This document shows positions 1-64,000 of a stretch of DNA of 64,000 nucleotides, one piece after another. The stretch is from Phallusia mammillata (Eukaryota). The translations under genes were made by a program, and so were the position numbers. The stretch is taken from assembly GCA_965637545.1 (NCBI GenBank), contig OZ281498.1, forward strand, positions 4,340,001 to 4,404,000, written 5' to 3'. The first letter of the stretch is position 1, and each line of letters starts with the position of its first letter. The notes under the pieces were generated by a model. It did not search any database. It saw nothing but the letters and a program-made list of their open reading frames with translations, and was not told the DNA's origin.

Positions 1-3000
1 GATGCATGCGCATGACGTAACGTCGGTTGCCATGGAGAAGTTAGAAAGCCCGGTAATGTGTTCATTTTTGTTTCGCAATGGTCTCTGTGTGTCCATTTGT
101 GTGTTGTTGAGTTGCGTTAGTGGTTGTATTCACCGGCGACTGTGCTGTCCATTATTTCATCACACAACTTTGTACATGGCGTTGTGCAGCAACGAAGCTC
201 CAGTTTGGAGGATTTTTCAAATATGCAGTGGGGCGACTTCTTTGATGATATTCTCAAACCAAAGTCGGTAAGAACGACTTTATCTGCGGTTTTTGTTGCA
301 ATGTTTGAAAAACTTTCGAGTCGTCCAAGTCACTTTTTCGTTGTAACATTTACCTACTAATTTGTATTAGGGCGTTTTGTGTGAAGGTACAGTTTAGATA
401 TTTCTTTGCTTTATTACTTTCCGCTTTACTCAGCTTTCTTTGTTTATTTTTTCACGCCTTGTCAGCCTGGTACTATTTGGGACATGGAAGCAATCGAGGT
501 AAGGTTCAGAGTATAATCTGTAAAAACAAATTTCTTGTATAATAGGTTGTACTGAACAGATTTTTTTCCATAAACTACATACACCATTTTGTTGCTATAT
601 ATCACAACGCGCTACTGGCATGTTTGCTTTAGCCACCATGCTGCATTTTGCTATTGGCTGCTAGAGCGCATTACAATAAATTGCAGCTTTATCGAGCAAC
701 GACTTTGACAGTTGGTTTGCGCAAGGGTCGTAAACAAATATTGAGTTACTCTGTACATTGTTAATATATTGGTCGAAACTCGTTATGACCCCCATCTACC
801 ATTTGTTCTTGTGTTTCAGCAAACAAAGAACACTGTACCGGTCGCATCCACCAGGTAAGCTTTTCTCGCTTACGTGCTTAAGCCGAGGTAACGTTACACT
901 ATTTGTAAAACAATGCTCGAACAACGTTTCGCTGTGAGTGTCTTCCATGTGAAAAAGTCACTCACAATTAAAATCGCGTGATATTTAAATCTGCTGCATT
1001 GTCAAGCAGTGTAATTTATTGCTTGATTTGATCATGTGATTTTTAGGCAAGTTGACAACATTCCCGTTTCCACATTTTAATTACATTTTACTGAAAGAAT
1101 TTGACTTATGTTGTCACTTATGTCCAATTAAAAATAATACACCTATAATTATGACTTTAGGAAAAAATACTTTTGGAAGCCCTGACCACAAGCCACGCCA
1201 ATAACGAACCATAATAGCTGCTTAGGCACCGTATAGTACATTAATGTCGTTATGCCGGTCGATGCAAATCGCTTTATATAAACCGAAGCATGGCGCCGGA
1301 AGAATATAGGAAATGGCGCTTGATGACGTAACACGGCCACAGCACGTCCAAAACGAGAACGTCTCCACGGTACTGTTGTGTGGCGGATAAACATTCTTGG
1401 TGCGCGTAAGGCGAGGTAGTTGGTTGAACGTAGGCTCGGTTTGTTACTGTTGAGTTGTTTTAACAGTTACAAGCCACCAGCGACAAGAAAGACTGCTGCA
1501 GTCCCTGATACCGCGGCCTCAGCTTCCTCCTATACCGCGTACAGGAACGCCATGTCAGGTACGTCATCTGTGTTGTTAATTGCTGCTGATTACTTGCTGC
1601 TGTAATGGAGATGTGTGTGCATGTTTCTTGGGTTTCATTCGACGCTTATAGTGAGTTGTAACAGTGATTCTGGCAAAATTTACATTTTAAAATTTAAATT
1701 CATTCACATTTGATAGACTGGAGTGTAGGCATTTTACAGCACTCGAACTTTTGCCTTGTAGGTTACAAACTTCTGATACGCATGTGGTAATCGTTTAATC
1801 CCGTTTTAAACGCTACTTCTTTGTTTGATTAAATGATTTTTAAAGGTAGAATTTGCATTTCAGGCCAGACCAAATCACCTCACCCTCATACAGCAACAAA
1901 GCATGGCAAATCAGACGAAGTAAGTTATCTCCCAAGAGTACTGACAGTATAATGTCTAGAGACCAATATATTGAACATTTCCGCTTCAATACAGCTGATA
2001 GACTTACCCTGTTTTTGAAAGTTGTTTCAACGCAGTAATGTAATGAGTTGCCTGGTTAACAAACAGTTAAACTATTGTGAATAATGTGTATGAAGGTTGA
2101 CTTTCACTATAACTATATATGACTACACGGGTACATATAAATATTTTAAGGTGCTTGACGTGAATGTGTAGTGCGTGACAACAAATTAGGCCAATTTACA
2201 AAAACATGATGTATGTGATGATGCCACCCACACGTCTGTTCTGTCAAAATTTCCATTACTTTGTTGCTGTCAATTGCAACCCATTGTTTTTTGTCAGGCA
2301 AACAAGTTGAGGCAGCCGGCACGTGCTAAGTTTGACTTTTCGGCTCAAACGTCAAAGGAGTTGTCTGCCAAGAAGGGCCAAACCCTAATAGTGACACGCA
2401 GGGTTGATGATAATTGGTACATGGCTGAAACTGTCGATGGAATGAAAAGCGGAATAATACCTGTACAATACATCGAGGTAAGTTTTCTTATAGGCGTTGT
2501 AAGAAAATAAAAAATTTTTACATTTAGTACAGCCCTTAAACTTTTTCGTTTTGCTTTTCTAGATCATATCTACCACAGTATCACCCCCAAAGCCTGTTCG
2601 AAATGGCCTGGGCAAAGCCAAGTTCGATTTCACAGGCAAAACCAAAGTGGAACTGTCATTCAAGCAAGGAGACGAGATAGCACTTCTTAAGAAAGTCGAC
2701 GCCAATTGGTGGGTTATCTCTGACGTCAGTGTGTCGTCTACCATGTTAATCATCGTTTATCGGGTGCTCGCCCGTTATGTCACAATACCTTAGTTGGAAT
2801 CGGACTCAAATCGTGCTAAAAATAGTCTCCATGCGTAAAGCATTTTGGTTCTTGATGTTGTGTAGTAAATATTTGATGAGACTCGATTTTATAGATTTGC
2901 GAAAGCTTTCAGTAACGGACAAGAGCTGCATTATTTATGTTTTTATTGTTACTGGCCAAAAAGATCGGCAGAAAGTAAAAGCTTTGGTTTCAAATCTCAA

Positions 3001-6000
3001 GTTTATTGACGAATCTCCTGAATGATTTTCTGATATCGATTTTGGAAAAACTTCCAATTTTCGAACCATTTTGAAACTTTTAACTGAATTCAAAAGTCCA
3101 CTTTAACATAAGACGTCGTTAAAAATACTCACAAAAAATGTCTGCCCTTTGAAGTTCAACAAATCTGGGTTGCTTACATTTAAAATGATTTGGTAAAGAT
3201 CATTGGTATTACACAACAGTTCAAAGTTTTAAACAAATTTTTATGAATCAGGTACAAGGGTAAAATTGGGGGAATCACCGGAATTTTACCAGCTGTCTAC
3301 GTTGAAGTCGTCGTTGAACCGGAGTCAGCCGAAGCGACAAAGACCAAACCAAAAGTTCCGAAAGAATTAGAGGTTTCGCCTAAGACGACGACGTCACCGC
3401 GTACCACGTCATCATTGTCGTCACAGCATTCGCACTCGCTCAGTCAAGCAAGTTCAAACAGCGACCCTGACGGTACGTTTTAGTGCAGTTTTGTCCACTA
3501 TAAATCATAGTAGGCTACGTCAGGCATATTAAAGGGGAAAATCTACTGACACCATAACTCACGTCAGTCGCACATTTAGCTAATTTTCGACAGGTGGCGC
3601 AAAGAGCACAAATCTGATTGAAAACGGAATATTTCAAAATATGCCTGCGGTTAGGGCTATTAGGGTTTTGGCTAGGTATGATCATTATAAATTCAGTGAA
3701 ACTAACCCAAAAATTTTAGTTCTTAAAGTAAAATAAACTTACTTCCCAACCCTACCCCTATTTAGCCGCTAAATAAATAATTAAGCTCCTGCGCCTTCGA
3801 TGGAAAATTAGCTAAATGTGAGGCTGACGTAAGTTATGGCAAAGCACATGGTTAAAACATCTACCGGTGGGATTTTTCATCCACGACACAACCCTTTTCG
3901 GGACTTGCGCTCTACCAACTAAACTACACAGGCTCAGTGATGAAGCCGCTGAAGGTCACATCATAAGCACCGTTGCCCTCCTCGTATGCTGCACATGTTT
4001 TTAGAGAGATTTTACAAGATTTAGGACATCCTTGTTTAAGTTTCTCTCTCTTTGACACAAATTTATTTATGAATTCCACTGGTTTGGTGACTTTTGCGCG
4101 TTTTTGTTTGGACTTCTACGCACTTGAATGTATAAATGGTGGCTAAAATGTTAAGGTGGTCAAAATGTTGTGGCCTGTTGCTTGATCTTTTTAGCTCGGT
4201 GCAATTGCCCCCACTAGATGGCCGAAAAAGGTCAAATAACTAAACGAGGAAGTAGGAAGTTTGCTGAATTAAAGGAAGTTTGCTAGATTACTGTCCATTT
4301 TATTGAACTTTTTTAAAATGAGCCTATGGTAGTGTTCGGATTTATAATTGTAGTGTTCTAGCTTTTCCAGGGCCTATAATATCGAAATAATTTATCCTTA
4401 TCGCTTTTATTATGGGTCCCCTTCCCTGAAGGGACACATATTGATTTTACTCAAATTGTTTGTTTTCTTTTTTTTCTTTTTTTTTTCTTTCTTTTTTTTT
4501 CTTCCCAAAGTTTGTCCGACTCGTTTTTCCATCAAATGTTTGATGGATTTGGCCGAAATTTACACAGATGGTAGATATAGTTATGTAGATGTGCATCCCA
4601 CTTTTTTGTTGTTGATAACCCCAGTATTTACCCCGCTAGCCCCCTAAAATGGGTATTTTTTCCCCGAAGTTTGTCCGACTCGTTTTTCCATCAAATGTTT
4701 GATGGATTTGGCTGAAATTTACACAGATGGTAGATATAGTTATGTAGATGTGCATCCCCATTTGTTTTTGTTGATAACCCCAGTATTTACCCCGCTAGCC
4801 CCCTAAAATGGGTGTTTTTTACCCAAAGTTTGTCCGACTCGTTTTTCCATCAAATGTTTGATGGATTTGGGTGAAATTTACACAGACGGTAGATATATTC
4901 ATGTAGATGTGCATACCACCTTGTTTTTGTTGATAACCCCAGTAATTACCCCGCTAGCCCCCTAAAATGGGTGAGTTTTTAAACAGTGTCAAATGGATAG
5001 CTTGTATAGTATGCCATTTATAGGTGTCGATTGTTGTGTTCAACCCTGTAGTCCTAACATTTACCCCACAAGCCCCTAAAGTGTAAAACGTATTTGTATG
5101 TTACTGGGCATCACAAACGAAAGATTTCTGTGGCGCAATAGTGTTACAAGGGCAACCAGTTGTATGTTGCTCGTTGGTGGGTTGCTTGGTGGACGTTTTT
5201 GCGTGGCAGTTAGGGGCTTGGTAACAGCCCTATGACGTCAGAAACATTAACGGTTGTTGCTCAAAACACCTCTAGTGGTCGAAATTTTTGAACATTGGCG
5301 GATTTGGCTGAAAGTTTGCAGTACTATTGATTAAGTCATTGTGGTTTTTTAGTTTGTGTGTCGAACCCAATTAGTTACCCTACTAGCCCCCTAAAATGGG
5401 TCAGTTTTTTAAAACGATAAATAGGACATACTTCAAACAATATCTGGGGTGAATCTAATTTTATAGTTTGTATTCTACATAGTATTATTATTTATGCCCA
5501 GTGCCGATCACTGTGTTTTACCTTACAACACCCGACTTTCTCATGGTTATCTCTTGAATTGCATTATTTTCAACTTTGCATGTGTGGGGACCCATGAGTT
5601 TTTGCCTGCAGAAACGACTAAGGTTATAAAAGACGATGGCTAATATGGGACCCAATACAAAATAAGCATAGGAAATATATTACTGTTTTAAAATAGGTTA
5701 TAGTGTAAATGCAACAACAAAATGTGCTAACCAACCCTTCTAGTTTGATTACATTTTGTTTCCTTTACCAGAAAACGAACGCAAACAGCGCGCTGCCTTT
5801 CTTGCTCACTCTGTCGTAGACGCAACAGTCCAACTCCAGCCCAAAGACTCGCACAAACATAGAGGAGAATTTGACTTATCCGAGCTCGACCGAGTTGTTG
5901 ACGCGCTCAACGAACCGCAAGCAACCACCGGGACTGATGGGAATTTCCCAGCACCCCCACCCGCTCAAACCCTTCTCGCCCCATCTGTTCCTTCTTACCC

Positions 6001-6268
6001 TTCATCAAACATCAGCTCACAGCCATCTAGCCCCCGTTTGCAGACCCCGCCCCCGAACGCCCCCGAGATCGACTTCGGTCAGGTTATCGGCCGCTATGTG
6101 GCGCTATACGCTTACGAGGCGTCCAATGACGATGAACTTGACTTGGTCGCCGGTGACGTAATAGTGGTAGTAGAAACCTGTGACGACGGCTGGTTCGTCG
6201 GCACGTGTCAGCGTACTGGTGCATTTGGGACTTTCCCGGGCAATTACGTCACGCCAGCTAACTCTTAA
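1..6268 (+). CDS. SORBS: SORBS/CAP/ArgBP2/vinexin-family adaptor, 3' portion (gene starts upstream of window), three C-terminal SH3 domains
   Basis: GT-AG exons at about 1-52, 190-267, 466-498, 820-854, 1468-1558, 1864-1919, 2298-2477, 2563-2709, 3253-3472 and 5771-6268 splice in frame. SH3-1 is [36 protein letters not shown]3-2 is [33 protein letters not shown]|YKG. SH3-3 is [52 protein letters not shown], which matches the recalled third SH3 of vertebrate SORBS proteins. Family-level symbol only. Confidence 0.88.
3534..3880. mobile_element. MITE-like non-autonomous DNA transposon (same family as 19508-20352)
   Basis: Left end GGGGAAAATCTACTGACACCATAACTCACGTCAGTCGCACATTTAGCTAATTTTCGACAGGTGGCGC. 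An inverted copy (GAAAATTAGCTAAATGTGAGGCTGACGTAAGTTATGG) lies near 3800-3840. A related copy is in MCO1 intron 11. Superfamily not resolved. Confidence 0.6.
4405..5625 (+). mobile_element. Helentron/HINE (DINE-1-like) non-autonomous element
   Basis: Subterminal inverted repeat TGGGTCCCC (4413-4421) / GGGGACCCA (5586-5594), T-rich flank, internal pyrimidine tract (4462-4500) and internal tandem repeats. This architecture is typical of HINEs. Fragments of the same repeat recur at about 41770-41840 and 42280-42310. Confidence 0.5.
4504..4980. repeat. Three tandem 159-bp repeats
   Basis: Unit starts CCC(A/G)AAGTTTGTCCGACTCG at 4504, 4663 and 4822. Confidence 0.95.
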
Positions 6269-9012
6269 CCTCTAATTTGCATGTTGTCGCGCTGCTTGTG
6301 TTGAAAATGATGTTGTTATATTTTAATTTTTTGCTGGCTTTGTTTTATGTCAATAACGCAGAGTAACATTTCTGTAATTGTTTGGTATCGAATCCCAATC
6401 GAAAGCCTGAGTATTTCTCGCAAGTGTTGAATTCTCGAATCGCTTTTGTACCCACCGTAAATATGTTTGCACTAATAATATCTAGATTGTGGAAAACCTG
6501 TAAACTAATCATTTAAACTGCCATTGTGAAGCTGCTGGATCGAGCTTGGTGCGCATGTAAATCGTTGGTGTTGCGGCAAAGTACTGTTTAAATTGCGTAC
6601 GGATGTACATAGCTTACAGAGAAGAACTTTTATGCGGAAGTTGTGTGCGCTTGCTTTTTAATCCCAATTGCCTTTTGCGCTTGCTCTGCACTTCTGTGAC
6701 AATGTGACCTTGTTATGGTGACAACACTAAAATGCTTCTATGTGTGAGTGTGGGTTAGAGTTAGCGATTAGAACTGTTTTAATCGGTACGGCTTGCTATC
6801 TGTGTTAAACCAAAACCACCTGGTCCTTTAAGGGGGATTTATGGCTCCTCGCTATCGGCGACACCGGTTAAAGTATTAGCAAACACAACGGGCACAACAC
6901 TTCATGTTAGGTTGACAACCACAAACGGCGACATTTAACGATCCTAGTGGTTGCGATTTCCTCGCTGTAAATTGATGTGATTTACTGACAACACCTTACG
7001 CATGTCGATGTATTGTTTTGGACGTTGTGGACCTTTCAATGCATTATCTTTGCTAATGTGATCAAATACAATCTCGCTCGCTCTTATGCAGTTTGTGGCA
7101 AAATGCAGAACAGTAATCCATTAGTCTGATTCTTGATACAACGTTTAGTTGGCCTTTTGGTGTGATATTTTTTAGGCATATCAGTGCAGACCAAACACCC
7201 GACCGCATTTTAATGCTCGCGAGTGTACTGTCATGAGCATAGGACAACCCTTGACAATTTTGCCACCAGCTCAAATCTTATGTTTTGTGCACTTACAGTG
7301 GCTAGAAGTGGTAACACAACAAGAAATACACCGAACTGATTATGGCGCCATAGACACGTGGCAATGCAAAGTACTTGTTAGGGAAACTGGGCTGAATAGT
7401 CCTAGGCACGTACACAATTCTTAACGACTGCACTATGACAATGTATTCAGGAGCATCGTGGGGACAAACTCCGTAAAAAAGGTTACAAGGTTGTTTGACT
7501 TGGACAAATATTGGGCAACATTTTAAATCTTGCACGAAGTGAACTTACCGACTGTTAAATTTGCGATAAAAAGAGCAAGAGATCTTTTTTTATTCACGCA
7601 ACTTGGATTGAAATAAGCTATTGCTGCCAGGCATAATGTATAACCAAGTATTGCTTATCCAGTAGTTTTATTGTAAACAATCGACGTTTCGACGTCCTAT
7701 ACAAGACGCCATTGGATTGAAAAAGTTCATTCAAGAATCAAGGCGTTTTGAAGCACAGAAACTAGCATGCATTGAATCACTTCAAATCGCCAGCATACGT
7801 CATAATATCAGAATACATAGACAGGCAGGAAGAGGAAATTTTCCGCAGTGGTACGTAGTTACTTGCGGGAAACCGAAAGCAGTGTATAATGTCAACTTCG
7901 GGTTTTTATTTAAAGAATTGTTGTAGTTGTGGCAATTGACACTTAATGTAAGTTATAGGCTAAATTTTCTACCAATGCCAAGTACTAAATTGTAACTGTT
8001 AAATTTAATGGTTTCGTGTTTTTTTTGCATAGTGCATAATTTATTTATTTTTTGATAAGATAACTATTATAATCGTAGGTATTCGGGTAATGCAACCTAT
8101 AATGTGGCCTAAAAAAAGTTTGTTATCCCATGGTGGTGTTGTATGGTTAATAATTATAACTTTCGAACAGACTAATCCAAAATTTGTCCCAAACTGCTAA
8201 CTAAAAATAATTCTGGTATTGGACAGTTTATCTTTATGTGTGGCGTGACCTTACAGCGGAGGTCATGTACCAGTCAAACACTTGCAGTCATTGTCTATTG
8301 CACCTTTTAAACGTCCGGTTATTGAATCACAATAGGCTACAGGCCAGTACAGGGCACAAAGTTTCTTTTCAGAGTCAACAACGTAGTGTTTACCTACATG
8401 CGCCGTTACTGCAAACCAGCCCATGGTATTGCGAAGAACCGTTCCTCTAACAAAGTTGCGGTGGGCGTTTGTTCGGTTTATTCGACGCGTGCTGTTAAAA
8501 GTTCCACCACCAAGCCATGAGTATAGCGAAGGTTAGTCATGTCTGCGTAGTACCAACCGCCTGTCTTCAGAGCGCTTTGCGTCAATTTGTGCGACTTCCG
8601 TGTTTGTGCCTATACGTTGGGAAGCTGTAGTGTGCTGTACGTGTGTATCATAGTAATGTGGAACAATATTGCGTTATAATGCATTTTTTCAGAACCCTGA
8701 CCAATTACAGCGATATGTATTACCGTGATGAGAACAAGAAGTAACCTGTGTAGGGCCGTGTTCGCCTTTATGCATACGAAGAAAAACAGAGAGCTCAGCA
8801 AACAGTTAAAAAAGAAACTGATTTCGTTTCATTTTAGGTATCAGTTCCAGTACTAACACTAGAAATCTATGTTTGCCCCGGTGCTCTTATAATTGGCGCC
8901 TTGAAAATCAGAAGCCGATAGTTCAAATGATTAAGGCTAAATACTCGATGCTTGTGTGTTGTTTAAGGAATCGCATTGTTTTTTGTGTAAATTAACAGTC
9001 AACTGTTAGACA

Positions 9013-12000
9013 ATGGAAAACGCACTTAGCGAGGCTTTGCACCAAATTAAAGGTAAGTGACAAGAGAGTTTACAAGCAATATTTGCACACATGTGCCTGC
9101 TGTTCACGCAACCTGATTTATGTCCATACAATGTAAACAAAGATCAGGCTATCAGTTACGCATTGTGTAAGCTTAAGTAACTTTCTGTCTGCTGTTTATC
9201 TTGTATATTAATGCTTTGGTTTGTTTAGCTGCAATCGAATTTCTGGAGAAGATAAAGTTAGACAAGAAGTTTCGAAAGGACAAAGACGACCTGCTAGAAA
9301 ACCTACGGCGAACCCTTCTAACGTAGGAATTAATTTAATTACGTTGTAAAACAAGACAAACATTTGCTCTGTTGTTAAACTTACATCTTCTTTTCAGTTC
9401 ACAAAGTTACACAGCACAAAATCAGGTACGTGTAGTAAAATAGCAAGTTTGTGTTGTTTGTGAAAATGTTTATAAAAACACTAATGAACTGTTTTTAACA
9501 TAGGCATCAAATGGCAGCGCAAAAGGTAAGTAATTGTTTTCTTAATAGTAATGTGTGCCATAGTAAGCTACATTTCCTGCAACTTAGTTTTGGTTCAAAA
9601 TTTCATAATTTTTCCCTATGTTACATAATGTTATTGGTTACGTAATGACTTGACTTTGTTAACAGGAGGCAACAACGACCTTTATAATGACGTTGAAGTA
9701 GCGCAAGATGGAGAATTTTACAATGACGTCAGAGCTGGTATGTTTAGTACATCCCACTGCCTTCCAACATTTTCGTGTTTAGTGTTTCTTGATTGTACTT
9801 TAGTATTCGTAGCCCTAAAACCAATGCAAAAACCCGTATGTTGAGCATAGACCAGTATTTTAGAAACGCTAAAATTAAAAAAATGCTAGTGAAACAAAAA
9901 CTATGTTTAGGACGTTTAAAGCATTTTTGTACGCTCGTCTATTGCAATGGGCCGCAGTGTTTCTGTAGTGTTTACAGCAATAAAGAGGTGGTCGAGAATA
10001 AATAAGCAATTATAAACTGCTGAAAAAATCTAGACAGTTTAAACACAATACAGCAAAAGAAAATTTCGGACATATATGTATATCTGTAATCGTACAACTT
10101 AGGCAATTTGGTGAACTAGTTTGGTAATATTTTTTTCTAAAATCCCATGTTTATAAACTGGTGCCGGTTTCATAAGCTTGAACCGTATTTTTTTAAATAA
10201 ACAACACGACGAAAAATGTTTGACAACCACCGTTTTGTTATAATTCATCACATTAAACTTTGTCGTTTCTTGAACAGAAGCAGCACTTGAAGCCACATAC
10301 AACGAAAACGAAGCAGAAGACACATCAGATTTTTACACGGACACAGCTACAGTAAATGCTGGTGAGTCGCACTTTTCAACTTTCACTTCCTTGTTTGCGC
10401 CAAAACAACAGTTGACATTACCGCTAAGGCCAAGACGATTCATCATGCACCGTACTTGTAACTTCCTTTAAAACAGTTGTCTAAAGGGTAACATAAAATA
10501 TCCATTCCCTTCAAAGAACACCATATTTTTAGATGACAAGCACTCAGTCAACTCCACAAACTCCGCACCAGTTTTTCGTAAGTATAATTTAGTTTGCATA
10601 TGGGTACAACTGGTTTACCTTATTATGGGAGTTTTATTTTATAGCTCCAATTCCTTGCGACCAATTGTCGGACGCTTCGATTGCGGAGTTTTTGCAGGTG
10701 AAACGGGAACGAACGTTGTTGACTGGAGGTTGGAGCAAGAAATGGTGCGTTCTTCATCACAATGTCCTCTATATTTACGAAAGTTCAAAAGGTTTGTATA
10801 TACTTTTTGTGAAAAGAACTGCTCAAATACTTTGGTTTAGTCTTTTTTATGTTTTTTTTTCGTGTCAAAATGTTTAATTATTGAAGCTATAGTTGATATC
10901 ACTAGGCTTAGTTTTAAATATAATTTGTAACGCAAAAAAATTACAGAGGCAAAAATACCTGTTTTGTACTGTCTATCTCCTAAAATTAAACGTTACTAGG
11001 AGAAATGATCGAAATCAAAATGTCGCGATTTCCAAAAGTTTAATCCTTTGCATAATTTTACTGCTATGTGGAAATGGACAAACAATGAAACATGATATAC
11101 CGTGCTTGCTTTTCAGATAAGAAACAGAAGGACGCCATCGATCTTCGCGGTTACGTTTTTGAAACTCGTGAAGACATTACGCGAGAGGCAAAACGCAAGG
11201 ATCGGTGCTTTGAGCTGAAAAACGACCAACAGAAAAAGACATACGATGTAAGTATTTTTTGGTAAGGTATATTACCCAATGAATCAACTTTTTCTGTTTT
11301 GTTACAGTTCTGCGCCTCAGACAAAGAAACTATGATACGATGGAAAACTCAACTGCTTAAAACCAATGTCGTTGGTAAGTATACTGAAAACTGTTGTGAC
11401 AGAATTAAAGTAATTGCTAACAGCATTTTTGGGCAAAGGAAACAACTCAACCCCAGACACAGTCAGTATGAAAAGCGACAACGCTGAAGGTGATGGATCA
11501 TCAAAACCAAAATCTTCCTTGTTTGCGGGTAAATCACTAAACCAAATAGTTTTTTTCACACAGTGTTTCCATCGCAAATCGTTGTTTGTGAATTTACTTC
11601 CAATTGGCTAACATATTAAGCTGAGTTGAGTTTATTTCATTTGGTTAAAGAACACATAGCAACGTTGTCGTGAACAAACACCAAGCCCAAAATAGCTGCG
11701 CAACGTTAAAGCACTATGGAGCGCAAAAGTGGATGGCACAATTGGTGGATCATGATTAAACGCACTGCAGATACTCTCACCAGAGAGTGGGTTTGGCGCA
11801 CTATGAGTATAATACGATTGGGGAGAACGTTGGTGTAACCATATAACGAGATTAGTCCTGAGTTAAAGACAATCCAAAATCACATTTTTGTGAAATCGTT
11901 TGTTTGAAAGAGAATGTTTCAACATAGTAAACCGGGTTTTTGTTTCGTCAATGTTGACAGTGCTAAAACGCTTGTCTCATGGTGTAGCGGGGGTCGGCAA

Positions 12001-14634
12001 CCTCTCAAACGACGCGTGCCAATTGACTTGTTATTTCCATTCGGTAATGACTGCGCGTGCCAACATTTTTTTTAGTAATAGTGGTTAGTGTCAGCTGATC
12101 AATAATAAACAGAAAGCAGTCAGATTTGTGCGTGTGGGCTCGATTTTAAAACTATTCAATGATAAACAGCAGAAAACAAGCAGTGTACCAGTGCAATGAA
12201 ACACACCCGAGTGCCAACCTCGACCCCTGTTATAGCGCTTTGCTTTCCTTGCAGGATTAAAAAACAAATTGACTGGAAACAGCGGAAGTCCACCTCACCA
12301 CGGGGCAGCAAACAATCCAAGTGATTTGTACAACGACACGCAAGGCGAGGATACAGATACATACAACGACACGACCTGTACTTTGTACAACGATACTGAT
12401 GGTGACACCTACACTGATACTGCTGCATTGGACGGAGGAGCTGTATATGATGACACGGATGGGTTGACTTATGAATTAGGTGGGAGGCTTAAAACCGTTT
12501 CCGTGTGGTGCTTTGTTGATGCATCAACGGCACAAACATCATATTTCCATGACTTCCTCGTTAGTATCGTGCAAAAACTGAATAGTTTTTAAAAGGCTCC
12601 TTTGTAAACCAATTTGGTTCGTTTAAATTTAGACTATCCAAACTTCCATTGCTGAGACTTTTCCTGAATCAGTTGTTCTCAACTGGTGGTCTGAGGACCA
12701 TTAGTGGTCCATGCTGACTTTCAGATGGTCCACAGGACGTCCATTGTATATTTTGTGATGAACTGGAGATAATTGCTTATTATCTATGAATGTATAATCT
12801 GTCGAAAACGTCATGTCGCTTCTTGAAGTTTTTGAAGAAAATAAACTTTTGAAGAAATAAACTCCAAGCAAAATTGCTTGTCGTGTATGATTACCCTTCC
12901 CACTTAAACACATACGATGGTCCACGACATTCTTTTAACTGGGCCGGGGGTCCATAGCCTGAAACGAGTTAAGAACCACTGCCCAAAATAGAAAACAAAA
13001 CAACGTTATTTTGAATTGTGTGTTTGTCAGCGACCATGTTGGTAATCCCTTCTTTGACATAGATGACAAACCGGCCCCTCAACTACCTCCAACACCTTCA
13101 ACAATCAACATAAACCCAAAAACGTCGCCAGGGCTCCCACCACCTCCCTCACCTGGACCAAAGCTCTCAAATTTCGGAGCACCTCCGGAAAGGGGAAACC
13201 GTTTGTCTACAAAAGGTTCACCTATGTTGCCACCAAGATCCCCACAACAGCCCACACGTCCACAGTTTTCCGAAACCCCGGTAACATTTTATTGATGTTG
13301 TTTAAAAAAATGTTTGGGTAAATTTAACGCTTGCTGAAAACTAGCCACGTTGAGAATTGTTTAAACTCTGTTGTCGTTCTTGTTTCAAACCTAAACTGTG
13401 TGTTTTCGTTAAAATTTGCAATTTCTTACATTACACTTGCAACTTGTGTGAGTAAAATTTTGCTAAAGTTGGAAAACCCTTTGCTGTAATAATATATTCG
13501 CTGACTAATTGGATATTGTTTGTATACAACATACCGTTTAGCTTTCAACATCAAGCAAACAACATCATATGGATCCTTGTTGTTTTAAATCTAAATGAAT
13601 ACTAGTCAGTATGCAAGAATGTTTCGCAACAGGATATAAAAGTTAAATGGCTTCCAAAAATTTTATACACTGTGAAATCCACAGAAGCGTGTAAATATAT
13701 TTATTTATTTATTTATTTTGTTATAGGTCCGACCAAATCAAACAGATTCAGTGTCCATCGGTACGAGTGTTGACCCAAAAGGTAAGCAAATATTGAAAAC
13801 AGGAAATCGTTGAATTACTGATTTACAGTTTTCCTTCGACGTTGTAAAGCCGACTTCAATCGATATATTTATTTTGATAGAGGTTTATTTGTCCAACGAA
13901 ATTACAAACTGAAAGTGAAATCGCGACTCTTTACTTTCTTTATCATAGACCTAACATATTTTTGTAAAATCATCCAGCCCCTTGTCACCAGCTGCACCGA
14001 TGAGACCTTATTGGTCGAAACATTGCACTGTCTGCAGCTAAACCTATTTTGATTTCTAACAAAAGGACACATTTCCCTTTAGGTTTGTCAAAAGCTAATC
14101 TCAACAAAATATTAAACAGTTAGTTAAAATCGTCCAGAGTAGACGGCGTTAACTTTTTTGTAAAGTTAAATAACAGTTATCTGTTACCGCAAAATTGTCG
14201 TGAGTTTAACCTGAGGTTACTTTTTAACTTTTCAAAACCAAAAAATGCGAAAGGAAGGTCAGAGCATTGTTTCTCTTCTCTGGCAGAAAAATTACCCTTT
14301 AATAAAAGGACGTATTGTATCCTTGCATTACCTCGCCGTGAACAAAATGTCCTGTAAAATTGGTGACAGCTTTTTTTCATGCAGATGATTATGAGAATAT
14401 GTACCAAGGCATGTGGGATTGCACAGCTGATGACGACAACGAACTGGAATTCAAACGAGGAGAGATTGTTCACGTCATATCCAAGGTATGTCGTCATGAC
14501 AACACAAGGCGTGAAAGAAATTACATCCTCTATCTTTTTAGGAGTATGAAAGTCACGGATGGTGGGTTGCAAAAATGAATGATATCGTGGGCTTGGTGCC
14601 GAGAGACTATCTGATGGAAGCATACGAAATGTAG
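9013..14634 (+). CDS. SKAP2: Src kinase-associated phosphoprotein (SKAP1/SKAP2 orthologue): N-terminal dimerisation helix, PH domain, C-terminal SH3
   Basis: ATG at 9013 (MENALSEALHQIK). PH exons read IAEFLQVKRERTLLTGGWSKKWCVLHHNVLYIYESSK|DKKQKDAIDLRGY...FCASDKETMIRWKTQL. The C-terminal SH3 is DDYENMYQGMWDCTADDDNELEFKRGEIVHVISK|EYESHGWWVAKMNDIVGLVPRDYLMEAYEM*, closely matching the recalled SKAP2 C-terminus. Probably the single pre-duplication SKAP1/2 gene. Confidence 0.9.
12670..12981. mobile_element. hAT (Charlie/MER20-like) MITE
   Basis: Imperfect TIRs CAGTTGTTCTCAAC / GTTAAGAACCACTG. No clean TSD. Confidence 0.65.
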
Positions 14635-16071
14635 AACTTGCACTACTGTAGTCTAAAACAAATGATCTATTTATTTTACTGTTCTTTTAATATAAAGTTT
14701 TTAAACGTAAACTGTACTACAGCACGTTCTGTTATGGCAACACTGTGTTATGACTGGAGTCACAAACTAGCTGCCTGCAGTTTCCTTATGTAGAGTTTAT
14801 TTTACAAACAAAACAGCATGGACGTCCTCATTATAAAACCATTGATGTCCAAACAGTCAAAACTCTTTATCTTGCTTTAATCTTTGGCTGTTCACATTGA
14901 ACTATAAAGCCTAATACTGTTTCATACTGTGTTTTATAACATTGCTTGTTGTTTATACATCAATCGATGTGAATATTTGATTTAACCACTCTTCCATTGC
15001 ATTTTTGATATCGTTTTGTGAGGCTTTAGGTGATTAAATATAAAGTCAAACAAGTTTTTATTTTGTTGAGTTTTATGTGATTGAGGCAACAAGCGCAACA
15101 ATCAGGTAAGCAACCATATTGGCTTAAATTTTGTGCTTTGCGGCAGTCCGTGCATCCGTCAGTTGCATTTGTCCAACAATTAGTCTTGTAACCTTACAAC
15201 GTTAGAGCAAAGTCCAAGCATCAAAGAAACGATGTAATTGCTGCGTATCGGAGCATTAGTAAAAAGTAGGTTGAAAAAAGCAAATGTAAACAAATAATCA
15301 GGTAATCAGGACGTCGAAAGCGCGTTCGACGAAATTTCAACACTAATTATCGGTGCGATCCTTCAAAAACGATCTGGCTGCAGGGCAGTTTAAATTTATC
15401 ACTCAAGAAACGTTTTGAAATGAAAGATAGTTAAATGGTTACGGAAAGTAACACAATATCTGTGTGAGCTGTATACGTTGAAATAGGTTGTTATTGGTAA
15501 TATGACACTCTTAATCAGTTATCAAATTTCACTAATGTACAAAACGTACCACAATCAAGTTTCTGGTTTCGATTTTTGTTTTGTTTCGTTGCAAAAGTTT
15601 GCCTAACAGACGTTTAGGCCGTCAGAATATTTAAGGTTTAATCTGCGTGTATAGTCCCAATCTAAAAGTTAAAATGTATTGTCACAGTCAAATTTAGCTT
15701 ACCACCTTCAGCTCCATGCAGACATCGTGTATCCACATGCACAGTTTTAGCAGAAAACTATCATTGTCAGTTAGTGTTTAACGTCACGAACGGATGCGCT
15801 TCAGTGCATCACAAATGCCATTAGGTAACTTGGTCAGGGCTGCATATCACAGTTGCAGTGCAGTTCAAGAGTTGGGAAAAAGCAAGTTTAGTTATCGCGA
15901 AATATCCTTTTTAAACTTGTTCTGGAATGCAATATAAACTGAAAGTGCGGCATCGCTTGCTTATACGTAATTTGCAGAAATAGTTGATTAAATCCGAACT
16001 CTAATCTGAATTATTTTTATCATGTAGCAAAACGTTAGGTACAAATTGCAGATCAATACAGACAACAAATT

Positions 16072-19000
16072 ATGAATGTAATATTTGAGATCATTTCTGT
16101 TGTGGTGAGCTTGTGGATTCTAAACAGTAACACGGTTCTCGCGTCATGCAGTATGACGTCACCTTGCAGGATAGTTGGTAAGTCTGCAAATATTGTTAAC
16201 TGGTGTGTTTGTGAGAAAGAAAATACTTACAGTGATAATGAATTTTAGTGATAGTATTAAGTGAAACTGCCATGTCGAACCTAAACAATGCCACTTTCGT
16301 CTGTTACAAAAATAGCGCTGACTGGTCATTTTCCTGTAGGCTGCGCTTTGTAACATGCATAGGCACTATTGTTTCGAAAGTTGCATCATACAAATGCAAC
16401 AACATTTGTTTTACGTCATTATATTATGTCGACATATAGGGGGACTCCCGTTTGTGCAACCGCGACAAGTTCACAGTACAAACGGATTTCTGCGGTTGAA
16501 CTTGTCTGTTGATGTCACCGAGCTGAAACTGGATTGGCTGACAGTTCGAAGACGTAGCTACAACCGTGAAATTCCTGGACCAACCTGGAGAATCAAACCA
16601 GGAGACACTGTTAACTTAACATTGGTACTTCGGCGTTTTATCAGTTATTATTTGTACCTGAGTTTTGCTAAGTGATTAAATTGGGGGTAAAAATAGTTAT
16701 CTGTTGGAAAAAAAAATTGTGATCTCCAATAAGGGATATACAGCTGTTCTTTGCTTTTTCTACGTTCATACCCTTTAAACTTTTATCAAAATTTTTAATG
16801 TATGCGTTTAAAAAAAATGTAGCGTTGTAGTGGAAAAGTGGAATTAATAGCGTTTTTGCCTATTTGGTAGCGGAATTTTGAAAAAAATGTTAAAAACATT
16901 AGTATTGTAACTTTTTTATGTTTACTAATGTATGTACATAGTCTTAGTTTTTCCATCGTATCTTGTTTTCCTTGCTTTAGTGCTTTGACCCTCAGAGGGT
17001 TTATGTACCCCAGGTTAAGAAATCCTTCTTTGTATAGGTATTGACAAACTTCCGGTATTTTAGTTCAAGTGCAGTGCTAATGCAAAAAATTAGCGTTAAT
17101 GAGAACTTTATCTTAAACTTAAATGCAAATTGTAACTTTTAGACAAACAAACTGACCAGCCCGGAATACATTTCTCAACACAATAAGTATCAGCTTCCAA
17201 ACCACACTAATATACACACTCACGGGTTACATATTAGCGGAATGGTAAGTGGTCATCCAAAGGCTCTAACTTATCGTTTATGCCGGTTATTGTGTTATAG
17301 AACCATCATGACAATGTCTTCGTCAACATTACTCCTGATAATGGGCAGTATCACTACACGTACCCGATCCTTCCATATCATTCGCCTGGTACGTACTGGT
17401 ATCATCCACATTTACACGGATCCGTAGACCTACAGGTATAAGGGAAACAAATTCACCAACATCATGTTCAGTGGTTATTAAAAGGACTTTTCGACAGACG
17501 TATAGTGGGATGTCTGGAATGATTATTGTAGAGGATTCGACGGATTTCAGAACGCCTCAGCACATACAGGATGTGTCATGTCCCATTAATTGTAAACACG
17601 ATATCCAGTTGGTGTTCCAGCCACTTTTGATGTATTCCAAGGTGGCTGGAACAAAAGACGACGGATTCGCTCATCTCCAAGTAGAAATACACGATCACTT
17701 ATTCTCGTAAGTGTATCATTGTAGTGGGATACATTTTTAGCCTTTAAAATACTGATTTCATATATACTAGTTGTTCCCTAATTTTTCGAAAACACTTTTG
17801 CAGAAATTTTATTTCTTTGGTAAAAAATGCAGCTGATTAATACTTAAAGGTTTCATGGGTACTCGAATTTACAAATTTAAGTTTAATAATATCGACGTCG
17901 CATTAGAACGAGCCTGATAATCACTGATCTATATAGTCTTACCTTTTTGGCAGGCTCAATGGAACAAGCATCACAGGATCAAACAACGAAAGTTTGTTTG
18001 ATTGGGTGACAGACGAAACTAACGGGGTTAACAACTTCACCACTAATGGTCTACTAAATCCCGTGTTGAATTTACCCACTGGAGAAACTAAAAGATTTAG
18101 GTAATGCTGCAATAATTACCACTAACATGAAAACTAATTTTAAAACTCTTTCAAGAATGGTAAACGCTGGAACAGCCTCAGTTTTAGAATTGTATATTTC
18201 TGATGAGCATTACAATTCGGCATGTGATTTCTATGAGATCGCCATTGATGGAATTTATCTTGACAAAGCAACGCCGCCCCGATTTGGAAAAAGTTTTCTT
18301 GTGCCTGCTTCAAGGGTAGACTGGTTGGTCGTCTGCAACAAACCAGGGACTTATTACGTACGTTGTCGTTTACAAGTAGAGCTTTTTAGCAACTGACTAA
18401 CCCAACATGTTTGCAGCTAAAATCTTACTCGCCCGAACTCGAAGACATTTCTACCGGTGAAATACAACGAATTAATGGGACTCTGCTCACGATTGTGGTT
18501 ACTGGTCCAACTACGACCACTTCCATACAAAGAGATCTTCCGAGGAGGCCTGATTATGTGTCAGATTTTCAGGACTTGACACAGTCAGAAGTGCATGGAC
18601 GCTTTGTTATCGAGGCGGGAAGTGGCCTTACATTGAACCGGGAATTATTCCAGAGCAAGGAATTTTGGAGGTAAATTTCAAGCTGCATATTTTATACGAT
18701 TTCACTATGTTCCATGTACTTTGCAAGTCTCATGATTTAATCCTAAATTGGAAATATATCGGCTATAGCGCTATACAGAGTCATGTAGAGCCATCAGTCT
18801 TACCAGATCTGTGTTTAAGGTACAATGTGGAAGTGGACACTGTGCAGGAATGGTATCTGACAAACACTGATACAATACAAAGCCACCCCATTCACATACA
18901 TGTGAACAGCTTTCAGGTATTGCCATATTGAAAAAGGGGAGATTTCAATCATAAAGACAACATAGTTCACCTATAGGTTATTAGCTACAATCCATACACT

Positions 19001-21115
19001 GGTCCGTTCGAGAGCAAGAGTCAGAAGTACTGGAGTCAAAACAAGGAACCCTGCTTCTTTCAACACAAGGAATACAACGGTGAATAACAATCATACTTCA
19101 CCAAACTTTTTTATCTATTTACGTTTACGTTCATTATCGAAATGATCTTTTAAGTAACATTATAGTATATTCGTCATGTAACTTAATATAAACGAATCGA
19201 TAAGACTATTTTTATCATTTGTGCAATGCAAGTCAAGCCAAACGGTTCGTTTGAATTTTCAGCGGACAGAGATAGAAAAATGATCCATTACGTCACATTT
19301 ATCCGTGTCTTTTGTACCTATATTTATGTTACAACTGTTACAATTATTCGCAGAATCTATGAAAGTTCCCATGCCGAAAAATCCACTCAAGTATCTCGGC
19401 CACGATAAGCGTTGGAAGAACGGAAAAGGTGGTCCTGAGACCATTGGCCTTTCACAGCCTGGAGTGTTTCGTGACGTCATCCTGGTCCCGCCATTATCAA
19501 ACATAACGGTAGAGCTATTAACACCAAACCTCACGACAGACCCACATTTAGCTAATTTTCGATAGGTGGCGCAAAGAGCTGAATTATTTATTTAGCATCT
19601 GAAGAGGGGTAGGGCTAGGATGTAAGTTTTCAAAATTTTACATTACAATTGACGTTTTATTGCAAGTTTTATCGAATTCTAAGTGCGTATGCATTATCCC
19701 GACCCCATTAGCACTAACCGTGAGCATTTTAGGGATATATCGTTTGAATGGCTAAAATGCTGTTTCCGCCAACTATCGAAAATTAGCGAAATGTGTGCCG
19801 TGAGCAGGGAGTCGAACCGGAACTGAACCCGAACCCGCGAACCGGTTTGAGCGGTTAATTTCATTGAACCCGAACCGAACCCGAACCGCTAATTACGATT
19901 TTCTAAAAACCCGAACCGGAGTTGAACCCTATTTTTTGTTTGGCGTTGGACCCGAACCGGAACTGAACCAGTAAAAAATGCAGTCTGTTTTATATTTTGT
20001 GATTTTTTTTCAAAACAACGCACTTAAGAATACGCGAGATAACACTTATAGGGCGTGTCAAAAATAACAGTGCACGGACAAAAATCTTGTGGGGTTTGAT
20101 AAGGCCAGGAAGATGATAGGTAGAATTAAATTGAAACGAATGAAAATTTGAACCGGTTTAAAATCCGCAAACCGGTTCTGACCGGATAATTTGCCCAAAC
20201 CGGAACAAACCCGAACCCGAAAATATACATTTTTAAAAACCTGAACCGAACCCGAACCCTTAATAACAAAACGAAGTGAACCCGAACGAACCTGAACCCG
20301 TACGACAAGCGGTTCGCTCCCTGGCCGTGAGGTATGGTGTTAGTGGATTTTCCAAACAGTAAACACGTTATTACGAACTGGAGTAATTCACTGTTTCGTG
20401 ACGGCATCTGTAATTATTTTTTAGATCCGGTTTAAGACAGACAAGTTTATTGGTAACGCTGTGATACATTGCCATATTTTGCCACATGAAGACTTGGGAA
20501 TGATGATGACTGTCAACATTTTACCGAAAGGTGTGACTATAATATTGTGCTAATTTTCCGAAAAGTTGACAGCTTTGCTCTTTTTAACTCGCTTTGTGAT
20601 ACTGAGGTCACTTTACTTTGGAACACGATACATGGACATAAAAAATAATCCAGTTCCATGGACATAAAAAATAATCCAGTTCCGTTTTCTATATGTGATG
20701 TCACCCGCACTTCCATCTAATTGTTTCCTTAGTGCTTATTATATAAACCCCGTTACAATATCATGTGAAAACAGCGGTTGCCGAAAGGTTTTCACTAAGA
20801 TATATTGCACACAGACAAGCTCAAGTCTAAAGAGCTCTTCTGGCAAATGTGATTTTATTCCGACGTTTCGACGTCCTATACAGGTCGTCTTCATCAGGGT
20901 AAATAACACTGATAGACAAGCTCTTTGGCAGTTCCTTTTTTAATTAGCACTACTTGTTTTCTCGATAAGGTTCGGACCTCAACAAACAAGTGTCGGTTAA
21001 ATCGGGAAATGCGTATCCAGGAACCTGCAATGAATGTGATGCTTTTCCTTTCAATGCTGAAAGTCCTTGCAATGGCGAGCCTAATTTGTTTCTTCGAACA
21101 GTCAGGTTTGAATAA
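16072..21115 (+). CDS. Secreted three-domain multicopper oxidase (laccase-like), copy 1, 13 exons
   Basis: Signal peptide MNVIFEIISVVVSLWILNSNTVLA. All four Cu motifs are present after splicing: TNIHTHGLH, GTYWYHPHLHGS, HPIHIHVNSFQ and IHCHILPHEDLGMM. GT-AG exons stay in frame to TAA at 21113-21115. Confidence 0.92.
19508..20352. mobile_element. MITE inserted at the exon 11/intron 11 junction of MCO1, itself interrupted by a hAT MITE
   Basis: About 55-bp imperfect TIR (..TAACACCAAACCTCACGACAGACCCACATTTAGCTAATTTTCGATAG / CTATCGAAAATTAGCGAAATGTGTGCCGTGAG[insert]GTATGGTGTTAGTGGATTTTCC). Absent from the short paralogous intron of MCO2 (about 26343-26409). Confidence 0.75.
19805..20323. mobile_element. 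hAT MITE with GAACCG/CCGAAC subterminal repeats
   Basis: TIRs CAGGGAGTCGAACCG / CGGTTCGCTCCCTG. Perfect 8-bp TSD GCCGTGAG at 19797-19804 and 20324-20331. Confidence 0.92.
20823..20913 (-). ncRNA. Minimal type I hammerhead ribozyme (Penelope-like-element type) within a 91-bp TSD-flanked insertion
   Basis: Minus strand reads GTGTTATTTACC-CTGATGA-A-GACGACC-TGTATA-GGACGTC-GAAA-CGTC-GGAATAAAATCAC. This gives the core CUGAUGA/GAAA, stem II, a palindromic ACGT stem III and a GUC site. A 10-bp direct repeat AGACAAGCTC flanks it at 20813-20822 and 20914-20923. Confidence 0.75.
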
Positions 21116-22701
21116 ATTTTAAAACATTTTTTCTATCTGTTTTAAACATATTTGTTATACATGATATTTCAGGTGGATTTTGTCTTTACTGTTCACACCT
21201 TTTCGCGAACTTTTCATCACAAGATAAAACGCAGGAACTTACAATATTGAGTCTTATTCTTAAACGTCGTCTCGCAGGTTCTTTATAACTTATATCATTT
21301 ATTTTTGCTTTCTTTCTTATTAATTTGTTTATATTTAACATAGTAAGACTATCCATTTCATGTCGTAGTCAAGGGTACGAAAGCTATGGATGGTGGAATG
21401 CAACAAAGAATAACGCTATGGTCTGGTTCCAATTAACCGTATATTATGGTGTCATTTGAAATACAGGTACTGTAGCTGATTTAAACCAAGTTTTTTAATC
21501 ATGCTATTGTTCTTTTTGCAACCTGGCATGCGATTTCTAAACTAAGAGTTTGTTGCATGGAATAATTTGAAGCGAATTCTACATCCTTCCAATTGTCCAT
21601 TTTTACTTCGAAATGCCTTTTTTGATAAATGGGCACAATTTGGTGACTTGGTTAGCCGACGGGTTAAAAGGCTTGTAAGCTTACAAAAAGCATTTAAACT
21701 TTGACCAATCATGAGAAATAAACCTTTATTGTAAAACTTATTCGCTGTTTTATCGTTTCTTTGTTGATTTTCTTACCTTTTATGTCGAAACAGTTTGCAC
21801 TGTCTGCATTTTTTTACCTTTTGTTTCATTCATTCGTTTGAATAAAAAATTGGTCGATTTGTTCTTGCCAATAAGTCTGCGTGTGGTGTGGTAAGTGCAT
21901 GCAATACGATTGTTAAAAAATGCAACACAACTTGTGTAGGGTATAGCTGAAGCGTTTAAACTTTAATTTAAACCCTTTTTGCTTCTTGTTTATAAAGGTT
22001 TGGCGCCGATTTGACTGCTGGGTAGTTTCGATTTATCACTAGCAAAGAACGCTTTGATTGGGAAAGACAGTTAAAACGGTTAAGACAGGTAATACAACGT
22101 CTATGTGTGCTGTATATGTTGAAATAGGTTTTTGTTGGTAATATGACACTTTTAGTCAGTCATCAAAATTTACAACCATACAAAACTTGGTGCAATCAAT
22201 GATTGACATGTTGCTAGTTTCGAGTTCTGTTTGAAATATTTACAAAACGGAAGTTTAGGCTGTCAGAAACTAATTAGAATAATTCTTAGGTTCACTCTGT
22301 GTGTTTCGTCCCAGTCAAAAAGTCTACATGTATTGTTGCATCGAAATTCAGCTTTTTACTTTAAGCTACATGCAGACATCGTGTACGCACGCGCACAGTT
22401 TTAGTACAAAACTTCCTCGTCGGTTCCTGTTCAAAGTCACGAACGGAAGTGCTCCAATACATCTCAAAAGTAGCTTCGTAACTTGTTCTTGGCGCCATAT
22501 GTCAACTCAAGTGCTATTCGAGAGTTGAGAAAAGGCGAGTTTAGTTCTTACCGAATATCCTATTCAAACCTACAATGGAATGCATTTTACACTGTGCTAG
22601 AGAGCCTGTCAAGTTGATTTAATCTGTACTTTAATGCGAAGTATTTTTAACATTTAGCAAAGCGTTGAGAATATATTTGGAATCAAAACAGACAACAAAT
22701 T

Positions 22702-25700
22702 ATGAATGTATTATCTGAGGTCATTGTCGTTGTGGTGAGCTTGTGGATTCTAGAAGGAAACAAGGTTATCGCGTCATGCAACATGACGTCACCTTGCAGA
22801 CTGGTTGGTAAGTCTACAAATAATTTACACCAAATGTACAACTTAACTGATGTGATTTTGGAAATAAAAAAATACTTGTGATGGAGTGATAATGAATTTT
22901 GGTGACTGTGTAAGTCGAACTGCCCTCTGGTCAAACTTAAACAATGTCAGTTTGGTCGGTTACAAACATAGCGCAGACTGGTCATTTCCGGTTGCAACAT
23001 AGCGCAGACTGGTCATTTCCGGTTGCAACATGCGAAACATCCACTAAATGCATGGAAACTATTGTCTCAAAAGGTGAATCATTAAAAGTGAAACTGAAAT
23101 GTAATTGGCGAAAAATATTACAAACTAAGCAACAACATTCTTTTACCACAGTGGTTGCCAACTTTTTTGTTACATCCCTCCCTTTGCCCATCTCCGAACT
23201 ATTCATTCCTCCCTATAAGACGAAAAACAAATATAACATAAAATTTTTTAGCAATTTGAAATAGACCTTATAATTAAGGATGTCCATTCCAGAATCCTTT
23301 ACAACCGGTTTCAAATGTGAACCGGATCCAAATTATAATGGACATAATAATGCATAAACAAAAATATTATGTAACATTTCCAATGTAAATGTTTTTTTAC
23401 AGTTTTTATGAAATTTCTCCCCTGAACTCATAAAATTCCTCCCTAGGGAGGAATTCCTCCCCTGTTGGGAACCACTGGTTTACCATAATAATGTCATGCC
23501 AACATAGGGGAACTCCTATTTGTGCAACCACGACAAGTTCACAGTACAAACGGATTTCTGCGGTTGAACTTGTCTGTTGATGTCACCGAGCTGAAACTGG
23601 ATTGGCTGACAGTTCGAAGACGTAGCTACAACCGTGAAATTCCTGGACCAACTTGGAGAATCAAACCAGGAGACACTGTTAACTTAACATTGGTAGTTTG
23701 TTGTTTTTAATAGTTGTTGATTATACATAAGTTGTTTGTTAAGTGACGACAATCATGGTGAGTGAATCCAACAGTGAATATAAATTTTAATCGTTATAAA
23801 ACATCCCTACCCTAAAAAAACGTTTACAATTTTTTTACAAATCGTCATACATAGCCTTAATTTTTCCATCATATCTCCTTGCAGTAAAGCTTTGTACTGT
23901 CTGAAAGTTCACGTAACCCAGGTTACGAAATCCTCTTTTATACTGAAGTTAACATACTTCTGTACAAGTACAGTGCTTAAAAACTAGCTTGAATTACATG
24001 AGAACTTTACCAAAACAAAAAATTCCCTTTCAGACCAACAGATTGACCACTCCAGACTATTTTTCGCAACATAACAGTTTCCAGCTTCCAAACCACACTA
24101 ATATACACACTCACGGGTTACATATTAGCGGAATGGTAAGTGGTCATCCAAAGAATTTAAATTATAGATTATGTCGCTTATTGTGTCATAGAACTCTTGT
24201 GACAATGTCTTCCTCAACGTTACTCCTGATAATGGGCAGTATCACTACACATACCCGATCCTTTCATATCATTCGCCTGGTACGTATTGGTATCATCCAC
24301 ATTTACACGGATCCGTAAACTTACAGGTATAAGGGAAACAAGTACATCAACATCATGTTCAGTGAATAGTAAATGTACTTTTCAACAGACATACAGTGGA
24401 ATGTCTGGAATGATTATTGTAGAGGATTCGACGGATTTCAGAACGCCTCAGCACATACAGGATGTGTCATGTCCCAATAATTGTAAACACGATATCCAGT
24501 TGGTGTTCCAGCCACTTTTGATGTATTCTAAGGTGGCTGGAACAAAACATGACGGATTCGCTCATCTCCAAGTAGAAATGCACGACCCCTTATTCTCGTA
24601 AGGTCACCGAGTTGTAATGGATAAACTTTCAGCCTTACAATATTGGTTTAATAAGCACTAGAGATTCCCTCTTTTTTTAAATGCAACTTAAAAAAATCTT
24701 TTCGCTTTAGTGGAAAAATGCAACCAAACAGTACTTGAAGTTACGGTTAGTAATATTAAGGTCGCTTCAAAACGAGGCCGAAAAGCTCATCTATATAATC
24801 TCACCGTTTTGGCAGGCTCAATCGGACGATGATTAAAGGGTCAAAGAACGAAAGTTTGTTTGATTGGGTGACAGACGAAACCAACGGGGTTAACAACTTT
24901 ACTACTAATGGTCTACTTAATCCTGTCTTAAATTTGACTACTGGCGAAATTAAAAGATTCAGGTAATGCTGTTATATTACAGTTATTTATATAATTAACC
25001 CCAACCTGGAAACTATTTGTATTATTCTTTCCAGAATGGTAAACGCCGGAACAGCCTCAGTTTTAGAATTGTATATTTCGGATGAGCATTACAACTCGGC
25101 CTGTGATTTCTATGAGATCGCCATTGATGGAATTTATCTTGACCAAGCAACGCCGCCCCGATTTGGAAAAAGTTTTCTTGTGCCTGCTTCAAGGGTAGAC
25201 TGGTTGGTCGTCTGCAACAAACCAGGGACTTATTACGTACGTTGTCGTTTACAAGTAGAGTTTTTTAGCAACTGACTAACCCAACATGTTTGCAGCTAAA
25301 ATCTTACGCGCCCGAATTCGAAGACATTTCTACCGGTGAAATACAACGAATTAATGGGACTCTGCTCACGATTGTGGTCTCTGGTCCAACTACGACCACT
25401 TCCATACAAAGAGATCTTCCGAGGAGACCTGATTGTGTGTCAGATTTTCAGGATTTGACACAGGAAGAAGTACATGGACGCTTTGTTATCGAGGCGGGAA
25501 GTGGCTATACATTAAACCGAGAGTTATTTAAAAGCGAGGAATTTTGGAGGTAAATTTCAAGTTGTATATTTTAAACAACTTGAATAGGCTGCATGTACTG
25601 TGCAAGTGTCATGATTTAATTCCAACATAGAAACTTATCGACTTTAGCGCTGTCTTACCGAATCTGTGTTTAAGGTACAATGTGGAAGTGGACACTGTGC

Positions 25701-26969
25701 AGGAATGGTATCTGACAAACACTGATACGAAACAAAGCCACCCTATCCACATTCATGTCAACAGCTTTCAGGTATTGCCATATTGATAAGGAGTTTGACA
25801 AACATAAAGACATAACCAATCCATAGGTGATCAGCTACAATCCATACACTGGTCCGTTTGACAGCCAGAGTCAGAAGTACTGGAGCCAAGACAAGAAACC
25901 CTGCTTCTTTCAACACCAGGGATACAACGGTGAATAACAATCATACTTCACCAAACTTTTTTATCTATTTACGTTTACGTTAATTCTTGAAATAGTCTTT
26001 TATCTAGTATTCGTCATGTAATAAAAACGAAAAGTCTGTTTTCATAATTATGGTAATACAGGTCAAGCCTAAAGGTTCTTTTTAATTTTCACCTAATAGA
26101 AAATGAAAGAAGAGTGATTAATTACTTCACTTTTATTTGTTTCTTTTGTACCTATATTTATGTTACAACTGTTACATTTATTTGCAGAATCTATGAAAGT
26201 TCCCATGCCGAAAAATCCACTCAAGTATCTCGGTCACAATCAGCGCTGGAAGAACGGAAAAGGTGGTCCTGAGACCATTGGCCTTTCCCAGCCTGGAGTG
26301 TTTCGTGACGTCATCCTGGTGCCACCATTATCAAACATAACAGTGAACACCTGATTACGAACCCAGACAATTCATAGTTGCGTGACGGCATCTGTAATTA
26401 TTTTTTAGATCCGATTTAAGACAGACAAGTTTATTGGTACCGTTGTGATACATTGCCATATTTTGCCACATGAAGACTTGGGAATGATGATGACCGTCAA
26501 CATTTTACCGAAAGGTGTGATAAATATTAGTCTAATTTTCTGGAAACTTTTTGCTTACTCTTTTTAACTTGCTTTGTTATACTGAGATTATTTTACTTTG
26601 CAACACTTTATACGGACTTCCTGTGCCGTGTTCTATCTGTGATGTCACCCACACTTGTGTATGCCTTTTTCCTGAGTGCTTATATAAACACTGTTGCAAG
26701 CTTATTTTGTAATCTGCATTGATAACAACAGCGATTGTTTAAACTTCTCCACTAAGATGTATTATATATACACGCTCCTTGATAGTTGCGTTTTTAACTA
26801 AGCTACTTTATTTTCTCGATAAGGTTCGGACCTTAACCAACAAGTGTCGGTTAAATCGGGAAATGCGTATCCAGGAACCTGCAATGAATGTGATGCTTTT
26901 CCTTTCAATGCTGAAAGTCCTTGCAATGGCGAGCCTAATTCGTTTTTACGAACAGTCAGGTTTCATTAA
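22702..26969 (+). CDS. Secreted multicopper oxidase, copy 2 (recent tandem paralogue of copy 1), 13 exons
   Basis: Signal peptide MNVLSEVIVVVVSLWILEGNKVIA. Motifs TNIHTHGLH, GTYWYHPHLHGS, HPIHIHVNSFQ and IHCHILPHEDLGMM. Same intron positions as copy 1. TAA at 26967-26969. Confidence 0.92.
23149..23477. mobile_element. hAT MITE in MCO2 intron 1
   Basis: TIRs CAGTGGTTGCCAAC / GTTGGGAACCACTG. 8-bp TSD TTTTACCA / GTTTACCA (7/8). A truncated inverted copy lies at about 46262-46487. Confidence 0.88.
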
Positions 26970-27829
26970 AATCAAATTTCCAAGTTTTTTTGAAAATGTA
27001 TTTGTTGATATTTAGGTGGTTGATGTGTTTATTGTTTAAATTAAACCAATCATTGGACTTTTTAGCACAGGATAAAACGTATGATCATTCCATGTTAAAT
27101 CTCATTTTAAATTTCGTCTATGAAGTTCTTCGTTATAATATTTATTTTCGACTTTATCGTACCGTTTAGAAAAGTGTTTGACAGATTTTGGTGCCCATTT
27201 TCTCTTTTTTTAAATTCGCGGTGCCCTACTTACACTATTATTATTTTCTATACGAATAATGTCGAAAATTCTTGACATGCCACTGAAACCATTCCTTACT
27301 ATAGGCTTTAAAACCCATGAATTCAGGAATCACTTTCACTATACATTTTTGTTTATGGTGTCGCCTTTTCAACGCAATTGGCATATTTATGGTTTTGATT
27401 TTGTGAGCTTCTTACTTTGCACGTACAATTATTTCACGAGAATAAGTAAGACATGAGCACAGACTTTTGTAGTATGTCCAAATCGTAAAGTTTTAATTAA
27501 AATGAGCTCTAATTTTGTAGTTTTGCAAATACAATCATTACTACAAGACGATCCAAACAAATTATGTGATGTTGTTGAAATTAAATTACTTAAAGGAACA
27601 AAGCAATCTTATCCGTCAAAAATAGTTTTATCACTTTTTTTTAGAAGTATAACAAATAAAACACACAGTTATCAATATAGTAGATACATGGTTATGATTT
27701 ATAAGTTTAATTGTTGAGAATCCACTGCAGCCAATAAGTTGACAGTGTCAAGAGAACGATCAACCATCTGAAATGAGACAATGCATTAATTAGTACCTAT
27801 AAAGGCCAAGTTTGTAACCTATTTGTTAA

Positions 27830-30800
27830 CTAGTAAAATGACCTGTCAAGTATGAGGTGAGAAGCTGAACCCGACTGTACACATTGACTCCTGTTGTTAA
27901 AGGGAAATGGATCACATTCATCACATGTTCCTGGATAGGCGTCGCCTGATCTTACTGATACGTTGGCGTTCAAATCTGACCCTATAATAAAATAACTGAT
28001 GCAAAATGTCCAAAACAATTTCAATGTATGTTACATTAATAAATAAAGGTATATACAACTCACCTTTTGGCAAAATCCGAACGGTAGTCATCATTCCAAA
28101 ATCTTCGTGGATCAAAATGTGGCAATGTATAACAACATCTCCAATAAACTTGTTGGTCATGAATCGAATCTAAAAATAGCAGCTTTGGTTAAAGCCTAAA
28201 TGTATATGAATGTCCCAAATCACGAGTGTGTAACTTGTGACCAACTAAAGAATGCAGTGCAAGCGCGCGATGTCAAAATCTAATTTGTTTCAAATCAAGG
28301 GAATTTTAGTTTCGTTTTCAAAGGTTATAGTTTTCTGCAACCTAACATTGCGGCTAGAATCACTTTCGAATTATATCAGATGTTAATTTATTATATGCAA
28401 GTTTGGTACGCAATGAGGTAAAGTCAACATGTGTTATACAAAGGTACGGTCCGAGTTCATATCATGGTGGCTGTGTTTGACTCGTTATTGGTAACGTTGT
28501 ACAGCTCTGCCCTAAAACTTGTTTACTGTGATGTTGGACAACGGTGGCACCAGGATGACGTCACGGAAAACTCCAGGCTGCGAGAGACCAATGGTTTCAG
28601 GTCCACCGTTTCCATCCTTCCAGCGCTTTTCATGGCCGAGATACCTGAGCGGATCTTTTGGTATTTGGACGTCGGCGGATTCTATTGTGCAAGAAAGCAA
28701 AAAAGCGATTGTATAGCAAAGTGAATCAATCATTAAACAAGTAAAGAATATACCGTTGTAGCCTCCAAATTGATAGAAGCAAGGTTCCATCTTCTGATTC
28801 CAGTACTTCATGCTGTTGCTATCGAATGGACCGGTATAAGCGTTGTAACTAATAACCTGTACATTAATGTTGGAAGATTATGAGTGATATAGTTGTGAGT
28901 TTCAAGGTTTGCAAATTTTATTATGGGATATTTTACTTGAAAGCTGTTGACGTGAATATGAATTGGGTGGCTTTCAACTGTTCCTGTGTTGGTAAGATAC
29001 CATTCCTGGACTGTGTCAACTTCCACATTATACCTAAAACAAACAACAGTTTTGAAACAAGAGAACATTTAGCCCTGTGAGGGGATACACATATGTGTCA
29101 AGTATATAGTTTTTTAAGTTACCTCAAATTTATCTTTTGTGTGTTTAATCAATTATGTTGAATTACATGTACATAGTGTGTTATGCAAACATTTAAATAT
29201 CCTTTAGCTCGTTTACAAATATCCATTTCATTTTTTAGTGAAACAAACTACTGATTATAACCTCCAGAATTCTTCGTTTTTAAAATACTCTCTGTTCAGT
29301 GTGATTCCTCCACCAGCTTCGAGTACAAAACGACCATGGACTTGATCTTGAGTTAAATTTCGAAAATCTGACACATACTCGGGTCGTTTAGGAAGCTCGC
29401 TGGGAATGGTAGTTTTTGTTTCTGGCCCAGTTGCTACGATTGTAAGAAGGGTTCCGTTATATCTAGAAATCTTCGCTGTGGAAATCATCTCGAAATCTGG
29501 GGCGTAAGACTTTAACTGAAAAAACATAAGCTGGTCATCATTATGAAACCTGAAGGTGTTTTTCTGTAAAACAAACTCACATAGTAGGTCCCGGGTTTGT
29601 TGCAGACAATCAACCAGTCTATTCTTGAAGCAGGAACAACGAAGCTTTTTCCAAATCGTGGACGAGTTGGATTGTCCAGATAAACTCCATCGACAGCGAT
29701 CTCATAGAAATCACAAGCCGAGTTGTTATGCTCATCCGCCACAAACAACTCTAAAACTTGTCTTGCTCCTGCATTAACCATCCTATGATAAAAGCAACCG
29801 AAGTTTTGTTGGAGATATCGTTAATGACAGATGATTTCAATTTTACCTAAACCGTTTTACTTGTCCTGTAATGATGTTTAAGACAGGATTCAACTGTCCG
29901 TTTGTAGTAAAATTTTCCACACCATTTTTAGTATTATTGATCCAATCCAGAAGAGTTTTGTTACCTGCTCCTTTAATTCTGGTCCTATTGAGTCTGTAAA
30001 ATGGGATTGCGCCTATCACTTTAGATCAAAAGTACTCGAAAATATTCATAAATTCCATGAAAAAATGGATCAGGTGTAAATATACGTAAACTTGTTGTTT
30101 GAGCTGTTGCAGTTGTAGATGAGCTTGTTAAAAAAACTAATATTATTCTTAACGCCATTGCTTTACACCCAACTGTATTCAGAATGTAAGTGGGCCTAGA
30201 AATCAGTAATTTAGCAAAGTTTGTCATTAACAAACCGTCCCGCGTTCGGCGTATTAGTGTATCACCTATCACCTATATACAAGGTTGCCATCGACATGGA
30301 CCCAACATGCCCGGTTCTCAGCCAAACATGCGGTTCGTCCGTTTAAACTGTGGTTTAAAGTTTTATAAAATTAGAGTGATTTAAAAAATCAATTGTAGCT
30401 CTGTTGGAGCATTTTTCGTCATATCTGAGCTGCATTTTAAATAAAGCATTGCTTACGTGAAAAGTCGGTCGTGCATCGATTGTTGGGCAGATGCGAATCC
30501 ACGGCCAGTATAAAAGAGCAAGGATTGAAATATCAGCTGCACATCATGTTCGCATTTGCCTGGACACGATGCATCAAGTAAGTGCTGAGGTGTTGTAGAG
30601 TCAGTTGGATCCTCAACAATAATCATTCCCGACATTCCACTATTCGTCTGCACAAAGTAGATTTAGAGGCTTTTGTTAGGAAACTGACAATGCTAGAAAT
30701 GTTCTTAACTTTTTGAAAAATCCCACCTGAAAGTCTACTGATCCATGTAGATGAGGATGGTACCAATAGGTTCCTGCTGGATGATCAGAAACTATAGGAT

Positions 30801-32338
30801 AGTTGTAATGATACTGTCCATTTTCTGGTGTCACGTTCACAAAGACGTTGTCATGGGGGCGCTGTAAGTTATAGTATTTGTTTAAAACATTTAATTTATC
30901 TAATAAAGTATCTTACCAGTCCGCTGATGTGTAAGCCGTGCGTGTGGATGTTTGTATGATTCGGAAATTGCAAGTTGTTGTGTTTTGAAACGAAATCTGG
31001 TTTTTGTAGCTTGTTGGTCTGTTTAAAGAAACTGTTTTATAGATCTTTTGAGATGAACATAAATTCATAAGTGGGATCAGCCCTGAAGCGTCTATGCAGA
31101 TCTTTAATATGATTACCTATGTAGATATATAAAAAAGTCAAAAACTACATCAGCTCTGTTGGCTGCCTAATATTAAACAAACGCACTCATATGACTGTTT
31201 CTGTGGAGTAGGTTGTGCCTACTTTTTAATTGCACTCGTTTACACAAGGCCTTGGATGACATGACACCAATGTGGGTGTTTAACCTACGCAAAGTATGCG
31301 GAAATGATTTACTTACGCAATAGGAAGTTCCTAAATTAAAATTTTGGAAAACCACCACTTTTAAACTATATTGTTGTTGCATATTGGCATCGGAATATCT
31401 ATCTCATTTACTTTGTCCTACACCGCTTTAATCAGTGGTTCTTAACCTGTGAGCAAATTTTGTTATTGTAAATTTTATGGCGCGAATACCAATGTTAGGT
31501 TCACTACATCTCCTGCTTTAATACACCACGTCGGTCCTGGAAATTCCCCGTTGTAGCTTCGTCTGGAAAGTGTTAGCCAATCCACTGTGAACTCACCGAC
31601 TTGTACCGAAAGATTCAGTTGCAGAAACCCATTTGAAGAATGAATCTGTCGGGGCTGGACTAAAGGAAGTCCTCCTGCAAATAGAACCATAATCTTTGTA
31701 GTGCATATAAACTGAACAATAATATGCACATAAAAAGAAAAATCCCCGCTTGCGGAGGTAATAGCAATGGCTTTTCAGAGCCAACTAATCAAGTTTCATC
31801 ACTACGAAACCATTCCGTTGTGCCATATTTGAAAGTGAACAACGTCTAAGTTCGAGAAACTTTTTTCGGTCAAGAACTTTAAACCAGACGCATTTCCTGC
31901 TGTTTTTGTAAAGTTTACCCCTTAGAAGATTTTAAAGATAAAGGTCGCCCCCAAGCGTCTTTAACCTATTTACAATGCGCTCCCAACTGATTTTTACTCA
32001 CAAAATTTTCATTAAACCATGTCATATTAACCACCTGGAGGTCCGTTTACCTCTTTTTTAAGAACCTATATGTGTTTTTTTTGTTTTTACTTTTAGATGA
32101 TTTACTTTTAGATGACTATTTTGCTTTTAGATGATTACCCTCCAAAAAACACTACGTTGCCAGTCGCTCTGTCACAAGGTGCACTTTTTCAAAATTTTAA
32201 GCTCATGCATAGCCTAATACGCTTAAATGACTTACCCTTGAGCTTACATGGGGAAGTCTTACTGCATGTATCGGTTCCCGACACATTAGTTTGGAAGAGC
32301 GGAAAACAAATTACACAAAATGCAATAATGTATTTCAT
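27830..32338 (-). CDS. Secreted multicopper oxidase, copy 3, 13 exons
   Basis: ATG at 32338 (MKYIIAFCVICFPLFQTNVSGTDTCSKTSPCKLKG). Motifs TNIHTHGLH, GTYWYHPHLHGS, HPIHIHVNSFQ and IHCHILIHEDFGMM. Ends GTCDECDPFPFNNRSQC...RSFY*. Confidence 0.92.
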
Positions 32339-33614
32339 GTTTATTACATTCAAACTTAAAAAACGTATATCATCAAACCAAACGCTATTTTTAGTTTCTA
32401 ATTACATAATATCTATGAAAAACAATAGTCTCTACTTCCACTGTACAACTGACCACCTTTTGCAAGTAAAGTCGGTATTACAACGCTGATATAGCCATAC
32501 GTAGGGGTTGTTTGTGGTGTGGAAAATCCTATGAGCAACAAAGCATTGCAAAACATTGCCCACTATTGATGCAAACATTACTCATCTTTGGAGGTGGAAT
32601 GAGAAATGGCTGGGATTTCATTGTTGATTTACTCCTTCACTTTGAGGAAGTGCAAAGTAACAGCTATTTTTACAAACTAGCTGTTTTTGCATGAAACGTG
32701 TTTCAACATCGCTTTACTTGCCAAACTTTTGTTGCAGTAAACGCAAGAAGGCTAAAAGTTAATTTCTAAACATATTATCTAAAGTTTGTCACAGCGCACT
32801 GCTCCCCAACGTTAAAAACTTTTCTCGACACTATTGCACCATACATGCATTGTGACGTTAGATTTCCAAACCTTTGTCCTGTTTTTCATGGTTTCTTTCC
32901 TTTCTAAAGTGCAGTCTAACCGCAGTTGTTTTTAGTGTGTAATGGTAAGTTCATTTATGTACTACCCTACCAGTTAGATTGTTTTAACCCTGCACGTATT
33001 TTGCTGGTCTGTTTAAATTAAGTAGGCAAACTTTGTTCAAAATCCGGCTATCTTTCAAATCATTAACGGGCGCACATTGAACTGTTTGACTAAACAGAAG
33101 AATGGAAAGTTGATTGTACAGCGATTTTCAATAAAGGTATCTAGTTTTGTCTCGTTTTTTTGCTTGCTTGATTGTGCCTTCTATTTTGGTTCAATATTTT
33201 CTTGCTAAAGCTATGATGCATTATTTTATTGCTAAATCTATAAAGTAGTAATTGTTGATTGATTTCTTTACTCTTGATTGGTTCCTCTTAACTAACTAGT
33301 ATTAAGTCTGTAACCCTTATCGATACCAGTAAAAATCACAACATTTCAATCATACAAATACATTTTGATTTGAACTTATAAGCTCGTTTTTATGTACGCT
33401 AATTCAGTTGTATAAAATTGATATTATAGTATGTACACTTTAGATTTAGAATATCAATTAGGTCGTTAGTGATCCTAAAAATAACTTTATTTTGTAAAAT
33501 GCAGACTTGACTATCAAGACCATTGTCATGAGATAAGCAAAAAAACTACACTAGCGAAACGAAATATCTGTACTATAATTATATTTTGTTTCTGAAGAGT
33601 GCCCCCATCTCGTA

Positions 33615-36600
33615 TTAGTTGGGCCGGTTAGCCCCTCCAGGCGGTGTTGATTGCGGCGGCTGGTTTGTTTGGGTGTCTATGGGGTTGGGAATGGGTAGAG
33701 CCACCGGCTTTGGCCTTTGCTGCAGGTTAGCCAGTGTCAATGGCGTAGGTGCCGATGACACACACTGACTACCGTTGTTAGGCGGAAACGGATCGCAACG
33801 CTGACAAGTGCCAGGGTAGGCGTTTCCGGAAGTGACGTTGGCAGAGAGGACTTCACCTGAAGCAACAAACACAAACAGTCATGTCGGTTTCATGATTTGT
33901 TCACAAACAAAACACAAATCACAGCATACCATACCTTGGTTTACTATATCGGTCACCATCATCATTCCAGAGTCTTCGTGCCCTAGAATGTGACAATGGA
34001 TCGTGACGTCGCCGAGGTATTTGTTGGTCATAAAGCGAACCTGTCGAGATAAAAACAGTTCAAAACCTCAGTTCTGACATTCTAGTTGCAATATGACTCT
34101 TCTGCAGACCGTAATATTGGAAAGAGGTGGAACCAGTAGTGTGTCACGGTAGACCCCTGCGTTCGAATATCCAAGTGTTCCAGTACCACCTTGGGCCCAC
34201 CTCTTGTCATGTCCCAGATACTTTAGAGGGTCAGAAGGGATATTGACAATGTCGGAACCTGTTGGAATACAAAAACATGCATCAGATAGCCCGCAACGTC
34301 ATTAACCCACGATTATAACTTTCGTACTATTATATTCGGCATGTTGATAGTAGCAGGTATTATTTTGTTGATCCCAATATTTCCATTTATTTGTGGTTTT
34401 GTTTTGGCCATCGAAAGGTCCAGTGTATGGGTTGTAGCTAATCACCTAAAAACGGAGTTGTTAACTGGTTAAGCAAAAAACGCTACTGCGGCTTTAAGCT
34501 ACTTGTTACTTGGTTAGTTACTGGCAAAAATTCGTTCTTTGGACTTTTGGAGAACATAGCCCATGGAGACCATTGCTTTATTTCAATGACAAACCTGAAA
34601 ACTATTGACGTGAATATGGATAGGATGGCTGCTGGTGGTTCCAGTGTTGGTGAGATACCACTCCTGCAGTTTGTTTACCTCAACCTTGTACCTGCATCAG
34701 ACACGAATCGTCATGATGTAAAACAAACTGTCAAAAAGAAACCAACTATAAAATGGCTTAATACCTCCAGTACGTTCCGTTTGAAAACAGATCACGATTT
34801 AGAGTTTTTTGTGAGGAGGCTTCGATCATGAACCGTCCGTGTACTTCACTATCACTGGCGTTTCGGAAATCAGCCTGGTACCAAGGTCGTGCCGGCAATG
34901 TTGTATTGATTGAAGTGTTAGTGATTGATCCTGATACTGAAAGAGTTAGTAACGTCCCGTTGTAACGAGCTGCGTTGCCGATCGATGGATCATCGGAAGG
35001 TGAAGCCAAAGATGTAAGCTACAATGAAATGTCAGTTTTGGGTTTCATACCTGTTATGATAAAAACTAGTAAACTCACGTAAAATGTTCCCGGTTTGTTG
35101 CAAACAATCAACCAGTCGACCTTTGCTGCTGGGACTATGAAGCTTTTCCCAAGATGTGCGGGGGTTGCTTTGTCCATGTAAACGCCGTCCCAAGCGATTT
35201 CATACCACTCGCAGGCCGGATTTCCGTTTGCGTCGATAACAAACAGTTCAAGCGTAGGTCCGCCTCCAGCATTTACCAGTCTATACAGTCAAAAGGTGTT
35301 TTTTTACAACGAAACCCAGAGAAAAAATATGCGTCGTACCTGAAACGTTTGGTCTGTCCTGTTGGTAGATACAAAACTGGATTTAACCGGCCATTTGTAG
35401 TAAAGTTGTTCACACCGTTGTTGGGGTCGATCATCCAATCGTACAATGTCTCGTTAGTGCCGGTAACATTATAATTCTTTAACCTGATCAAAAACACACA
35501 ACATTTAACAGAATCAAGTTTTGTGTTAACCAAGGCCAAAGCGAACTTACATAAACAAGTTGTCTGCAATTTCGATCTGAAGTTTGGCGAATCCGCCTCC
35601 CGAGTAAAGCATCGTCGGTTGCATGATCAACTGTACATCATGCTCACAATGGTTCGGACAGGATACATCTTGCAAATGCTGTGGCGTGCTGGCGTTGGTT
35701 GGATCCTCGACAATAATCATCCCTCCCATTCCTCCATTAGTCTATAAGATTTTTCCTTATAGTATATTTGCCTAAACTAAACAATACACTAATACGAATG
35801 CAAAAAAGTTTTTTTGTGCACTGGTTTATGCAATGGGATATTTGCACCAAAAAAACTTTTCAACATAACCAGTACATAAACATATTTAGTGCAAAGTAAC
35901 AACTTATACCTGAAACTCGACTGATCCGTGCAAATGGGGATGGTACCAATATGTTCCTGACGGGTGTTCTGATTCCACTGGATAGTTATAGTCGAAATGC
36001 GAGTTGTTGGGGTAAATTTGAATGAACACATTGTCATGAGGTACCTATAACACCGTGTTCATTTTTTAAACAATTATCGAAAATTTAGATTCACACCATT
36101 TTTTACCTCTCCGCTTATATGCAGTCCGTGCGTGTGGATGTTAGTGCTATTCGGAAATCGTTTCCCGTTATTCGGTTCATCTTTTTCCGGGAATGTAAGA
36201 AGGTCAGTCTGTAAAAGACACAAGGCTTTTAATTGTCCTATTTTTTGACACTACATAAAATATATATTTAACCTACCAATGTTAAATTGACGGTGTCACC
36301 AGGCTTTACACGCCATGTTGGCCCTGGAATCATTTTATTGTAGCTACGTCTGTTCAATGTAAGCCAATCAACGGTGAACGGTGTCACTTCCAAATTAAAA
36401 TTGACTTTCAGAAATCCATTGGAAGAAACAAGATGTTCGGGTAGTGTTAAGTTAAGTCCGCCTGGAAAAGATTTAGATTTAGTGGTTCTTAAATTTTTCT
36501 GTATTTTTGCTAATACTTTCAGTATAAGTATTTTTCAAGAAGCTTACCTTTCAGCTTGCACGGCGACGTATAGTTGCATGCTTGTAGAGTAGGTGTGGCA

Positions 36601-36650
36601 GATTTTAGCAAAACAGCCACAACCAGCCACAAATAAACCTCTCGAGCCAT
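33615..36650 (-). CDS. Secreted multicopper oxidase, copy 4 (most divergent, Pro/Gln-rich tail), 13 exons
   Basis: ATG at 36650 (MAREVYLWLVVAVLLKSATPTLQACNYTSPCKLKG). Motifs TNIHTHGLH, GTYWYHPHLHGS, HPIHIHVNSFQ and IHCHILGHEDSGMM. Ends GTCQRCDPFPPNNGSQC...QPPQSTPPGGANRPN*. Confidence 0.92.
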
Positions 36651-38195
36651 TTGTGTTAGAATTATTGCTTAGCCGGAAAAAAAATTGCCAAGCAAAACAA
36701 TGTTTGCCCAAATTATCCTATTCCACAATTCGTTAAAACTGTGTTCTGTCGGATTTTTAGGCAAGTAAACTTCGAATATGTGTCCCGGTATATATAGTTT
36801 TTGAGTTGGTAAGATGTATTGTTAATCTGTCAAACGCACCTCAACCAAACTATTTCCTGCATAATTTTACAGTCCACTAATGACAAGTTAGCATGTCCGG
36901 TTCCGCTGCTTGCGAGGTATAAGTCATCATGAATTAAGAAGCTGTGTTAATGCACATTAATAACCACAAGTGTCCCTATCTCATTAGTCCTAACTGTGTG
37001 CATTTTCGAAGAAGTCGGAAAAACTAAAATATTGCAACAAGGGCTTAGCGGACTGATTAAATAAGTGCGCTTGGGCACAGACTATAGGAGGGCTAATTGT
37101 GCTTTGTGGCCTAAGCGGTCGTGCAATTTTAGACGTTATCCCCTTTAGGCTATGTTTTTTACTATTGAGATCCAAACCAATGGCACCTCCCTCCTCGGGG
37201 TTCCATCCAGGACCAGGAGGCTCTCGGGAACGAATCCCGGTCAAGCTGGACCATTGGGCCAAATTTCTTCCATGACGTGCCCGTTCTTTTGTTTTTAAAA
37301 ATCACATAATTTACGCTTTTTATGTATGGTGTTGGGGTGCAATATATTCATATTGAGCGAAAGTAGGCATAAATTACCTTTTTAAGTTGTAAGTTTTCAT
37401 TTTGTCGAAAAATGATCTGCATAGCAAAAAGTATGATGTCTATGTGGAAAAAACTGCCTATCAGAAGCACCCATGCGTTACGATTGCAGATTTGCTCTGT
37501 ATATCTTTCCTATTTGTATTTTTTTGTATTAATTTTAAAACCGGGCATGAAAAATAATTAGCACTGAAAGAAGCAGAATTTAGGTGTTTGAGAAATTCCT
37601 TACTGATTGTAACTGCATAGCATTTAACTTTTTTTAACCGCAAAGTATTTTCATGGTCTTAGATTAGACCAGGGGTGGGGAACCTTTTTGTTTATAAAGG
37701 CCACCAAACGGTTTGTTGACACTCGTTTAGGCCGCATAGACTATTTCCCAGGCCAAGGACAGTGGTGTTCAATCTTTTTGACTTACAGAATGGTCGTTTG
37801 CTATTCCCTCGTAACTTGCGGTCTAAGCTGCAACAGGGGTTGTGACTTTTTCATGACACTTGTCACTGTTAGTGACAGGCGTCAATGACAGGGCTGGGGT
37901 GTCACTAAATCAGTGACAGGGCGTCACTAAATCAGTGACAGGGCGCCATTAAATCAGTGACAGGGCAAAATCAGTGACAGGGCAAAATCAGTGACAGGGG
38001 GTTCTTGCGTTCTTGCGATAGTATGAACACAAGCGAATTTATTAGGTCTTTGCTTGTAAGGGTTTTCTTTAAAAATTGCAAGCAGCAAAGGTTTTAAATG
38101 TAAATTTCGTGCAAAAATGTACCTCATGACTTTAATTTTTTGGTATAATCTTTAAATTCTGCAAGCAGCAAAGGTAAGTGTGTTTTTGAACATTT

Positions 38196-38254
38196 TTGAA
38201 CTTTCATTGCCTGCCAGGCAGTCTGATGAGCTCTAACAGGGCGAAAAAGTTCAA
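38196..38254 (+). ncRNA. Type III hammerhead ribozyme
   Basis: TTGAACTTT-C-ATTGCC-TGCCA-GGCAGT-CTGATGA-GCTC-TAACA-GGGC-GAA-AAAGTTCAA. This gives a perfect 9-bp stem III, a UUC cleavage triplet (cut after 38205), a 6-bp stem I, an intact CUGAUGA/GAAA core and a 4-bp stem II closed by G-C. Confidence 0.9.
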
Positions 38255-39354
38255 TCAATTTGTTTTAAGTAGTTTTTTTTTATTATGTAAACATGTCTAA
38301 CCTCTGTTTTGTGCCACATTGTCATATCTGAATATTTAACAATATGTAATGTTATGTGCAAAAAGAGGAGTTTATCTGAGTTTCCAAACAAAAAAACGTT
38401 TTGTACACATGAAGATCAACACGTTTAAAGCTGCGTAAAAAAATAGTGCATCTAGAATTTCCTAGCTTCAGGACAATGTTACGCGTGGTAATGTCTTTTT
38501 ACCCATTTAAACTGATTCTGCCATATTTACACAAAAAATTGTTGATGTTTTTTGTTTTATTTTTTTTGCAGACAGCCACAAACATTTAACGATTGGAAAC
38601 CCAAGATTTAAAGATAACCAAGATTAACACAAGTATTTGGTTGTTGTTATTGGTGTTTGAGGTGTTGTATTTAATTGCACCTTTGAATTGTGTGCACATA
38701 TTTGTAATTGTCAATGTCTACTTGGAAATTTAAGTTTATACATTATATAACCAGAGATTTAAAAAAATACTGTGTTTAGACAAAATAAAGAAAAAAACAA
38801 CTGCAAATGAATCACCATGTTTCGAGTTTGTTAAAAGGGGTTAAATGGCTAAAAAACAAAAATAAGTTTAATATGGTTCATTATTTTAAAGTTATTTTGT
38901 GGCCAACTTAGCCAATTATATTCACTCTGTGCGATAAATTTCTAAGTGTGTTTAAATTGGTATGGATGTTTTATGTGTTTGTTAGGTTAGGAATTCCATA
39001 GGTTCTGTAATTTAAATAGCTTGTTACCTGGTAAACAATCAAATTCATTGAGTTCGCAAATTTCATTTGGCCACATGGGCAGGAAGAGTCCAGAAGCTTT
39101 GATGAAAGCTGACCAGAAGCAGAACTGCTCTACTGATCTTTCACATGTATGTGTTCGAGCAATCAATAATTGTAGTTCTGTAGTGAATAATGTATTACTG
39201 ATTCAATAATTCTTGTGTATAACAGTATTTTACTTTAAAATCTCTTATTTGTTGAAATATTTTCAAGTCCGAGTCAGAAAATGCTCTTTTTGTTCATTCT
39301 ACAAAAACGTTTTTATTACACACAGTGATTTGTTACCAAATGTGTTATTTCAGG

Positions 39355-41150
39355 ATGGTGTATCAGCAAGCAAGTCAATATCTTACAAGATGCACATGTT
39401 TTAGACTCTCCACAGAGTATGAGGTGTGTTGAAGGTTTAAATGGTTCAGTAAATTTAAAGTCCATTTTTCAATGGTTTTACTAGCTCTGCTGTAAAATAT
39501 TGTCATGTGATGAGTTTTATCAAAATCCTAAATTTAACTATAAGCATGCACTAATGAGTTGTGCAATTTTTGTTTTAGTTAAGCATTTGCAATTGCAAGC
39601 ACATACTGCGCATGACTATTGGTGAACGTCATTCAGTTGTCAACCCACAAAGATGGCTCTGCAACACTTGCCTTACAACTGAGTCTGTTTGGACATGTCT
39701 AAGCTGCCCTAATGTTGCTTGTGGAAGGTAGGAACCATGGTCAAAACACAAAACAAAATGTTCTACAGTCTATAAAAATGAATAAATAATGTGTGGACTG
39801 TTTTGGATGGCCATTTGAGTATTAATAAAATGGTATATAACCTACAGATATATCCATGAACATGCATTAAACCATTATTTGGAATCTGGTCATCCATTAG
39901 TGATTGATGTCAATGAACTCTATGTATATTGCTATGCTTGTGAAGAATATGTTCTCAATGACAACAAATCGGGGGACATCAAGGTGCTACGTGAAACTTT
40001 ACAGGTAGGCAAATTTGGGTTATTATCTTTTTTAAATTGTAGTTGTGTCAGTCCAAACAATTCTGTGGCATGGTTTCTTGGTCGGAAATTGCCTGGAAAA
40101 TAATTTATGTTGTATCATGTGACAAAAAGTATTAGCTCATAAATTCTGTTTGTAAAATTTCAATAATATTAAGTTAAACAATTTAGGCTGCTTTTGTGCA
40201 GTAGGTAAAATTTGAACAGTTTATGTATTGTGTGCCATAGTAAATATTAAAACTTCAATCAGAAATTCTTAACATTTCTCCAGGCAATTAGATACCAAAA
40301 CTTTACTGGCACAACTCGTAGTGGACACACACTGAGGACAGCCACAATAAGTGCAGATGAAGATGTTCAAATGAGGAGAAGATTACAGCAGCAACAACTT
40401 GATAGAGATGATAGACTTTTCACTGCCATTTGGCATTCAAGGTACTTTTTCACACAGTAAAAGTGCACAAAATTGTGTTACTCCAAAAATTCGATGCCCA
40501 AATTTGCCAATTTTCATAAGATTACATAATTTTAATTTTTTTTGTCTTTACTATGTAGGTTTGTTCGACAAAGAAAAACCTTCAGAAACTGGCGGAACTA
40601 TGTTTGTAACAAGGACCAACACTGTCAGAGTGATGACGAACTACCATGTGCTACAGTCCCACTACAGTGAAACACAGAACTACAAGAAGACTTCATTGGA
40701 AAACTCGATGACCACCTTGAAACCTTGTCAGAATTAAAGATCTGCAACAAGTTAATGCTGATTTTCCATTAAACACAGAAAGGAAGGGGATTGATACAAG
40801 GTTAATAAGGGAAATTACACTTGATCCTGTTTAAGGTGTTTTACCAGCATTATCTGTTGTGTGGCAGTGCAAGGTCTGATTATGTGGAAAAAATCAATAC
40901 TGGTGTCTTATTTCAGTAAAACACCATCTCCAGACTGTTCTGTATTTACTCTATCCAAATTGAATACCACATTTCGTTTTTTTAGGTGCTCGGTCATTTG
41001 CAAAAGTTCCGCCGATGTTTACTTGCCGTTCGTGACATCGAAATGGATGAAACCACTGGGTGCTACGAAGATCCACAAGTTTCGCCATCAAGCAAGTTAC
41101 GAGTCGCTGGAAGAAGGTCCACCATAGAAATAAGAGCCATGGCATTTTAG
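39355..41150 (+). pseudogene. USP44: Captured, intron-containing 5' fragment of USP44/USP49 deubiquitinase (ZnF-UBP domain; catalytic domain truncated)
   Basis: Exons ~39584-39728, 39848-40004, 40284-40441, 40559-.. and 40987-41150 give [125 protein letters not shown] and VLGHLQKFRRCLL. There is an in-frame TGA at 40668-40670, no intact GLxNLGNTCY Cys box, and a stop at 41148-41150. The start codon is tentative. Confidence 0.85.
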
Positions 41151-41915
41151 CAGGCTAGTCTTTTGCCAGAAACAATTTATTCGAGCAACTGCTTGTATAC
41201 AGAAAATACTTACATCTCATGACAACTCAGGTTTACTTGTAGTAGGGATTTGACTTGAGGACTCAAGTCTAAATCAATGACATTTCTTAGAAATAAGGAA
41301 AATAAAGTTTTTAAAGACCTTGCCTTTCAAAATAAGGTCAAGTCTTCGAAATAAGAATAGGATGGCGACCCTGAGTATAAGATATGCAATATAATTAAGG
41401 CAAGTTTAAATCGTTTTATGTAAACAAGGCACTAAACTTTACCAGTTTTAGTTCAATTCCACACAGACTATTAAGATTTTACTTATAGCCTCACTCATGT
41501 TGGTAGTGTACCTCACACTGTGCTTCACGGACAAAGCGCCTCATGGCGATATTCCTGACATATAACTTCTCAATATGGCTGTAGACTAGCCTGCTAAAAT
41601 GCCATGGCTCTTATAAATGCAAAGCTTTGTTTCATTTGGTATGAAAATGTATTGGTAAGACCATTAAATATTTTCTAGTCTTGGCAATGTCCTGTTTGCT
41701 TATAAATTGTGATGTTATGGATGTGTGTATTGGTTTATTCTATTTGTTGTTTTCTTAACTGAAGTCTGTCCACACCAGATGGTAGATATGGTCATGTAAA
41801 TGTGCCATAACAGCTCCAGTATTTAACCCACTGGCAGCCCAAGTTATAAACCTTTCTTATAATCCGACACACTCCGGGCTGGTTGCTTTGGCAGTTTTGA
41901 CAGCCTGAAACAATG

Positions 41916-42196
41916 GGTGGTACTAAATACTGCATGTTACCGTATGTTATTCTGCTTAAAATACTGCATGGTATGTGAAATGCGAGAATACAAGCCCCAA
42001 CAAGGGAAAATTAGACCAGATTATAGTATTGTTTTAATTACAAACCTTCACCCAACCAGAATAGCTCTAACCGTTAGCGCTTTCAAAAGTTCGCAAAACT
42101 TTATTTTCGTAAAAGCATATTCAAGTCCTTTACAACTTCCTGCCGTGTTATAACATGCGGTATACCATGCGGTCACATGCGGTATTTAGTACCACC
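41916..42196. mobile_element. Small MITE
   Basis: TIRs GGTGGTACTAAATACTGCATG / CATGCGGTATTTAGTACCACC. A related half copy lies near 44425-44455. Confidence 0.65.
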
Positions 42197-42699
42197 GGAA
42201 ACAATCGCCTATCAGCGTTACAATTTAAAAGTGTTGATTGGGTGATTGTGGTTTGATTTTTTATTATTTTGCACGTAGCATCCCCCCTAAGATGGGTATT
42301 TTTTTTTGAATTTTAAGTGTCAATTGCATTGTCACAGGAGAGTATTAATCTATATACTGAAAGCTAGAGAATATCGTGTGCTTGCTTAGCTTTTTAAGTT
42401 CTTTATCACACCTTGCCTTCACTTTAAGCATTCATAAATTCGTTGTTTTTTGTTCAGTAATAAAAGCTGTCTGAAATAGTTTGTCATGCTTTAGAATTAC
42501 TGTAAAAGTTTTTGTACCAACACCAATATTTTTGGAAAACTCAAAACAAAAGCTAGTTAAAACAAACAAAAGAGTCAAAGTCAATGCTGTAGTCCGGGGA
42601 CCCCTGGGGCAATTTCTCCCATCTATCTTGATTCTTTGCTAGTCTGTTGTATTCCATGATCTATTTTCCTGTCCACCCCTGAACATTGCCAAAGCCTGT

Positions 42700-43390
42700 T
42701 CGTTCTGGGCCTGCCTTGTGTTCTTATTCCCTCGCCGGTCCTGTGCATGATGGTGTGTGTAAGAGTTCTATGGCGACATGTTACATGGCTAACCCATTAA
42801 AGCTACGTTAAACAAGATTGGCGACAGTATGCACTCTTGAAATACTCCAAAGTCTTAAACTATTTTAGTGCACTTCCATTGGTTAACACAGCATTGATGA
42901 CCTTTATATTATACAGTGATTTGATCAGGAGGATCAGGAAGAGACTGATACCATGTTTCTTCATGGTGCTCCAAAGGGCCTCTGTGACCAAGTTCTTGAT
43001 GGTGGTCTCTTTTTTTCACCTAGTATTCAATCTGTTAGACCAGTGGTTCTCAAGACTGTAGACTGTACCATCATGTTCTTCCCTTGTTTGTTCTTCAGAT
43101 AAGACACTCTTGATTTGAGGTATTAGTTTACCTTTCTTGGTATCATGACTATCAAAGATTGTGTCCACGTGGGCCACACTTATCTCATATGTATTCAAGA
43201 TCTCCTGTGTTATCCAGCAAGGCTGCTTTCTGGTTCCAGCCTTTTCCAAAGTTTTCATCACAGTCGCATTCATGATTTTAGAGAACTCAGATGTTAATTC
43301 TTCAACATTATTTTCCAACAGTGCATCAAATCTGCTTTCAATCTTTATTTCAAACCCCTTTCTGCAACCTGGCTCTTCAAACGACAAAGG
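42700..43390 (-). mobile_element. Degenerate RTE-like LINE fragment
   Basis: Minus-strand remnants ESRFDALLENNVEELTSEF..KQPCWITQEILN and EALWSTMKKHGI..LIKSLY..CILSPILFNV (RT domain), with stops and frameshifts. Confidence 0.6.
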
Positions 43391-44852
43391 AAAAATACTC
43401 TTTTTTTTTCAAAAAATATAAATCAGTGACAGGGCGTCAGTGAATCAGTGACAGGGTGTCAGTAAATCTGTGACAGGGTGTCAAAATCAGTGACAGGGCG
43501 TCAGTGAATCAGTGACAGGGCGTCAGTGAATCAGTGACAGGGTGTCAATAAATCTGTGACAGGGTGTCAGTAAATTTGTGACCTACCGACAGGGTGTCAG
43601 TAAATCTGTGACAGGGTGTTATTGACAGGCGATAGGTGACAGCCTGTCACTGAATTGTCACAACCCCGCCTCCCAAGCTGAATACAATTCCTCTGGCTTG
43701 TTTGCAAATATCGATGATCTAAGGCCAGCTTGTGACATCAAAGACGTGTTTAAGACATTCGATTATGCGCTAACAATTGTTCTATTGCAAGACAAGTAAG
43801 ATTGTAGAACCTACGGAAATCGCTTCGTGCACCACAACGGGACCATTTGGCCGCAGCCCTAGAACTAATCCAATAGTAATGTGGAATTAATGTCAAAAAA
43901 TACGTTTCTGTATATTTTTCAGCGCCTGGTGCAGTTTGTAATATCAACATCGTAATATTTATTCTGACGTCGAAGGCAGCACGTAGTGCCTCAAAGGCCG
44001 CATGCGGCCTTTAGGCCGCAGGTTCCCCACCCCTGAATTAGACTAACTTCAAATAATGGCAGACCAACATGTTTTTATGTTTATTCTATTCTAAAGAAAA
44101 GTGATTTTCCTAAAAACAAACAGCATCCTCCAAAAAATGTATCCAAGAATTTTTATAACTGAGAAGTATGTTAAACTAAAGAATCCAGCAACCAATAATA
44201 TTTTTACAATCCAAATACCATTGTCATTTCATTCTTAAATTTTTTGGCTAAAAATTTGAATGAAGTCAAATATAATTTGGGCTGTAAAATATGCAATCTA
44301 CTAATAAAACTAATGAAGATGTTGATGGGTAGGGCTTTCAGGGTCAGGTGAGGGTGAGTAATTACAGTAACATTAAATATCAATTTTAGATACTCTTCTG
44401 AGCCTAATATTTGTACAAGTTTTAACATGCGAAACCATATGGTGTTTAGTACCACTAGGGGGTATATATATATATGAGATTTAATTGTAGTGTTTTTTTA
44501 CAAACCCCGTACCAGACCCTAAAAGCCCTAACCATTCTTTTAGTTGGGCCGAAAATATTTTCTGACAACTATTTTCTTAACTAAGTTTGTTACATAAAGC
44601 TACTTAGTTGCCCCTGAAGCTAAAGCTTTACATTTACAAAATGACCTTATTGCCATTGAAGATGTAAGTTTCAGTAGGAGCTGCAATGTGATGCATTCTG
44701 TTAAGTTTGTGTCTTTCTGTTTTATGTTAAACATTGGCTATATATAGATGGTGATTGGCATCAGTGATTTTATTACTTATGGTACTATATGATTTTTTTT
44801 GTTTTCTAGCTGTGGACTACTATACAGTTGAAAAAAGCTTTGGTATAAAGCT

Positions 44853-47800
44853 ATGTTTTCACGATGGAGAAAAACTGGTTGTGTTTTGTGGAATACAAGA
44901 GGAAGACTTCAATGGACTTCTTCCACTGCAAAACTGTACAGTTCAAAACCTGCTAAAGCACCAGCTGAACACAAGCAGATTCGAAAGCTGTTAATTGCCA
45001 ATCGAGGCGAAATTGCATGTCGGGTTATGAGAACTGCAAAAAAGTAAACTAGCATTTCTTCTACCAAGTCATTTTTAAAACTTAGTATATATAATTTTTA
45101 GTAATGGGACGATACCAGATTTCAAAGCGAGTACCGAGAGTACGAGTACCACGTAAAAATACCTAGTACCGAGTACGATTACTGAGTTCTTAAGTATAGT
45201 GTTGTATATCACTGGCTAAATTATCTGCCATGGCCGGGATACTGGCGACCACAAACACATGCAGAAAAATATAATCTCCACATGATAGCGAATTTTTTTT
45301 TTAAACTGGCGGATCTTTTTCCCGATGTTGTGTTTCCGAAGCAATAATTGGCATAAAGTTGCCCATATTCTTATAGTGTATAGCTGCCTTTTGTATCGAA
45401 CATTGGAATCGAAAACTGAGACAAAGTATTTCGATACCAACGTGCGAGTACAAGTATCGATACCACTAAAATCGTTCGGTACCGGGTACCCGTCCCATCA
45501 CTAAGAATCTTACTTAATTATTCAATGCAGAATGGGAATCCAGACTGTAGCTGTCTATAGTGAAGTGGATAAAAACCAGCTGCATGTAAACATGGCTGAT
45601 GAAGCATTCCATATTGGTCCTGCATCATCACAGTTAAGCTATCTAAAAATGGATAAAATTCTTCAGGTAAACACCTAGTTATGTTGTATGTTTGGTGGTT
45701 GGTACATGTATTTTATTCAACTAGGTTGCCAAAGCATCAGGATCTCAAGCTGTTCACCCAGGATATGGCTTTCTGTCAGAAAACACTGAGTTTGCTGAAC
45801 TCTGCAAGGATGAAGGGATAATTTTTGTGGGACCCCCATCTTCAGCTATTCGGGACATGGGTATCAAGAGCACCTCAAAATTAATTATGTCAAAGGCAAA
45901 TGTACCTATTATAGAAGGTATAGCATTTCAAACTGTTGCAAACTCAAAAGTGAACTTAACCTTCTATTTACATTTCTATGAAACAAATTGTAGGTTACCA
46001 TGGGGAGAATCAGTCAGACAAACATCTGTTGCAAGAAGCACGTAAAATTGGATTTCCAATTATGATCAAGGCTGTAAGAGGAGGTGGTGGTAAAGGAATG
46101 AGGATCTCTCATACAGAGGAGGAATTCATTGATCAATTAAATGCCGCCAAAAGAGAAGCAATGGCATCCTTTGGTGATGAAGTAATGTTGATTGAAAAGT
46201 ATGTAGATAGACCGCGCCATGTAGAAGTTCAGGTAATAATACTGATAAGTGAACTATGAGTTTAGGGGAGGAATTTCATAAAAAAATGTAAAACTGTAAA
46301 CTGTTGGATCCGGTTCACATTTGAAACCGATTGTAAAAGATTCTGAAATGGACATCCCTAATTATAAGGTCTATTTCAAATTGCTATAATTTTTTATGTT
46401 ATATTTGTTTTTCGTCTTATGGGGAGGAATGAATAGTTCGAAAATGGGCAAAGGGAGGAATGTAACAAAAAGGGTTGGGAATCACTGCTTTAGAACATTT
46501 TTTTAATTAAACATTCTTAAATTGTTTATGCAAGTGTGGTGAAAAGCATCAAAATTTGAGTGTTTTTTATCTTTTTGGGATGTGACTGTTTTGATTCAAC
46601 AGGCTAATACAAATATTGTGAATTTGATATAAATGACCTATAAATTTTGCCTACATTATGAAAGTCTAATTTATGTTACATTATCTATAGATATTTGGTG
46701 ATCAACATGGAAATGCTGTTCACTTGTTTGAGAGAGACTGCAGTGTACAAAGACGGCATCAGAAAATTATTGAGGAATCCCCTGCCCCGGGTATTACACA
46801 AGAAACTCGAGCACAACTTGGTGAAGCTGCAGTTCGTGCTGCAAAGGCTGTTGGATATGTGGGGGCTGGAACAGTGGAGTTTGTTATGGATCAAAACCAA
46901 AAGTTTTACTTTATGGAAATGAACACAAGATTACAGGTGAATCTTATGAGTTGGTAAATGAAGGTAAAGACTGACTTTAACTAGTGGCAGTTTAACTTTT
47001 TTCTGATGTGAACAAAAGTAAATGAAATCATTTGTACAGGTGGAACATCCGGTTTCTGAAATGGTAACAAACACAGACCTTGTTGAGTGGCAGTTATTAG
47101 TGGCACAAGGTGAAAAGATTCCATGCACACAGGTATGCAAAAATGGTGCTTTTGTCAAATTTAAAAGTTTTTTAATTAAATGCTTAATTACCTAATGCTT
47201 GTTGCTATTTTATCAACAAGAAAAACATACACATTTGAATATAGGTACAGCTGAGCATAGTCATGAACTAGACATTCAATTGTAAGAGAGTGTAATAATA
47301 CGTTTATCTGAGAAAGATTTATTAATAGAGAGTAAAAGCTTGCACAAATAAAACTACTGGCTGTGGAAGTAAATGTGTCATGCCTTGGGTGGAAAAAGTA
47401 TGTTAAATTGAACATTTGTATGTTTTAGAAAAATTTGAGTGAACACTTCCTTTGTGGGATCAACACACGTGCTAAGGAAGCTATAATCAATTAGTTTTAA
47501 AGATCACTTAAAACCTTAATTTATCATGCTTCGTCTGATTTGTTTTAAACTATGGCCAAACGACTGTTTAACCACCCATGTCATTTTGCATAGGATTGAT
47601 AACTTTGTTCTATTAATGGTCGTATACCTTGCTGTCATAGACAAATTGACGCCAAGGTTTTAGGTTGCTCTTCTAAGTTTTTTAAATGATTGACAATTTC
47701 CGAAATGTCATTTGCATTTTAAACAACTTCTTTCCGTTACAGCGCAATTTTGAAACCTGTAAATCAATTTAATATTTAGGTCAGTGAAAAAGCCAAACGA

Positions 47801-48962
47801 TCTACGTTTTGATCGCCATTTTTCTACGTAAAACAAATTAGAATCACACCAAAAAGTGATAAACAGTTCATCGCATATACATAAAAATGTTTTTTCGCAG
47901 GATGAAATCCCACTTAATGGGCACGCATTCGAAGCCAGGATATACGCAGAAAATCCAGACAACGAATTTATGCCGGGAGCTGGACCCCTAGTTCATCTCT
48001 CAGCCCCCGCTCAGGACCCAACAATCCGGGTCGAAACCGGGGTGCGGCAGGGCGATGAAGTTTCGCCCTACTACGACCCCATGATTGCGAAACTCGTAGT
48101 CTGGGGCCCTGACCGAGAACGCGCGCTTAAAAAGTTAAACTACCAACTCGGCGAGTACGCAGTCGTTGGGCCTGATTCAAATATTTCTTTTTTGCGTCGT
48201 TTATCCGCTAATCAGAGCTTCGTTAGTGGCGACGTTCATACAGGTTTCATTCCTCAGCACTACGAAGACCTCTTCCCGTCGCAAACAACTGCTGTCGACC
48301 ACGCTGACGCATGTAGGACCGCTCTTGCGCACCACCTGCTTGGGGCATCGGACATGCCCCCGTCACGTGACCCGTTTGTGTCCTGCTCGGCTTTTCAAAT
48401 GAACCTGGTTAGCGAGAGTACGTTAAATTTAAAGTTCGACGGGAAAGATGTAAAAGTAAGTGTGAAAGAAATCGAAAGAGGAAACTACACGATGTCTGTA
48501 GACGGTGGCGAATCTCACAGCGTTACCGGTAAGTTAGAGGCCAACGCCAACGGTGTTAACTACGTTGTCGGCACTGTGGACGGCGTCACTAAACGGGTGA
48601 AAGTCGTTCGTGTGAATCAACGCTCTGGAACGGAAGCCGATTGTCTGCACATGTTTCCCACAGACGGCCAGGAAGCGGTGAAAGTGGAAATTCTTCTTCC
48701 AGCATACCTCACCGACGCTGACTCAAGTTCTGGCGTTGGCCAACCAATAGCCCCACTTACAGGTACGATCCAAAAGGTACTGGTCGCTCCCGGTGACTCA
48801 GTAGGTGAGGGGCAACCCCTGGTGGTCATGCTCGCAATGAAAATGGAACACACCATACGAGCGCCGCGCGGTGGCGTAGTTGAGTCGGTTATGTGCTCGG
48901 ATGGTGATACTGTCAAAATGAAGGCACTACTGGTGAAACTCAACGACAGTGAAGCGACCTAA
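44853..48962 (+). CDS. MCCC1: Methylcrotonoyl-CoA carboxylase alpha (biotin-containing) subunit, mitochondrial; 7 exons
   Basis: Exons 44853-45043, 45531-45666, 45725-45918, 45994-46232, 46691-46936, 47040-47132 and 47901-48962. There is a basic mitochondrial-type leader. Biotin carboxylase motifs are [66 protein letters not shown] and [11 protein letters not shown]. The biotinyl motif is LAMKMEH. Confidence 0.93.
45099..45503. mobile_element. hAT-like MITE in MCCC1 intron 1
   Basis: TIRs TAGTAATGGGACG / CGTCCCATCACTA, internal GAGTAC(C) repeats, degenerate 8-bp TSD (ATAATTTT / AGAATCTT). Confidence 0.7.
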
Positions 48963-51729
48963 GTGTATATGATATATTTAAGTTAGGGTATGGGTTATAG
49001 TGTTTGTTGCACCATATGTGTTCAAGTAACCCCAAGACTATAGATTCAACCATTAACGTTGACATGCATGTAAACTTGATGTTGATGAATGACATGTATG
49101 GTTCAAATTTTAAGTTCAAAAAACTATCAAGAACATGCATGCATATTTTCTAGAGTTCCATCTGTTGCCTATACACTGTACACCTGTTAGATACAAACCA
49201 GAGGCCGTATCATTTTTGCCTATGTAGAACGGCAAAGACTTGGAATTAAAAAAGACCTTTCTCGTTTTGTGTATGGGTTTGGTATGTGGCAATTGAACGT
49301 AACTATTCTTACATTGACCTTCTATTTGCAAAATAAGTCCTAAACCCCTATCCCTCAAATGCGCATTTATCGATCGTGACTTTGTTTTCGCTTTGTTCTG
49401 TAGTGTTTTGTTGGATCTTTATTACTACTTTGCTTTGCTGTTGTCTGTGTGATCAATTAGTAATTTCGATTCCTCTTTGTCCTATGACACTTGGCATTTG
49501 TTGTTTACCCGCCTTACATCGATCAACGGCACGAGGCAAACCGCTTGTTTTGCTCCTAGCCGTCAGAATAAATTATTTATGGAGCTACTTCGCAGTAAGT
49601 CCAGTCGTTATGCGATAACCTGTCAACTTAATCAGGACCTTTTCCATTATCGCCGACATATCTTCCTCAATTGATCTCGGATCACTGCTTTCAAGAGCGA
49701 AAACAGGGAAGCAAAACACGTGTGCATGAGACTGCTGCTGTTTACATATCACCCTAGCAAAAACAATTCACACATATATGCCACACAAATTGAAAACTTT
49801 GACAAGTCTAAAGTCATTCACCTTTTATATAGCATACTCGTATATATATATTGCCTAATAGATGGGGATCATCCGCATCTTATTCAAATAAAATTTACTA
49901 TGCAAGTTTCCAAACAATTCAATTTTATTTTGTTTACAGCGCCCGTAAATATTCGTAATAATTTACAGTAAACAGAACAAGAAAAGCGTTGCAAACAAAA
50001 AAGGATCAGCTTGAACCACACGTGGTTATAACTTATAGCTGACCCTAACTATTTGAAATAAGATGTCGTATCGGCAATTAAAGTAAGTAATTATGAAGCG
50101 CTGTGAAAATAAATCAACCACAAGATGAAAAGGAAACGACACCCGATCCGTCTGGAAGTCCCCGATTAAAATCGGCTGTGTTACGCAGAATAATGCGTTT
50201 CTTATCGGGCGGGATTAGAATCTTTAGAACCTGTGTTATAACACAGCCCGATTGCGGACGGTTTTATCGGTAATGGCAGTGGAGCATTAAATTTGTTTTT
50301 TATTGGCAAATATTATTTTTGCTGTGATAATAATCGCAGGTAAATTGGGTTTTATATCAAAATGGCAGTTAATTGTAAAACAGCAAGACAAAAACAAATG
50401 CATTCAAAGCTGTGAAATGAATATGTTAAACACTAAAATGAGCCAAGAATCAAGATTGAAGTACCTGATTGGCATCAAGGTTCTGGCAATGAAGCAATGC
50501 AAAGAGACCTTTCAGTGAGAAGAATTTCAAGTTATTACCTTTGTATGAAGCAAAGTGAGGACCAGCACACTGTCATATGAGGGCTTGTAGATTGGATTTG
50601 AATTGAAATGATTTACAGTAAGTGGCTGCCTTGTTACTGCCTTTCTAAACTCAACTCTTTCTGTATTTCTGGCTGATGTTATTTTGAATTTTAGCACAGT
50701 TAAAAACCCCAATATTGAATATTAACTCTGTTTTATAACACTTAGACTGCTTATTGGTGACTAAACTCAAGCCTCTTTTGTTTAACCCATAATTGTCAAG
50801 TCAAATGAGCATACACTTTAACTTTATTTTTTTATTGCAGTTCACCATCCGGGAAAAATGCTTAAAGCTTGAAAAAATCAACAGAAACATTCCATATCAA
50901 AAAAATTGAAGAAACTCTTTCATTGCGGAAGAATTTTGTCGACAAAAACAGCTCTCTCTTAAAGTGTCAGCAAAATCATTGATGTATACGACCTGTTACT
51001 TGCCTCACAGGAGAAAATTGTGTGTCGAGATATGCACCACATACTTTAGTTTTACATGAATCAAATCGGAATATGTGTTATTTCTTTTCCACTGTTCTAC
51101 CTGCCTGCAAGTTTATTTATTAGTTCTTATACCCAAATTAAGAATTTGTATTCAAACATTTGTAGGCGTTGATATTATTTTACCTCCATGGTGATTATGG
51201 TCTCATGTAAATTCTGAGAATGTTTTGCACTCTGATGTAGAATCGGACAGTGAAGTGATTCATCAGACATAAATTGAGAACCTCTAGTTTTGACCAGTAG
51301 TCTGCATGATAGCATGTTGTAACAATTGGGTGGTTCAACCTCATCTTTCACATGATATCCGGTTTAATTTTCTTGATAATTCAGCAAATCATTACATTTT
51401 CAGCTGTACAATATTGTTTCACCTTTTTGTTTTATTTTAGTCTGTTTACTTAAAGATCCTTGTTTAGTATGTACTATGTACTTGTAAATGCAGGTTTTAA
51501 CTGGCCAATCAACCAATTGCTGTGAATGTAATTATTTGTTCTCTTCCCATTTATTTCTGCTTCATATAACTATGGGACTCAACTTGAAAATGTTGAAGTG
51601 TGGAAATTGGGTTCATAAGGTGCTTTTTCCATCAATAAAGTGTTGTCCTCACTGTGCATTTGGTGTTTCATCATTTTCATTAGTACAGGCTTTAACGTGT
51701 TTGAGACCACTAACGGCTTGAGGTATATG

Positions 51730-52523
51730 TAAACGGTTTTTACACGCCAACTCTAAACAACATTCAGCAAACGCTTGCAAAATATCGTTTAAATCTGATC
51801 ATAACCTCGTAAATGAGAGACGTGCATCATAAGCGAACGCAGGGCATGACCGCTTTAAAAATGATTTTTGCGCGGTCTACCCATATAGCATGTACAGGCT
51901 CCAGATTTTAAACGGTTTAAAGTTATTATCACATTTAAACGATGTTTTGTATGCGTTTACTAGCTGTATTTTGGAGTTGACCTGTGAAAACCGTTTGGGT
52001 TTATCTTAAACCGTTTAAAATCTGGAGCTTGTATAGGCTAGATTGGTCGACTGCCCAAAAATCATTTTTGAAGCGGTCATGCCCTGCGTTCGCTTATGAT
52101 GCACGCCTCTCATTTACGAGGTTATGATCAGATTAAAACGACATTTTGTATGCCTTTACCGGATGTATTTTAGAGTTGACCTGTGAAAACCGTTTGTGTT
52201 TATCTTTAACCGTTTAACATCTGGAGCTTGTATATCATTGGTTGACTGCGCAAAAATCATATTTAAAGCGGTCACGCCCTGCATTCGCTTATGATGCACG
52301 CCTCTCATTTACGAGGTTATGATCAGATTTAAACGATATTTTGTATGCCTGTACTGGATGTATTTTAGAATTGACCCGTGAAAACCGTTTGTGTCTATCT
52401 TAAACCGTTTGTCATCTGGAGCTTTTATAGGCTACATAATTCGACAGCGCAAAAATCATTTTTAAAGCGGTCATGCCCTGCGTTCGCTTATGATGCACGT
52501 CTCTCATTTACGAGGTTATGATC
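51730..52523. repeat. ~197-bp internal repeats (one inverted, about three direct) in the foldback spacer
   Basis: CGGTCA(T/C)GCCCTGC recurs at about 52074, 52270 and 52468. An inverted copy lies at about 51730-51925. The array runs into the gap. Confidence 0.85.
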
Positions 52524-52723
52524 NNNNNNNNNNNNNNNNNNNNNNNNNNNNNNNNNNNNNNNNNNNNNNNNNNNNNNNNNNNNNNNNNNNNNNNNNNNNN
52601 NNNNNNNNNNNNNNNNNNNNNNNNNNNNNNNNNNNNNNNNNNNNNNNNNNNNNNNNNNNNNNNNNNNNNNNNNNNNNNNNNNNNNNNNNNNNNNNNNNNN
52701 NNNNNNNNNNNNNNNNNNNNNNN
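52524..52723. other. Assembly gap (200 N)
   Basis: Run of N between the tandem array and the right arm. Confidence 0.99.
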
Positions 52724-54256
52724 ATCTTTAAGTAAATAGACTAAAATAAAACAAAAAGGTGAAACAATATTGTACAGCTGAAAATGTAATGATTTGCTGA
52801 ATTATCAAGAAAATTAAACCGGATATCATGTGAAAGATGAGGTTGAACCACCCAATTGTTACAACATGCTATCATGCAGACTACTGGTCAAAACTAGAGG
52901 TTCTCAATTTATGTCTGATGAATCACTTCACTGTCCGATTCTACATCAGAGTGCAAAACATTCTCAGAATTTACATGAGACCATAATCACCATGGAGGTA
53001 AAATAATATCAACGCCTACAAATGTTTGAATACAAATTCTTAATTTGGGTATAAGAACTAATAAATAAACTTGCAGGCAGGTAGAACAGTGGAAAAGAAA
53101 TAACACATATTCCGATTTGATTTATGTAAAACTAAAGTATGTGGTGCATATCTCGACACACAATTTTCTCCTGTGAGGCAAGTAACAGGTCGTATACATC
53201 AATGATTTTGCTGACACTTTAAGAGAGAGCTGTTTTTGTCGACAAAATTCTTCCGCAATGAAAGAGTTTCTTCAATTTTTTTGATATGGAATGTTTCTGT
53301 TGATTTTTTCAAGCTTTAAGCATTTTTCCCGGATGGTGAACTGCAATAAAAAAATAAAGATAAAGTGTATGCTCATTTGACTTGACAATTATGGGTTAAA
53401 CAAAAGAGGCTTGAGTTTAGTCACCAATAAGCAGTCTAAGTGTTATAAAACAGAGTTAATATTCAATATTGGGGTTTTTAACTGTGCTAAAATTCAAAAT
53501 AACATCAGCCAGAAATACAGAAAGAGTTGAGTTTAGAAAGGCAGTAACAAGGCAGCCACTTACTGTAAATCATTTCAATTCAAATCCAATCTACAAGCCC
53601 TCATATGACAGTGTGCTGGTCCTCACTTTGCTTCATACAAAGGTAATAACTTGAAATTCTTCTCACTGAAAGGTCTCTTTGCATTGCTTCATTGCCAGAA
53701 CCTTGATGCCAATCAGGTACTTTAATCTTGATTCTTGGCTCATTTTAGTGTTTAACATATTCATTTCACAGCTTTGAATGCATTTGTTTTTGTCTTGCTG
53801 TTTTACAATTAACTGCCATTTTGATATAAAACCCAATTTACCTGCGATTATTATCACAGCAAAAATAATATTTGCCAATAAAAAACAAATTTAATGCTCC
53901 ACTGCCATTACCGATAAAACCGTCCGCAATCGGGCTGTGTTATAACACAGGTTCTAAAGATTCTAATCCCGCCCGATAAGAAACGCATTATTCTGCGTAA
54001 CACAGTCGATTTTAATCGGGGACTTCCAGACGGATCGGGTGGAAACGAGCAAAACAGGGTATTATTGCAATCAGCTGTAGGCAATTATTGCGCGCTGCGG
54101 AGAGAAAAGACTCAGCGGGCAGGGTAATCAATGAAGAACATTGGAAGCAATAAAGGCAGTAATTATAGCAAAACACCCCGTGGTATGTAAACAGTGGACC
54201 ATGTGGTACTGCATACCTAACATACCAGATACCACGTGCACGAACTGCGATGGACT

Positions 54257-57187
54257 TCATTGTGATTTTTGCTTTAAGTATGTGTCCAGAAAAAAGAGCT
54301 TAAGATTTCGCTGAAACGCAGCCAATCCGGCTTTTGCATTGGTAATTTCGCAAGGTAAATCATTCCACACTTTTGTGCATTTATACCGAAGCGTATGTTG
54401 GCCGCGACTGGAAAAAACTCTTGGAATGAAAAACTTTTGTTTGACTGCATGTCTTGTTGCATGTTTATGAATAGTTGATGCGTAAATAAAGAGTTCATCG
54501 AATAATGTAGGTAACTTATTGTGTTTAAAGTGAAATACAAATTTGGCTAGTTCCATATCGTGCATATCACATATTTTTAAAATATTTGTTTTTAGGTATA
54601 AATTGTTTGTAGAGCAGTGCCAAGGGCTGTTGGTAATAATTTTTAAAATCCTATTTTGCAGGACTTGTATTTGTTGCATGTGTGTTTTGGTGGCAAAGCC
54701 CCAAGATAACAACCCATAAAGGAGGTGTGGGTGTACTAGTGAATAGTACAGGTTTTTAAGGGTTTTCATCTGCGCATAATGTTTCAACTTTGAAAAAACT
54801 CCGGAGACTGCTGAAATTTTATTTCTAATGTAGCATATGTGTGGAACCCATGACATTTTTTCGTCTAAGATCACACCTAGATATTTGACTGAATCGGTTT
54901 TCTGTAGTTCCACCCCATCTACAGAGATTTTGCATTGGGATTGAAAAGAACTATTTTGGTTGGAAAACATCATGTACTTGGTTTTCCTATAGTTGATTGA
55001 TAGCTGATTGGCTCTCATCCATTCATCAACCTTACTAAACTGTTTATTTGCTGATGTCTGCAACATTTGGATATTTTTAGACGACATTGTAAGGCAGGTG
55101 TCATCTGCGAATAGTCTAGTTTCAAAATCGGATGCAAGGGGAAGATCATTGATGTAGAGTAAGAAAAGCAGAGGGCCGAGAGCTGACCCCTGCGGGATTC
55201 CACATGTCACATCACAATATTGTGATTGTTGTCCATGACAAAAAGTACATTGTTTTCGATTTGTTAAATAACTTTTAAAAAATTTGTGTACAAGTCCTCG
55301 AAATCCATAGTGTTCAAGTTTTTGAAGAAGTATATTGTGGTTCACAGTATCAAAAGCTTTTGCTAAATCGAGAAAAATAGTACATGTGTGGAGTCTCTTG
55401 TCCAATGCTGAAATTATTCTGTTGTGAATTTCTGCCACTGTTAGAGTTGTTGAATGAAGTGGTCTAAAGCCGGATTGAAATTTTGTTAATATTTTAAATT
55501 TGTTCAGATAAGTTGTCATGCGCTTGTAAATAATTTTTTCAAATATTTTTGAAAAGGTTGGAAGAAGTGATATTGGTCGGTAGTTGCCCAATTGTTTGGA
55601 ACAACCACCTTTGAACACAGGAATAACTTTGGCAACTTTAAGGCAATTCGGAAATGAGCCAGCCTGTACTGATTCATTAAACAGTGTACACAAAATCGGT
55701 GCGAGGGAAGGAGCTGCTAGCTTAATCAGATGAATGGGAATGTTGTATGGGCCTGTTGCTTTCTTTGAGTCAAGATCATGAATGGTGTTGTACACATCCT
55801 GTATGTTTATATCACAAAATTGGAAGGAATTTGGAGTGGGATGTTTAAGATATGTCTTTGGCAGGGTTGTTGTGGTTCTAATCTGTGATGCCATATCAAT
55901 GCCTATGTTTGCAAAATGCAAGTTGAAAGTGTGTGCGATGTCTGTTGGATTGGTGAGTGTGTTATTTTGATAAACTATCTGAGTTGCTTGTTGAGATGCA
56001 ACATGCTTGCGCGAAATAATTTTGTTGATGAGTTGCCATGTTTTTCTAGTGCTATTGCGATTTTGGTCAAATGACTTTTTGAAGTAGTTTTGCTTTGCAC
56101 ATCTTATAACAGTTTTTAGCTTCTTTGCATATTGCTTATATTTGTCACTTACTTTGCCACTCGCTAAACACTGTTTATAAAGTTTGTTTTTCTTTTTTAT
56201 TGACAATAAGATTCCTTTACTGAACCATGGTTTTATTTGTTTTGCAGACTTTCTGATGGATTTAGATAAGGGGGCATGATGGTTAATTACTTGTTGGAAA
56301 GCACTAATTAAGTTTTCAAACTTTTTATCTATGGATTGATGAAGGTTAATCCTGTCTATACATGTGCTGTACACATCACATAAAAAGTCGTCGATGTTAA
56401 AATGTCTGTAATCTCTGGTAAGTTGTGTCTTTTTCGATTGTACCAGACTGCAGTTTTTTACTATGGTAAATAATGGCAAATGGTCAGATATATCAAAAGA
56501 GACCAAACCTGGTATAATTATGTCATCAGTATTGTTTGTATAAATGTGGTCAATTGCTGACATTGTGTTAAAGGGTGAAATATGGGAAGGAATCGTAATT
56601 ATCAATTTTGCACTCAGACTTGTTGTCATTGATTTATATTGTTGTATCATAAATGTGTTAGATAGGGTATTAATGTTAAAATCACCAAGGATATAGTACT
56701 TGTCATTTTTTTTGTTTAATTTAAACAAACATGCCTCAAAGTATGCAGAAAACGATAAGATATTTGGTCCAGGATGTCTATATATAACACCAATCACCAT
56801 TGTTTTATTGTTGTTTAGCTGCAGCTCAATCCAGAGATTTTCACATTTTGGCATGTTAATGTGATAATGTTCTGTAACTTGGTACAACAAATTTGCCCTG
56901 ATATATAATCCAACACCTCCTGCTTTTGTTGGTGAGTCGTTATGCAGAAAGGTGTATCCATTTAATGATATGTTAGCTGTAGTGTTTGCATGTAATTTTG
57001 TTTCAGTTATTGCTATTACATGTGGCTTAACATCAGCTGTTTGCAAAAATTCTTCCAAGATATGTAAATTGCACACAAGACTTCTAACATTGAAGTGAAG
57101 TAGTGTCAGGTCAGAAGTGGTTGTTGTCTCTATTAGCATTTTGAACTCTTCCATGTTTAAGCATTTTGATTCTTTAACATTGGTCAT
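54257..57187 (-). CDS. LINE ORF2 (APE endonuclease + reverse transcriptase), CR1/L2 group (Crack/Daphne-like), intact 976 aa
   Basis: APE motifs HFNVRSL, IAITETKL, GVIYRHP, ILGDFNI, AIDHIY and SDHLP. RT motifs NYRPISLLPTFSKIFEK, FLDLAKAFDTVNH, GIPQGSALGPLLFLLYINDL, FADDT and KYLGVILD. Confidence 0.96.
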   Translation of the reverse strand: MTNVKESKCLNMEEFKMLIETTTTSDLTLLHFNVRSLVCNLHILEEFLQTADVKPHVIAITETKLHANTTANISLNGYTFLHNDSPTKAGGVGLYIRANLLYQVTEHYHINMPKCENLWIELQLNNNKTMVIGVIYRHPGPNILSFSAYFEACLFKLNKKNDKYYILGDFNINTLSNTFMIQQYKSMTTSLSAKLIITIPSHISPFNTMSAIDHIYTNNTDDIIIPGLVSFDISDHLPLFTIVKNCSLVQSKKTQLTRDYRHFNIDDFLCDVYSTCIDRINLHQSIDKKFENLISAFQQVINHHAPLSKSIRKSAKQIKPWFSKGILLSIKKKNKLYKQCLASGKVSDKYKQYAKKLKTVIRCAKQNYFKKSFDQNRNSTRKTWQLINKIISRKHVASQQATQIVYQNNTLTNPTDIAHTFNLHFANIGIDMASQIRTTTTLPKTYLKHPTPNSFQFCDINIQDVYNTIHDLDSKKATGPYNIPIHLIKLAAPSLAPILCTLFNESVQAGSFPNCLKVAKVIPVFKGGCSKQLGNYRPISLLPTFSKIFEKIIYKRMTTYLNKFKILTKFQSGFRPLHSTTLTVAEIHNRIISALDKRLHTCTIFLDLAKAFDTVNHNILLQKLEHYGFRGLVHKFFKSYLTNRKQCTFCHGQQSQYCDVTCGIPQGSALGPLLFLLYINDLPLASDFETRLFADDTCLTMSSKNIQMLQTSANKQFSKVDEWMRANQLSINYRKTKYMMFSNQNSSFQSQCKISVDGVELQKTDSVKYLGVILDEKMSWVPHICYIRNKISAVSGVFSKLKHYAQMKTLKNLYYSLVHPHLLYGLLSWGFATKTHMQQIQVLQNRILKIITNSPWHCSTNNLYLKTNILKICDMHDMELAKFVFHFKHNKLPTLFDELFIYASTIHKHATRHAVKQKFFIPRVFSSRGQHTLRYKCTKVWNDLPCEITNAKAGLAAFQRNLKLFFLDTYLKQKSQ

Positions 57188-57349
57188 ATTACTTTCAGGG
57201 TGTTTTGTTTCAGGTTATTGTACGATACATTAAGGAATGAACAAAGTAACATTGAAAAAAAAAAAATTTCAAACTGAACACAGCAACAAGCAAAAAAAAC
57301 ATACAACAACATAAAGAGTACATACTGACTTGTATTACCAGTTGGTGCT

Positions 57350-58151
57350 TCAGGACATTTCTGCTGATGGCGAAATCTTGTGTTTCATCATGTCCGCTGT
57401 ATTGTGGACTGCAATAGTGGCAGATGTTTCATTCTTTTTCATGAGAATGGTTCCATTTCTTGTCCATATAAATTTGAATCCATTTTGCCTTTTAAATTGA
57501 AGGCATTGGTAGAACATTTTTTTATTTGCTTTTGTCAAACTTTCATTTATGTAAATCCGTGGTTTGTGTGCATCAGCTTCAGACACCCTTGCTTTAAACA
57601 ATTTTGACCGATTGTTAAACATTTCGTCCCTTATTTTTCTGCTTGCAAACTTTACAATAATAGGTGCAGAAGATGTGTTTTGGTCTTTCTTTTGTGAGAG
57701 TCTGTGGGATACACAAATGTTTTCCTTTTTAAGTGTGATATCCAGGCGTTTTGCAACAGCAATGACAATTTCATCTGTGCATTCATTGTTATTGTGTGGG
57801 ACTCCTTTTATTTCCAAGCAGTCTCGTCTGCTGTATTGTTCCAGTGCATTAATTTTTATTTTCCTCTATGTCCTTTTTCATCTGCTTCATTTCCTCTTTT
57901 AAGTGTATGTTTTCTTTTTTGATGGCTTTTAGTTCGTCTTCTGTGCTGAGAAGCTTCTTTTCAATAAAATCATACTTACTAGACAAAAATGTTTGGCTCT
58001 TTTTTATGATTTGCAGCTCATTCAAAACAGAATTTAGTTTTGAGGACATTTCATCTTTATTGTGACTAATTTGTGAAAGCAGTACATCGACTTTGTCTGA
58101 TAAGTTGCTTACATTGGAAGTTGTATGTTTCTTCGGCGTGACGGGTGACAT
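57350..58151 (-). pseudogene. LINE ORF1 (coiled-coil + RRM/CTD type) broken by one frameshift near 57852
   Basis: The coiled-coil ORF 58151-57849 stops at ..EENKN*, while the adjacent frame reads KINALEQYSRRDCLEIKGVP..VSHRL..PIIVKF..IYINESLT..FKFIWTRNG, typical of CR1/L2-group ORF1. Confidence 0.85.
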
Positions 58152-59530
58152 TATTTCGATTTTTCAGGTTTTAAATTGTTTTTATTCAACTTATACACAA
58201 CCTTATTGAACCTTATTCAAATAGAATGACCAGACAATCCTCCAGCCTTATTCAAATAGAAACAAAAATTTACAGAACTTTCTTCAATGTTCCTATCTTC
58301 TGCAAAACGTTTCTGAGAATCTTAAACACCCTGGGGCATGTTAACCAAATAGAACTTCAATGTCCCGATGTTATTTGGAAAGCGCCGTTAATAGGTCACT
58401 AATTGGTTGAGAATTTAGGAAACATGTTAATTCGAAGAATATTATCTTGTTATTTGTCATTATTTTTTTACATTACATTGTGTTTTTGCGGTTCTGTATT
58501 TTCTAAACTTGAATGCAATGCAATCAACAGAAAGCATGGATGATATACCCGCAATTCAAAGCAAATTTAAACATACTTAACCTTTGAACACGTTTTTAAC
58601 CTCACACACCACAAACTCCAATAACTTTTTTGCACTGTGACTAATTACAAATAAGAGGTGCGTAAAGTCGAAGATCCTAATTAATTCAAAATTGTTCAAT
58701 TCTGAACTTAATACTATTTTGCTGACAATGTTAGTCAGAAAATAGCCTACGTTTACCATGAACAGGTGGTTGGGAATCGCAGTCCTCATAATACCGGTGC
58801 TTTTTCTGAACAATGTTAGAAACGAACAACTTGGCTAAATCGTATCAATTAGAAATAGCCATTTGCTTTGTAGTTGTAAAGCTATTTTTGATTTGGATTT
58901 CGTCTATTCCTTTCGTGAAAGTCTGTGATAGAATCAAATGTGTTTTTGATGGTGTGTATTTCCGAATCGCAGCGACCCGACTATAACAAGCACAGCACGA
59001 GTGATGAAAAAACAGAAACTGAGCACACCAGACCTAACGGAACTCAAAATGGTAAGTGCAGACAAATAGAGGTGTGTATTTTGAATGACAGTTCCAGCGC
59101 TTGTGATTGCTTGTAAAAATTACTATAAGCGTAAGAAAAGTTGACCACACCCCAAGCTTCTTTTTGCAAAAAACAAAACCACCCCATACCAGCATCATGT
59201 AGACCTGCAACGACAGACTACCGATGTTTTCGGAAGTACGTACGAAGGCGCGAAATTAAAGCATTCTACAGCGGTAAGGATGAAAAATTGGCGAATTGCA
59301 AATCACGGCTTTCACACAAAGCCACACGAGTAGAAAACAACACCAAAAACAGTCGTGGGAACATTAAACTTCCCAAGTGCGACTGCACAATGTGCGATAC
59401 TTCTTCAGCAACCAAGATACCATAAATGCAAATGGTGCATTTTTCGCTCGCAGTCTCGTGTTCAGAAAAACCAAGACCACGCTACTAAAGTCTATATCTT
59501 CCTCGCTTATGGGCACGACCGCACCACCTT

Positions 59531-62508
59531 CTACACTTGGTCGTCAAATTCTTCAAGGGCCTGAAGGTGAACCTCAACATCCCCGTTGTATTTTGAACTC
59601 TTCATGGCCCGTTGTTGGTGCGCAAGGCGCCTTAGTGATCCTGGTTTTACAATTGAGCCGGTGCTCTTCGGTTCTCCGTTGCTATGGCCATTGCTAGTTG
59701 GCTTAGCCTTTTCGCGGACCGGTTTGGCCTCTGCTTCTGTACGCGGAAAGTGGTTCTTTGCAACTGGGATGAGCATCATAATGATCGCACATACAAGAAA
59801 TAGCGAACCGCCCATATAAAAGGCACTGACATAAGAGTTGGTTGCATCGTAAATGCCTCCAGCCGCAACCGGGCCAACGACCATGCCTGAAAAGTTGCAA
59901 AATTTAATTGTGGTTTGTTGATAAAACTGCATACGTTAGCTTTGAACACAAATGCTGATGCGAAACTCACCTAAGGCCAACATGACGTTGATATATCCCC
60001 AGACATGTTTACCGCTGTCGTTGCCGAACAGATGCATCGTTGTGACAAACATAAGCGAGTTTAGGATACCGGCGTTGATACCAGCCGCTAAAAAGAAACA
60101 AACAGATGACTGACATTAAAGCGACGTTGCAATATGAAGCGCTAATGACTTCATTTGAGGAAGCAGTATTGATCATCTTGAATAAAAACAAAACTGCCAA
60201 AGGGATTAGTAATAAATGGATTAAATTGCAGACGTCATCATCAGCACCAAGTGTCGTGTAGGCTTAAGTCAAGATTTGTACAAGCAAGTAATAGCCATAT
60301 GCATAAAAAAGCTTTTTAAGTTGGTGTCTAGTAAGTAACATTAACTAATGAGTATCAAAAGTCGGCCTGTCAATGTTCGCTCTTAAAAAAAACACGTAAG
60401 TGTATATCCCAGTCATCTATAATGCAAATCAACATCCGCGATTTGTTTTTAACTTACCTATAGCGTAGACATACATGACGCCCAGCGACTTTCCTTGCGG
60501 AGCTAGCATGGTTGCAGCACCAACAAACGCAGCACTTCCAGCATACACATAAGCGAGGCTAAACTTAATCTTTCCGGCCACGGTGGCGCACAAGAGTCGA
60601 CCGCCAAATTCAGCAATACCATAAGCCGTCATGACCCAGGCTGTTGCAGAACGTTCGATACCAATGGACTCCATGTAGTCAATCTGCATTTATATACAAT
60701 TTATGAATGGAACAGAAATGGCCAACCATCATTCAAGAAATTGCTGTGTAGTTTGTAGGGATCAACTTTTAGGATTTGGCTAAAGCCGTTGTTTGCCTTC
60801 AAAATTTATTGAAATGTGTTTTGCCTTCAAAATTTATTGGCTTATTAATATACGTTTACTTTAATTGTTTCAATGTGTGTTGATGTGAAATCGTAATGGG
60901 CAAATGGAAATGGTATCTAAAACACTAGTCATGGTAAGCGAGAAAGAGTTTAGTGCGACGACGATTTGCCGAAAATTTTTTTGTTTCTCCCGATCATGTC
61001 GCACATATCAACACTTTTTTTCATTTGACAGTTTAATTTGATTTAGTGGTGCTTTTATCAAGTAATCGGGACCCGGAGGGGCAATGCCTTTTTAAATCAT
61101 ATTTCACTTCGCACGGTTAAACCCACGTAGGCAAACAAGGTAAACGCGTGGAGTTGTTTTGCTCTACATATTGCTCCATCTTATAGTTTCTTACCAGGAA
61201 AATAAAGGGAAATAGGAAAGAGACACTCCAAAACAAAGTCCCCAACATCCAGAGTATAAAAGTAGGATTTGCACAGATGGAGCAATCCCAAACTCCCTTG
61301 TTAAGAACGTTCTTTTTGATTTCCTGGGCTGCCAAACTTATCTTGCTCCCTGTGTAATTATTGTGCATGGCATCTGCCACCTCCAAATTGACTGCAAAGA
61401 AAAAAAAATGCAACAAAAGCAAAATATTTGGTTTTGAATAGACCAACGAGTATGTTAGTCAAACACATAAATAAATACATTGGCAAGTTATAGATTTAAA
61501 GCTCGTCTTAATGTCGAAGCACCAGAAATCCTACCCCGGGGATTTGATCCAATCTTGTCTATCAAGTTTTCCGATGGTTCAGTAGGATCGCTGCCCTTTT
61601 TCTTTCGTTTCATCGTCTTTGCCTTCTGTTCTTCAGTCTTCACCGGCTTGAAGCACGCGACACATGCGAGACCAATGACAAACACAAGTCCGGACATGAC
61701 TCGCATGGTATTTCGCCATCCGACCGTTTGCACAAGGACGTTGGCCAGCGGATTTACGAGCAGAGTTCCTGCAAAGAATACAGAATAAATTTTGTGTGCA
61801 TGGAGGAACATGCAAAACGCTACACAGTGGATATTTTTATGCACAAACAGTTTTGTTTAGTGTTAAAACCATACGAAGTGTTCGAAACTTTTAACTATAT
61901 GTTTTGCCTGCGCCGCGAAAATAAATTACTGCACAATTAATGGCCTACACAAAGTGAAGTGCTTGTTCCGAATTACGTGTAGTTAAAGGAGAAATCCGAT
62001 CTAATTTAACATCAATCAAACTGTAGTGCAATGGCAGGAACTGTACGAATGTCTGTCAGTAAAGTAGTGTGGGGAAGAAAATGTGCTGTTAGCGATGCAT
62101 GCGGTCGGCTACAGGAAATGTCGCTTACCGAATGATACCCCGGCCGATGCCAAACAGGTGGCAAGAGCCTGGTGCTTGTTGGGGAAGTATTGACCGGTCA
62201 GATTCATCGCCGTATTGTAGATGAAGTTGGCAAACACGCCAAGCATCGCACTGCAATAGCAAAACACCGTAAACTTAAACGATTGGTGCAATTGGCGGAT
62301 AACAAGTTGGCGTGTTATTGTTTGCTGGCTTACCTGTAAGTCAGAAACATGAGATAAAGGATTGGGATAAAAGATGTGATGACCAAACTTATTGTTGCGC
62401 CCAGGACGCCAACAAAACCGACTTTTCTTGCGCCATACACAGTGAACAAAGGTGTGCTGAATGGGCATGTTCCGACAGTGAATCCAAAAGCCAGCGACCC
62501 AATCCAAC
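59531..62508 (-). CDS. SLC16/monocarboxylate transporter (MFS) family, partial; N-terminal exon(s) not resolved in window
   Basis: Spliced exons read WIGSLAFGFTVGTCPFSTPLFTVYGARKVGFVG, NTAMNLTGQYFPNKHQALATCLASAGVSFG|TLLVNPLANVLVQTVGWRNTMRVMSG, FILWMLGTLFWSVSFLFPFIFL, AWVMTAYGIAEFGGRLL and GMVVGPVAAGGIYDATNSYVSAFYMGGSLF. Stop at 59531-59533. Confidence 0.85.
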
Positions 62509-63373
62509 CTGTTACATAAGCGCGTCATGGTTAGGTTGGGAAGAAAACAACACAATAATGAAATGGTTCCAAGAAGGAGGTCGGTGCGACTAGCTACCAA
62601 CGCCACCGGCACACCGATTTTTGACTTGCGCTGTTCCCTAAGGGCTTTAAGCGCACAAGTGTTCCTATGGAGTATCTCCAAACTAGACTGTCAATGACAG
62701 TCTATATGCCCGGTACTGTAATACAATGGAGTGAGCCCTATGTTACGAAAGCGTGAGCGGTGTTCAACTGTTCACGCACTAACGGGCTGCTCGGCTCGTG
62801 ATCGATTTCCAGCAGCCTCGTGCTCGCTTCGCATCAAAACAAAGACATCGGCTCTACAGGGAGAAAAGTAGGATGTTGTTGTCGAGTGTGAAAAGTCTTG
62901 AACAATTGAGGACGCCCGTTTTGCAACCGATACGTACACAACACACGATATTACCGCATGTTGAAACAGAGACTAGCGCGTCCGCGTAGAAACAATAACA
63001 AGAACATAAACTTGTATTTGATTGTTACAGCATTCGTCATAGTGGAACACAAGAGTCTTTGATTACGTGGGGCGGTTTAAATGTGTAGGGAAAACAAAAT
63101 CATTAACGCACAAGTCTGAAACGTATAACAGCTGCGGCTTATCGTGACGCATGTTGTTGCTCGATTTAAAGTCTGTCAGCACACCGTAAACAAGGTAAAT
63201 GCAGATATATGATAACATCTATAGTCCTTTTGCGTGTGGGAAAGGCTAGCTACCCGCAGTAAACAAGTGGTTAATGCTCTTGGGCCCTTAGCGGCGAACC
63301 AGACCGCTGAGCCTACGCAACTAGATCGGAAGGTATTAACCGGCACATGTAAGCTTAAAATAAGGGTTTAGGC

Positions 63374-63864
63374 CAGTGGTTCTCAACCTTTTTTCTTTCA
63401 TGGCCCATTTTCATCAAACAAAAATTCTGTGGCCCAGTAAATTTATAAAAAAAACACAACTGTAAAATAGGTTCAGAACAAAAAAAATGCAGATCATATT
63501 TTAAACAGATGTTAAGTTTAAAATAACTGAAAGCAAAAAAATCATAAAACAGCACTTTCCCTTCTTTTAATCAAGCACTTTTAGTTATGACCAGAGTAAT
63601 TGGACAATGGATATGCTGCTACTATCTGGCTTTATTGTAATCACAAATTAGTTTATTACATCATAAACATAAGGTGTTGCAGAAACGCAAAGTAACTTTA
63701 TGCCGTAAATAGATTAATTCAAATAAATTTACATTCCTTTTCAATTCCTCCCCAAGCCATTAATCTTGTAAAATTGAGTGTAGTGACACAAATGAAAGCT
63801 TTTCTTTTGATTGGACTGTGGCCCAATGAAAATGCTTCCATGGCCCACTGGTTGAGAACCGCTG
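63374..63864. mobile_element. hAT (Charlie/MER20-like) MITE
   Basis: TIRs CAGTGGTTCTCAACC / GGTTGAGAACCGCTG. Perfect 8-bp TSD GTTTAGGC at 63366-63373 and 63865-63872. Confidence 0.93.
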
Positions 63865-64000
63865 GTTTAGGCCAAAGGGACAACTCCCTTGGAGGTACTG
63901 TGTCGGTTCAATTTCTTTGCGGTAAAATTATGTTTCTGTATCATAAAGTTACCATGCGAATGCCCCGTAAAACGCATTTGATTACTCGTAAATCGTTGTT

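Follow-up and report, generated by a model that had tools for sequence, protein, structure and literature searches.

Four complete multicopper oxidase (MCO) genes lie side by side in the 64-kb window of contig OZ281498.1 analysed here, exactly within positions 16072-36650, with an SH3-domain animal gene upstream of the cluster. The genes, g1 to g4, encode proteins of 643-675 amino acids (aa), and no model contains an internal stop. Every gene is split into 13 exons by 12 introns; the 48 introns are all of the GT-AG type, and in the protein alignment intron positions and phases are identical across the four copies. An earlier note on this DNA had reported the same introns and concluded that they are older than the duplications, a conclusion that their identical positions and phases uphold. 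No further MCO copy or fragment was found by tblastn in the window.

The model of g1 (648 aa; 16072..21115, plus strand), with all copper motifs and GT-AG introns, places its exons at 16072-16177, 16440-16624, 17143-17244, 17301-17435, 17498-17706, 17954-18100, 18156-18357, 18417-18670, 18820-18916, 18977-19079, 19354-19508, 20425-20530 and 20970-21115. On the same strand, the model of g2 (648 aa; 22702..26969; exons 22702-22807, 23508-23692, 24034-24135, 24192-24326, 24389-24597, 24816-24962, 25035-25236, 25296-25549, 25675-25771, 25827-25929, 26188-26342, 26409-26514 and 26824-26969) is backed by Pfam matches to its exons, and its protein is 91% identical to that of g1. The other two genes are on the minus strand. 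g3 is a gene model of 643 aa (27830..32338; exons in gene order 32338-32236, 31674-31490, 31018-30917, 30861-30727, 30647-30457, 29993-29847, 29782-29581, 29515-29262, 29033-28937, 28856-28754, 28681-28527, 28169-28064 and 27981-27830) that converges on g2, their stop codons 860 nt apart. g4 (675 aa; 33615..36650; exons 36650-36548, 36461-36277, 36208-36107, 36044-35910, 35741-35551, 35483-35340, 35280-35079, 35018-34765, 34691-34595, 34445-34328, 34258-34110, 34040-33935 and 33856-33615) is the copy that differs most from the others; its protein has a Pro-rich tail at the C-terminus, and its model is crossed at intron 4 by an RNA contig.

Intron 11 of g1 measures 916 nt against 66 nt in g2, because it holds a MITE-like insertion detected by repeat search (19543..19795; 37-nt inverted ends, 89% complementary) and AACCCGAACCG-rich repeats at 19867-20301. 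Behind this intron lies the HCH exon of g1, at 20425-20530, which we add to the earlier description together with a 13th exon that encodes a conserved SG(N/D)AYPGTCxxCD motif.

Beyond the g1/g2 pair, g3 is 69% identical to g1 or g2 and g4 58-59% identical to the others, the branching order of the paralogues being ((g1,g2),g3),g4. Between g1 and g2, dN is 0.046 and dS 0.194, and the dN/dS of 0.24 indicates purifying selection. As to expression, on which the earlier note had made its proposal depend, a contig from run X4 joins 35741 to 35910 and skips 168 nt with CT..AC ends, exactly the predicted intron 4 of g4; this support consists of one low-depth contig for one of the four genes, from runs whose RNA nature is guessed. 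With 48 introns, the upstream SH3-domain gene and this spliced contig, the genes are genuine nuclear genes and not contamination, as had been claimed.

Copper sites and predicted localisation

The motifs H-T-H-G, W-Y-H-P-H, H-P-I-H-I-H and H-C-H-x3-H-x4-M are present in all four window proteins, and together they supply 10 His, 1 Cys and an axial Met, the ligand set of a three-domain MCO. The earlier note was thus right to see four intact genes with full T1/T2/T3 copper ligand sets, and the motif contexts that it quoted all occur in the translations. Run on single exons, the Pfam search of the window genes gave matches that were weak overall: Cu-oxidase_2 was found on g2 exons 9 and 12 (27.9 and 30.7 bits, cut-off 20.4), and Cu-oxidase_3 on g2 exon 4 scored 19.6 bits, just below the 21-bit cut-off. 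Full-length orthologues carry PF07732, PF00394 and PF07731.

ER-type signal peptides without a Tat RR motif had also been described. The N-termini of g1-g4 are hydrophobic and signal-like, with no RR in the first 30 residues. The accompanying word "secreted" has to be softened: the models as built are likely to be secreted, but their 3' ends are predicted only, and orthologues often end in a C-terminal membrane or GPI-like tail encoded by a further hydrophobic-tail exon. The proteins of the family carry 10-20 N-glycosylation sequons and about 10 conserved Cys, which, together with the signal-like peptide, would place the working enzyme in the extracellular space or at the cell surface.

Predicted fold and bacterial relatives

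Our evidence on the fold and from PDB and NCBIfam was taken from orthologues, a Ciona orthologue (50% identical) serving as proxy for the window proteins. By sequence, its best PDB match is the Thermus laccase (9cpm/6w2k/2xu9), then CueO. Its AF2 model (pLDDT 91, pTM 0.88) pairs with solved MCOs at E values between 1e-29 and 7e-36, and Foldseek ranks the Thermus thermophilus laccase best, then Sulfurimonas and Campylobacter MCOs, CotA and CueO. This modelled proxy places the window proteins in the CueO/Thermus-laccase structural class, a bacterial fold, and apart from the MCO types usual in animals; in two database searches, the 120 best matches of each include no MCO from an arthropod or a vertebrate. 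Both the likeness to bacterial three-domain MCOs and the unlikeness to the usual animal ones had been asserted from the motifs, and both hold.

The laccase of T. thermophilus HB27 (Tth-MCO) is matched by sequence at E ~1e-30 over domain 1 of the Ciona orthologue, and by Foldseek at E 7e-36 with a TM of 0.82-0.85 on the target, with just 21-22% identity in the structural alignment. It shares with the chordate proteins three cupredoxin domains, the T1 axial Met, and WxHPH and HCHxxxHEDxGMM-type motifs. In contrast, the chordate proteins exceed it in length by about 200 residues, with a eukaryotic signal peptide instead of a Tat signal, and with N-glycosylation sequons, conserved Cys pairs, an extra C-terminal module and an insertion of ~60-90 residues between HPxHxH and HCH. 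They have no Met-rich segment: in g1-g4, at most 3-4 Met fall in any 30-residue window. E. coli CueO (NF008205; 1kv7) resembles them in the motifs that surround each of the four copper sites, but its Met-rich helix and Tat signal are missing from the window proteins. In the profile search that the earlier note had called for, CueO (NF008205) scores highest of the NCBIfam models with the orthologues from Ciona and Branchiostoma, which are also positive for Pfam Cu-oxidase domains. However, P0001, P0114 and P0034 score 101.9, 107.1 and 63.5 bits against a cut-off of 525, and because of these 64-107 bits the chordate family is not a CueO equivalog. We rejected an assignment as bacterial cuprous oxidase on this score, on the lack of a Met-rich segment and on the lack of a Tat RR.

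A family of tunicates and amphioxus

RefSeq MCOs of Ciona, Clavelina and Styela come nearest, at 47-50% identity, followed by those of Branchiostoma (35-39.5%). RefSeq has already given such names as "mco-like", "CueO-like" and "laccase-like". Among the 120 best matches of each of the two protein-database searches, the close relatives (>370 bits) among named proteins come only from these tunicates and Branchiostoma and no other metazoan is represented; scores then drop to the microbial matches, at 250 bits or less. The earlier note had proposed a survey of genomes; these searches of protein databases extended the family to Branchiostoma and returned no vertebrate among those matches. In three other tunicates and in amphioxus, the orthologues sit on contigs of chromosome scale.

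Among the tunicate relatives, Ciona intestinalis LOC100183735 "multicopper oxidase mco" (XP_018668543 / XP_078488097) and its paralogues, like the Clavelina lepadiformis and Styela clava proteins, are 47-50% identical to the window proteins over their full length and share with them an N-terminal C-x(3-5)-PC, an SCPxxC linker, the family-specific insertion after HPxHxH (VISYNxYTGP...) and the C-terminal PGxC (PGTC) motif. All 12 introns of the window genes recur in Ciona P0066 at the same positions and in the same phases; P0066 has one intron more, its 13th, and a last exon that codes for a transmembrane helix, and the window models lack both. The Branchiostoma proteins ("mco-like / CueO-like / laccase-2-like"; P0114 of B. 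lanceolatum is an example) are 35-39.5% identical to the window proteins over ~610 residues and have a signal peptide, the PGTC motif, a hydrophobic C-terminal tail and a deletion in domain 2 relative to the tunicate copies. Five of the 12 window introns are shared with P0114 in position and phase, whereas the rest of its 14 introns differ.

In our maximum-likelihood tree, g1-g4 form a clade of their own (100/100), which is thus a separate, later expansion than the Ciona, Clavelina and Styela copies, and join five Ciona and Clavelina sequences at 97/90. Support is 100/98 for all tunicates, 100/92 for amphioxus and 100/100 for the chordates (100 in a 299-sequence FastTree), with amphioxus sister to all tunicate copies. 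This sister position and the five common introns imply that an intron-bearing nuclear gene was already present in their last common ancestor; vertebrates would later have lost the family, and each of the tunicate lineages would have multiplied it independently. We are confident that the cluster is a tandem, lineage-specific expansion of one gene into four paralogues, within a chordate family of extracellular three-domain MCOs of the CueO/Thermus fold.

Origin of the family

The earlier note had proposed an old horizontal gene transfer (HGT), which the patchy distribution of the sequences makes plausible and which the tree and the AU test do not demonstrate. Nesting of the chordates within a bacterial clade was not found: the chordate clade groups with foraminiferan, dinoflagellate, diplonemid, stramenopile, Perkinsus and chytrid MCOs, and 40 bacterial sequences lie across a 100/100 branch of length 0.59 from both. 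We give somewhat under an even chance to one old transfer of an intronless CueO/Tth-type MCO from a bacterium or microbial eukaryote into the chordate stem, after which the gene would have gained introns, been retained and expanded in the amphioxus and tunicate lineages, and disappeared from vertebrates. Such a history requires only a single gain and a single loss, and it fits the confinement of close named relatives to tunicates and Branchiostoma among the best matches, a fold class that is otherwise bacterial and the 28-30% identity of the window proteins to their best bacterial and protist matches alike. Introns convincingly common with the Ectocarpus, Chrysoparadoxa and Synchytrium genes are absent (one near-match among their 65). 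However, the donor lineage is not identifiable; a long branch (0.43) leads to the chordate clade, which is nested in no sampled group; other animal phyla were covered via protein databases only; and related genes occur in microbial eukaryotes of five supergroup-level lineages, so the family may be old in eukaryotes. An old MCO subfamily of eukaryotes (at least of opisthokonts) that was inherited vertically and lost many times, with amphioxus and tunicates as the only animal survivors, is a serious if less probable reading. With bacteria as outgroup, chordates are sister to the microbial-eukaryote group (98/61), the FastTree recovers the same neighbourhood, and forcing chordates and chytrid fungi into monophyly costs 10.1 lnL and is not rejected (p-AU 0.133). 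This reading demands losses in vertebrates, ambulacrarians, protostomes, non-bilaterians, unicellular holozoans and most fungi, in the face of chytrid and stramenopile genes that have no introns in common with chordates; moreover, the microbial-eukaryote group includes P0298, which bears the label of a gammaproteobacterial MAG, so the boundaries between domains are not tight in this part of the tree.

Bacterial-type motifs (HCHIL-HED-GMM), the bacterial-type fold and the known bacterial CesA transfer in tunicates (PMC13390645) could suggest a similar, tunicate-only acquisition with a role in tunic chemistry, or else an assembly contaminated by bacteria. We consider both very improbable. Contamination is contradicted by the spliceosomal introns, the neighbouring animal genes, the spliced transcript and the chromosome-scale contigs that carry the orthologues. 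Acquisition in the tunicate lineage, as the earlier note had it, is overturned by the sister orthologues of amphioxus, which has no tunic, and the chordates do not fall within bacteria; the introns common with tunicates also argue against an independent acquisition by Branchiostoma. Any transfer must therefore be older than the tunicate-amphioxus split, and the tunic role cannot be ancestral.

Returning to the transfer into the chordate stem, we envision, again with somewhat less than an even chance, that a marine microbe passed a CueO/Thermus-type MCO to a stem chordate by HGT more than 500 million years ago. The gene would then have gained a signal peptide, introns and a module for membrane anchoring; amphioxus and tunicates would have kept it and increased its copies, and vertebrates would have lost it.

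Proposed function and significance

By analogy with the established MCO mechanism, the T1 copper (two His, one Cys and the axial Met, from HPIHIH and HCHx3Hx4M) would take single electrons from the substrate, and a His-Cys-His bridge would carry them to a trinuclear T2/T3 cluster, presumably held by eight His (HTH, HPH, HPIHIH, HCH), where each enzyme would reduce O2 to water. The substrate could well be extracellular phenols or catechols, in laccase-type cross-linking or defence. It might, with less probability, be metal ions, the enzymes acting as Fe(II) or Cu(I) metallo-oxidases like McoC and Tth-MCO, bacterial metallo-oxidases related to the chordate family; some other substrate is less probable still. 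The role type proposed in the earlier note has a functional analogue in insect laccase-2 (MCO2), a secreted three-domain animal MCO that oxidises catechols and cross-links extracellular matrix in cuticle tanning, but belongs to a different MCO subfamily, with no arthropod MCO among the best matches to the chordate proteins.

These genes are ordinary MCOs, with orthologues already named, and it is their distribution that is odd: named proteins come only from tunicates and amphioxus among the best matches, with a fold otherwise typically bacterial. The literature searched contained no paper on the chordate MCO family, which appears unstudied as a whole. A systematic Ciona HGT screen drops any gene with a deuterostome match and has Branchiostoma floridae in its database (PMC13390645), so the family could not be detected there. 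If the stem-chordate transfer is true, it is a rare and old inter-kingdom acquisition, one of very few candidates older than the chordate radiation, that supplied amphioxus and tunicates with a predicted laccase-type extracellular oxidase; if the gene is instead an old eukaryotic one, it clearly illustrates differential loss on a massive scale. With either origin, the chordate MCOs are candidates for the laccase-like share of the phenoloxidase activities reported from ascidian blood and tunic, so far ascribed to haemocyanin-type and other enzymes (PMC9395347).

Gene structure of the cluster

The four tandem multicopper oxidase (MCO) genes of the window, g1 to g4, are members of a known enzyme kind, within an annotated but unstudied clade restricted to chordates, and their significance lies in an unusual phyletic pattern and the question of HGT that it raises rather than in gene architecture. 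To model them, we took stop-to-stop reading frames on both strands, found four groups of mutually similar coding pieces and chained these through GT/AG pairs that preserve the frame. Candidate models were ranked by agreement among the four copies and by splice-site quality, with manual curation of introns 1 and 7. This yielded four complete genes: g1 (16072-21115, plus strand, 648 aa), g2 (22702-26969, plus strand, 648 aa), g3 (32338-27830, minus strand, 643 aa) and g4 (36650-33615, minus strand, 675 aa). The genes are alike in having 13 exons and 12 introns; borders are GT-AG in all 48 introns, the phases (1,0,0,0,2,2,0,2,0,1,0,1) are common to the four genes and no model contains an internal stop. 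The copper motifs HTHG, WYHPH, HPIHIH and HCHx3Hx4M are present in every one of the four proteins, which also carry 10-20 N-x-S/T sequons, 11-14 cysteines and hydrophobic N-termini that lack a twin arginine. Exon 13 encodes a conserved SG(N/D)AYPGTCxxCD motif, the 3' ends being predicted.

Since the four models are complete, stop-free and equipped with all copper motifs, the earlier note was right to see here four intact, intron-bearing genes, and we regard g1-g4 as a real, intact and probably expressed cluster. The most similar copies, g1 and g2, are 91% identical, with dN 0.046 and dS 0.194; the resulting dN/dS of 0.24 thus places this youngest pair under purifying selection. No extra copy or fragment of the MCO genes was found by tblastn within the window. 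Searches with single exons were of little use: only 3 of 10 matched Cu-oxidase models in Pfam, the exons being too short to inform, and a haemocyanin match of exon 5 in the PDB (E 1.6) was discarded as meaningless for so short a query.

Intron 11 of g1, behind which the HCH exon of this gene sits, is 916 nt long, versus 66 nt in g2. It holds a MITE-like element (19543-19795, 253 bp, with 37-nt inverted ends that are 89% complementary) and a repeat array (19867-20301) of four copies of a AACCCGAACCG-rich 64-nt unit, both of which look like insertions that postdate the g1/g2 duplication. On both strands of 15000-38500, every Rfam family stayed below its gathering score, a threshold that may miss short or variant hammerheads.

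Relatives and distribution

A profile of exon 7, built from the four copies and scored against 1.84 billion cluster representatives, matched only 65 proteins, mostly exon-sized ORFs. About 12 were longer (425-740 aa). The full-length relatives match the window proteins at 36-50% identity; they are RefSeq entries from Ciona intestinalis, Clavelina lepadiformis and Styela clava and bear the names "multicopper oxidase mco(-like)", "CueO-like", "laccase-like" or "bilirubin oxidase-like". We then searched databases with two full-length queries, the Ciona orthologue and a Branchiostoma protein, and kept the 120 best matches of each. Among these, the matches that score above about 370 bits make up the close family: tunicates, Branchiostoma, where several species each have several paralogues, and 2-kb transcript-like contigs. 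Below it, at scores of 250 bits or less, bacteria (Nitrospira, Streptomyces, Geobacter and others) are mixed with microbial eukaryotes: the foraminifer Nonionella, the dinoflagellate Polykrikos, Diplonema, Paraphysomonas, Perkinsus, Ectocarpus, Chrysoparadoxa and two chytrids. Other animals are absent from the 120 best matches of either search, as are arthropod and vertebrate MCOs.

By BLASTP, the window proteins are 35-39.5% identical to Branchiostoma sequences, and the best bacterial and protist sequences alike reach 28-30%. A scan of one genome per bacterial or archaeal species found relatives in many phyla, at 25-34% identity over the best segment, with no outstanding donor among them. The clusters obtained from ESM Atlas were all generic MCO groups (plant SKU5, arthropod MCO, bacterial) and are uninformative on close kin.

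Our full-text literature search found no paper on this chordate MCO family in tunicates or amphioxus. A recent screen for HGT in Ciona (Tamura, Oda-Ishii and Satou, 2026; PMC13390645) lists eight gene groups, none of them an oxidase. Its first filter drops proteins with a deuterostome hit in the top five and its database includes B. floridae, so the chordate MCO family would have been removed.

Origin of the chordate family

We inferred a tree of 102 proteins over 531 columns with IQ-TREE (LG+C20+F+G4 PMSF, 1000 ultrafast bootstraps and SH-aLRT). The four window proteins form a clade (100/100) that joins five Ciona and Clavelina sequences (97/90), then all tunicate and unnamed transcript sequences (100/98), and the transcript-type relatives (P0100, P0105-P0112 and others) all fall within this tunicate subclade. 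Amphioxus sequences form their own clade (100/92), and all chordates are united at 100/100 by a branch of 0.43. A further 100/100 branch, of length 0.59, has 40 of the 41 bacterial sequences on one side. Opposite them stand the chordates and a 20-sequence group, in which 12 come from named microbial eukaryotes, 7 are of unknown origin and one carries the label of a gammaproteobacterial MAG; with bacteria as root, this group is sister to the chordates at 98/61. FastTree on 299 sequences gave the same chordate neighbourhood.

Introns offer an independent way of dating the gene. We mapped the exon structures of Ciona P0066 and Branchiostoma P0114, two database relatives, on their genomic loci and projected the introns onto the protein alignment. 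All 12 window introns are common to P0066, which has a 13th intron followed by a transmembrane-helix exon. Five of them recur in P0114 at the same position and phase (alignment columns 37, 98, 177, 247 and 363), and one further P0114 intron, of matching phase, lies nine columns off the tunicate position. Such a pattern would not arise from two independent acquisitions; the gene was therefore nuclear and intron-bearing before amphioxus and tunicates diverged. Contamination of the assembly and a recent bacterial transfer are both ruled out by the introns, the genomic context and the amphioxus orthologues. A bacterial transfer specific to tunicates, a narrow reading of the earlier note, is excluded by the amphioxus orthologues, the shared introns and the tree.

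How the chordate ancestor came by the gene is thus the question, and two answers deserve weight. We consider it close to an even bet that an MCO gene was transferred into the chordate stem, the more parsimonious reading of presence and absence across lineages. Intron positions also speak for a stem-chordate transfer, in that none is common with microbial eukaryotes: of the 65 introns in the genes of Ectocarpus, Chrysoparadoxa and Synchytrium, one came near a chordate position, which is chance level. The method is able to detect sharing, since the two stramenopile genes, our control, have four positions in common with each other. The gene could instead have descended vertically, as an old eukaryotic MCO subfamily with many losses, a reading that we give appreciably less than an even chance. 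For vertical descent speaks the tree itself, in which microbial eukaryotes are the neighbours of the chordates. A clade of chordates and chytrids is also not rejected by the AU test: constraining the chordates and chytrid fungi together in a 43-row subset costs 10.1 log-likelihood units (p-AU 0.133).

Two observations concern individual database proteins. In one tunicate subclade (Styela P0058 and P0118), copper ligands have been lost, HPxHxH reading HTLSIQ and HCH being gone; judged by these residues, the subclade looks like a non-catalytic derivative of the family. Four other sequences (P0298, P0285, P0287 and P0289) are MCOs fused to a fibronectin type III domain. P0298, whose 33-kb contig carries a gammaproteobacterial MAG label, falls with dinoflagellate-type eukaryotic sequences and not with other bacteria; mis-binning of the contig or a transfer between domains could account for this.

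Fold and proposed activity

For fold, PDB and NCBIfam comparisons, the Ciona orthologue P0001, at 50% identity, stood in for the window proteins. Its best PDB matches by sequence are Thermus thermophilus laccase (9cpm, 6w2k, 2xu9; E ~1e-30), followed by CueO, Campylobacter MCO and CotA. An AlphaFold2 model from a 40-sequence family alignment (mean pLDDT 91, pTM 0.88) again ranked Thermus laccase first in Foldseek (E 7e-36, TM 0.82-0.85 on target), ahead of Sulfurimonas and Campylobacter MCOs, phenoxazinone synthase, CotA, CueO and bilirubin oxidases. The likeness to bacterial Thermus-type MCOs proposed in the earlier note is thus correct at the level of structural class. CueO is the best NCBIfam model, yet the orthologues reach 64-107 bits where the cut-off is 525 and are therefore not equivalogs. 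The window proteins lack the Met-rich segment of cuprous oxidases and, unlike these, carry 60-90 additional residues between HPxHxH and HCH as well as an ordered PGTC module at the C-terminus.

MCO chemistry is expected of g1-g4 because their ligand set is intact and the mechanism of such enzymes is established. A type-1 copper (His2-Cys-Met) would oxidise the substrate one electron at a time, and the His-Cys-His bridge would carry the electrons to the trinuclear cluster for the reduction of O2 to water. The signal-like peptide, sequons and conserved Cys pairs mark it as an enzyme of the secretory pathway. Amphioxus has the family and no tunic; a tunic-specific role is therefore not ancestral, and later recruitment to such a role within tunicates is possible.

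Members differ in their C-termini. A hydrophobic tail, of transmembrane or GPI-signal type, ends Ciona P0001, Clavelina P0102, Styela P0113 and Branchiostoma P0114, among others, and is missing from P0056, P0107, Branchiostoma P0213 and P0214 and the four window models; soluble and anchored forms thus both occur in the family. We looked in the window for a 14th exon with such a tail, as in Ciona and amphioxus: g1 and g2 give only an out-of-frame hydrophobic reading of exon 13, and g3 gives none. Just past the g4 stop, an ORF at 33568-33530 ends in a hydrophobic tail (...IIIVQIFRFASVVFLLIS), and several GT..AG pairs could join it to exon 13. An anchored g4 isoform like those of Ciona and amphioxus is possible, through splice sites that are weak and without RNA support.

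Transcription

Twelve runs from the same organism, guessed to be RNA, contain 9-15% of the sampled words of 27800-36700, to which the g3 portion 27800-30700 probably contributes most. Within 30701-36700, a contig from run X4 (depth 3) joins 35741 to 35910 and omits 168 nt with CT..AC ends. This is exactly the predicted intron 4 of g4, so one splice junction is confirmed. RNA support is thin: one gene, g4, at depth 3, in runs whose RNA nature is a guess. For g3, the same region yielded only two pieces, one running unspliced from exon 4 into intron 4 and the other lying shortly upstream of the start codon. The latter, a 182-nt contig from run X1 (32443-32625; 105-287 nt from the g3 start), has a depth of 6 and differs from the window at two bases and by a 1-nt deletion; it may represent the g3 5' UTR or a transcript close to the g3 promoter. 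In all four RNA-like runs, a stretch of about 50 nt in intron 2 of g3 (31051-31100) draws many short, high-depth contigs, with unrelated flanks on either side and a word depth of up to ~200; this suggests a dispersed repeat of high representation and not a piece of the g3 transcript.

Upstream of the cluster, a long exon at 5756-6268 (plus strand) encodes a Pro-rich region and then an SH3-like domain (...GWFVG...GTFPGNYV), and is part of an ordinary animal gene.

What the first reader, a model, noticed from the sequence alone, without database searches (positions are those of the whole stretch)
37670..44035. Pack-type hAT composite that has captured an intron-containing USP44/49 gene fragment
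Seen: 16-bp TIRs and an 8-bp TSD bound 6.4 kb. Inside is a second element with GGGGTTGTGAC termini and AATCAGTGACAGGG arrays at both ends. The cargo is the ZnF-UBP exons of USP44/49 with their introns, a hammerhead, an RTE fragment, HINE fragments and a MITE. Retained introns imply DNA-level capture, not retroposition. The ubiquitin-binding ZnF exons are open while the catalytic part is broken. Inference: Pack-MULE-like gene transduction by hAT elements in a tunicate, which could yield a ZnF-UBP-only decoy protein or antisense/siRNA regulation of the parent gene.
Basis: partly seen in the sequence, partly recalled or inferred. Interest (0 to 1): 0.72.

Follow-up and report, generated by a model that had tools for sequence, protein, structure and literature searches.

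The report
Gene-carrying transposon nested in a MITE
A 5.8-kb enzyme-less jumping element, present about 25 times in this genome, carries the front part of a deubiquitinase (USP44/49) gene with its introns, and this copy landed inside a small older transposon; it is a large animal example of a known kind of gene capture, and this scan had already met the family on other DNA.

Summary
The outer 16-bp inverted ends (37670-85 / 44020-35) belong to an ordinary ~530-bp hAT-type MITE with hundreds of copies. The mobile unit is the inner element, 37831-43672 (5,842 bp). It has fixed ends CAACAGGGGTTGTGAC...GTCACAACCCCGCCTC and 14 subterminal AATCAGTGACAGGG units, and no transposase domain was found in it. 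It inserted into that MITE with an 8-bp duplication.

About 25 copies with unrelated flanks differ by 0.4-1.5% in the cargo. The cargo (38632-41131) is the upstream region plus six exons, with introns, of a USP44/49 homologue. An intact full-length gene lies on G000:C4 at ~23.0 Mb.

Cargo and that gene differ by 50 synonymous but only 20 non-synonymous changes (zinc-finger exons 28 versus 1). Among the copies, variants are 36 non-synonymous to 7 synonymous. So the capture was recent, from a diverged functional homologue, and the cargo now drifts.

This copy belongs to the minority with an intact zinc finger.

It is a multicopy Pack-type transposon, not a composite. The scan found the same family earlier on other DNA (s1-353678, s1-364038).

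The parts
37662..37669 (.). Left target-site duplication of the outer MITE (GATTAGAC)
   Evidence: Matches 44036-44043 (AATTAGAC) at 7/8. Other copies of the same MITE have 8-bp duplications, five of them perfect.
37670..37830 (+). Left part of the outer ~530-bp hAT-type MITE, including the 16-bp TIR at 37670-37685
   Evidence: 441 first-look candidates in the genome. L012 carries the uninterrupted copy: 37670-37830 and 43673-44035 adjoin there with an 8-bp overlap.
37823..37830 (.). Left copy of the 8-bp target-site duplication made by the inner element (CTAAGCTG)
   Evidence: The right copy is CCAAGCTG at 43673-43680. L012 has a single CCAAGCTG.
37831..43672 (+). Inner non-autonomous Pack-type DNA transposon, 5,842 bp; this is the mobile unit
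   Evidence: Homology to more than 20 other copies starts and stops exactly here, with unrelated flanks. About 25 copies in all. No transposase domain in its ORFs; the longest ORF is 123 aa.
37831..37846 (+). Left terminus CAACAGGGGTTGTGAC
   Evidence: 56 exact occurrences in the genome and none for the control pattern. Identical in all copies read.
37906..38008 (+). Left subterminal array, 5 units of AATCAGTGACAGGG at 17-22-bp spacing
   Evidence: Repeat family D2.
38147..38171 (+). End of a transcribed backbone exon; its donor is spliced to 38570/38571
   Evidence: GT..AG joint 38171>38570 in an RNA-like contig of run X14.
38198..38252 (+). Hammerhead type III-like motif inside the backbone intron
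   Evidence: Rfam RF00008, 36 bits, E 7.4e-5, under the gathering score of 48.5. Conserved in all copies, and also present outside the element at L025:5759-5823.
38632..41131 (+). Captured cargo: upstream region, exons and introns of a USP44/49 homologue
   Evidence: Colinear with the C4 gene at positions 273-2458, 3810-3875 and 4009-4356 of its reverse complement, at 83% identity with gaps. Two internal segments are missing relative to that gene.
39075..39146 (+). Cargo exon E1, holding the parental ATG
   Evidence: Parent ORF alignment. Joint 39146>39354.
39354..39423 (+). Cargo exon E1b. A 2-nt deletion relative to the C4 gene is shared by all copies, and a new in-frame ATG sits at 39355
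   Evidence: Joints 39146>39354 and 39421>39577. Alignment to the copies and the parent.
39579..39727 (+). Cargo exon E2, first half of the ZnF-UBP domain
   Evidence: Pfam zf-UBP profile positions 1-22. Joint 39725>39846.
39848..40004 (+). Cargo exon E3, second half of the ZnF-UBP domain; uninterrupted in this copy
   Evidence: Pfam zf-UBP positions 25-62, 43.4 bits. USP49 zinc finger, PDB 9yc2, E 7.9e-19. Most other copies have a MITE inserted at 39867-39874.
40284..40441 (+). Cargo exon E4
   Evidence: Amino-acid sequence identical to the C4 gene. Joints 40001>40281 and 40439>40557.
40559..40800 (+). Cargo exon E5, with an in-frame TGA at 40668-40670 shared by all copies
   Evidence: joint 40798>40984.
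40986..41131 (+). Cargo exon E7, a piece of the catalytic domain downstream of the stop and not usable
41133..41611 (.). TA-flanked MITE-like insert at the 3' edge of the cargo
   Evidence: 39-nt inverted repeat I1, 92% complementary. Flanking TA read in the sequence.
41916..42196 (.). Second MITE-like unit
   Evidence: 40-nt inverted repeat I2. A related end lies at 44423-44455, outside the element.
43016..43387 (-). LINE-like antisense ORF (123 aa), part of the backbone
   Evidence: ORF list. No Pfam family. Weak Atlas leads to RVT_1 and endonuclease clusters. The region is shared at 71-81% identity with the cargo-less relative on C3.
43419..43625 (+). Right subterminal array, 9 units, in the same orientation as the left array
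   Evidence: Repeat family D2.
43657..43672 (+). Right terminus GTCACAACCCCGCCTC
   Evidence: 17 exact occurrences in the genome, none for the control.
43673..44035 (+). Right part of the outer MITE, including the right copy of the inner duplication (43673-43680) and the TIR at 44020-44035
   Evidence: 97.5% identical to L012:1664-2029.
44036..44043 (.). Right target-site duplication of the outer MITE (AATTAGAC)

Best explanation
ARCHITECTURE
This is a nested insertion, not a composite.
1. A ~530-bp hAT-type MITE sat at this site, with 16-bp inverted ends and an 8-bp duplication.
2. A 5,842-bp non-autonomous DNA transposon (37831-43672) then inserted into it, duplicating 8 bp (CTAAGCTG / CCAAGCTG).

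THE ELEMENT
- It is a Pack-type (transduplicating) transposon.
- Its backbone supplies the termini, the subterminal AATCAGTGACAGGG arrays, a transcribed first exon and a LINE-like piece.
- The arrays are presumed binding sites for a transposase supplied in trans.
- Its middle (38632-41131) is 2.5 kb copied as DNA from a USP44/49 deubiquitinase gene: about 440 bp upstream of the ATG, exons E1, E1b, E2, E3, E4, the start of E5, and exon E7, with their introns.

HISTORY
1. Before it spread, the cargo had already lost the catalytic Cys-box exon. It had also gained a 2-nt frameshift in E1b and a stop codon in E5.
2. It then transposed to about 25 sites very recently; copies differ by 0.4-1.5%.
3. 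Most copies descend from a derivative in which a second hAT MITE split exon E3 and a zinc-ligand cysteine became tyrosine.
4. This copy belongs to the older minority that keeps the zinc finger intact.

EXPRESSION AND SELECTION
- The family is transcribed from the backbone and spliced at the parental splice sites.
- The coding sequence has drifted neutrally since capture. The open zinc-finger exons therefore reflect youth, not function.
- The donor was a functional USP44/49 homologue about 12% diverged at neutral sites from the gene now on C4. It was not that allele.

SHOWN: structure, copy number, duplications, parent gene, splicing, substitution patterns.
INFERRED: the hAT superfamily (from the 8-bp duplication only), mobilisation in trans, capture by gap repair or template switching, and the origin of the donor.
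For: MOBILE UNIT AND NESTING
- Other copies align only to 37831-43672 and have unrelated flanks.
- L012 shows the same MITE uninterrupted, with a single CCAAGCTG.
- A second copy (C5:17335208-17341527) has a perfect 8-bp duplication, GTAGTATG.
- Other copies of the outer MITE have 8-bp duplications, five of them perfect.

COPY NUMBER
- 23 places hold exon E3.
- 23 full-length matches to the left 834 bp, and about 26 to the right 2.5 kb.
- 56 exact left termini against 0 for the control pattern.
- Pairwise divergence in the cargo is 0.004-0.015; divergence from the C4 gene is 0.124. The window copy branches next to the root.

PARENT GENE
- The C4 locus carries ZnF-UBP exons plus UCH profile positions 1-18, 83-145 and 194-254 in successive ORFs.
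- Exon E3's closest solved relative is the USP49 zinc finger.

NO ENZYME
- The longest ORF is 123 aa, and no transposase domain was found.

SELECTION
- Cargo against the C4 gene: 50 synonymous and 20 non-synonymous differences, omega 0.09. In ZnF exons E2-E4 it is 28 against 1, omega 0.008.
- The unusable exon E7 shows 9 against 2.
- Among copies there are 36 non-synonymous and 7 synonymous variants, a ratio of 1.4.

EXPRESSION
- GT..AG joints at 38171>38570, 39146>39354, 39421>39577, 39725>39846, 40001>40281, 40439>40557 and 40798>40984.
- They occur in contigs of three transcriptome-sized runs from three studies.

BACKBONE VERSUS CARGO
- A cargo-less relative on C3 matches 38089-38637 and 41677-43672 but nothing between.

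PRECEDENT
- Pack-TIRs are known in animals and are mostly hAT (PMC8277862).
Against: - The inverted ends are poor: 11 of 16 terminal bases pair, and the outermost 5 do not.
- One of three testable copies (in L042) has no duplication.
- No autonomous partner was found. hAT dimerisation-domain hits lie near family termini only once, which is about what chance gives. P-element hits lie near none. The superfamily therefore rests on the duplication length alone.
- The runs called RNA are guessed to be RNA, and they are assembled contigs. They cannot show the strand, the level of expression or which copy is expressed.
- The contigs over 42154-43472 carry an 11-nt stretch that this copy lacks, so they come from other copies.
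- Synonymous divergence (0.32-0.36) exceeds intron divergence (0.13), which is unexplained.
- The genome search scores only the best candidates, so a second USP44/49 locus cannot be strictly excluded.
Confidence: 0.88

Rival explanations
1. One reading: the outer hAT ends and the inner element form one 6.4-kb Pack-type hAT unit that captured the gene fragment and moves as a whole.
For: - Perfect 16-bp outer inverted ends and a 7/8 flanking duplication bound the whole 6.4 kb.
Against: - No other copy of the cargo carries the outer ends. All of them end at 37831 and 43672 with different flanks.
- The outer MITE exists uninterrupted elsewhere (L012), with the insertion point intact.
Confidence: 0.02
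2. A decayed resident USP44/49 gene, or a mis-assembly, invaded by unrelated MITEs.
For: - Exons, introns and canonical splice sites look like an ordinary gene.
Against: - About 25 near-identical copies lie on seven of the large contigs.
- An intact full-length gene lies elsewhere.
- All copies share fixed termini and internal deletions.
Confidence: 0.01
3. The cargo is a working gene. The ZnF-intact copies, this one included, encode a roughly 214-codon ZnF-UBP-only protein from the new ATG at 39355 that acts as a ubiquitin-binding decoy. Alternatively, the transcripts regulate the resident USP44/49 through small RNAs.
For: - The family is transcribed and correctly spliced.
- In this copy the frame is open from 39355 to the TGA at 40668, checked exon by exon.
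- A T-for-C change creates an ATG just upstream of the shared frameshift.
- One joint (39725>39846, at least 47 letters on each side) crosses the point where most copies carry a MITE, so a ZnF-intact copy is probably expressed.
- The exons are 87-95% identical to the resident gene.
Against: - Variants among copies are 36 non-synonymous to 7 synonymous.
- At least 18 of 22 other copies carry a MITE in E3 and a zinc-ligand Cys>Tyr change.
- An upstream ORF from the old ATG overlaps the new one.
- The two sister ZnF-intact copies already carry P>S and R>C changes.
- No small-RNA or protein data were examined.
Confidence: 0.07
4. The cargo was copied directly from the C4 gene long ago, and the zinc-finger exons were kept by selection on the element itself.
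For: - The C4 gene is the only other USP44/49 locus found.
- The ZnF exons show 28 synonymous differences against 1 non-synonymous.
Against: - Exon E7 shows the same constraint (9 synonymous against 2 non-synonymous), yet it lies after a stop codon and lacks the catalytic Cys-box exon, so it is useless in the element.
- Since amplification the exons evolve neutrally.
Confidence: 0.1

Closest known systems
Pack-TIR elements of animals, especially Pack-hAT (Tan et al. 2021, Nat Commun 12:4280, PMC8277862)
   Same: - A non-autonomous terminal-inverted-repeat transposon.
- An internal host-gene fragment copied as DNA, with introns kept.
- A parental locus elsewhere that is not linked to the transposon.
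- Target-site duplications, and transcription of the cargo.
   Different: - That survey found only 4 multicopy cases among 370; its worked example has three copies of a 291-bp 5'UTR piece.
- Here there are about 25 copies of a 2.5-kb, multi-exon fragment.
- The resident gene is not the direct donor.
- The superfamily here is inferred only from the 8-bp duplication.
Pack-MULEs of plants (as described in the introduction of PMC8277862; original papers recalled from memory)
   Same: - Gene-fragment capture between transposon ends.
- Amplification of the captured fragment.
- Frequent transcription.
- Mostly non-functional coding capacity.
   Different: - Mutator superfamily, with long inverted ends and 9-10-bp duplications.
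- This element has short, imperfect ends and an 8-bp duplication.
- The host is an animal.
Ssk-FB4, the multicopy Foldback-mediated capture in Drosophila melanogaster (PMC8277862)
   Same: - A multicopy animal element that carries an exon-intron gene segment and spreads by transposition.
   Different: - A Foldback element with long repetitive arms, polymorphic in populations.
- Here the ends are short with subterminal arrays, and the polymorphism status is unknown.
Human USP49 / USP44 ZnF-UBP domain (PDB 9yc2)
   Same: - Exon E3 aligns over 51 residues at E 7.9e-19. This is far better than HDAC6, USP33, USP16 or Ubp8 fingers.
   Different: - The cargo holds only the N-terminal finger and linker, plus one stray catalytic exon.
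- It has no Cys box.

Membership tests
Pack-type (transduplicating) TIR transposon | Transposon termini of one family at both ends, shared by independent copies | tested here: met
   All copies read share the identical ends CAACAGGGGTTGTGAC... and ...GTCACAACCCCGCCTC. The genome holds 56 and 17 exact terminal 16-mers against 0 for the controls.
Pack-type (transduplicating) TIR transposon | Target-site duplication and distinct flanks at each copy (transposition after capture) | tested here: met
   - The flanks differ in every copy.
- 8-bp duplication at 7/8 here, with a paralogous empty site in L012.
- 8/8 at C5:17335208-17341527, and none at the L042 copy.
Pack-type (transduplicating) TIR transposon | Internal sequence derived from a host gene whose parental locus is not transposon-linked, with introns retained | tested here: met
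   The cargo is colinear with the C4 gene through exons and introns. The parent's first 272 nt and the sequence after position 4356 are unrelated to the element. Caveat: the C4 gene is 12% diverged and is probably not the direct donor.
Pack-type (transduplicating) TIR transposon | No transposase of its own | tested here: met
   The longest ORF is 123 aa. No transposase family appears in 11 non-cargo ORFs.
hAT superfamily (inner element) | 8-bp target-site duplication | tested here: met
   Two of three testable copies.
hAT superfamily (inner element) | Short inverted ends of the usual hAT type (about 10-25 bp, starting YARNG; recalled from memory) | tested here: inconclusive
   The ends are 16 nt with an 11-nt perfect core, but the outermost 5 nt differ (CAACA versus GAGGC). 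One copy, C1:15959602-15965401, has the left-type 16-mer at both ends.
hAT superfamily (inner element) | An autonomous partner with the same termini that encodes a hAT transposase | tested here: inconclusive
   Of the 150 best PF05699 hits, only C1:15387366 and C1:15400144 lie about 7.4 kb inside left termini. They are one duplicated segment, and about 0.5 such coincidences are expected by chance. The roughly 30 other left termini could not be read.
P-element superfamily (alternative with 8-bp duplications) | A P transposase near the family termini | tested here: not met
   None of 14 PF12017 hits lies within 50 kb of a family terminus.
hAT-type MITE (outer element) | Short inverted ends, 8-bp duplications, small size, high copy number | tested here: met
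   - 16-bp ends.
- 490-660-bp copies with 8-bp duplications, five of them perfect, mostly with TA at the centre.
- 441 first-look candidates in the genome.
USP44/49 deubiquitinase (cargo as a gene) | N-terminal ZnF-UBP closest to USP44/49 | tested here: met
   Pfam zf-UBP spread over E2 and E3. The USP49 finger is the best PDB match.
USP44/49 deubiquitinase (cargo as a gene) | Complete UCH catalytic domain with Cys and His boxes | tested here: not met
   The Cys-box exon and all exons after E7 are absent from the element. They are present in the C4 gene.
Hammerhead ribozyme type III (RF00008) | Score at or above Rfam's gathering threshold | tested here: not met
   36 bits against 48.5, E 7.4e-5. 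The core CUGAUGAG...CGAAA and three helices are present.

The most novel reading that the evidence does not exclude
The cargo was captured from the USP44/49 gene of another lineage, either a sister species or a paralogue since lost. The element then entered this genome by hybridisation or horizontal transfer and burst to about 25 copies. Its sense transcripts are 87-95% identical to the resident mRNA in the exons. They could now feed small-RNA regulation of the resident deubiquitinase, or the few ZnF-intact copies could make a ZnF-UBP-only protein. A run labelled as a different organism (X12) holds the element at about 99% identity with its own flank, which fits this reading but does not show it.
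Probability: 0.15. Interest if true: 0.7.

Novelty: new member of a known kind. Interest (0 to 1): 0.55.

Why it matters
- Gene capture by DNA transposons is well documented in plants but thought to be mostly single-copy and small in animals. The one broad survey found 4 multicopy cases among 370 (PMC8277862).
- This family has about 25 copies, is recently active, and carries 2.5 kb with six exon segments (E1, E1b, E2-E5, E7). It is still transcribed and spliced. That makes it a usable natural system for asking how such captures arise and what they do to the parent gene.
- The substitution pattern dates the capture as recent and points to a donor other than the resident gene. This makes cross-species transfer directly testable.
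- For this window specifically, the practical result is a corrected annotation: a nested insertion, with the paralogous empty site giving clean proof of the 8-bp duplication.

Tried and rejected
FETCHING MORE GENOME SEQUENCE
- As a result I could not read the C3 tandem array, the roughly 30 family left termini without cargo, or the second flank of most copies.
- I did not try to pull those letters out by pattern searches.

LOOKING FOR THE AUTONOMOUS PARTNER BY CO-LOCATION
- hAT dimerisation domain (PF05699): one chance-level coincidence.
- P-element transposase (PF12017): none.
- Mutator and other superfamilies were not searched.

CHECKING THE 'RTE' CLAIM
- The 123-aa antisense ORF has no Pfam family.
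- It has only weak Atlas leads, 0.80-0.85, to RVT and endonuclease clusters.
- LINE-like is plausible; the clade is not shown.

LITERATURE
- No paper on gene-carrying transposons in ascidians turned up.

SPLICED MODEL
- Exons were searched one by one by reference, and frame continuity was checked from exon lengths and phases only.

REJECTED READINGS
- The composite-vehicle reading, the decayed-resident-gene reading and segmental duplication were all rejected, for the reasons given under rival explanations and in the full report.

NOT RUN
- Complex prediction, structure prediction and the large protein searches were not used. The family scans left nothing open that they would settle.

Full report
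1. WHAT IS AT THE COORDINATES

CAGGGGTGGGGAACCT at 37670-37685 is the exact inverted complement of 44020-44035. The flanking octamers are GATTAGAC and AATTAGAC, a 7/8 match rather than a perfect one.

Inside lie the GGGGTTGTGAC / GTCACAACCCC cores (37836, 43657-43667). There are also 14 units of AATCAGTGACAGGG, five at 37906-38000 and nine at 43419-43625, all in the same orientation.

The exons translate to a ZnF-UBP. Pfam zf-UBP positions 1-22 fall in 39579-39725 and positions 25-62 in 39849-40004. The best solved relative of the second exon is the USP49 zinc finger (PDB 9yc2, E 7.9e-19). The next best matches, HDAC6, USP33, Ubp8 and USP16, are far weaker.

Rfam finds one hammerhead type III match at 38198-38252. 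It scores 36 bits, E 7.4e-5, which is under the family's gathering score of 48.5.

2. WHICH PART IS MOBILE

Exon E3 occurs at 23 places in the 240-Mb assembly at 94-100% amino-acid identity. I aligned the window to the loci around those places. Homology always begins at 37830/37831 and ends at 43672.

Every copy begins CAACAGGGGTTGTGAC and ends GTCACAACCCCGCCTC, and beyond those ends the flanks are unrelated. The genome holds 56 exact left 16-mers and 17 exact right 16-mers. The control patterns give none. The mobile unit is therefore 37831-43672.

The outer ends are a different matter. The left 144-166 bp has 441 first-look candidates in the genome. Locus L012 holds the same MITE uninterrupted. 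There, window 37670-37830 and 43673-44035 abut with an 8-bp overlap, read as a single CCAAGCTG. The window has CTAAGCTG before the inner element and CCAAGCTG after it.

Other copies of this MITE are 490-660 bp and carry 8-bp duplications, five of them perfect, mostly with TA at the centre. The 6.4-kb 'composite' is therefore one hAT-type MITE split by a later insertion.

Of three inner-element copies whose two flanks I could read:
- the window copy has a 7/8 duplication;
- C5:17335208-17341527 has a perfect one, GTAGTATG;
- the copy in L042 has none.

3. THE PARENT GENE AND WHAT WAS CAPTURED

One E3 match is not an element copy. At G000:C4:~23,008,911 (minus strand), E3 is 100% identical in protein, but the surrounding DNA is only 78-83% identical.

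The reverse complement of L021+L002 carries a full gene:
- the ATG exon and a second small exon;
- three ZnF/linker exons;
- a long exon of about 290 codons;
- a Cys-box exon (GLRNLGNTCY);
- ORFs covering UCH profile positions 83-145 and 194-254, down to the His box.

The window aligns to positions 273-2458, 3810-3875 and 4009-4356 of that locus. The cargo (38632-41131) therefore holds:
- about 440 bp upstream of the ATG;
- exons E1, E1b, E2, E3 and E4;
- the first 60 codons of the long exon;
- an intron piece and exon E7.

It lacks the rest of the long exon and the Cys-box exon.

All copies share three defects or changes relative to the C4 gene:
- a 2-nt deletion in E1b;
- a T-for-C change that creates an ATG at 39355, in the ZnF frame;
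- an in-frame TGA at 40668.

These arose before the family spread.

4. BACKBONE VERSUS CARGO

Searches with the two non-cargo ends found a related sequence family at 72-81% identity. It is arranged as a head-to-tail array of about 24 units with a ~3,722-bp period, at C3:19.56-19.65 Mb and on contig C40. It matches window 38089-38637 and 41677-43672 and nothing between.

The hammerhead region and the LINE-like antisense ORF (43016-43387) therefore belong to the transposon backbone, not to captured cargo. The cargo, together with a TA-flanked MITE at 41133-41611, occupies the place of about 900 bp in the relative.

No ORF in the element exceeds 123 aa, and none of 11 non-cargo ORFs matches a transposase family.

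5. AGE, SUBFAMILIES AND SELECTION

In the cargo region the copies differ by 0.4-1.5%, and all differ from the C4 gene by 12.4%. In a tree rooted on that gene the window copy branches first, followed by the C1:15.96 Mb and C8:10.16 Mb copies.

Every other copy I could read shares three derived changes:
- a ~490-bp hAT MITE (CAGTGGTTCTTAACC ends, duplication CATTAAAC) inserted in E3;
- a Cys>Tyr change at a zinc ligand in E2;
- a stop codon in E7.

At least 18 copies show the insert, the Cys>Tyr change, or both.

The substitution patterns before and after capture differ sharply.

| Comparison | Synonymous | Non-synonymous | Ratio |
|---|---|---|---|
| Cargo vs C4 gene, all coding segments | 50 | 20 | omega 0.09 |
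| Cargo vs C4 gene, ZnF exons E2-E4 | 28 | 1 | omega 0.008 |
| Cargo vs C4 gene, exon E7 | 9 | 2 | not computed |
| Distinct variants among copies | 7 | 36 | 1.4 |

Exon E7 cannot function in the element, yet it shows the same constraint as the ZnF exons. Nearly all the divergence from the C4 gene therefore built up while the cargo's ancestor was still a working gene. Since capture the cargo has drifted.

Two conclusions follow:
- The donor was a functional homologue about 12% diverged at neutral sites from the C4 gene. It could be a lost paralogue, a very divergent haplotype or another species.
- The zinc finger is open in this copy because the copy is young, not because it is selected.

One oddity is unexplained. 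Synonymous divergence (0.32-0.36) is higher than intron divergence (0.13).

6. EXPRESSION

Contigs of three transcriptome-sized runs from three studies were laid on 37750-43749. The tool only guesses that these runs are RNA. They show joints with GT..AG ends at:
- 38171>38570, a backbone intron that contains the hammerhead-like motif;
- 39146>39354 and 39421>39577;
- 39725>39846 and 40001>40281;
- 40439>40557 and 40798>40984.

They also reveal exon E1b and a transcribed backbone exon upstream of 38171, so transcription appears to start in the backbone.

The contigs cannot show strand, abundance or the copy of origin. Several come from other copies. Some begin in the E3 MITE, and those over 42154-43472 carry 11 nt that this copy lacks.

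The 39725>39846 joint has at least 47 letters on each side. It therefore runs past the MITE insertion point, which suggests that a ZnF-intact copy is also expressed.

With E1b included, the old ATG (39075) reads into a stop in E1b. The ZnF frame is open from the new ATG at 39355 to the TGA at 40668, 214 codons by exon lengths and phases.

A large run labelled as a different organism (X12) holds the element unspliced at about 99% identity with its own flank.

7. SUPERFAMILY AND PARTNER

The 8-bp duplication points to hAT, but other evidence is lacking. The termini pair at only 11 of 16 bases. One copy (C1:15959602-15965401) has the left-type 16-mer at both ends.

Among the 150 best hAT dimerisation-domain hits, only one duplicated segment lies near family termini, which is about the chance expectation. 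None of 14 P-element hits does.

About 30 left termini are not attached to cargo-bearing copies. One belongs to a 301-bp mini-element at C5:14620266-14620566.

8. COMPARISON WITH WHAT IS KNOWN

The element meets each defining feature of a Pack-type transposon: family termini, duplications with distinct flanks, a host-gene fragment with introns, an unlinked parental locus, and no transposase.

Tan et al. 2021 (PMC8277862) reported 370 Pack-TIRs in 100 animal genomes. Of these, 208 were hAT and only four were multicopy. Their worked example has three copies of a 291-bp fragment.

This family is larger in copy number (about 25) and in cargo (2.5 kb, six exon segments). Its resident homologue is not the direct donor. 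It is a new member of a known kind.

I found no report of it in ascidian literature. The scan itself had already met the family on two other stretches of this genome (s1-353678, s1-364038). Those notes reach the same conclusions, and I read them only after searches had established the structure independently.

9. VERDICT

- The gene-capture inference is supported.
- The composite architecture is rejected.
- The decoy-protein idea is disfavoured by the substitution pattern.
- The regulatory-RNA idea is untested.

Noticed in passing
G000:C3:19,560,750-19,652,069 and contig C40 (outside the window): A head-to-tail tandem array of about 24 units, period ~3,722 bp. The unit is a cargo-less relative of the element's backbone at 72-81% identity. 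Pack-type copies lie directly beside it at C3:19,656,126-19,667,360. This may be where the family arose.
   Followed up: partly
L005:1004-1502 and the same place in most other copies (window insertion point 39867-39874): A ~490-bp hAT-type MITE (CAGTGGTTCTTAACC ends, duplication CATTAAAC) sits inside zinc-finger exon E3 in the majority subfamily. The element kept transposing after its cargo was broken.
   Followed up: yes
G000:C1:15959602-15965401 (L003/L022 copy): This copy carries the left-type 16-mer CAACAGGGGTTGTGAC at both ends in inverted orientation, a perfect 16-bp TIR. All other copies read end in GCCTC.
   Followed up: partly
G000:C5:14620266-14620566: A 301-bp mini-element bounded by the family's left and right terminal 16-mers.
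   Followed up: no
L042 (G000:C4:10317684-10324035): A full-length copy without a target-site duplication: caaaaact on the left, gtgaaatg on the right. Unexplained; it may be a rearrangement between nearby copies.
   Followed up: no
window 38198-38252 and L025:5759-5823: The hammerhead-like motif lies in the backbone intron (38172-38569) that is spliced out of the element's transcripts. It also occurs outside the element in another locus, so it belongs to a separate repeat family.
   Followed up: partly
L029:1668-1688 (G000:C4:12349767): The last 21 nt of one copy's right end are separated from the rest of that copy by about 4.6 kb. This looks like a further nested insertion into the terminus.
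   Followed up: no
window 44325-44535 and 44423-44455: More MITE-like units lie just outside the outer MITE. There is a 30-nt inverted pair at 44325/44506. An end related to the unit at 41916-42196 lies at 44423-44455.
   Followed up: no
run X12 ('organism B'), laid on window 37750-43749: A 1.9-billion-letter run under a different organism label holds the element as unspliced low-depth contigs at about 99% identity, with a flank of its own after 43672.
   Followed up: no

Follow-up and report, generated by a model that had tools for sequence, protein, structure and literature searches.

A type III hammerhead ribozyme motif in the backbone of a cut-and-paste DNA transposon family of Phallusia mammillata

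Background

Hammerhead ribozymes in animal genomes are mostly of type I and are found in retroelements, satellites or conserved introns (PMC6155905). Type III is the form of plants and viroids, with a few atypical insect examples (PMC7936874) and a discontinuous motif in mammalian Clec2 genes (PMC6155905), and from a tunicate genome only type I hammerheads have been reported (PMC8704543). A compact type III motif at positions 38196-38254, + strand, of a stretch of the Phallusia mammillata genome raises the question of what such a ribozyme is doing there. The stretch, hereafter the window, comprises 64,000 nt of contig OZ281498.1 (positions 4,340,001 to 4,404,000), and coordinates without a prefix refer to it. 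A first-pass annotation had described the motif as a single-copy hammerhead just behind a splice donor, inside a transposon carrying a captured fragment of a USP44/49 gene, and had proposed that it was either an intronic ribozyme of the parental gene or one acting on the element's own transcript. We asked whether the motif is a credible ribozyme, what carries it, where it came from and what it may do.

Results and discussion

Architecture and predicted fold

Read from the sequence and from its full-length alignment to Rfam RF00008, the motif is delimited by stem III, in which 38196-38204 (TTGAACTTT) pairs with 38246-38254 (AAAGTTCAA) over 9 bp, all perfect. The cleavage triplet UUC occupies 38203-38205, with C38205 as C17 and a predicted cut between 38205 and 38206. 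It is followed by stem I (38206-38211 with 38217-38222; 6 bp, one G-U; loop UGCCA), the core segment CUGAUGA (38223-38229), stem II (38230-38233 with 38239-38242; 4 bp, one G-U; loop UAACA) and the GAA of the core (38243-38245). The A15.1-U16.1 pair is present as A38246 with U38204 in both the sequence and the RF00008 alignment, and UUC directly 5' of helix I conforms to the N-U-H triplet rule, being less common than GUC. All conserved core positions (C3-A9 and G12-A14) and all 19 pairs were found in the 59-mer, so the complete core and three helices described earlier are confirmed base for base. Helices I (6 bp) and II (4 bp) are capped by loops and helix III (9 bp) is open to the flanks, as in the type III topology, and all helix pairs are standard in each of the four distinct hammerhead sequences aligned. 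Most type III hammerheads likewise have a helix I of 6 bp and a helix II of 4 bp (PMC7936874). Loop 1 opens with U38212 and loop 2 closes with A38238, the bases for a predicted loop-loop contact; pairing of the first U of loop 1 with the last A of loop 2 was proposed by Dufour et al. for most natural hammerheads (PMC2632901).

The Rfam Hammerhead_3 model (RF00008) aligned to the motif from end to end, with a score of 36 bits that falls short of the gathering score of 48.5 bits. At gathering thresholds no hammerhead match was obtained over the 64-kb window, and the motif surfaces only at E-value thresholds; when the window was compared with all 4227 Rfam families, RF00008 gave E = 4.7e-4 for 38196-38254. 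A genome-wide RF00008 run, in which 68 of about 36,600 candidates were scored and the hammerhead family was missed, was used for E-value calibration alone, and extrapolation from 27 bits (E 0.139) gives about 4e-4 chance matches at 36 bits per 240-Mb genome. The isolated 59-mer prefers a fold of -17.5 kcal/mol over strict hammerhead pairing at -15.4 kcal/mol, its minimum-free-energy fold being a non-hammerhead one with a z-score of -1.7, and in contexts of 151 and 251 nt a hammerhead-compatible fold lies at most 0.2 kcal/mol above the minimum free energy. The sub-threshold score and the fold of the isolated 59-mer, with its small z-score, would suit a chance match, that is, an AT-rich repeat that came to spell the hammerhead consensus and was then amplified. 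This origin is nevertheless very improbable because only about 4e-4 such matches are expected per genome; it would also have to account for a full set of core positions and pairs and for the conservation of the motif relative to its flanks across the four contexts described below. Judged by core, helices and chance expectation, the 59-nt motif has the sequence required of a type III hammerhead ribozyme, and the original call is upheld in this sense. A scan of public metagenomes with the core and stem II as query gave no match.

Another hammerhead-like motif was noticed on the minus strand at 20813-20923, where CTGATGA...GAAAC is directly followed by GTC. It has the layout of a minimal type I hammerhead with a loop-less stem III, a form seen in Penelope-like elements; Rfam reported nothing at 20813-20923 even with E up to 5.

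The carrier transposon

The hammerhead lies in the left arm of an element that extends from 37831 to 43672 on the + strand and whose boundaries are common to more than 20 copies. Its left terminus reads CAACAGGGGTTGTGAC, and the 16-nt terminal repeat is perfectly inverted in copy L039 and imperfectly so in the window copy. Reading of the flanks gave the 8-bp target-site duplication ctaagctg on the left (37823-37830) and ccaagctg on the right (43673-43680), a match of 7/8; such duplications were found in 12 copies and are perfect in the other 11. Terminal inverted repeats with 8-bp duplications are the marks of a cut-and-paste transposon of the hAT or Zisupton/KDZ type, and the element has both. 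Inside its ends lie matching arrays of 22-nt subterminal repeats, one on the left at 37856-38002 (unit AAATCAGTGACAGGGCGTCAGT, identified by repeat search and by Tandem Repeats Finder on a related copy) and one on the right at 43391-43619. The window element contains no long open frame and no transposase, and by these sequence features the carrier is a non-autonomous cut-and-paste DNA transposon belonging to a young, multi-copy family. The shared boundaries, the target duplications and the captured USP44/49-like piece agree with the earlier placement of the hammerhead inside a cargo-carrying transposon. A backbone module at 38089-38640 (+ strand), delimited by BLAST and MAFFT, is common to a 6.3-kb and a 4.25-kb family of elements; no transposase coding remnant was seen in the 4.25-kb family between the left end and the module.

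A duplication of 8 bp is usual for hAT elements and is also the Zisupton length (PMC12730594), and the evidence on the superfamily is split. On the side of Zisupton/KDZ stands locus L058 (C2:5619700-5626000), where an element at 164-5700 has the identical 16-nt terminus and a + strand run of open frames that encodes, among others, a CxC4 cysteine cluster typical of KDZ (Zisupton-type) transposases (PF18717, E = 5e-8) and a C2H2 zinc finger. On the side of hAT, a match to the dimerisation domain of this superfamily, within an open frame of 607 aa, precedes two context (iv) hammerhead copies by 966 nt on the same strand (copies at C3:15931569 and C3:16002366; hAT open frame at C3:15930603-15930821). 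The hammerhead-carrier family may be Zisupton-like rather than hAT. Look-alikes of one L058 open frame in the Protein Atlas were set aside, as they gave only weak RNase H-like leads (score 0.85), and exact-protein look-ups found neither of two element ORFs on record. No hammerhead was found when the initial 6 kb of the related KDZ-type element were searched.

Exact left termini also occur at C1:15394870 and C1:15407784, 7.3 kb upstream of hAT dimerisation-domain matches at C1:15387366 and C1:15400144, respectively, on the same strand. These two loci are a possible autonomous partner, and no hammerhead match is listed at either.

Miniature relatives of 91-366 bp consist of little beyond the two ends (L055, 135-435; L056, 117-207; L059, 222-588). 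The flanks were read for L055 and L056, and both show perfect 8-bp target duplications. The hammerhead is absent from all three; the ribozyme is therefore not needed in cis for DNA transposition.

Two further observations concern the surroundings of the element. A foldback element at 50133-54048 of the window is also inserted in another copy of the hammerhead transposon (L038, 5632-7367, matching 50140-54042 of the window), which indicates that it was recently active. The transposon itself lies between putative host open frames, at 28800-36200 on the minus strand upstream and at 45800-48960 on the plus strand downstream. From their translations these look like tandem multicopper-oxidase-like copies (HPIHIH) and a biotin-dependent carboxylase (GGGGKGM, AMKM); with genes so oriented, the element would sit between divergently oriented genes.

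Copy number and tandem arrays

The motif had been thought to be single-copy, which does not hold, since the 240-Mb genome has about 100 copies. A 151-nt query against the animal's own genome gave at least 40 scored matches among 102 candidates, a covariance model built from three variants gave 103 matches, and a search with the 59-mer allowing up to three mismatches listed 90 copies, including 34 with an identical sequence.

Between them, C3:19.56-19.65 Mb and contig C40 hold at least 36 of the copies in arrays whose 3.72-kb units follow one another head to tail. This macrosatellite (C3:19559000-19652000 and contig C40; loci L041 and L042) has one hammerhead per unit in uniform orientation. 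Hammerhead satellites yield unit-length RNAs, and the like-oriented repeats would be compatible with a retrozyme- or satellite-like system in which array transcripts are cut once per unit into monomers that are perhaps circularised. Such a reading would apply to the 3.72-kb arrays and not to the window copy, and we regard it as quite improbable. Within each unit, a relative of the element that is truncated at its 5' end is joined to about 330 nt of unrelated DNA, and a fragment of a LINE reverse transcriptase is also present; the joining of a truncated element to unrelated DNA points to segmental amplification. The window copy and the other dispersed copies alike contain just one hammerhead and are marked by terminal inverted repeats and 8-bp duplications; no second hammerhead was found near the right end of the element, as a retrozyme layout would have it, and Rfam at E-value thresholds finds one motif in the window. 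A retrozyme would have two hammerheads in direct LTR-like repeats and a retroelement-type insertion, and the element shows neither these repeats nor such an insertion.

Relation to the captured USP44/49-like piece

The element carries a fragment of a host USP44/49-like gene at 38665-41131 (+ strand; 83% identity to locus L046), comprising the upstream region and the first exons. The zf-UBP domain in these exons is decayed; its second half lies in the open frame 39879-40103 and its first half about 200 nt upstream. The intact parental gene is located at C4:23.0 Mb (L046), with exons running through the UCH signature. The hammerhead is indeed sense to this fragment, as noted previously, and the donor-like motif ahead of it would fit an intronic ribozyme inherited from the parental gene. 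The homology between element and parent is, however, restricted to 38665-41131, so that 410 nt separate the hammerhead from the captured piece; the coding sequence of the fragment starts some 1.4 kb downstream of the motif. No hammerhead was found in the parental locus, covering the intact gene and 3.7 kb upstream, either with our own model or with Rfam. The hammerhead module is also present in the 4.25-kb family and in the tandem arrays, both of which lack USP sequence. Because the homology stops at 38665, the parent lacks the motif and USP-free families carry the module, origin from a USP44/49 intron is refuted for this genome, and we give it practically no credence. Comparison across the genome and with the parental locus thus places the motif in dispersed repeats and leaves the ribozyme call itself unaffected.

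In most of the USP-carrying family the captured intron holds about 490 bp (L036, 3057-3550, corresponding to about 39866 in the window) that are missing from the window copy and from the parent. As both lack this segment, the small subfamily of the window copy (4-5 copies) keeps the older state.

Conservation between diverged contexts

Four sequence contexts of the hammerhead were compared. Context (i) is the USP-carrying family of about 23 copies, mostly about 6.3 kb long with the window copy at 5.8 kb, and context (ii) comprises the 4.25-kb family and the tandem arrays. Context (iii), with about 23 copies (for example at C2:7192368 and C7:9589282) and different flanks, and context (iv), with about 10 copies and yet another 5' flank, were each compared over the 59-mer and 19 bases on each side. 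The 59-mer is 95-100% identical across these diverged contexts, whereas identity in the flanks is lower, dropping to 47% immediately 3' of the motif. Between (i) and (ii), identity is 0.87-0.97 over 38157-38245 as against 0.57-0.87 elsewhere in the aligned module, and 2-3 sites differ in the 59-mer; were the divergence 25%, a 59-nt stretch would show at most two mismatches with a probability of 9e-6, and with one of 2e-4 were it 20%. The 59-mer of context (iii) equals that of context (i), with a different 5' spacer and matches at 9 of the 19 bases 3' of it. The boundaries of conservation coincide with the ends of stem III, and the donor motif together with the hammerhead forms the best-conserved part of the module at 38089-38640.

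Identity within a family was considered as a sign of selection and rejected because the copies are too young (about 0.6% from consensus, with 3.7% of 59-nt windows equally invariant) and because the invariant run, 38193-38364 with a break only at 38273, extends past the motif.

The substitutions shared by whole subfamilies are largely compatible with the fold. The change 1.5 C to U turns a G-C into a G-U pair, 15.2 A to G turns a U-A into a U-G pair, and 2.2 G to A and 11.3 G to A each turn a U-G into a U-A pair; N7 U to C affects a free core position and another change affects one unpaired base in loop 1, while 15.8 A to U disrupts stem III at its eighth pair. Of these seven changes, six are thus fold-compatible (P = 0.024 given their transition/transversion make-up). 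Among substitutions confined to single copies, 6 of 15 are compatible, against 6.4 expected under neutrality, and they include G5A, G12A and C3U/A9G. The contrast between shared and private substitutions is borderline (Fisher test, P = 0.059). No two-sided compensatory changes were found among the four aligned sequences, which show three one-sided wobble changes, one per helix, and context (iv) adds two further one-sided changes in helices. The overall pattern fits, at the level of sequence, a ribozyme that matters in the lineages founding families and decays freely after insertion. It is possible that the four contexts share the 59-mer by recent sequence exchange and not by descent, which would remove the argument from constraint.

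These data also bear on whether the hammerhead might be a hitch-hiking relic, which possibly cleaves but has no role, having been picked up once by a DNA-collecting family and copied along ever since. The element does hold captured host and LINE fragments, its miniature relatives move without the ribozyme, the youth of the copies deprives their identity of meaning, and covariation of the compensatory kind did not appear in the alignment. On the other hand, a relic would not be expected to be far better conserved than its flanks between diverged contexts, with boundaries at the ends of stem III, nor to retain its fold through subfamily-wide substitutions when private ones do not. We consider a relic the less probable outcome, though one with a real chance of being correct.

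A splice-donor motif next to the hammerhead

Upstream of the hammerhead, at 38160-38179 on the + strand, an exon-like motif TGCAAGCAGCAAAG is followed by the 5' splice-site hexamer GTAAGT (38174-38179). The AAAG/GTAAGT donor motif noted in the first-pass annotation, with GT at 38174, 22 nt ahead of the hammerhead, is confirmed and is also present in other copies. Both TGCAAGCAGCAAAG and GTAAGTGTG are invariant between contexts (i) and (ii) while the neighbouring sequence diverges, and GGTAAGT is also found upstream of the hammerhead in context (iii). The donor motif is thus kept in three contexts, 6-17 nt upstream of the hammerhead, despite differing spacers, which measure 6 nt in the main family of context (i), 16 nt in the window's subfamily, 16-17 nt in (ii) and 12-13 nt in (iii). 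The longer spacer of the window's subfamily is due to a 10-nt duplication, TTTTTGAACA, at 38183-38192 (+ strand), which the copy alignment shows to be private to this small subfamily. Candidate 3' splice sites on the same strand, recognized by sequence only, are a polypyrimidine tract followed by CAG at 38569-38571, of which the AG is kept in family (ii), and a nearer AG at 38268-38269.

Three other features of this region were examined and dismissed. An extension of stem III by pairing of GTAAGTG with the 3' flank amounts to a 6-bp match in context (ii) only, is lost in (i) and was regarded as coincidence; a TATA-like box at 38144 is not conserved among other copies; and the likeness of ATTCTGCAAGCAGCAAAG to a 16-nt tunicate spliced leader is too weak, since only the ends agree.

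Proposed action

The reading that we favour, and hold to be likely, is that the hammerhead belongs to the backbone of a DNA transposon family and cleaves the element's own + strand transcript in cis, in line with the second proposal of the first-pass annotation. Judged by its sequence, the motif is probably a working ribozyme of that transcript; + strand transcription, cleavage, use of the donor and an effect on expression are steps that we infer. The + strand transcript would fold into three helices around the core and cut itself after C38205, leaving a 2',3'-cyclic phosphate on the upstream RNA piece and a downstream piece that starts with AUUGCC and a 5'-OH. Since the hammerhead follows the consensus donor motif by only 6-17 nt, cleavage would most likely leave the donor and the short exon before it on one RNA piece and the remaining transcript on another. 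Splicing and self-destruction would then compete, and expression of whatever is encoded downstream might be dampened or re-routed. As miniature elements transpose without the ribozyme, any benefit of self-cleavage must concern the RNA, probably that of the autonomous element.

More speculatively, the exon, donor, 6-17 nt spacer and hammerhead could together constitute a splice-or-cut switch of the DNA transposon, an idea that we rate as improbable. If U1 and the spliceosome engaged the donor first, the ribozyme would be removed within the intron; if the donor were not engaged, the transcript would be cut 22-32 nt into the intron and destroyed. Spliced-leader trans-splicing is used by the host organism, and in an alternative form of the switch the cut would free a downstream acceptor from its cis donor to receive a spliced leader. 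Such a switch would provide the first case of a cut-and-paste DNA transposon with a functionally integrated ribozyme, and also the first of a natural hammerhead being coupled to a splice site.

Comparison with known hammerheads

Type III hammerheads of plant viroids, satellites and retrozymes (RF00008) have the same topology, core, 6-bp helix I, 4-bp helix II and U/A loop ends as the motif described here. They differ in having loops of 6-8 and 4 nt, compared with 5 and 5 nt here, and usually GUC with GAAAC in place of UUC with GAAAA; the Phallusia motif furthermore resides in an animal genome, with one ribozyme per element and inverted termini rather than LTR-like direct repeats. In most hammerheads, GUC goes with GAAAC/U (PMC7936874). 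Among metazoans, type III precedents are rare and atypical, being known from insect genomes and HDV-like circular RNAs (PMC7936874), and these have extended helices I and II and a loop-loop pseudoknot, whereas the helices here are short and plant-like and the loops lack Watson-Crick complementarity.

The intronic hammerheads of amniotes (HH9 in RECK, and HH10), for which a role in mRNA biogenesis has been proposed (PMC6155905), resemble the present motif in sense orientation and intron-like placement. They are, however, of type I and single-copy at orthologous host introns, in contrast to a transposon-borne type III motif of about 100 copies that is missing from the parental locus. The discontinuous type III motif in the 3' UTR of mammalian Clec2 genes is likewise associated with animal mRNA, and its cleavage is considered to reduce or redirect expression (PMC6155905); its helix I spans 150-1500 nt within a host 3' UTR, while the Phallusia motif is compact (59 nt) and mobile.

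A mobile-element setting is shared with the hammerheads of Penelope-like elements, SINE-like elements and animal retrozymes, a class to which the type I motif at 20813-20923 of the window can be compared. Those hammerheads are of type I and reside in retroelements that move through RNA, often in a minimal form that is active as a dimer. The carrier described here has inverted termini and 8-bp target duplications and moves as DNA. A full-text search of the literature found no description of a hammerhead in a cut-and-paste DNA transposon.

Conclusions

The hammerhead itself is ordinary; its carrier and its linkage to a splice donor are unusual. A compact, plant-like type III motif is conserved relative to its flanks in DNA transposons of a chordate relative. 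If active, it would offer a simple system in which to study what use a self-cleaving RNA is to an element whose movement involves no RNA stage, and the competition between cleavage and splicing. If it is only a passenger, it would still be a useful marker of how these elements are assembled from captured pieces.
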